Source of the DNA: an uncultured bacterium
GTDB lineage: Bacteria > Methylomirabilota > Methylomirabilia > Rokubacteriales > CSP1-6
Assembly (NCBI GenBank): GCA_964637755.1
Contig: CAZWXA010000032.1
Location: forward strand, 1 to 17,455
Length of the DNA: 17,455 bases
Direction: 5' to 3'
In this document: positions 1 through 17,455 of the stretch, piece after piece
How the letters are laid out: the number at the start of each line of letters is the position of its first letter
Numbering within the stretch: position 1 is the first letter of the stretch
Translations under genes and position numbers: made by a program
Notes under the pieces: model-generated
Database searches by the model: none
What the model saw: the letters and a program-made list of their open reading frames with translations, nothing else
Told to the model about the DNA's origin: nothing

Positions 1-1070
1 CGCGCCAGCACCTCCTCGTTCAGCGTGACGCCGAGGCCCGGCCCGGTCGGCACGGCGACGACGCCGTCGCGGGCGCGGATCGGCTCGGTCAGGAGCGGCG
101 CCTCCAATTCGCCTGTCGGGAACTCCAGCCAGAGGCAGCCGGGGCTCGACGCGATCAGGTGGAGCGTCGCTGCGAGGCCGGGGCCGAAGTAGAAGGAGTG
201 CGGGGCGATCGAGAGGTTGGCCGCGGCGGCGAGGGTGCAGATCTTCTTGAACTGGAGGAGGCCGCCCACCTTGGTCATGCTCGGCTGGAGGATGTCGACC
301 GCGCGAAGGGCGATGATGTCGGCGAACCCCTGCGCGAGCCCCTCGTTCTCCCCGGCCGCCACCGGGGTCTCGAGCGCCGCGCTCACCTCGGCGAGGCCGC
401 GGTAGTCCTCGGGGGGCCACACGGGCTCCTCGAACCAGGCCAGGTTGTAGGGCTCGAAGGCGCGCCCCATGCGGATCGCCTCGCGCGGCGTCCACGGGCA
501 GTTGACGTCGAGCATGATGTCCACCGCCGGGCCCACCGCCTCGCGAGCCACGCGCACCGACTCCACGTCGATCTGGTGGAGCTTGAGGGCGCCGAAGCCG
601 GCGCCGGCGTACTGCCGGCAGGCGGCGGCAACGTCCCCCGGAGTCGTGTAGCGCATGAGACTCGCGTAGGCGCGGATGCCCGACACGCAGCGGCCGCCGA
701 GCAGATCGTGGACCGGGACGTTGCGGGCCTTGCCGGCGAGGTCCCAGAGCGCGATCTCGACGCCGCTCAGCGCGTGGATGGCCAGGCCGCGCCGGCCCCA
801 GAGGAAGATCGCCCGCTCCATCTTGTCGACGAGTCGCTCGATCTCGGTCGGATTCTCGCCGAGGAGGAGCGGCACGAGGCTCTCCTCGACCACGCTCACC
901 ACCGCCAGCGGGGCGCCGTACGCGAAGCACTCCCCGATGCCGACCAGGCCCTCGTCGGTCATGATCTTCACGATGATCTGCTTGGGGATGCCGTCCACCC
1001 AGGGCGAGCGCGGGTGCATGGGCCGGACGGGAACGGCCAGCGGGTAGGCCTTGACACCGGTGATCTTCAT
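1..1070 (-). CDS. Mandelate racemase/muconate-lactonizing enzyme family (enolase superfamily) protein. The start codon is at 1068..1070 and the gene runs off the window start, so the C-terminus is missing.
   Basis: Reverse-complement translation from ATG(1070) reads MKITGVKAYPLAVPVRPMHPRSPWVDGIPKQIIVKIMTDEGLVGIGECFAYG...ALKLHQIDVE...DVNCPWT...WFEEPV...AAGENEGL...DILQPSMTKVGG. These are the characteristic MR/MLE N-terminal capping domain and the KxK/D/E/D metal-ligand TIM-barrel motifs. It is absent from the ORF track because it has no in-window stop. Confidence 0.85.
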   Translation of the reverse strand, partial: MKITGVKAYPLAVPVRPMHPRSPWVDGIPKQIIVKIMTDEGLVGIGECFAYGAPLAVVSVVEESLVPLLLGENPTEIERLVDKMERAIFLWGRRGLAIHALSGVEIALWDLAGKARNVPVHDLLGGRCVSGIRAYASLMRYTTPGDVAAACRQYAGAGFGALKLHQIDVESVRVAREAVGPAVDIMLDVNCPWTPREAIRMGRAFEPYNLAWFEEPVWPPEDYRGLAEVSAALETPVAAGENEGLAQGFADIIALRAVDILQPSMTKVGGLLQFKKICTLAAAANLSIAPHSFYFGPGLAATLHLIASSPGCLWLEFPTGELEAPLLTEPIRARDGVVAVPTGPGLGVTLNEEVLA

Positions 1071-1397
1071 GCTCGAACTACTCCTTTCGGACGGACGCAG
1101 TGCCCCGATCTGACGAGTCTCCGCGCGCCGCTCGCCCGGCTGTTCGGCCAGCGCTCCGGTCGCGCGGGTGCCCGCACTCTAGCCGCTCGGCCCGGCGTGG
1201 TCAACGCCGATCACGCCGGGGTCGGCGCCGGGGCGCGCCATGCCGCGCTCGGAAGCGATGGTCCCGGAGGCCCGGGTGCACCTCGCGGCGATCGTTCCCA
1301 CCGGTTCCTCAGACCGGAACGCCCGGCGTTGACGACCGGTTGTACACTTGCGGGTGGCATCAGGCCGATCCCAACCCTAACCCGCACGAGGTCTCGC

Positions 1398-2360
1398 ATG
1401 CACAGACGCCTGCTCGCCGCACTCGTCCTTGTCGCCGCGCTCGCCGGGCCGCTCGCGAATGCCCACGCCGCGCTCCGCATCTTCGTGACGAACGAGAAGT
1501 CCGATGACGTCACCGTGATCGACGCCGCGACCGGCGTCGTGGCGAAGACGATCCCGGTCGGCAAGCGGCCGCGCGGCATCACCGTCAGCCCCGACCGCAG
1601 GCACGTGTACGTCTCCAACAGCAACTCGGACAGCGTGTCGGTCATCGACGCGGTGACGCTCGAGGTCGTCAAGACCGCGCCCGCCGGCCTCGACCCGGAA
1701 GGCCTGACCACGACCAAGGATGGCAAGGTCCTCTACGTCGTGAACGAGAACGAGCTGGCGGTGACGATGCTCGAGCTGCCGTCTCTCGGCATCCTGGGCA
1801 AGATCGAGATCGGCACCGAGCCCGAGACCGCGGTCCTCTCCCCGGACGGCAAGTGGGTCGCCGTGTCCCACGAGACCTCGAACGACATCTACGTGATCGA
1901 CACGGCGACGCGCCAGGTGGTCACGAAGATCCCGGTGCCGAAGAACCCGCGCGGGATGCGCTTCACGCCCGACTCCCGGCGCCTGTTCGTCGCGAGCGAG
2001 GGGGCGGACCAGGTCTCCCTCATCGACGTGGCGGGGTGGACGGTGGTGAAGTCGGTCGCCACGGGGGGCGAGCGCCCGGTCGACATCTCCATCTCCGCCG
2101 ATGGGTCGCGAGCGTACGTCTCGCACGGCAAGACCGGCGACATCCGCGTGCTCGACACCCGGTCGCTCGCCGTGCTCGCCACGATTCCCGTGGGGCCGCG
2201 GGCCTGGTGGACGGCGCTGACCCCGGACGGCGCCCTCCTCTACGTGACGGTCGGCCGCGCGAACGAGGTGGTCGCCGTGGATACCCGGTCGAACGCGGTG
2301 GCCCGCCGCATCAAGGCGGGCACGCTCCCCTGGGGGATCGCGATCGTCGACGCCCCCTGA
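1398..2360 (+). CDS. Secreted beta-propeller protein built from YVTN-family repeats (7-bladed lactonase-like propeller fold).
   Basis: The ATG at 1398 is followed by a signal peptide (MHRRLLAALVLVAALAGPLANAHA). Repeated ~40-aa units follow of the type RxxYVxNxxSDxVSVIDxxTxxVVKTIPVGxxPxGI (RIFVTNEKSDDVTVID, HVYVSNSNSDSVSVID, VLYVVNENELAV, DIYVIDTATRQVV, RLFVASEGADQVSLID, RAYVSHGKTGDIRVLD, LLYVTVGRANEVVAVD). The 5' part of ORF 159..2360 is an antisense shadow of the MR/MLE gene. Confidence 0.85.
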   Translation: MHRRLLAALVLVAALAGPLANAHAALRIFVTNEKSDDVTVIDAATGVVAKTIPVGKRPRGITVSPDRRHVYVSNSNSDSVSVIDAVTLEVVKTAPAGLDPEGLTTTKDGKVLYVVNENELAVTMLELPSLGILGKIEIGTEPETAVLSPDGKWVAVSHETSNDIYVIDTATRQVVTKIPVPKNPRGMRFTPDSRRLFVASEGADQVSLIDVAGWTVVKSVATGGERPVDISISADGSRAYVSHGKTGDIRVLDTRSLAVLATIPVGPRAWWTALTPDGALLYVTVGRANEVVAVDTRSNAVARRIKAGTLPWGIAIVDAP

Positions 2361-2547
2361 GCGGGGAGCCGTAGGCCCCTCCCGCGAGGCTCGGGACGAC
2401 CTCCTTGCGCCCGGGTCCGCGCGCGCCCTGATCGCTCGGTTCTTCCGGGCAGCGGGACGGGCCGGGGTGTGCCGCGCTTGATCCTGTGCTGACGCCGGAT
2501 ACCTGCTACTATCCGGTCGTTCCAACGCTTCATTCCGGGGTGCACAA

Positions 2548-3468
2548 GTGCAGATTTCGTCTGGCCAGGCGCGCGGCGCCCGGCGCGCGGTGCTCGTCGT
2601 CCTCGGGATGCTCGTTGCCGGCGTCGCGTGGCTCAGCTTCTTCGCGGTCGAGACCGGCGAGATCGTGGTCGTCACCCAGTTCGGCGATCCCGTCCGGGTG
2701 GTGAGGACGCCCGGGCTCCACGTCAAGTACCCGTCTCCCCTCCAGAGCGTGTCGCGGTTCGACGGCCGGCTCTTCGCCCTCGTCCCGCCCTCCAGCGAGT
2801 TCCTCACTCTCGGCAAGCGGAACGTCATCGCGGCCGGCTTCATCCTCTGGCGCATCGCCGACGCGAAGCGGTTCATGCAGACGGTGTTCGACCGGACCGG
2901 CGCGGAGTCGCGGCTCGGCGACATCCTGTTCGCCGAGCTGGGCGCCGCGCTGGGCCAGGCGCCGCTGTCCGCCTTCGTCTCCGCGGTCCCCGGCGAGTAC
3001 CGGGCCGAGCAGATTCTCGCCGCCGTGACCCGGCAGTACCGGCAGACCGCCCTGCGCGATTACGGGATCGACGTCGTCGACGTCCGCCTTCGCCGGCTCG
3101 ACTTTCCCGAGCAGAACCGGCTCAGCGTGTTCGCCCGGATGAAGTCCGAGCGGGGCCGGGTCAGCATGAAGTACCGGTCCGAGGGCGAGGAGGAGGGCCT
3201 CAAGATCCGCGCGGCCGCCGAGAAGACGAAGAGCGGGATCCTCGGCGAGGCGTACAAGCTGTCGCAGAAGTCCCGCGGCGAGGGCGAGGCCCGGGCGGCC
3301 AGGATCTACGCGGAGAGCCTCGACCGGGCCCCGGCCTTCTACAGGTTCGTGCGCTCGACCGAGGCGGTGAAGAAGGCGGTGGACAAGGAGACGACGCTCG
3401 TGCTGCCCGTCGACTCCGAGCTGTTCGGGCTGCTCTCCGACAGCCGGTTCCGGTTCCCGGAGCCGTGA
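2548..3468 (+). CDS. HflC-like SPFH/band-7 membrane protein (paralog 1).
   Basis: GTG start with GGGGTG about 7 nt upstream, then an N-terminal TM helix (AVLVVLGMLVAGVAWLSFFAV). The C-terminal region FARMKSERGRVSMKYRSEGEEEG...ARIYAESLDRAPAFYRFVRSTEAVKK...LVLPVDSELF matches HflC (E. coli RMRAERE..HRSQGQEE..GEGDAEA..FYAFIRSLRAY...) and the second HflC at 6957. Confidence 0.8.
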   Translation: MQISSGQARGARRAVLVVLGMLVAGVAWLSFFAVETGEIVVVTQFGDPVRVVRTPGLHVKYPSPLQSVSRFDGRLFALVPPSSEFLTLGKRNVIAAGFILWRIADAKRFMQTVFDRTGAESRLGDILFAELGAALGQAPLSAFVSAVPGEYRAEQILAAVTRQYRQTALRDYGIDVVDVRLRRLDFPEQNRLSVFARMKSERGRVSMKYRSEGEEEGLKIRAAAEKTKSGILGEAYKLSQKSRGEGEARAARIYAESLDRAPAFYRFVRSTEAVKKAVDKETTLVLPVDSELFGLLSDSRFRFPEP

Positions 3469-3554
3469 GCCGGGTCGGCCGCAGCGGAGGGGGGTGAGAC
3501 CGGAAGGGCGCGCAGGACAAGGAGTAGACAACGACGTCCACTCTCACGATTCGC

Positions 3555-3560
3555 AAGGAG
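3555..3560 (+). promoter_or_regulatory. Shine-Dalgarno AAGGAG for the formamidase-family gene.
   Basis: AAGGAG lies 8 nt upstream of ATG 3569. Confidence 0.7.
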
Positions 3561-3568
3561 CCGCTGGC

Positions 3569-4603
3569 ATGTTCGACACTCGCATCCTGAAGCTCGTGAC
3601 CTTGGCGCTCGGAGCGCCGGTGCTGTTCGTGCTGCTGCTGGCCCTCCCGGCCGCGGCCGCGACCATCAGATACACCCCGCAGACGGTCTATTACACATAC
3701 TGCTTCTCGCATCCGCCCGCGGCCCGGATCGCGTCCGGCGACACGGTGATCACCAACACCCGCGACGCCTCGAACGATGCCTTCAAGCCGACGGACAAGA
3801 CGGTGGCGGCCGGCAACCTGGACCTCTCCCGGGTGAACCCGCAGACCGGTCCCTTCTACGTCGAGGGCGCCGAGCCCGGCGACACGCTGAAGGTCCACAT
3901 CGACAAGATCGGCTTCAACCGCAGCTGGGGCTGGGGCGGGGCCCTTCCGTACTTCGGGGCGCTCGCGCCCGAGTACAAGACCATGATGGTCACGCCGCCC
4001 GTGCAGGACACGCTCTTCGTTTGGCAGCTCGACGCGGCGCGCAAGATCGGCACCCTGAACATGCCGAAGAGCAAGATCGGCAAGGTCGAGATCCCGCTCC
4101 GTCCGTTCTTCGGGACGATCGGCACGGCGCCGTACGGCAAGGAGTGCATCAGCTCGCTGGTGCCGGGGACGCACGGCGCGAACATGGACTTCAACGAGGT
4201 GGTCGAGGGCGTCACGATGTACTTCCCCGTCTTCGAGAGGGGCGCGCTCTTCATGCTTGGCGACGGCCACGCGGCCCAGGGCGACGGCGAGATCATGGGC
4301 GCCGCCGTCGAGACGTCGTTCGACGTGACGTTCACCGTCGAGGTGATCAAGGGCAAGAAGATCGGCTGGCCGCGACTCGAGAACGACCGCTACATCATGT
4401 CGATCGGCAGCACCCGCCCGCTGATGGACGCGCTCAGGCTCGCCTGCTCCGACCTGATCAACTGGCTCGCCACCGACTACGGCTACGACAAGATAGACGC
4501 CTACCAGCTCCTCGGCCAGCAGGCCATGCTGAAGGTCGCCAACGTCGTCGACCCGCAGTACTCGGTGGCGTGCGCCATCGACAAGAAGTACCTGCCCAGG
4601 TAA
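3569..4603 (+). CDS. Acetamidase/formamidase (FmdA_AmdA) family protein with an N-terminal signal peptide or membrane anchor.
   Basis: MFDTRILKLVTLALGAPVLFVLLLALPAAAA is followed by GPFYVEGAEPGDTLKVHI, GTHGANMDF, LFMLGDGHAAQGDGEI and QYSVACAIDKKY. These are conserved blocks of the FmdA/AmdA fold. A strong RBS precedes the start and the stop is TAA at 4601. Confidence 0.8.
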   Translation: MFDTRILKLVTLALGAPVLFVLLLALPAAAATIRYTPQTVYYTYCFSHPPAARIASGDTVITNTRDASNDAFKPTDKTVAAGNLDLSRVNPQTGPFYVEGAEPGDTLKVHIDKIGFNRSWGWGGALPYFGALAPEYKTMMVTPPVQDTLFVWQLDAARKIGTLNMPKSKIGKVEIPLRPFFGTIGTAPYGKECISSLVPGTHGANMDFNEVVEGVTMYFPVFERGALFMLGDGHAAQGDGEIMGAAVETSFDVTFTVEVIKGKKIGWPRLENDRYIMSIGSTRPLMDALRLACSDLINWLATDYGYDKIDAYQLLGQQAMLKVANVVDPQYSVACAIDKKYLPR

Positions 4604-4701
4604 GGTGAACCGGGCAGCACCTTCGCGGTACCGGGGATCGGTCGCGACGCGGCCGGTCCCCGGCCTCGCTCCCGCCGGCCTGCGAACCGCCGAGGGCCGG
4701 C

Positions 4702-6960
4702 GTGACTGATTTCCTCTTCCAGGTCGCCTGGGAAGCCTGGTTCGTCCTCCGTGAAGCCTCCTTCTTCCTGCTCCTCGGCTTCGTCCTCGCCGGTGTGCTC
4801 GCCGTCCTCGTCCCGTCGGGGCTGCTCACCCGCTTCCTCGGCCGGGGCAAGATCAGGTCCGTCCTCTGGGCCTCGGCCATCGGCACGCCGCTCCCCCTCT
4901 GCTCCTGTGGCGTGCTGCCCACGGCCCTCGCTCTCTCGCGCCAGGGCGCCACCAAGGGGGCCACGGTCTCGTTCCTCATCTCGACGCCGGAGACCGGAAT
5001 CGACTCGATCGCGCTGAGCTACGCGCTCATGGACCCGATCATCACGGTGTTCCGCCCTGTCGCGGCCTTCGTGACCGCCGTCGTCGCGGGCATCGCCACG
5101 AACTTCCTGGGCCCGAAGGAGCCGCCCCCCCCGAGTGCTCCACCCGGAGAAGCAGAGACCTTGCCCCACCCTGGAGACTCGCTGCCCGGGCGAGAACCTG
5201 ACGCCCAGGGGGAGTCGACCGGAACCGACGCGCCGGGAGGCGAGGGGACGGAGCGGGCGGGACGTGATCCCGAGGGGCCGGGACACTCGCACGCGGGATC
5301 TCACGTCCCCCACCTGCCGGTGGACGAGCGTCCCGGCGGGAGGCTCCTCGATCGGTTCACGCGCGTCTTCGGGTACGCCTTCCGCGAGCTGCTCGACGAG
5401 ATCGCCCACTGGCTGGCCCTCGGTGTCGTCCTGGCGGCCCTCGTGTCGGTCCTCCTTCCCCCGTCCGTCATCGAGCGGTATCTGTCCGGCGGCCTCACCA
5501 CGATGCTGGCGATGCTCGCCATCGGCATCCCGATCTACACCTGCGCGTCGGCATCGACGCCGATCGCGGCCGCGCTCGTCCTGAAAGGCCTGAGCCCCGG
5601 CGCCGCGCTGGTCTTCCTGCTCTCCGGCCCCGCGACGAACGTGGGCGCGATCGTGGTGCTCCTGAAGTTCCTGGGACGCCGCGTCGTTCTGATCTACCTC
5701 GCGTCGATCGCGCTCGTCAGCCTGCTCGCCGGGTATGCGCTCGACTGGGTCTACCGGACCTGGCAGGTGAGCCCGGCCGCGAGCTTCGGGAAGGCCTCCG
5801 GTTTCGTCCCCGAGCAGGTCAAGGTCGCTGCCGGCGTGCTGCTGATCGGACTGCTCCTCGTGAGCTTCTGGCGCGCGCCGATCCCCGGGGAGTGGCTGCG
5901 CGTGCGCGACTGGCTCCACGCGGTGACCGGCGTGCGCCTGACCGCTCGGCGGCTCGCGGCCGCCACCGCCGCCTTCGCCGGCGCGCTCTACCTCGGCAGC
6001 GGGGTGTTCACCGTCGAGCCCGGGGAGGTCGCGCTGCGGACGCGCTTCGGCCGCCTCGTGGGCGCTCCACTCGAGCCCGGGTTCCACCTCCGCCTGCCCT
6101 GGCCCGTCGAGGCGCACCGGGTGCTCCAGCGCGAGCGCATCCGCCGGATCGAGGTCGGGTTCCGGAGCGCGCCGCGGCAGGACAGCGTCGAGCGCGCGTT
6201 TGCCCAGGGGCGACTCACGCTCGCCGGCCCCGGCAACCCGGTGCCGCCCGGCGGGTCGACGGGGTTCTGGTTCCAGAAGGAGAAGGTCTCCGAGGAGTCG
6301 TTCCTGCTCACGGGGGACGAGAACATCCTCGACATCGCGTTCACGGCGCAGTACCAGGTCAAGAACCCGGTCGCCTACGCCTACGGTCTGGCGGATCCCG
6401 ACACGGTCGTGCGGAGCGTGACGGTCGCCGCCCTGCGGGCCGCCGTGGCCACGATGACCGTCGACGTGCTCTACACGAGCGGGCGCGAGGAGGTGGAGCG
6501 GAGGGTCCTGCGGGCGGCGCAGGAGTCCCTCGACGCCTACCAGGCGGGGGTGAGGATGCTCGCCGTCAGCCTGCTCAGCGTGCATGCCCCGGAAGAGGTG
6601 CACGCGGCATTCCGGGACGTGGCGAGCGCGCAGGAAGACAAGATCCTGATCGTCGACCGCGCCACGACGTTCGCGCAGGAAGCCGTCAACCTGGCGGACG
6701 GCGACGCCGCCGCCATGGTCGAATCGGCGCTGGCCTTCAAGGAACAGAAGATCCTGGAGGCCGAGGGCGACGCGTTCGCCTTCAGTCTCCGGGAGAAGGA
6801 ATACCGCCGCGCGCCCGGCGTGACCCGCTTCCGCCTGCAGGTCGAGGCCCTGGAGGAGGTCCTGCCGGCCGCCCAGAAGATCCTGCGACCCGGCCGCGCC
6901 GATCTGAAGGACTTCGACCTCTGGCTGCTCGAGCCGCCGGGGGCGAAGAAGGGCCGGTGA
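4702..6960 (+). CDS. Fusion protein: a two-repeat ArsP/DUF318-type permease (residues ~1-360) joined to an HflK-like SPFH domain (C-terminal ~390 residues).
   Basis: The GTG start is followed by hydrophobic repeat 1 with GTPLPLCSCGVLP (ArsP-like CxC motif). A Pro/Glu/Gly/His-rich loop follows (PPPPSAPPGEAETLPHPGD...GPGHSHAGSHVPH). Repeat 2 carries IPIYTCASASTPIAAAL...LLSGPATNVGAIVV. A TM helix (AATAAFAGALYLGSGVFTV) and an HflK SPFH domain follow (VEPGEVALRTRFGR...FRDVASAQEDKI...EAEGDAFAF...RFRLQVEALEEVL). There is a single uninterrupted frame of 752 codons. Confidence 0.75.
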   Translation: MTDFLFQVAWEAWFVLREASFFLLLGFVLAGVLAVLVPSGLLTRFLGRGKIRSVLWASAIGTPLPLCSCGVLPTALALSRQGATKGATVSFLISTPETGIDSIALSYALMDPIITVFRPVAAFVTAVVAGIATNFLGPKEPPPPSAPPGEAETLPHPGDSLPGREPDAQGESTGTDAPGGEGTERAGRDPEGPGHSHAGSHVPHLPVDERPGGRLLDRFTRVFGYAFRELLDEIAHWLALGVVLAALVSVLLPPSVIERYLSGGLTTMLAMLAIGIPIYTCASASTPIAAALVLKGLSPGAALVFLLSGPATNVGAIVVLLKFLGRRVVLIYLASIALVSLLAGYALDWVYRTWQVSPAASFGKASGFVPEQVKVAAGVLLIGLLLVSFWRAPIPGEWLRVRDWLHAVTGVRLTARRLAAATAAFAGALYLGSGVFTVEPGEVALRTRFGRLVGAPLEPGFHLRLPWPVEAHRVLQRERIRRIEVGFRSAPRQDSVERAFAQGRLTLAGPGNPVPPGGSTGFWFQKEKVSEESFLLTGDENILDIAFTAQYQVKNPVAYAYGLADPDTVVRSVTVAALRAAVATMTVDVLYTSGREEVERRVLRAAQESLDAYQAGVRMLAVSLLSVHAPEEVHAAFRDVASAQEDKILIVDRATTFAQEAVNLADGDAAAMVESALAFKEQKILEAEGDAFAFSLREKEYRRAPGVTRFRLQVEALEEVLPAAQKILRPGRADLKDFDLWLLEPPGAKKGR

Positions 6961-7853
6961 CCCCGCTCCGCCGGACGCTCGCGGTCTCGGTCGCCCTCCT
7001 GCTGGGGCTCGCGCTCTGGTCGTCCTTCATGGTCGTCGACGTGACGGAGTACGCCATCCTCACGCGCCTGGGGAGGGTGGTCCGCGTCGTCAGGGAGCCG
7101 GGCCTCGGCGTCAAGCTCCCGTATCCCCTCGAACGGGTGATCCGCCTGGACCGGCGCCTGCTGACCTTCAAGCCCGGGAGTGCCGAGTACCTGAGCGACG
7201 ACAAGAAGAATCTCGTGATCCACAGCCTCGTGACCTGGCGGATCGCGAACCCGGAGCGGTTTCTCGCGACGGTGGGCGGGCGAGCGGCCGCCCAGGAACG
7301 GGTCGCCGATCTGGTGCTCACGAAGATCGGCGCCGTCGTCGGCAGCCATCCCGCCTCGGCCCTCGTCGGGGTCGATGGGCAGGCCTCGCGGTTCAGCCAG
7401 GTCATGGACCGGATCCTGACGGAGGCTCGCGACAGGGCGCTCGCGGATTACGGCGTCGACCTCGTCGACGTCCGGCTCCGCCAGCTCGGGCTGCCGGAGC
7501 AGAACCGGGCCAACGTCTTCGCGCGCATGCAGGCAGAGCGGGGCAAGATCGCGATGAAGTACCGCTCCGAGGGCGAGCGAGAGTTCAAGAAGGTCGTCGC
7601 CCAGGCCGAGCACGAGAAGACGCGAACCGTGGCGGAGGCGTACCGCGAGGCGGAGCGGGCCAAGGCCGAAGGGGACGCCCAGGCCATGCGGATCTACGCC
7701 GAGGCCTTCGGCAAGAACCCCCAGTTCTACAAGTTCCGGCGCACCCTCCAGGCCTACGAGAAGATCCTCGACGCCAACACCACCGTCTTTCTCCCGGCGG
7801 ACGCGGAAATCTTCCAGATCCTGAACAGCCGGAGATCCGGCGTGGGGAAGTAG
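6957..7853 (+). CDS. hflC: HflC (SPFH/band-7 protease-modulator subunit), paralog 2.
   Basis: The GTG at 6957 overlaps the upstream stop (GTGA), which implies translational coupling. An N-terminal TM helix is present. The translation includes RLGRVVRVVREPGLGVKLPYP...FARMQAERGKIAMKYRSEGEREF...AEGDAQAMRIYAEAFGKNPQFYKFRRTLQAYEKIL...VFLPADAEIF. The upstream part of ORF 5892..7853 is out-of-frame shadow. Confidence 0.85.
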   Translation: MTPLRRTLAVSVALLLGLALWSSFMVVDVTEYAILTRLGRVVRVVREPGLGVKLPYPLERVIRLDRRLLTFKPGSAEYLSDDKKNLVIHSLVTWRIANPERFLATVGGRAAAQERVADLVLTKIGAVVGSHPASALVGVDGQASRFSQVMDRILTEARDRALADYGVDLVDVRLRQLGLPEQNRANVFARMQAERGKIAMKYRSEGEREFKKVVAQAEHEKTRTVAEAYREAERAKAEGDAQAMRIYAEAFGKNPQFYKFRRTLQAYEKILDANTTVFLPADAEIFQILNSRRSGVGK

Positions 7854-7856
7854 GCG

Positions 7857-8921
7857 ATGGACCCGCGAGGCGAGGACTCCCGAGGGGAATCCGCAGGCGG
7901 GACGCCGGACGCCGCTGGCGCCGGGGGGCCGGCGTCCAGGGGGCCGGAGACCGGCCACCCGGTGCCGGGGACTCCGGAGGCCGGGCGGCGCTCGCGGCTG
8001 ACCCGCTACGTCTCCGGCCGCAGTGGCCGATGGCTCGCCGGGCTCGGCGCCCTGGTCGTCGCGGGCTACCTGCTGACCGGCGTCTTCACGGTGGCCGCGG
8101 ACCAGCAAGCGGTGGTGCGCCGGTTCGGGCGGGTCGTGGGCCGCCTCGGACCCGGCATCCACTACCGCTTCCCCCGGCCCGTGGATCGGGTCGACGTTCT
8201 CCGCACCACCACCGTCATGAAGACCGGCGTCGGGTTCGAGCTGCCGGAGGGCGAGGGGCAAACCGTGACCGGCATGGAGATCATGACCGGCGACACCAAC
8301 ATCATCAGCGTGGCACTGGCGCTCCAGTACGTCGTCCGCAACCCGGCCGCGTTCCTCTTCGAGGTCGAGAACCCGCCGGCCCTCATCGGCAGCGTGGCCG
8401 AGTCGGTGCTGACGGAGACCGTTCTCGGCATGCCCGTCGACGAGGTCCTCACCACCGGGCGCCTGGCGATCCAGGATCGCGTCAAGGTCCGCACCCAGGC
8501 GATCCTCGACCGCTACGGCAGCGGTGTCCTGCTCACCTCCGCCAGCATCATGGCGATCACCCTCGACAGCTCGGTGGCCCAGGCCTTCCAGGACGTCGCC
8601 AACGCGGGCGCCGATCGCGAGCGCAAGATCAACGAAGGCCGCGCCTACGCCAACGACCTCCTGCCCAGGGCGCGGGGCGAGGCCCGCTCGACGGTGCTCG
8701 CCGCCCAGAGTTACCGGGATCAGCGGGTCGCAGAGGCCGTCGGCAACACCACGCGCTTCCTCGACCTGCTCGCCGAGTACGCGAAGGCGCCCGAGGTCAC
8801 CCGGACGCGCCTCTACTTCGAGGCGATGGAGAAGATCCTGCCCCGGGTGAAGAAGTACGTCATCGATTCCGAGCACGGCCAGAAGCCGGTCAATCTCCGC
8901 CTCAGCCCGCCTCAGCCGTGA
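7857..8921 (+). CDS. hflK: HflK (SPFH/band-7 protease-modulator subunit).
   Basis: ATG lies 3 nt after the hflC stop, with GGGGAAG as RBS. A disordered N-terminal tail is followed by a TM helix (LAGLGALVVAGYLLTGVF) and an SPFH domain. The segment ...NEGRAYANDLLPRARGEARSTVLAAQSYRD...RFLDLLAEYAKAPEVTRTRLYFEAMEKILP closely matches E. coli HflK (YANDILPRARGDA...ERLYIETMEKVL). Confidence 0.85.
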   Translation: MDPRGEDSRGESAGGTPDAAGAGGPASRGPETGHPVPGTPEAGRRSRLTRYVSGRSGRWLAGLGALVVAGYLLTGVFTVAADQQAVVRRFGRVVGRLGPGIHYRFPRPVDRVDVLRTTTVMKTGVGFELPEGEGQTVTGMEIMTGDTNIISVALALQYVVRNPAAFLFEVENPPALIGSVAESVLTETVLGMPVDEVLTTGRLAIQDRVKVRTQAILDRYGSGVLLTSASIMAITLDSSVAQAFQDVANAGADRERKINEGRAYANDLLPRARGEARSTVLAAQSYRDQRVAEAVGNTTRFLDLLAEYAKAPEVTRTRLYFEAMEKILPRVKKYVIDSEHGQKPVNLRLSPPQP

Positions 8922-9051
8922 CCCTGCGACATGAGTCGGGGCGCATTCCGCGAAGAGGTCAAGACGAGGGCTTCGCCCGCGCCGGCCAGGCGGCCGTGTC
9001 AAAGCCTTCAGGCAGGCGGCTGAAGTCGCGCGGGATGCTGGCCGGTGGCGA

Positions 9052-9057
9052 TAGAAT
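9052..9057 (+). promoter_or_regulatory. Candidate -10 hexamer TAGAAT, positioned to make the small ORF transcript leaderless.
   Basis: TAGAAT ends 7 nt before ATG 9065. There is no convincing -35 and no SD between them. This is speculative. Confidence 0.25.
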
Positions 9058-9064
9058 CGAAGCG

Positions 9065-9289
9065 ATGCCCGACGAGTCGTCCGACCAAGCCGCCGAGCGG
9101 CTGCGCCTCGCGCTCGAGCTGTGCGCGGTCGGGGAAGCGATGATGCGCCAGCGACTCCGGCGCGAGCATCCCGATGCCGACGAGCCGGAGATCGAGCGCC
9201 GCCTGACGGAATGGTTTCTGGAGCGGCCCGGTGCCGAGGGCGGTGATGCCGTCGGCAGGCCGGTGTCGTGGCCGCGCCCGGATCGCTGA
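9065..9289 (+). CDS. Small hypothetical protein (~74 aa), a putative cognate partner (antitoxin-like) of the downstream nucleotidyltransferase.
   Basis: MPDESSDQAAERLRLALELCAVGEAMMRQRLRREHPDADEPEIERRLTEWFLERPGAEGG... is predicted helical and charged. The ORF overlaps the next gene by 22 nt. An alternative ATG exists at 9035. The rest of ORF 8030..9289 is an out-of-frame shadow of hflK. Confidence 0.5.
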   Translation: MPDESSDQAAERLRLALELCAVGEAMMRQRLRREHPDADEPEIERRLTEWFLERPGAEGGDAVGRPVSWPRPDR

Positions 9290-9885
9290 GCCGGGTCGAA
9301 ACCGCTCTCAAGCGGATCCAGGGCGACCTCGAGGGCCTCGACCGTCGCTGGGCGCTCCTGGGTGGCCTGGCGGTCTCGGCCCGGGCGGAACCGAGATTCA
9401 CGCGCGACGCGGACCTTGCGGTCCTCGTGGCCGATGACCGTGACGCTAAGCGGCTCGTGCTCGTGCTTCGGGATCGCGGCTACCGGGTCATCTCGGCGAT
9501 GGAGCAGGAGGCGACCGGGCGCCTGGCCGCGGTCCGGCTGGCGCCGCCGGGCGAGATAGAGCAGGGTGTGGTTGTCGACCTCCTGTTCGGGTCATCGGGG
9601 ATCGAGCCGGAAATCGTCATGGCGGCGGAGCCGCTCGAGATCCTGCCCGGGCTCCGCGTTCCCGTCGCTCGACTTGGCCATCTGCTCGGGCTCAAGCTGC
9701 TCGCGCGCGACGACCGCACTCGGCCGCAGGACCGCGCCGATCTCGTCGCCCTCCTCGCCCGGGCGGATCGGGCGGCGATCGATCTGGCTCGGAACGCGCT
9801 CACGCTGATCACGAACCGCGGCTTCCATCGCGGGCGGGACTTGCTCGCCGATCTCGACTCACTGATCGCCCAGGGGAGCGGGTAG
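9268..9885 (+). CDS. Nucleotidyltransferase-fold protein, AbiEii/MNT-like (type IV TA toxin-like family).
   Basis: LLGGLAVSARAEPRFTRDADLAV fits the GG[ST]A..R.T.D.D(l) nucleotidyltransferase signature. It is followed by VVVDLLFGSSGIEPEIV...LPGLRVPVARLGHLLGLKLLARDDRTRPQDRADLVAL. The GTG start overlaps the upstream small ORF. Confidence 0.55.
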   Translation: MAAPGSLSRVETALKRIQGDLEGLDRRWALLGGLAVSARAEPRFTRDADLAVLVADDRDAKRLVLVLRDRGYRVISAMEQEATGRLAAVRLAPPGEIEQGVVVDLLFGSSGIEPEIVMAAEPLEILPGLRVPVARLGHLLGLKLLARDDRTRPQDRADLVALLARADRAAIDLARNALTLITNRGFHRGRDLLADLDSLIAQGSG

Positions 9886-10036
9886 GCGGAGGCACCGAAT
9901 ACGAGCCGAGCCCTCGGCGCCACCGCGAGAGCCTGACCACGCGCGTTCCGGAGCATCGGAAGACTCGACGTCCGAGAGGGGCCCCCTCGCCCCGGTGAGG
10001 CCACGGCACCGCCAGGCTGCCCGCCCGGGCAATCAC

Positions 10037-10061
10037 TTGACTTCCGGGAGGGTTTCCCGGA
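10037..10061 (+). promoter_or_regulatory. TTGACT hexamer followed by the inverted repeat TCCGGGA-N5-TCCCGGA. This is a candidate promoter/operator of the U32 operon.
   Basis: TTGACT lies at 10037..10042 and the IR arms at 10043..10049 and 10055..10061, about 15 nt upstream of the U32 start. No clear -10 is present. Confidence 0.25.
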
Positions 10062-10075
10062 GCCTGGCAACGACG

Positions 10076-10984
10076 ATGGCGACGCTGCTCGCGCCCGCGG
10101 GAAGCCCGGAAGCCCTGGAAGCCGCCCTCGATGCCGGCGCCGATGCGGTGTACGTGGGCTTGAAGGGCTTCAGCCGGGGCGGGGCCCGGGGCGAGCTCGA
10201 CTGGGACGAGCTGGCCCGGGGCGCTGGGCTCTCGGCCAGCCGGGGAGCGGAGACCCAGGTCGCTCTCAACACCATCCCCAGGCCGGGGGAGCGCGCCCGG
10301 CTCCTCGATCAGGTCCCCCGCCTGCTCGCCCTGGGCGTGCGGACCCTGATCGTCAACGACCCGGGAATCCTGGCGGCGCTCCGCCGCGAGTTTCCCGGGC
10401 TCGCGCTGACGGCCAGCATCGGCTGCGGCGCCCAGACCGAGGCGGACGTGGCGTTCTTCAGGGAGATCGGGGCCGGCGCGGTGGTGCTGCCGGGGACGAT
10501 CGGCCCCGCCGAGGCGGAGGCCTGCTGCCGGGTGCGAGGGATCGCCGTCGAGATCATGCTGCACATGGTCGAGGAGTTCGTGCTCCTCGGGAAGTGCTGG
10601 ATGCCGAGCTACGTCCATCTGAAACCCACGGCGATGCCCGGAGCGGGCGAGGGGGCGCTGCGCCAGACCGGCAGCATGAAGCGCGGCGGCGTCGGCGCGT
10701 GCTTCAGGATTTGCCAGGAGCCCTGGCGGCTTGAGAATGCCCGCGGACTGACGGCGGAAGTGACGTTTCCGAGCCGGCAGCTCAGCCGGCTCGACGACGT
10801 GCGGGGATACCTGTCGGCCGGTGTCGCGGTGCTGAAGCTCCAGGGCCGGAGCCTCCCGCCGCACCTGCTCGGCCCGCTGGTGGCACGATACCGCCGCGCG
10901 ATCGACGCCGCGCTCGGACAGGAGCCCCCCCCCGACTTTCCGGAGCCGGCGCTCCTCCCGTCGTGGACCGTGGTGGGACGTTGA
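10076..10984 (+). CDS. Peptidase U32 family protein (paralog 1; UbiU-like with a variant Cys pattern).
   Basis: MATLLAPAGSPEALEAALDAGADAVYVGLKGF is the hallmark U32 N-terminus. The Cys-containing blocks are SIGCGAQ, EACCRV, LLGKCWMPSY and GACFRICQEP. The terminal LKLQGRS motif is present. A TTG at 10037 is an alternative start. Confidence 0.8.
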   Translation: MATLLAPAGSPEALEAALDAGADAVYVGLKGFSRGGARGELDWDELARGAGLSASRGAETQVALNTIPRPGERARLLDQVPRLLALGVRTLIVNDPGILAALRREFPGLALTASIGCGAQTEADVAFFREIGAGAVVLPGTIGPAEAEACCRVRGIAVEIMLHMVEEFVLLGKCWMPSYVHLKPTAMPGAGEGALRQTGSMKRGGVGACFRICQEPWRLENARGLTAEVTFPSRQLSRLDDVRGYLSAGVAVLKLQGRSLPPHLLGPLVARYRRAIDAALGQEPPPDFPEPALLPSWTVVGR

Positions 10985-11934
10985 CCGCATTCGAGCTCAA
11001 CACCTCGATCTCGAACCTCGGAGACCTGCGCGCCTCCGATCTCGGTCCCTATGATGCCGTCTACCTCGGCAACATCTTCTGCCGGCTCTACGAGGCGAAC
11101 TTCCTCGAGCGGCCGGCGGACCTCGGGGAGGGCCTGCGCATCGTGCGGGATCAGGGCAAACGCGCCTACCTGACCACCTACGCCGCGCCGCGCAACGACT
11201 TCCTGCCCCGGCTGCGGAAGGTGCTCGAGACGGCGGCGGCCGAGGGGGCGGAGGCGGTCGAGGTGCACAACCTCGGCGTCCTCAAGATCGTTCACGACGA
11301 GTTCCCGGGGCTGCCGGTCCACGTGGGGGGCTTCGCCAACGTGTACACCGACGCGGGCGCCGAGGTCCTCAAGGGCTTCGGAGCGGCGCGCATCACCCCC
11401 AACTACGAGCTCCACCTCGACGAGGTCGACCAGATCGCGCGCGACTGCGGGATCGCCATGGAGCTGCTGGTCCACGGGAAGATGCCGCTCGGCGTCTCCG
11501 ACTATTGCTTCCTGCTCGAGTACGAGGACAAGTGGGGCATCAGGTGCCCGGACCTCTGCCAGCAGGACCTCTTCCTCCGCAAGGAGGACTGGGGCATGAA
11601 GTCCGTCGGCAAGGGCGTGCTGAGCGGCAAGGACGTCTGCATGCTCGACCACCTGGCTCGCCTGCTCGGCGGCGGCCACCGCCATTTCAGGATCGAGGCA
11701 GTCTCGGAGACTCCCGCGTATCGCCACGAGGTCGGCCGGGTCTACCGGGAGGCGCTTGGGCAGGCGCTGTCCGGCGAGTACCGGCAGGACGAGACGTGGT
11801 GGGAGACCGTGCGGAGGCACTCGCGGCTCGGCCTCTGCAACGGCTTCTACTTCGGGACGAGCGGCATGGATTACCTGGGTGCCGGACCGGGCGCCGCGGC
11901 CGCCTTCCTCCAGATGCCGCGGCCGGACCCATGA
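10963..11934 (+). CDS. Peptidase U32 family protein (paralog 2; UbiV-like).
   Basis: YDAVYLGNIFCRLYE is similar to UbiV ADVIYLGEAVCSKR. SDYCFLLEYEDKWGIRCPDLCQQD gives C-x12-C-x3-C, the same pattern as the UbiV Fe-S ligands. A GTG at 10963 (22-nt overlap) or a TTG at 10981 (TTGA overlap) indicates coupling to paralog 1. Confidence 0.8.
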   Translation: MDRGGTLTAFELNTSISNLGDLRASDLGPYDAVYLGNIFCRLYEANFLERPADLGEGLRIVRDQGKRAYLTTYAAPRNDFLPRLRKVLETAAAEGAEAVEVHNLGVLKIVHDEFPGLPVHVGGFANVYTDAGAEVLKGFGAARITPNYELHLDEVDQIARDCGIAMELLVHGKMPLGVSDYCFLLEYEDKWGIRCPDLCQQDLFLRKEDWGMKSVGKGVLSGKDVCMLDHLARLLGGGHRHFRIEAVSETPAYRHEVGRVYREALGQALSGEYRQDETWWETVRRHSRLGLCNGFYFGTSGMDYLGAGPGAAAAFLQMPRPDP

Positions 11935-12021
11935 CCGGAGCCGCTCGACCATGCACCGCTCGCGACGCGGGCGTTCGCACCCGCGTCGGACCTCGGGCCG
12001 CCAGCCGGGCGGCGGGCTGAC

Positions 12022-12032
12022 AGGAGAAGGGG
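12022..12032 (+). promoter_or_regulatory. Shine-Dalgarno AGGAGAAGGGG for U32 paralog 3.
   Basis: A purine-rich SD ends 6 nt before ATG 12039. Confidence 0.65.
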
Positions 12033-12038
12033 AATACC

Positions 12039-12998
12039 ATGCTCGAGTTGCTCGCTCCCGCCGGAAGCATCGCGATGGTGGAGGCGGTCGTGGCCAGCGG
12101 CGCCGACGCGGTCTACGTGGGGCCGCGCGGCTGGAGCCGCCGGCGTGACGCCTACGAGCTGGACGACGGGGACGTCAGGCGGTCCATCGAGATCTGCCAC
12201 GCCGGCGGTGCCCGGTGCCGCATCGCCGTCAACACGAACATGCAGTCGCGCGAGATCCCGCCGATGCTCGAGAAGATGGAGCGCTTCGTCGAGTGGGGGG
12301 CGGATGGCGCCATCCTCACGGACATCGGGGCGATCGCGGCGATCCACCGGCGCTTCCCCGCGCTGACGATCCACGCGAGCATCGGCGCCAACATCCTGAA
12401 CGACGAGGACGTGCGCTTCTACCGGTCGCTCGGCGTCTCCCAGGTGGTGGCGGACACGAAGCTCACGCTCCGGGAGCTGGCCTCGCGCAAGGAGCAGATC
12501 GACGTCGGAATCGAGGTGCTGATCCACGCCAACAAGTGCTACACATACCTCGGCAAGTGCTGGATGTCGCCCTATCACCACCTCGAGCGCACGACCGACG
12601 CCTCGGGCAAGGACCTCTTCAAGGGGAGCCCGAACCGCGGCGGTCTCGACTACCGGGTGTGCCTGGAGGCGTGGGAGCTGTACAGCGGGGACCGGCGCCG
12701 GGAGCCGCGCGTCGCCCTCAAGAACGACGCGTTCTTCCTGCTCGAGGACATCCCGCGGCTGATCGACCTGGGCGTCCACTGCCTGAAGGTCCAGGGCCGC
12801 GAGTACCCCGTCGACCTCGTGGGCCGGATGGTCCGGTTCTACCGCGACCTGATCGACGCCTACACCGCTCACCTGGAGGACCGGCCGTTCGATCTCGGGC
12901 CCTGGCGCGAGCGCCTGGCCTCGGTCGAGACGGCCCGTGACGGTGTCCGCACCGAGGGGACACGGCTCCTCTTGGTCGAGGCGCGCCGGCCTGCCTGA
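12039..12998 (+). CDS. Peptidase U32 family protein (paralog 3; UbiU-like).
   Basis: MLELLAPAGSIAMVEAVVASGADAVYVGPRGWS is the U32 N-terminus. HANKCYTYLGKCWMSPY gives C-x6-C as in UbiU (SLCIMSEGRCYLSSY), followed by YRVCLEAWE. The block HCLKVQGREYPVDLVGRMVRFYRDLID resembles UbiU KIEGRQRSPAYVSQVAKVWRQAID. Confidence 0.85.
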   Translation: MLELLAPAGSIAMVEAVVASGADAVYVGPRGWSRRRDAYELDDGDVRRSIEICHAGGARCRIAVNTNMQSREIPPMLEKMERFVEWGADGAILTDIGAIAAIHRRFPALTIHASIGANILNDEDVRFYRSLGVSQVVADTKLTLRELASRKEQIDVGIEVLIHANKCYTYLGKCWMSPYHHLERTTDASGKDLFKGSPNRGGLDYRVCLEAWELYSGDRRREPRVALKNDAFFLLEDIPRLIDLGVHCLKVQGREYPVDLVGRMVRFYRDLIDAYTAHLEDRPFDLGPWRERLASVETARDGVRTEGTRLLLVEARRPA

Positions 12999-13024
12999 GC
13001 CCTTCTCCGCCTCGATCGGCGGAC

Positions 13025-13059
13025 TGCGTGAGTGCGGTTCCCTGACTTGCGTGAGTGCG
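13025..13059. repeat. 12-bp direct repeat TGCGTGAGTGCG occurring twice, with a 23-bp period.
   Basis: Copies lie at 13025..13036 and 13048..13059, in the convergent intergenic space between U32 paralog 3 and the cytochrome c gene. Confidence 0.6.
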
Positions 13060-13063
13060 CTGC

Positions 13064-13082
13064 CGGCCGAGCCGGTCGGCCG
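13064..13082. terminator. GC hairpin (CGGCCGA-GCCGG-TCGGCCG) between convergent genes, a possible bidirectional terminator.
   Basis: A 7-bp perfect inverted repeat with a 5-nt loop. No U-tract is present, which is common in high-GC genomes. Confidence 0.3.
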
Positions 13083-13098
13083 ACGGGAGGTCGCGGCG

Positions 13099-13614
13099 CT
13101 ACTTCGCTGCCGCGTCCTTGAATGTCCGCACGTATTCCGTAAGCTGCCACCGCCTCTCTTCCGGCAGGAACATGCCCCAGGCCGGCATGCCGCCCCACCC
13201 GTTGCTGATCTTCCAGAACAGCTCGCCCTCCGTCTGCGCCTGGACGATCGGCGCGCCGATGTTGACTGCGGGAACGCCCTGCTTGAGGACCACGTATCCC
13301 TTGCCGTCGCCCGCTGGCCCGTGGCATCCGTCGCAGTAGATCTCGTAGGTGGTCTTGCCGGCCTGGATCACGTTGGGCGTGATCGGGAACGGCGGCTTCA
13401 GCTCCTTCGCCTCCGGCGGTGCCACCCAGCGCGTGATCAGGCACTTCGCATAGGCCTGGGCGAGCTCGGCGTTGTGGCAGGCGGTGCAGGCCAGGATCGG
13501 CTTGGCGCAATCCACCTCCCTGGCCGGAGTGTCCTGGGCGCGGCTCGCCGCCGCCGCCGACAGGGCGAGCACGGCCACCGCTGCCCCGACGATCCATCGA
13601 CCTCGACGTGTCAT
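13099..13614 (-). CDS. Di-haem c-type cytochrome with a signal peptide.
   Basis: Two CxxCH motifs (CTACH, CDGCH). The N-terminus MTRRGRWIVGAAVAVLALSAAAASRAQD is a signal peptide. The strong RBS AGGGGGAA lies 5-6 nt upstream of the start, on the minus strand at 13618..13625. Confidence 0.8.
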   Translation of the reverse strand: MTRRGRWIVGAAVAVLALSAAAASRAQDTPAREVDCAKPILACTACHNAELAQAYAKCLITRWVAPPEAKELKPPFPITPNVIQAGKTTYEIYCDGCHGPAGDGKGYVVLKQGVPAVNIGAPIVQAQTEGELFWKISNGWGGMPAWGMFLPEERRWQLTEYVRTFKDAAAK

Positions 13615-13738
13615 AAGTTCCCCCTTTGGCGGACCCTCGGGCCGCGCCGTCGCGAATTCGCGCGCCGGCGCCGGACGGTCGGCGCAGGCGCCAGTCTGCA
13701 CCCGCGGGCGCGCCCGCGAACATGATGTGGATCATAGC

Positions 13739-14495
13739 TCAGGCGCGGCGCCGCCGGCGCCAGCGTCGGGCGTCGCCCCAGACGGCGCCGAGGACCGCGA
13801 GCACCATGACCGGACCCGTGTCGATTATGAACAGCGCGCGGCGCCGGGTGGCCCGCAGCCCTTCCGCCTCGTCCCGGATGGTGGCGAGGTGCCCGAGCCC
13901 GTCCGCGTACGGAATGGAAGAAGACGGCCAGGCGCTTGAGGCCCGGCACGACCTCGAGGAAGCCCACGAGCCGCCGCCGCGTGGCCTCGGCGTCGGCGCT
14001 GGCGACCCCGGTGAGAGCCCCACCGGCTCCAGGAGCGAGGCCACGAGCTTGCTCGCGACCGGATCCGCCACGGGACAGAAGACGACCGGGGTGCTCGGGG
14101 CGAGCTGGTGCGCGGTGTGTGTCGCCTGACCGAACACCGCGACGATCGCGTCCACCCCCTCGTGGACGGCGGCCGCGACGATTGCCCTGGCCTCGTCGGG
14201 GGCGCGGGCGCGGACGTCGACTCGGACCTGCGAGGCGTCGCTGAAGCCACCGGCCTGGAGCCCTTCCGAGACGCCGGCCACCCGCGTGCCGTAGCTGTCG
14301 GGGGGGCCGACGACGAGCACGCGAGGGGACCGGCCCGGCGACAGCCCCTCGCGCCGGGAGCGTCGCGGCGAGAGCGGTGATGGCGAGCCCGGCGAGCGCC
14401 CGGACAGCGCCGGCACCTCGTCCAGCGTGGCGTCGGGGTGGTAGCGGATGCCTCCCTTGCTCGGGCCTCGCGCCGTCGAGTGGCAGACGCGCCAT
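13739..14495 (-). pseudogene. Frameshifted remnant of an ABC-transporter substrate-binding protein (ABC_sub_bind/PF04392-like).
   Basis: In minus frame A: [27 protein letters not shown]...[60 protein letters not shown]. Around 14040 the match continues in a different frame: [35 protein letters not shown]. It then returns to frame A and ends at a stop at 13739. A possible signal-peptide-like stretch ([17 protein letters not shown]) sits in a third frame. At least two frame changes are required. Sequencing error cannot be excluded. Confidence 0.4.
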
Positions 14496-15139
14496 CTCAC
14501 CACATCTCCCTTGCGGAATCGCCCCGGCGCGGTGGCATGGCCCGGGGCCGGATGACCCGCGTCATGGCAACGCACCGGGAGACCATCGGGGCAGTTGCTG
14601 CCTTCCTCGAACTCGACAGCGACGCCGGACTCCCGTAGCGCCCGACGCGGTCTGGACCCCGGCCCCGTCGGGAAAGGGGGGCGTGCCGAATCCGCCGCAG
14701 GGGGTGCACGAGGGCCGCAGGGACGTCGCTGGGCCGGCCGGCTTCCGCGGCCGCACATCGCGTTGCGGTGGATGGCGCACTGGCCTCGGTCGGGCCTCGG
14801 GAAGTGGTGGCCCGTTGCGGATCGCCATCTGATATGCTGCGTCTGCGTCGCCTCCGGCTGGCTGCGGCCGCCTGGCGGCTGGGGAGCACGCGGCGGGCCT
14901 GTCCCCTCCGATACCCGGCGAGGCTGGGTGTCCGGGGCGCCAAGGGACCGCTCGAGCCAGGAGGGCCAACGGCGTGGGAGCCAGCGCAGTGTGGGAGCGT
15001 GAGAGCCTGGGGTGCGAGAGCGCCGCCCCTCTATCGCGACGGGCCGGCAAGGTGGAGCGACTGGCGCCGGAGGCGAGGGCGCCACCGGGTGGCCGCGACG
15101 TATCCCAGGAGTCTCTAATCTAATCTCTAAACGTTGCCA

Positions 15140-15146
15140 GGGGGAG
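15140..15146 (+). promoter_or_regulatory. Shine-Dalgarno GGGGAGG for the amidohydrolase gene, preceded by the AT-rich patch TCTCTAATCTAATCTCTAAACGTT (15112..15135).
   Basis: The SD ends 6 nt before ATG 15153. The AT-rich patch carries the overlapping repeat TCTAATC/TAATCTC. It is the only AT-rich element in about 1 kb and is a candidate promoter or operator. Confidence 0.55.
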
Positions 15147-15152
15147 GCAGGG

Positions 15153-16658
15153 ATGGGCACCTATTTCAGCGATCGGGAGTTCGCACAGGTCGAACCGGCG
15201 GAGAACGCGTTTCATTCGCCGATTCCCACGCAGGTCATCTCGAACGGGGAATTCAATCCCCCACCGCAGACGCCCCAGCAGAAGCAGGTCGAGGCCCGTA
15301 TCAAGGAGTTGGCCGACACCTATGGCGCGAAGCTGGGCATGGATCGCCGGCGGTTCCTCCAGACCGCCAGCGGCATGGCCGCGGCCTTCGTGGCCATGAA
15401 CAACGTGTTCGGCAAGGTGTTCGACGTCTCCGAGGCCGAGGCGGCCGACCCCATGGTGGCCCAGGCCCGCGCCGATGGGACCAAGGGCCAGTTCATCATG
15501 GACGTGCAGACGCACTGGGTGCGCGACGATTACAACCAGGAAGGGTTCGTCGGCTTCCTGAAGGCGGTCAACGACCTCGAGAAGAGCGGGCTCGACCCCA
15601 GCAAGATCAGCGTGTATAACGTCAAGTTCGAGAACTACGTCCGGCAGATCTTCCTCAACAGCGACACGGCCGTGACGGTGCTGAGCGGCGCGCCCTTCGA
15701 CGACAAATCGTGGGAGTTTCTGACGAACCAGGCGATCGCGGAAGGCGTCAGGATGGTCAACACGACCGCGGGCAGCACGCGGATCCTGGGGCATGCCGTG
15801 ATCAGGCCCGGGCAACCGGGCTGGATGGACGAGGTGGACCAGGCCCTGGCCGAGCGGCCGCCGGCCAGCTGGAAGATGTACACGATCGGCGACCCGCTCT
15901 CGGCCAAGACCAAGTACCCGTTCCGGCTCGACGACGAGAAGCTGATGTACCCGTTCTACGAGAAGGCCGTCAAGGCGGGGATCCGCACCGTGTGCATCCA
16001 CAAGGGGCTGATGCCGTCGGACTACGAGGAGAGCTGGGCCGGCGTCTGGAAGTACCAGACCGCCTGGGATCTCCCCAAGGCGGCCAAGGACTGGCCACAG
16101 ATCAACTTCGTCATCTACCACGGGTGCTTCCGTGCCTTCATGGACGCGCCAGGGGCGGCCCGCGCCGAGTTCGAGAAGACGGGTGACATCAAGTGGGCGA
16201 CCGAGCTCTCCCGGGTGCCCGAGAAGAGCGGCACCCAGAACGTCTACGCGGAGATGGGGACCAGCTTCGCCACCACTGCGGTGATCGATCCCCGCTTCGC
16301 GGCGGCGCTGCTCGGCACGTGGGTCAAGGGCCTCGGTTCGAGCAACGTGGTCTGGGGCACCGACTCGGTCTTCCACGGCTCGCCGCAGTGGCAGATCGAG
16401 GCCTTGCGCCGGCTCGAGATTCCGGAGGATATGCAGAAGAAGTGGGGCTTCGCACCGCTCGGCGGGGCCACCAGCGCGGCGAAGAACCAGATCCTCGGGC
16501 TCAACTCGGCCCGCATGTACAACATCAACGTGAGCGCCAGCTATCCACGGTTCACCGAGGACAAGTTCGCGCAGCTCAAGAAGGAATACCGGCCGGCCGG
16601 CACGCTCGACTGGCTGCGCGAGAACGCGGCGCACGGGTGGATCCGGCGGCGCGCGTAG
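15153..16658 (+). CDS. Amidohydrolase-2 (TIM-barrel metal-dependent hydrolase) family protein with an internal twin-arginine (Tat) motif.
   Basis: The Tat consensus [25 protein letters not shown] lies ~62 residues after the RBS-supported ATG. The barrel motifs include [23 protein letters not shown] and [14 protein letters not shown] (compare the FGSDYPH end motif of PF04909). A weaker alternative start is ATG 15339 (MDRRRFLQ). Confidence 0.7.
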
Positions 16659-16680
16659 TCACCCGCCCGAGCGCTCCCTG

Positions 16681-16710
16681 CCCCACCCGTCGCCGACGCG
16701 ACGGGTGGGG
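16681..16710. terminator. Perfect 12-bp-stem hairpin (CCCCACCCGTCG-CCGACG-CGACGGGTGGGG) 23 nt after the amidohydrolase stop.
   Basis: The stem and 6-nt loop were read directly. No U-run follows, so this is a terminator-like structure rather than a canonical intrinsic terminator. Confidence 0.4.
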
Positions 16711-16799
16711 CAAGGGGGGCCGCCCAACCGTCGCCTACTTGGCCGTCGCCAGGTAGGCGACGATCTTCCGGCGCACCGCGTCGCCCACTGCGATCTCTT

Positions 16800-17060
16800 G
16801 CGGCGCGGCCGCTGGTGCTCGATCGCGATGTCGGCGAGCGCATGGGCCATGTCGCGCAACTCCACCCAGCAGGTTGCATTCTCGAACCGCGACAGCCTCG
16901 GCGGCGAGGCCAAGGCCCTCCCGTCCAGCGGATCGCGCCCGACGACGAGCTTGTGCACCGGATCGTCGGCCAGCCGGGCGGCGTCGTTGCAGTCCGCGTA
17001 GCCACCCGCGAGGCCGAAGACGCGGCACCTCCGAGCGACTCGATGGCTCTTCTCTTTCAT
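16800..17060 (-). mobile_element. N-terminal remnant of an IS1380-family (DDE_Tnp_1-type) transposase, truncated and decayed.
   Basis: Minus-strand translation from ATG 17060: MKEKSHRVARRCRVFGLAGGYADCNDAARLADDPVHKLVVGRDPLDGRALASPPRLSRFEN. This matches the conserved IS1380 transposase N-terminal block (LALGYEDLNDHEQLRHDP...LASQPTLSRLEN). The frame then degenerates into Arg-rich nonsense and lacks a DDE core. The extent of the remnant is approximate. Confidence 0.5.
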
Positions 17061-17078
17061 CCTTCGCGAATTTTCCGG

Positions 17079-17094
17079 GCTAGCTAGCTAGCTA
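17079..17094. repeat. (GCTA)4 palindromic tract GCTAGCTAGCTAGCTA: three overlapping CTAG sites giving stops in all three frames on both strands.
   Basis: Read directly. It sits 19 nt upstream of the transposase-remnant ATG on the minus strand, in a locally AT-rich segment (17061..17170). Confidence 0.9.
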
Positions 17095-17134
17095 AACTTC
17101 CTGGCAATTCTGTCAAGGGGAGAAAATTCACAAA

Positions 17135-17160
17135 GTTAGGGCCACCGAGTTAGAGCCACC
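17135..17160. repeat. Tandem imperfect 12-bp direct repeat GTTAG(G/A)GCCACC, two copies with a 14-bp period.
   Basis: Copies at 17135..17146 and 17149..17160. On the minus strand an adjacent TTGACA (17111..17116) lies upstream of the transposase remnant. Confidence 0.6.
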
Positions 17161-17242
17161 ATAGGGAGCGGGATAAAGGCGGCGCAGACTCGCCCCGGAA
17201 CCCCGGGGAGTGTGCGCCGCGGACGAACGCGAGTCCCTCGGT

Positions 17243-17455
17243 TCACTGGCACCGGAAGTTCACACAGGACTGGCCCTGCCCACAGACCCTTCCGCATGCG
17301 CCACAGTTGCTCCGGTCCGAGTCGATCCGTGTCTCGCACCCGGTGATCCGGCGCCCATCGCAGTCGGCGGTGCCGTGGACGCACCGGAAGACGCAGTCGT
17401 CGGGGCCACACTGGGGAACGATGTTCGGCCAGGCCTCGCATCGATTCCAGCAGGC
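17243..17455 (-). CDS. C-terminal 70 residues of a cysteine-rich (Stig1-like) protein; the gene continues beyond the window end.
   Basis: Minus-strand frame ending at the TGA at 17243..17245: ACWNRCEAWPNIVPQCGPDDCVFRCVHGTADCDGRRITGCETRIDSDRSNCGACGRVCGQGQSCVNFRCQ*. It has 12 Cys in 70 aa, and SNCGACGRVCGQGQSCVNFRC fits the Stig1-type spacing (D..NCG.CG..C..G..C....C). It is absent from the ORF track because it has no start in the window. Confidence 0.55.
   Translation of the reverse strand, partial: ACWNRCEAWPNIVPQCGPDDCVFRCVHGTADCDGRRITGCETRIDSDRSNCGACGRVCGQGQSCVNFRCQ

What the first reader, a model, noticed from the sequence alone, without database searches (positions are those of the whole stretch)
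2548..8921. Expanded SPFH (HflK/HflC) cluster: two HflC paralogs, two HflK domains, a secreted formamidase-family enzyme and a permease-HflK fusion in one co-directional block
Canonical hflKC is a two-gene pair whose products form a membrane cage around FtsH. Here five tightly spaced + strand genes run HflC-like, FmdA/AmdA, permease~HflK, HflC, HflK. The gaps are about 100, 98, -4 and 3 nt, with a GTGA start-stop overlap at 6957..6960. The paralogs are clearly diverged, so this is not an assembly duplication. A duplicated K/C set that includes a transporter-fused HflK and an extracytoplasmic amidase is not a described arrangement. It suggests a dedicated SPFH microdomain or cage organised around a specific transporter or enzyme rather than around FtsH.
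Basis: partly seen in the sequence, partly recalled or inferred. Interest (0 to 1): 0.8.

Follow-up and report, generated by a model that had tools for sequence, protein, structure and literature searches.

The report
Metal exporter fused to HflK scaffold
This is a real, widely conserved but undescribed gene cassette in which a zinc/copper-type metal exporter is fused to one member of a dedicated set of HflK/HflC membrane-scaffold proteins, so it names a likely client for a bacterial SPFH "cage" other than the FtsH protease.

Summary
Five co-directional genes encode HflC1 (2548-3468), an exported FmdA/AmdA-fold hydrolase (3569-4603), a permease::HflK1 fusion (4702-6960), HflC2 (6957-7853) and HflK2 (7857-8921), with gaps of 100, 98, -4 and 3 nt.

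The permease is an SO_0444-family Cu/Zn efflux transporter. The cassette is not a one-off. The fusion defines a large family: 117 of the top 150 cluster representatives at 50% identity carry both parts. In every locus read that was long enough, the fusion is followed by HflC and a second HflK. This trio occurs in more than ten bacterial lineages and its three genes co-diverge.

In two other lineages a non-homologous CDF metal exporter sits at the same fusion position. Trio loci are repeatedly embedded among ZnuABC, ZIP, CDF, MerC and P-type ATPase genes. The five-gene form, which adds HflC1 and the hydrolase, was seen in Methylomirabilota-type contigs, a Bradyrhizobium isolate and a Burkholderiales MAG.

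Best reading: a dedicated SPFH scaffold built around a divalent-metal exporter for zinc or copper homeostasis, with the periplasmic metallohydrolase as a probable client. Assembly, FtsH independence, metal identity and transport direction are untested. The closest precedent is the Zur-regulated PA2439-PA2434 operon of P. aeruginosa. I rate this a new variant of a known kind.

The parts
2502..2513 (+). Conserved -10-like element CCTGCTACTATC upstream of the first gene. TTGATC lies at 2478-2483, 23 nt upstream.
   Evidence: The same CTTGAT(T/C)C ... CCTGCTA(C/G)TATC string lies upstream of HflC1 in L002, L004 and L005 (window sequence). In those loci the spacer is 16 nt; in the window it is 23 nt. 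The generic promoter scan found nothing. Function is untested.
2548..3468 (+). HflC1, an extra HflC paralog of 306 aa with one N-terminal TM helix.
   Evidence: TIGR01932 162.5 bits against a cut-off of 134.4, and Band_7. TM at residues 14-32. It forms its own clade with 100% bootstrap, found only in five-gene cassettes.
3569..4603 (+). Exported FmdA/AmdA-fold hydrolase of 344 aa. It is the most conserved protein of the cassette.
   Evidence: PF03069 128.6 bits; formamidase equivalog only 83 bits against a cut-off of 500. Best solved relative is 5UBU, 'putative acetamidase/formamidase', E 3e-58, with the HGANMD and GDGHAAQGDGE motifs aligned. N-terminal hydrophobic segment at residues 6-24 followed by AAAA. 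It is 71-81% identical to cassette orthologs, against 50-76% for the other parts. AAGGAG lies before the ATG.
4702..5886 (+). Permease domain of the fusion, residues 1-395: an SO_0444-family Cu/Zn efflux transporter with CSC and CASASTP motifs and a His-rich central loop.
   Evidence: NF033936 383.9 bits against a cut-off of 300; PF03773 150.6 bits. C67, C69 and C281 are invariant and S68 is nearly invariant across 20 diverse fusions. The loop carries HSHAGSHVPH.
5887..6960 (+). Cytoplasmic linker (conserved P-x-E-W), one TM helix (residues 418-436) and the HflK1 SPFH plus coiled-coil domain of the fusion.
   Evidence: TIGR01933 176.9 bits against a cut-off of 159.4, residues 435-728. The loop before the TM has 6 K/R. 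The AlphaFold2 model shows an SPFH fold plus long helices. The best PDB matches are E. coli HflK chains 7vhq_E, 9cz2 and 7wi3_B. P395, E397 and W398 are invariant in 64 homologs.
6957..7853 (+). HflC2, 298 aa. Its start overlaps the stop of the fusion gene (GTGA).
   Evidence: TIGR01932 191.8 bits. Overlap seen; the same 4-nt overlap occurs in L004.
7857..8921 (+). HflK2, a free HflK paralog of 354 aa with a 62-residue cytoplasmic N-terminus and one TM helix.
   Evidence: TIGR01933 216.2 bits. TM at residues 63-81. It groups with E. coli HflK in the NJ tree, although K2 monophyly has only 24-26% bootstrap support.

Best explanation
The block is one conserved cassette of an uncultured Methylomirabilota (Rokubacteria)-type bacterium.

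Core module. The core is a three-gene module found in many bacterial lineages. A divalent-metal exporter, here an SO_0444-type Cu/Zn efflux permease, is covalently joined through a short cytoplasmic linker and a single TM helix to an HflK-type SPFH protein (K1). An HflC (C2) and a second, free HflK (K2) follow.

Proposed mechanism. I propose that K1, C2 and K2 co-assemble into an HflK/HflC-type ring or vault on the periplasmic face of the inner membrane. The K1 subunits would hold the exporter inside, or in the wall of, that ring. The scaffold would then confine and control the exporter as part of zinc (possibly copper) homeostasis.

Five-gene form. Here a further HflC paralog (C1) and an exported, very strongly conserved FmdA/AmdA-fold hydrolase were added. 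The literature describes this fold as bi-zinc. The enzyme is most likely a periplasmic client that works next to, or receives its metal from, the caged exporter.

Shown: gene content and junctions; family assignments; conservation and co-divergence of the trio; replacement of the permease by CDF exporters at the same fusion point; metal-transport neighbourhoods.

Inferred: co-assembly into one cage; topology (SPFH and enzyme both periplasmic); zinc as the metal; export as the direction; any link between enzyme and exporter.
For: 1. Family assignments are above curated cut-offs for all four SPFH domains and for the SO_0444 exporter. SO_0444 itself was assigned Cu/Zn efflux from mutant fitness and complementation (PMC3219624).

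2. The fusion is a large, old family. More than 120 clusters at 90% identity match at 56-78% identity, most over the full length of the query. Of the top 150 representatives at 50% identity, 117 carry both parts in the same order. Full-length fusions occur in Bradyrhizobium erythrophlei and in MAGs labelled Burkholderiales, Zixiibacteriota, Tectimicrobiota, Myxococcota, Planctomycetota, Phycisphaerae, Eiseniibacteriota, Thermoanaerobaculia, Holophagales and 'delta proteobacterium'.

3. All 20 fusion loci read have an HflC directly downstream on the same strand, and 19 also have an HflK; the twentieth contig ends first. None of 65 stand-alone SO_0444 loci has an SPFH gene nearby.

4. K1, C and K2 trees are congruent. 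Pairwise-distance correlations are 0.82-0.95 over 15 loci.

5. Non-homologous displacement occurs. In L086-L089 a roughly 215-aa CDF exporter replaces the permease, fused in frame to K1 within the same five-gene cassette. On the Aquibium oceanicum B7 conjugative plasmid a 515-aa protein annotated 'HflK' is Cation_efflux plus Band_7, followed by HflC and HflK.

6. Neighbourhoods point to metal homeostasis.
- L018: ZIP, CDF, trio, ZnuA, ZnuB.
- L037: ZnuA, CDF, M23 peptidase, trio, ABC ATPase.
- L015: ZIP, trio.
- L011: MerC next to the trio.
- Aquibium: Nramp, trio, P-type ATPase, PCuAC, SCO, CopD.

7. Topology. The loop before the K1 TM helix is K/R-rich. HflK/C SPFH domains face the periplasm (PMC2636767; structures matched). 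The hydrolase has a conserved signal or anchor.

8. The FmdA fold is described as related to a bi-zinc formamidase. The hydrolase is the most conserved cassette protein.

9. Precedent. P. aeruginosa PA2439-PA2434 encodes three SPFH genes plus the HmtA metal ATPase. It is induced by zinc depletion and its promoter is bound by Zur.
Against: - Nothing here shows that the proteins assemble together or exclude FtsH.
- Only about 5 of 11 trio loci have metal-transport neighbours recognisable from Pfam hits. The window itself has no metal regulator or recognisable Zur box.
- Support for a single K1 clade is only 48% bootstrap, and the Aquibium fusion may be independent.
- The substrate and direction of SO_0444-type permeases rest on one organism.
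- The P. aeruginosa partner HmtA is reported as an importer and its operon responds to zinc limitation, so direction and purpose could differ.
- Deleting PaFlo5-7 gave only marginal phenotypes.
- Most trio loci lack the hydrolase, so the enzyme cannot be the general client.
- The His-rich loop is present in only some orthologs.
Confidence: 0.55

Rival explanations
1. FtsH-centred reading. K2 and C2 (with or without C1) are the organism's ordinary FtsH modulators. The K1 fusion simply places the exporter inside the FtsH-HflKC cage, so that its abundance is set by regulated proteolysis or quality control.
For: All four SPFH domains pass the HflK/HflC equivalog cut-offs. E. coli HflK groups with the K2 sequences, and the best structural matches are HflK in FtsH complexes. 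HflKC is known to control FtsH access to membrane substrates (established knowledge; abstracts listed).
Against: No ftsH, hfq or hflX gene lies near any of the loci whose gene tables were read. The trio occurs on a conjugative plasmid and in IS-rich islands. P. aeruginosa keeps a canonical hflKC in addition to its three-gene SPFH operon. The E. coli-type models PRK10930 and PRK11029 are far below cut-off.
Confidence: 0.2
2. Zinc-limitation (acquisition or sparing) module rather than efflux. As in the P. aeruginosa HmtA operon, the cassette is derepressed when zinc is scarce. The transporter moves metal inward, or redistributes it to periplasmic zinc enzymes, rather than detoxifying.
For: Trio loci sit beside uptake systems: ZnuA/ZnuB and ZIP. 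A TonB-dependent receptor lies upstream in L010, and the gene upstream in L017 ends in a sequence I read as receptor-like. PA2439-PA2434 is Zur-bound and induced 5-14 fold in a znuA mutant.
Against: Both fused transporter families, SO_0444 and CDF, are known as exporters from the cytoplasm (established knowledge for CDF). CDF and MerC neighbours also occur. No Zur box was found.
Confidence: 0.15
3. Loose co-location. The SPFH genes are general membrane-stress proteins and the FmdA-like enzyme is an unrelated periplasmic amidase for nitrogen scavenging. The fusion has no special mechanistic meaning.
For: SPFH proteins often give weak phenotypes. The FmdA family includes true formamidases and acetamidases.
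Against: The order fusion-HflC-HflK is retained in every locus long enough to show it, across many lineages. There is a 4-nt translational overlap. The genes co-diverge. Unrelated exporters were recruited independently at the same junction. The hydrolase and C1 are linked in every five-gene locus.
Confidence: 0.08
4. Assembly or annotation artefact: a chimeric contig, or a false fusion caused by a missed stop.
For: None found. Some related contigs do carry frameshifts (L086, L089).
Against: The fusion ORF is uninterrupted. More than 100 independent clusters reproduce it end to end, including an isolate genome and a finished plasmid.
Confidence: 0.01

Closest known systems
E. coli HflK/HflC-FtsH complex (SPFH3 subfamily; PDB 7VHQ, 7WI3, 9CZ2)
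   Same: The same protein families, above the TIGR01933 and TIGR01932 cut-offs. An adjacent K and C gene pair. An N-terminal TM helix followed by a periplasmic SPFH domain and coiled coil. The fusion's C-terminal half matches E. coli HflK best.
   Different: Three or four paralogs instead of two. One HflK carries an 8-10 TM metal exporter at its N-terminus. There is no hfq-hflX or ftsH linkage. Identity to E. coli is only 29-31%, and the enterobacterial models are not met. The client is inferred to be a transporter, not a protease.
P. aeruginosa PA2439-PA2434 (PaFlo5-7 plus HmtA), a Zur-regulated operon
   Same: Three SPFH genes (HflK family, HflC, HflC family) are co-transcribed with a heavy-metal transporter. 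The locus is linked to zinc homeostasis.
   Different: The transporter is a separate P-type ATPase reported as an importer, not a fused SO_0444 or CDF exporter. No FmdA-like gene is reported. Sequence homology to K1, C and K2 could not be tested here, so this is a lead and not a membership.
SO_0444 Cu/Zn efflux protein of Shewanella oneidensis (NF033936)
   Same: The permease domain scores 384 bits against a cut-off of 300 and keeps the Cys-Ser-Cys motif.
   Different: Stand-alone SO_0444 genes have no SPFH partner (65 of 65 loci). SO_0444 sits with a ZntR-like regulator, and none is seen here.
SPFH proteins that bind channels or transporters non-covalently (stomatin-aquaporin 1, PDB 9ZD2; flotillin-associated rhodopsin)
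   Same: An SPFH oligomer is associated with a specific membrane transport protein (one search hit list; PMC10308929 abstract).
   Different: Those are separate polypeptides on the cytoplasmic face and from other SPFH subfamilies. Here the link is a covalent fusion in the periplasm-facing HflK/C subfamily, with additional free subunits.
SPFH-NfeD operons (QmcA-YbbJ, PH1511-PH1510)
   Same: A dedicated operon partner for an SPFH scaffold.
   Different: There is no NfeD here. The partners are a metal exporter and an amidohydrolase-fold enzyme.

Membership tests
HflK (TIGR01933, SPFH3a) | Sequence model score above the curated equivalog cut-off | tested here: met
   K1 domain 176.9 bits and K2 216.2 bits against a cut-off of 159.4.
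HflK (TIGR01933, SPFH3a) | N-in single TM helix, then a periplasm-facing SPFH domain and long coiled-coil helices | tested here: met
   Hydropathy and the positive-inside rule. The AF2 model has an SPFH fold plus helices 630-720. Best PDB matches are E. coli HflK chains. The orientation itself is inferred.
HflK (TIGR01933, SPFH3a) | Binds FtsH and modulates it together with HflC | not testable with these tools
   No ftsH gene lies within about 10 kb in the loci whose gene tables were read. Interaction cannot be assessed from sequence.
HflK / HflC, enterobacterial orthologs (PRK10930, PRK11029) | Score above the curated cut-off of the full-length E. coli-type models | tested here: not met
   130-140 bits against 660 for HflK, and 132-157 bits against 427 for HflC.
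HflC (TIGR01932, SPFH3b) | Sequence model above cut-off, with an adjacent hflK | tested here: met
   C1 162.5 bits and C2 191.8 bits against a cut-off of 134.4. C2 overlaps K1 and lies 3 nt from K2.
SO_0444 family Cu/Zn efflux transporter (NF033936) | Score above cut-off and a conserved Cys-Ser-Cys motif | tested here: met
   383.9 bits against 300. PLCSCGV: C67 and C69 are invariant and S68 is nearly invariant in diverse fusions. The motif is described.
SO_0444 family Cu/Zn efflux transporter (NF033936) | Confers copper or zinc tolerance by efflux | not testable with these tools
   Known only for Shewanella SO_0444.
FmdA/AmdA acetamidase/formamidase family (PF03069) | Pfam gathering score and family motifs | tested here: met
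   128.6 bits against 27. HGANMD and GDGHAAQGDGE align with 5UBU and 2II1.
Formamidase FmdA (NF045496 equivalog) | Score above the equivalog cut-off | tested here: not met
   83.1 bits against 500. The nearest solved relatives are all uncharacterised 'putative' enzymes.
P. aeruginosa PA2439-PA2434 type Zur-regulated SPFH/metal-transporter operon | Three SPFH paralogs in one operon with a heavy-metal transporter | tested here: met
   The order K1 (fused to the exporter), C, K2 occurs in all loci long enough to show it.
P. aeruginosa PA2439-PA2434 type Zur-regulated SPFH/metal-transporter operon | Sequence orthology of the SPFH proteins to PA2437-PA2439 | not tested
P. aeruginosa PA2439-PA2434 type Zur-regulated SPFH/metal-transporter operon | Zur box and induction by zinc depletion | tested here: inconclusive
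   No AT-rich palindrome was found upstream in the trio loci L015, L017, L018 and L037, and none is evident in the aligned upstream regions of the window and its relatives. The Zur motif of these phyla is unknown.

The most novel reading that the evidence does not exclude
The K1/C/K2 proteins, plus C1 in the five-gene form, build a closed periplasmic vault over the fused exporter. Metal pumped out of the cytoplasm would be released into a confined chamber that also holds the exported FmdA-fold di-zinc hydrolase. This would be a dedicated periplasmic metallation or reaction compartment, shielding an enzyme from mis-metallation. It would be the first SPFH cage with a defined non-protease enzymatic cargo.
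Probability: 0.15. Interest if true: 0.9.

Novelty: new variant of a known kind. Interest (0 to 1): 0.68.

Why it matters
What SPFH cages enclose, and why, is the central open question raised by the recent HflK/C, stomatin, prohibitin, flotillin and erlin structures.

- A natural covalent fusion names the client. The same fusion point was used by two unrelated exporter families, which argues that the function (metal export), not the fold, is what the scaffold needs.
- The system occurs in cultured, tractable hosts: Bradyrhizobium erythrophlei GAS478 and the Aquibium oceanicum B7 plasmid. The idea can therefore be tested directly by genetics, metal analysis and cryo-EM.
- It could also explain the unexplained Zur-regulated SPFH operon of P. 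aeruginosa.
- It could point to a way bacteria supply or control metals for periplasmic enzymes.

Tried and rejected
- Apparent HflC1-FmdA fusion proteins (P0300, P0515) looked like Rosetta-stone evidence. Both come only from a protein-level soil assembly (SRC), while the genomic members of the same cluster are plain 306-318 aa HflC. I treat them as probable chimeras.
- Plasmid hits to K1 and K2 were mostly ordinary two-gene hflK-hflC pairs (Roseibium, Vibrio). Only the Aquibium plasmid carried the trio.
- The generic sigma-70 and terminator scan of 2300-9400 gave nothing above shuffles.
- A search for AT-rich palindromes (Zur-box-like) upstream of four trio loci found nothing convincing.
- Literature searches found no description of the fusion or cassette. 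The terms covered HflK/permease/fusion/efflux, SPFH plus cation diffusion facilitator, and Rokubacteria plus HflK. The 2009 SPFH survey mentions no transporter fusion.
- A Kimura-corrected bootstrap failed numerically, and a slower script timed out. I replaced them with Poisson distances.
- The AlphaFold2 monomer of the fusion reached only pLDDT 68 and pTM 0.50. I used it only for the fold of the C-terminal half.

Full report
**1. What is in the window**

The window has about 70% G+C. From 2548 to 8921 it carries five + strand genes. I read the junctions directly from the sequence.
- HflC1 runs 2548-3468.
- After a 100-nt gap, the second gene starts at ATG 3569 behind an AAGGAG site. The longer ORF from 3494 is not the real start: orthologs are 343-344 aa.
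- After a 98-nt gap, the third gene starts at GTG 4702.
- Its stop overlaps the GTG of the fourth gene in GTGA at 6957-6960.
- The fifth gene starts 3 nt after the fourth ends.

**2. Family assignments**

| Gene | Assignment | Score (cut-off) |
|---|---|---|
| g1 | HflC, TIGR01932 | 162.5 (134.4) |
| g2 | FmdA_AmdA, PF03069 | 128.6 (27) |
| g2 | formamidase equivalog | 83 (500), not met |
| g3, residues 13-387 | SO_0444-family Cu/Zn efflux transporter, NF033936 | 383.9 (300) |
| g3, residues 435-728 | HflK, TIGR01933 | 176.9 (159.4) |
| g4 | HflC | 191.8 |
| g5 | HflK | 216.2 |

- SO_0444 was assigned copper/zinc efflux from Shewanella mutant fitness and complementation. Its Cys-Ser-Cys signature is present here: C67 and C69 are invariant and S68 nearly invariant among diverse fusions.
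- The paralogs are old. C1/C2 are 42% identical, K1/K2 33%, and each is about 29-31% identical to its E. coli counterpart.
- Hydropathy gives one N-terminal TM helix for C1, C2 and K2. It gives a hydrophobic signal or anchor for the hydrolase, and a K/R-rich loop before the single TM helix that precedes the K1 SPFH domain. That is the HflK topology, N-in with the SPFH domain in the periplasm.
- An AlphaFold2 model of the fusion is of moderate quality (pLDDT 68). It shows an SPFH fold and long helices in the C-terminal half. The best solved matches are E. coli HflK chains in HflK/C and FtsH-HflK/C structures.

**3. It is a conserved cassette, not a curiosity of one contig**

- The fusion protein has more than 120 database clusters at 56-78% identity with the same two Pfam domains, most matching over the full query. 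Sources name them Methylomirabilota or Rokuibacteriota, 'HflK protein' or 'SO_0444 family Cu/Zn efflux transporter'.
- Four independent gene neighbourhoods were read in detail: L001, L002, L003 and L004/L005. All show Band_7, FmdA_AmdA, ArsP_1+Band_7, Band_7, Band_7 in the same order, with different flanks. One of them tolerates an IS insertion between the first two genes.
- An exhaustive HMMER search of 1.84 billion representatives found 117 of the best 150 proteins, down to 31% identity, with both parts in the same order.
- A scan of one genome per species recovered full-length fusions in the isolate Bradyrhizobium erythrophlei GAS478. It also recovered them in MAGs labelled Burkholderiales, Zixiibacteriota, Tectimicrobiota, Myxococcota, Planctomycetota, Phycisphaerae, Eiseniibacteriota, Thermoanaerobaculia, Holophagales and 'delta proteobacterium'.

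**4. The core is a trio**

I called ORFs in 20 fusion loci and classified them with the window's proteins.
- Every locus has an HflC immediately after the fusion, on the same strand.
- Nineteen also have an HflK after that. The twentieth contig (L014) ends first.
- The upstream HflC1 plus hydrolase pair is present only in L001-L005 and in the Burkholderiales MAG (L006) and Bradyrhizobium (L007) loci.
- None of 65 loci with a stand-alone SO_0444 permease has any SPFH gene nearby.

In neighbour-joining trees:
- K and C separate with 100% bootstrap support.
- The cassette HflCs form a clade (82%), with C1 (100%) and C2 (85%) as sub-clades.
- The fused K1 domains group together, but only at 48%.
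- E. coli HflK falls among the K2 sequences.
- The three gene trees have the same shape. Pairwise distances correlate at r = 0.82-0.95.

So the genes are inherited, and probably function, as a unit.

**5. The transporter can be swapped, and that is the most informative result**

- The hydrolase ortholog P0362 is 75% identical to the window's. It sits in an IS-rich island where the gene after it is a CDF (Cation_efflux) exporter. The C-terminus of that exporter continues into the K1 TM helix and SPFH domain.
- In L086 the reading frame is broken inside the SPFH domain. In L089 the CDF-to-K1 junction is in frame.
- The CDF part is 80-90% identical to stand-alone 215-aa CDFs, so this replacement is recent.
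- Independently, the finished conjugative plasmid of Aquibium oceanicum B7 encodes a 515-aa protein annotated 'HflK'. It is a complete Cation_efflux domain plus Band_7, followed by HflC and HflK.

Two unrelated families of cytoplasm-to-periplasm metal exporters therefore occupy the same fusion position. What the scaffold is selected to hold is a metal exporter.

**6. The neighbourhoods say zinc, or more broadly transition metals**

- L018: ZIP, CDF, trio, ZnuA and ZnuB, all on one strand.
- L037: ZnuA, CDF, an M23 metallopeptidase, the trio, then an ABC ATPase.
- L015: ZIP directly upstream.
- L011: a MerC-family gene next to the trio.
- L010: a TonB-dependent receptor upstream.
- Aquibium island: Nramp, the trio, a PPIase, a heavy-metal P-type ATPase, PCuAC, SCO, DsbB, a thioredoxin-domain protein and CopD.

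The central loop of the window's permease carries HSHAGSHVPH. Several orthologs have long His-Asp runs, but most do not.

**7. The hydrolase**

- It is the best conserved protein of the cassette, at 71-81% identity where the SPFH and permease parts are 50-76%. Top database hits reach 90%.
- Its closest solved relatives are uncharacterised 'putative acetamidase/formamidase' structures (5UBU, 2II1, 3TKK, 2F4L). The family motifs align.
- A review relates this fold (2WKN) to a bi-zinc formamidase.
- It is not a formamidase by the curated model, so its substrate is unknown.
- Its export signal puts it on the same side of the membrane as the SPFH domains.

**8. What is known**

- I found no paper describing a transporter-HflK fusion or this cassette.
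- The nearest precedent is P. aeruginosa PA2439-PA2434. It encodes an HflK-family gene, an HflC gene, an HflC-family gene, a hypothetical gene, the P-type ATPase HmtA and another hypothetical gene.
  - Its genes are induced 5-14 fold in a znuA mutant.
  - Its proteins rise in zinc depletion.
  - Its promoter is bound by Zur.
  - The same genes are PaFlo5-7 in PA14. There deletion gave only marginal phenotypes and no link to zinc was drawn.
- I could not obtain those sequences, so homology to K1, C and K2 is a lead and not a result.
- Non-covalent SPFH-transporter pairs (stomatin-aquaporin 1, flotillin-associated rhodopsin) are further analogies.

**9. Interpretation**

Most likely (about 0.55): a dedicated HflK/C-type scaffold built around a divalent-metal exporter and serving zinc or copper homeostasis.
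- K1 would be the tether.
- C2 and K2 would be the bulk subunits.
- In this lineage, C1 and the exported metallohydrolase would be accessory client components.

Alternatives that remain open:
- an FtsH-centred version in which the cage controls exporter turnover (about 0.2);
- a zinc-limitation, acquisition-type role as in Pseudomonas (about 0.15).

The most novel reading still allowed is a closed periplasmic metallation chamber for the hydrolase. I put it at about 0.15.

Untested here: co-assembly, stoichiometry, FtsH independence, metal identity, transport direction and regulation.

**10. Verdict**

It is not unique, but it is undescribed. Novelty: a new variant of a known kind. Interest: 0.68.

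Noticed in passing
window 9035-9289 (+) and 9268-9885 (+): A type IV toxin-antitoxin pair lies directly after HflK2: an Rv0078B-related antitoxin (PF18993, 86.5 bits) overlapping an AbiEii nucleotidyltransferase toxin (PF08843). It is absent from the related cassette loci read, so it is probably a local insertion.
   Followed up: partly
window 9995-10984, 10963-11934, 12039-12998 (+): Three tandem Peptidase_U32-family genes, the first two overlapping. This is the family that includes the UbiU/UbiV-type O2-independent hydroxylases (my recollection, not tested).
   Followed up: no
window 3-1070 (-) and 1398-2360 (+): An MR_MLE (enolase-superfamily) gene and a secreted 320-aa YVTN beta-propeller lie just upstream of the cassette. 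The propeller scores 261 bits on PQQ_ABC_repeats, below the 287 cut-off, with a weak AztD zinc-chaperone hit. The same two neighbours precede the cassette in L004 and L005. Thioredoxin-NHL propeller proteins precede the trio in two Planctomycetota loci.
   Followed up: partly
window 13740-15160: A stretch of about 75% G+C without a convincing gene. A 473-aa minus-strand ORF has only fragmentary hits: 31 residues of ELFV_dehydrog_N and part of ABC_sub_bind. It may be pseudogene debris.
   Followed up: no
window 13099-13614 (-), 15012-16658 (+), 16662-17087 (-), 17246-17455 (-): A c-type cytochrome (Cytochrome_CBB3 domain). An Amidohydro_2 protein that is also near the cassette in L004 and L005. 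A fragment of a DDE transposase. A Cys-rich repeat ORF running off the window end.
   Followed up: no
L003 7732-8828: An IS element (HTH_33/DDE_3 transposase) is inserted between HflC1 and the hydrolase gene, yet the rest of the cassette is intact.
   Followed up: no
L086-L088 (7277-10811) and L089 (2325-6259): The CDF-type cassettes carry frameshifts: HflC1 and the SPFH part of CDF::K1 in L086, and the CDF part in L089. In L089, HflC2 and HflK2 are called as one 659-aa ORF. The loci are surrounded by recombinase, resolvase and IS genes. These are either decaying copies on a mobile island or long-read sequencing errors.
   Followed up: partly
proteins P0300 and P0515: 588-592 aa proteins join HflC1 in frame to the mature hydrolase, without its signal peptide. 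They are found only in the SRC protein-level soil assembly, so they are probably chimeras. If real, they would be direct evidence that HflC1 and the enzyme interact.
   Followed up: partly
L091 (Aquibium oceanicum B7 plasmid NZ_CP018172.1, 16552-29195): The CDF::HflK-HflC-HflK trio is followed by a PPIase, a heavy-metal P-type ATPase, PCuAC, SCO, DsbB and a thioredoxin-domain protein. This is the tool-kit for loading copper into periplasmic enzymes rather than simple detoxification. An IS3-like transposase sits just upstream.
   Followed up: partly
window 5113-5367 (permease residues 138-222): The central cytoplasmic loop is hypervariable in length (37-86 residues). It is His-rich only in the window and in the more distant orthologs P0107-P0119 (HTHTHDHDH, HDHGHDHDRGH).
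   Followed up: yes
window g3 residues 488-528 (nt 6163-6285): The K1 SPFH domain has an insertion of about 40-48 residues relative to the HflK model and to K2. It contains AGPGNPVP and FWFQKE, has low pLDDT, and is retained in the CDF::K1 of L089 but not in the Aquibium fusion.
   Followed up: no

What the first reader, a model, noticed from the sequence alone, without database searches (positions are those of the whole stretch)
10076..12998. Three tandem peptidase-U32 paralogs: a candidate oxygen-independent hydroxylase module (UbiU/UbiV-like plus a third member)
U32 proteins of this size (~300-320 aa) with 4-Cys Fe-S motifs are the UbiU/UbiV type, which catalyse O2-independent hydroxylation of ubiquinone; RlhA and TrhP are larger relatives. 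Paralog 2 has the UbiV pattern C-x12-C-x3-C plus an N-terminal Cys. Paralog 3 has the UbiU C-x6-C plus a downstream Cys. Paralog 1 is UbiU-like but lacks the first Cys of the C-x6-C pair and has extra Cys (CC, CxxIC). Paralogs 1 and 2 are translationally coupled by overlapping start/stop codons. No SCP2/UbiT gene is in the window, and a di-haem cytochrome c lies convergent. Three U32 genes in a row is unusual and may mark a hydroxylase acting on an unknown substrate.
Basis: partly seen in the sequence, partly recalled or inferred. Interest (0 to 1): 0.75.

Follow-up and report, generated by a model that had tools for sequence, protein, structure and literature searches.

The report
Conserved three-gene U32 iron-sulfur enzyme operon
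Three adjacent genes encode a so far unstudied three-part member of the U32 iron-sulfur enzyme family (the family that adds hydroxyl groups without oxygen), conserved as a unit in many soil bacteria and elsewhere linked to genes that handle CoA-activated, probably aromatic, acids rather than to ubiquinone synthesis.

Summary
Three PF01136 (peptidase U32) genes lie at 10076-10984 (P1), 10981-11934 (P2) and 12039-12998 (P3). P1 and P2 overlap in TTGA. The same P1-P2-P3 order is found in all 73 species-level genomes that hold enough upstream DNA (Methylomirabilota/Rokubacteria and Acidobacteriota). It recurs at only 28-55% identity in four further metagenomic lineages.

Each subunit keeps four invariant Cys in its own arrangement. 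P2 has the UbiV pattern. P1 replaces Cys1 with C117. P3 has Asp204 in place of Cys3, plus C248.

None of the three reaches the curated UbiU, UbiV or TrhP cut-offs. All are 22-28% identical to every E. coli U32 protein. No UbiT is present, and the host phyla are not known ubiquinone producers. The UbiU/UbiV label therefore fails, but "hydroxylase with unknown substrate" survives.

In other genomes the triad sits in or beside operons with a benzoate/anthranilate-CoA-ligase-like enzyme, a hotdog thioesterase, two family III CoA-transferases, an enoyl-CoA hydratase, an Amidohydro_2 protein and MarR.

Best reading: a three-subunit [4Fe-4S] U32 enzyme that modifies, probably hydroxylates without O2, a CoA-activated and probably aromatic acid. 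This window itself lacks those neighbours. It is a new variant of a known kind, and the function is untested.

The parts
10076..10984 (+). P1: U32 subunit, 302 aa. It lacks canonical Cys1 (E167). The invariant Cys are C117, C174 (Cys2), C209 (Cys3) and C213 (Cys4). Glu159 is conserved.
   Evidence: PF01136 at 74.4 bits. 120 homologues give the invariant Cys columns. The start at ATG 10076 matches the 302-aa homologues and the UbiU N-terminus.
10981..11934 (+). P2: U32 subunit of the UbiV ligand type, 317 aa counted from TTG 10981. The invariant Cys are C34, C176, C189 and C193 (C-xn-C-x12-C-x3-C), plus C220 and C286.
   Evidence: PF01136 at 122.9 bits. The NCBIfam UbiV match is only 77 bits against a 275-bit cut-off. 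56 orthologues support the start site and the Cys columns.
12039..12998 (+). P3: U32 subunit, 319 aa, the most conserved of the three. The invariant Cys are C167 (Cys1), C174 (Cys2), C208 (Cys4) and C248. An invariant Asp204 sits at the Cys3 position.
   Evidence: PF01136 at 133.8 bits. 138 of 319 positions are at least 98% conserved in 120 homologues. The AF2 model has a TIM barrel, and its best PDB match is the U32 protein 5D88.
10972..10984 (+). Translational coupling site: Shine-Dalgarno-like GGTGGG, then the P2 start TTG overlapping the P1 stop TGA (TTGA).
   Evidence: Read directly from the sequence. Orthologue N-termini support the start. The P1-stop to P2-start distance has a median of 8 nt over 76 loci and is 0 nt in about 30 of them.
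11963..11988 (+). Perfect 9-bp stem with an 8-nt loop in the unusually long (104 nt) P2-P3 spacer. No T-run follows it. Its role is unknown; it could be an mRNA processing or stability element, or a chance match.
   Evidence: Inverted repeat I6. No terminator-like site was found. The P2-P3 spacer has a median of 24 nt in other loci.

Best explanation
P1, P2 and P3 are co-transcribed subunits of one cytoplasmic U32-family iron-sulfur enzyme. Each subunit is a TIM-barrel protein that most likely binds a [4Fe-4S] cluster through four invariant cysteines.

P1 and P2 resemble the UbiU-UbiV heterodimer in architecture: P2 has the UbiV ligand set and the two genes are translationally coupled. P3 is a paralogue of P1. 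Its third ligand position has become an invariant Asp and a new invariant Cys (C248) has appeared. This may leave or create a special iron site, which would make P3 the likely catalytic subunit.

By analogy with the characterised family members UbiU/V, TrhP and RlhA, the enzyme most likely inserts a hydroxyl group into an aromatic or heteroaromatic carbon without O2. In that scheme the oxygen comes from prephenate and two electrons pass through the clusters to an unidentified acceptor.

The substrate is not ubiquinone. Conserved gene neighbourhoods in other genomes point to a carboxylic acid handled as a CoA thioester, probably aromatic. The proposed route is acid, then CoA ligase or CoA-transferase, then acyl-CoA, then modification by the U32 complex, then release by a hotdog thioesterase, under MarR control.

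What is shown: gene structure, family membership, ligand conservation, operon conservation and neighbourhood linkage. What is inferred: complex formation, cluster binding, hydroxylation chemistry, the prephenate donor and the CoA-thioester substrate.
For: Family and fold:
- All three proteins match PF01136.
- The P3 model's best PDB match is the U32 structure 5D88.

Ligands:
- Four invariant Cys occur per subunit across 120, 56 and 120 homologues.
- Glu159, the equivalent of RlhA E161, and Cys2 are invariant in all three proteins and in the E. coli references (PMC5727448).
- The UbiU/UbiV ligands and heterodimer come from PMC6747719.

Operon:
- The P1-P2-P3 order and strand are fixed in 73 of 73 genome loci with upstream DNA.
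- Median spacers are 8 and 24 nt.
- The same three-gene order, with a UbiV-type middle gene, recurs at 28-55% identity in L091 (Chloroflexota), L094 and L096.

Substrate context:
- 37 of 61 loci of at least 12 kb carry at least 3 of 9 recurrent neighbour families, in every taxon group and in rearranged orders.
- These families include an AMP-forming ligase. Its best PDB relatives are anthranilate-CoA ligase (2e-87) and benzoate-CoA ligases (about 1e-74). It scores 335 bits on the benzoate-CoA-ligase family model TIGR02262.
- Other recurrent neighbours are two family III CoA-transferases, Amidohydro_2, an ABM protein, a PAS protein with an alpha/beta-hydrolase, an enoyl-CoA hydratase, an FlK/4HBT thioesterase and a divergent MarR.
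- In L057 the triad lies inside a 16-gene same-strand operon, between the thioesterase and the ABM/Amidohydro_2/CoA-transferase genes.
- In the distant L096 the unit is ligase (51% identical to the same ligase family), three U32 genes, a 4HBT thioesterase and a ferredoxin.
- In L092 a single P3-like U32 sits beside homologues of the same CoA-transferase pair.

Hydroxylation chemistry:
- The prephenate-dependent mechanism is proposed for the family as a whole in PMC10990095.
Against: - This window, and its closest relative L011, contain none of the 19 recurrent neighbour families. For this organism the substrate link is inferred only from orthologues.
- No biochemical datum exists for any member. 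No U32 protein has yet been shown in vitro to be the hydroxylase itself (PMC10990095).
- Using prephenate stoichiometrically would be expensive for a catabolic pathway.
- The cysteine region of the P3 model has low confidence (pLDDT below 50 for residues 164-233), so clustering of the ligands in space was not verified.
- Many neighbour proteins are of unknown function, so the pathway cannot be named.
- Neighbourhood linkage is absent in about 40% of long loci. My gene calling by GC3 may have missed genes in the genomes with lower GC.
Confidence: 0.5

Rival explanations
1. Non-hydroxylating Fe-S chemistry on the same kind of substrate. The three-subunit U32 complex would carry out another redox or elimination reaction on an acyl- or aryl-CoA. 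Examples are reductive dehydroxylation (IspH-like or 4-hydroxybenzoyl-CoA-reductase-like), dehydration or dearomatisation. The clusters would serve in substrate binding or low-potential electron transfer.
For: - The neighbourhood evidence for a CoA-thioester substrate is the same as for the best explanation.
- The Asp-for-Cys replacement in P3 suggests a site-differentiated cluster of the kind used for substrate binding.
- A ferredoxin lies next to the triad in L096.
- A small Cys-rich protein follows P3 in 12 Methylomirabilales loci.
- The review PMC11574389 itself draws the IspH analogy and notes that the role of the clusters is unknown.
- The cost of prephenate argues against stoichiometric use in catabolism.
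Against: - Every U32 member with a genetically defined role is tied to hydroxylation (PMC6747719, PMC5727448, PMC10990095).
- No benzoyl-CoA reductase or other downstream dearomatising genes recur near the triad.
Confidence: 0.2
2. RNA hydroxylase. The triad would be a multi-subunit counterpart of TrhP (tRNA ho5U34) or RlhA (23S rRNA ho5C2501), that is, a housekeeping RNA-modification enzyme.
For: - The best curated-model hit of P3 is TrhP at 136 bits, and its best BLASTP partner is TrhP at 26%.
- P3 is very strongly conserved, at 68-85% identity between two phyla.
- In Rokubacteria-type loci (the window, L011, L009) the triad stands in unrelated, housekeeping-like surroundings.
- From my own knowledge, not checked here: Bacillus subtilis is reported to use two separate U32 proteins (TrhP1/TrhP2) for tRNA hydroxylation.
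Against: - The scores are far below the TrhP cut-off of 534 bits.
- None of the three proteins has a domain beyond PF01136, so there is no TrhP C-terminal region and no RlhA DUF3656.
- The distribution is narrow (two phyla plus scattered lineages) rather than broad.
- The triad is repeatedly embedded in acyl-CoA operons with a divergent MarR regulator, including in distant versions.
Confidence: 0.12
3. One reading: a UbiU/UbiV-type O2-independent hydroxylase of ubiquinone or another isoprenoid quinone, with a third paralogue.
For: - P2 has exactly the UbiV ligand pattern.
- The best curated-model hits are UbiU for P1 and UbiV for P2.
- P1 and P2 are a coupled pair, like ubiU-ubiV.
- A di-haem cytochrome c lies next to the triad in the window.
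Against: - Scores are 92 and 77 bits against cut-offs of 440 and 275.
- BLASTP shows no preference for UbiU or UbiV.
- The UbiU ligand spacing is not met.
- No UbiT is found in the window or in 87 loci.
- No prenyltransferase, methyltransferase or decarboxylase of the Ubi or Men type is among the recurrent neighbours.
- Outside Pseudomonadota, ubiquinone synthesis is reported only for one Desulfobacterota class (PMC13386864).
Confidence: 0.05
4. Collagenase-type U32 peptidases (PrtC-like), duplicated three times.
For: - The historical family annotation. Database names for the homologues are 'putative protease' and 'collagenase-like PrtC family protease'.
Against: - Each subunit has four invariant Cys in Fe-S-type motifs.
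- The N-termini start directly with the barrel, aligned to residue 1 of UbiU, which leaves no room for a signal peptide.
- The genes are embedded in an operon with cytoplasmic CoA enzymes.
- The characterised collagenases fall in other subfamilies (PMC5727448).
Confidence: 0.02

Closest known systems
UbiU-UbiV (E. coli YhbU/YhbV), the O2-independent hydroxylase pair of ubiquinone synthesis
   Same: - Both belong to the U32 family.
- Both are adjacent, coupled genes for two different subunits of about 300 aa.
- P2 has the UbiV ligand set C-xn-C-x12-C-x3-C.
- The Glu and Cys2 residues are conserved.
- The expected chemistry is the same: [4Fe-4S] clusters and prephenate-type hydroxylation.
   Different: - Three subunits instead of two.
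- 22-25% identity, with scores far below the curated cut-offs.
- P1 and P3 use other ligand permutations than UbiU.
- No UbiT partner and no ubi genes nearby.
- The host phyla are not known to make ubiquinone.
- The neighbours are CoA-ligase, CoA-transferase and thioesterase genes.
TrhP (YegQ) and RlhA (YdcP), the U32 proteins needed for tRNA ho5U34 and 23S rRNA ho5C2501
   Same: - The U32 barrel and the Cys1-x6-Cys2 motif (in P3).
- The conserved Glu.
- P3's best curated-model and BLASTP match is TrhP.
   Different: - No C-terminal extension domains.
- Multi-subunit rather than single-chain.
- Narrow phyletic range.
- Metabolic, MarR-regulated genomic context.
Mk0906 of Methanopyrus kandleri (PDB 5D88), the only solved U32 structure found
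   Same: - It is the best structural match of the P3 model (Foldseek E 9e-9, 177 aligned columns).
- Both have a TIM-barrel core.
   Different: - 14% identity.
- The solved fragment does not inform on the cysteine region, which is the poorly modelled part of P3.
CoA-dependent ring-substitution routes that use ligase, then modifying enzyme, then thioesterase (4-chlorobenzoate dehalogenation FcbABC; salicylate to gentisate through salicylyl-CoA 5-hydroxylase). These are recalled from my own knowledge, not tested here.
   Same: - The same pathway logic is suggested by the conserved set of aryl-CoA-ligase-like enzyme, U32 triad and hotdog (4HBT/FlK) thioesterase, and in some loci a crotonase-family protein.
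   Different: - The modifying enzyme here is a U32 Fe-S complex, not a crotonase-type dehalogenase or a flavin/O2 hydroxylase.
- The substrate is unknown.
- This is an analogy of organisation only.

Membership tests
Peptidase U32 superfamily (PF01136) | Match to the Pfam model above the gathering score | tested here: met
   P1 scores 74.4 bits, P2 122.9 and P3 133.8, against a cut-off of 22.4 bits.
Peptidase U32 superfamily (PF01136) | TIM-barrel fold like the solved U32 structure | tested here: met
   The P3 AF2 model (pTM 0.76) has 5D88 as its best PDB hit at E 9e-9. P1 and P2 were not modelled.
Fe-S 'U32 oxidase/hydroxylase' class | Four conserved Cys (C-x6-C-x15-C-x3/4-C or a permutation) plus the conserved Glu before Cys1 | tested here: met
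   Four invariant Cys occur in each subunit, each as a different permutation. Glu159 is conserved.
Fe-S 'U32 oxidase/hydroxylase' class | Binding of a [4Fe-4S] cluster; dependence on prephenate; hydroxylated product | not testable with these tools
   This needs protein chemistry and labelling experiments.
UbiU (NCBIfam NF047963) | Equivalog score of at least 440 bits | tested here: not met
   P1 scores 92 bits and P3 121 bits, and only over the N-terminal 180-190 residues.
UbiU (NCBIfam NF047963) | Ligand set C169-x6-C176-x16-C193-x38-C232 | tested here: not met
   P1 lacks Cys1. P3 lacks Cys3. Neither has the C232 equivalent.
UbiV (NCBIfam NF047965) | Equivalog score of at least 275 bits | tested here: not met
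   P2 scores 77 bits. BLASTP gives 25% identity over 177 residues, no better than to RlhA or UbiU.
UbiV (NCBIfam NF047965) | Ligand set C39...C180-x12-C193-x3-C197 | tested here: met
   P2 has C34...C176-x12-C189-x3-C193, invariant in 56 orthologues.
UbiTUV system | An SCP2 protein UbiT and a ubiquinone pathway in the same genome | tested here: inconclusive
   UbiT is absent from the window and from 87 related loci. The literature does not place the host phyla among ubiquinone producers. Whole genomes could not be searched.
TrhP (NCBIfam NF011996) | Equivalog score of at least 534 bits, including the C-terminal half | tested here: not met
   P3 scores 136 bits, P1 72 and P2 72, with matches only to profile positions 6-185 of 449.
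RlhA | U32 domain plus DUF3656 and the C-terminal Cys pair | tested here: not met
   Only PF01136 was found. The proteins end about 130 residues after the motif.
Collagenase-type U32 peptidases (PrtC, HP0169) | Proteolytic activity on collagen | not testable with these tools
   Indirect evidence only: the Fe-S-type Cys sets and the cytoplasmic metabolic operon argue against it.

The most novel reading that the evidence does not exclude
The triad would be the first U32 enzyme outside quinone and RNA modification. It would be a heterotrimeric, three-cluster, O2-independent hydroxylase that acts on an aryl-CoA thioester. It would form the core of a previously unrecognised ligase, U32 triad and thioesterase route for transforming aromatic acids in anoxic or hypoxic soils (Acidobacteriota, Methylomirabilota, Chloroflexota). 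P3 would carry an Asp-ligated or open-site [4Fe-4S] cluster as the catalytic centre.
Probability: 0.3. Interest if true: 0.85.

Novelty: new variant of a known kind. Interest (0 to 1): 0.65.

Why it matters
U32 proteins are the only enzymes known to hydroxylate with an organic oxygen donor (prephenate). So far only three substrates are known: ubiquinone intermediates, a tRNA uridine and an rRNA cytidine. Most of the twelve subfamilies are uncharacterised, and no in vitro assay exists, partly because the known substrates are awkward lipids or large RNAs.

A conserved three-subunit system wired to a CoA ligase and a thioesterase suggests a small, soluble substrate. Such a substrate could finally allow in vitro reconstitution of the chemistry.

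If the substrate is an aromatic acid, this would also add an oxygen-independent hydroxylation route to carbon turnover. The host groups, Acidobacteriota and Methylomirabilota, are abundant, mostly uncultured bacteria of soil and peat.

The three natural ligand permutations give a ready-made set of variants for dissecting what each cluster does. These are C117 for Cys1 in P1, an N-terminal Cys for Cys1 in P2, and Asp plus C248 for Cys3 in P3.

Tried and rejected
- Sequence searches of the PDB with P1, P2 and P3 singly, and with a P3 profile, found no relative. Only the fold search found 5D88.
- Profiles of two unknown neighbour families (the 213-aa and about 460-aa proteins) found nothing in the PDB. 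Pfam and NCBIfam found nothing for several small neighbour proteins.
- A homologue search with the 213-aa family returned only 'hypothetical protein'. It did not show whether Rokubacteria carry this family elsewhere in the genome.
- An exact look-up of P3 by the look-up of encoding contigs found nothing, although the 100% match P0001 lies on a 17455-bp NCBI contig.
- The plasmid collection has no homologue above 30% identity.
- Names for the nearest 50%-cluster representatives were almost all missing.
- Rfam, the tRNA scan and the promoter/terminator scan gave nothing useful around the operon. The only hit was one weak promoter-like site inside P1.
- The afdb50 fold library was unavailable.
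- Literature searches for U32 together with Methylomirabilis, Rokubacteria, Acidobacteria or anaerobic aromatic CoA pathways found nothing relevant.
- A men-pathway reading of the neighbours (MenE, MenB, MenH or thioesterase-like superfamilies) was considered and rejected. Only weak superfamily-level hits exist, and no MenD, MenF, MenC or MenA homologue recurs.
- The cytochrome c as a partner was considered and rejected. It is not conserved next to the triad, although cytochromes occur near it in L004 and L091.

Full report
**What is in the window**

The window has about 70% G+C. I sorted real genes from spurious ORFs by third-position GC. Between 10076 and 12998 three same-strand genes each match Pfam PF01136 (peptidase U32) and nothing else:
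- P1, 10076-10984, 302 aa, 74.4 bits
- P2, 122.9 bits
- P3, 12039-12998, 319 aa, 133.8 bits

P2 begins at TTG 10981, not at the upstream GTG. Orthologues start MNxFELNT where the window reads (M)TAFELNT, and GGTGGG lies 4 nt upstream. The P2 start therefore overlaps the P1 stop as TTGA. A 104-nt spacer with a perfect 9-bp hairpin (11963-11988) and a GGAGAAGGGG ribosome-binding site precedes P3. P1 and P3 are paralogues (35% identity, E 1.5e-48). P2 is only 22% identical to either.

**Source and surroundings**

Exact or near-exact copies of P1 and P3 lie on a 17455-bp NCBI contig. The closest named relatives are Methylomirabilota/Rokubacteria (candidate division NC10) MAGs, and the closest genome locus is a Candidatus Rokuibacteriota MAG (L011).

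The rest of the window holds:
- a beta-propeller protein, several HflK/HflC (SPFH) paralogues, one of them fused to a Cu/Zn efflux permease, a formamidase-like gene and an AbiEii toxin-like gene, all upstream
- a convergent cytochrome c with two CXXCH motifs, a stretch without a clear coding frame, a 548-aa Amidohydro_2 protein and a transposase fragment, all downstream

None of these is conserved next to the triad in other genomes, except HflK and the 548-aa protein in L011.

**Relation to the characterised U32 proteins**

I took UbiU, UbiV, RlhA and TrhP from E. coli K-12 and aligned them with the three proteins. None of the three reaches a curated NCBIfam cut-off:

| Protein | Model | Score (bits) | Cut-off (bits) |
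|---|---|---|---|
| P1 | UbiU | 92 | 440 |
| P2 | UbiV | 77 | 275 |
| P3 | TrhP | 136 | 534 |
| P3 | UbiU | 121 | 440 |

The P1 and P3 matches cover only the N-terminal 180-190 residues. BLASTP identity to all four references is an even 22-28%. In a library of 1.84 billion 50%-identity representatives the P3 family is compact. One full-length representative sits at 68% identity, and the next drop to 43% or less. These are therefore distinct subfamilies, not orthologues of any studied protein.

**Cysteine ligands**

The general family motif is Cys1-x6-Cys2-x~15-Cys3-x3-Cys4. UbiU uses C169, C176, C193 and C232. UbiV uses C39, C180, C193 and C197 (PMC6747719).

- **P1** (120 homologues): C117, C174, C209 and C213 are invariant. 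Cys1 is Glu. The CC pair is only partly conserved.
- **P2** (56 orthologues): C34, C176, C189 and C193 are invariant. This is exactly the UbiV permutation. C220 and C286 are also invariant.
- **P3** (120 homologues): C167, C174, C208 and C248 are invariant, and an invariant Asp204 sits at the Cys3 position.

More distant versions of the third subunit (L009, L091, L092) keep a canonical Cys3 and lack C248. L094 and L096 keep Cys3 and already carry C248. Asp204 is thus specific to the window's P3 family, and the Asp204-plus-C248 state is derived. The Glu that is functionally important in RlhA (E161; PMC5727448) is conserved in all three proteins.

An AlphaFold2 model of P3 has mean pLDDT 71.5 and pTM 0.76. 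The barrel is confident, but the 164-233 cysteine region is poorly defined. Its best PDB match is the U32 structure 5D88. No Fe-S-loaded U32 structure was found, either by sequence or by fold.

**The triad is a fixed operon**

A scan of one genome per GTDB species with a P3 alignment returned 80 loci. They come from Methylomirabilota and from Acidobacteriota (Thermoanaerobaculia, Terriglobales, Acidobacteriaceae, Sulfotelmatobacter, Korobacteraceae). A few bins carry improbable labels.

Every locus with upstream DNA (73 of 73) has P1, P2 and P3 in that order on one strand. The median spacers are 8 nt and 24 nt. Identity to the window is 47-76% for P1, 57-86% for P2 and 68-85% for P3.

The nearest relatives from the representative library, at only 28-55% identity, are again three U32 genes in a row with a UbiV-type middle gene. 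They are L091 (Chloroflexota), L094/L095 and L096/L097. One contig has P1-P2 followed by a transporter, with no adjacent P3.

**What the triad is linked to**

I called genes in the 80 loci by GC3 and clustered them. In 37 of 61 loci of at least 12 kb, at least 3 of 9 recurrent families lie within 10 kb. This holds in all taxon groups, upstream or downstream, in rearranged orders.

The recurrent families are:
- an AMP-forming ligase. Its best PDB relatives are anthranilate-CoA ligase 4WV3 (2e-87) and benzoate-CoA ligases (about 1e-74). It scores 335 bits on the benzoate-CoA-ligase family model.
- two family III CoA-transferases
- an Amidohydro_2 protein
- a PAS protein with an alpha/beta-hydrolase
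- DUF4177
- several conserved small proteins with no family match

An ABM protein, an enoyl-CoA hydratase, an FlK/4HBT thioesterase, a divergent MarR and, in Thermoanaerobaculia, Pat/AcuB/AcuC-like acyl-CoA-synthetase regulators also recur.

Three loci make the link concrete:
- In L057 the triad lies inside a 16-gene same-strand operon, between the thioesterase and the ABM/Amidohydro_2/CoA-transferase genes.
- In the very distant L096 (GC 0.46) the unit is a ligase 51% identical to the same ligase family, then three U32 genes, a 4HBT thioesterase, a deacetylase-family protein and a ferredoxin.
- In L092 a single P3-like U32 sits beside homologues of the same CoA-transferase pair.

Conservation of this association, while the U32 subunits themselves have diverged to about 30% identity, is the strongest functional clue. 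The window and L011 have none of these neighbours.

**Interpretation**

The UbiU/UbiV reading fails on curated scores, on the UbiU ligand set and on the absence of UbiT in 87 loci. It also fails on the absence of Ubi- or Men-type neighbours. Finally, ubiquinone synthesis outside Pseudomonadota is so far reported only for one Desulfobacterota class (PMC13386864).

The peptidase reading is contradicted by the Fe-S-type cysteine sets and the cytoplasmic metabolic context.

The RNA-hydroxylase reading remains possible, because TrhP is P3's nearest curated model and P3 is very strongly conserved. It is weakened by the lack of any extra domain, the narrow distribution, and the MarR-regulated acyl-CoA operons.

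The best-supported model is a three-subunit [4Fe-4S] U32 enzyme acting on a CoA-activated, probably aromatic, acid. The most likely reaction is the O2-independent, prephenate-type hydroxylation proposed for the family (PMC10990095). A different Fe-S reaction on the same substrate class is the main rival.

Shown: gene structure, family, ligand conservation, operon conservation and neighbourhood linkage. Inferred: complex formation, cluster binding, chemistry and substrate.

**Verdict**

The feature is real and strongly conserved. I found no publication on it. It is a new variant of a known kind, the U32 Fe-S enzymes, with an unknown substrate and a testable, fairly specific hypothesis. Interest 0.65.

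Noticed in passing
window 2548-8921: An unusual pile-up of SPFH (HflK/HflC) paralogues. An HflC-like gene lies at 2548-3468. A 752-aa fusion of an SO_0444-type Cu/Zn efflux permease with an HflK domain lies at 4702-6960. A further Band_7 gene (6960-7853) and an HflK gene (7857-8921) follow. A formamidase-family gene (3494-4603) sits in between.
   Followed up: no
window 9268-9885: An AbiEii-type nucleotidyltransferase toxin-like gene lies between HflK and the U32 operon. In the syntenic Rokuibacteriota locus L011, HflK directly precedes the operon, so this looks like an insertion. No partner antitoxin was looked for.
   Followed up: partly
window 13739-15160: This stretch has very high GC (0.75) and no clear coding-frame signal. 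The long minus-strand ORF gives only short fragmentary hits (Glu/Leu/Phe/Val dehydrogenase N-terminal piece, ABC substrate-binding piece). These are probably decayed gene remnants.
   Followed up: partly
window 15012-17060: A 548-aa Amidohydro_2-containing protein lies in a lower-GC segment (0.65). It has a 69% orthologue near the triad in L011 but is unrelated to the Amidohydro_2 family that recurs beside the triad elsewhere. A DDE transposase fragment follows at 16659-17060 on the minus strand.
   Followed up: partly
window 159-2360: A 733-aa protein has a C-terminal YNCE-like seven-bladed beta-propeller, with weak resemblance to PQQ-associated propeller and hydrazine synthase beta models. 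About 420 N-terminal residues have no family match.
   Followed up: no
window 13099-13701 (minus strand): The convergent cytochrome c has two CXXCH motifs (C72, C123) and a signal-like N-terminus. It is not conserved next to the triad. However, multihaem cytochromes plus a cytochrome b lie a few kb from the triad in L004 and L091.
   Followed up: partly
L014 11057-11317 and 11 other Methylomirabilales loci: An 87-aa protein with CxxC...CxxC (zinc-ribbon or rubredoxin-like) always follows P3 within about 80 nt in Methylomirabilales-type loci. It is absent from the window. It could be an electron carrier or an assembly factor for the complex.
   Followed up: partly
L080 11093-12163 and 6 other Terriglobales loci: A ferritin-like di-iron protein (weak ribonucleotide-reductase-small-chain hit) lies directly beside the triad on the opposite strand. 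It could conceivably be an O2-dependent counterpart of the U32 enzyme.
   Followed up: no
L046, L073, L041, L032/L037: Triad-bearing contigs with 69-76% identity to P3 are filed under Thermoplasmata archaeon, Patescibacteria, Acidithiobacillales and Anaeromyxobacteraceae MAGs. These are most likely binning errors or recent transfers.
   Followed up: no
L057 15522-16556 and homologues: Two conserved proteins of unknown function always sit between the CoA-transferase pair and the ligase. One is 125 aa with an N-terminal CxxC...CxxC. The other is about 213 aa with an invariant FYYS...C core. The 213-aa family has 902 database homologues, all 'hypothetical', with no Pfam or PDB relative.
   Followed up: partly
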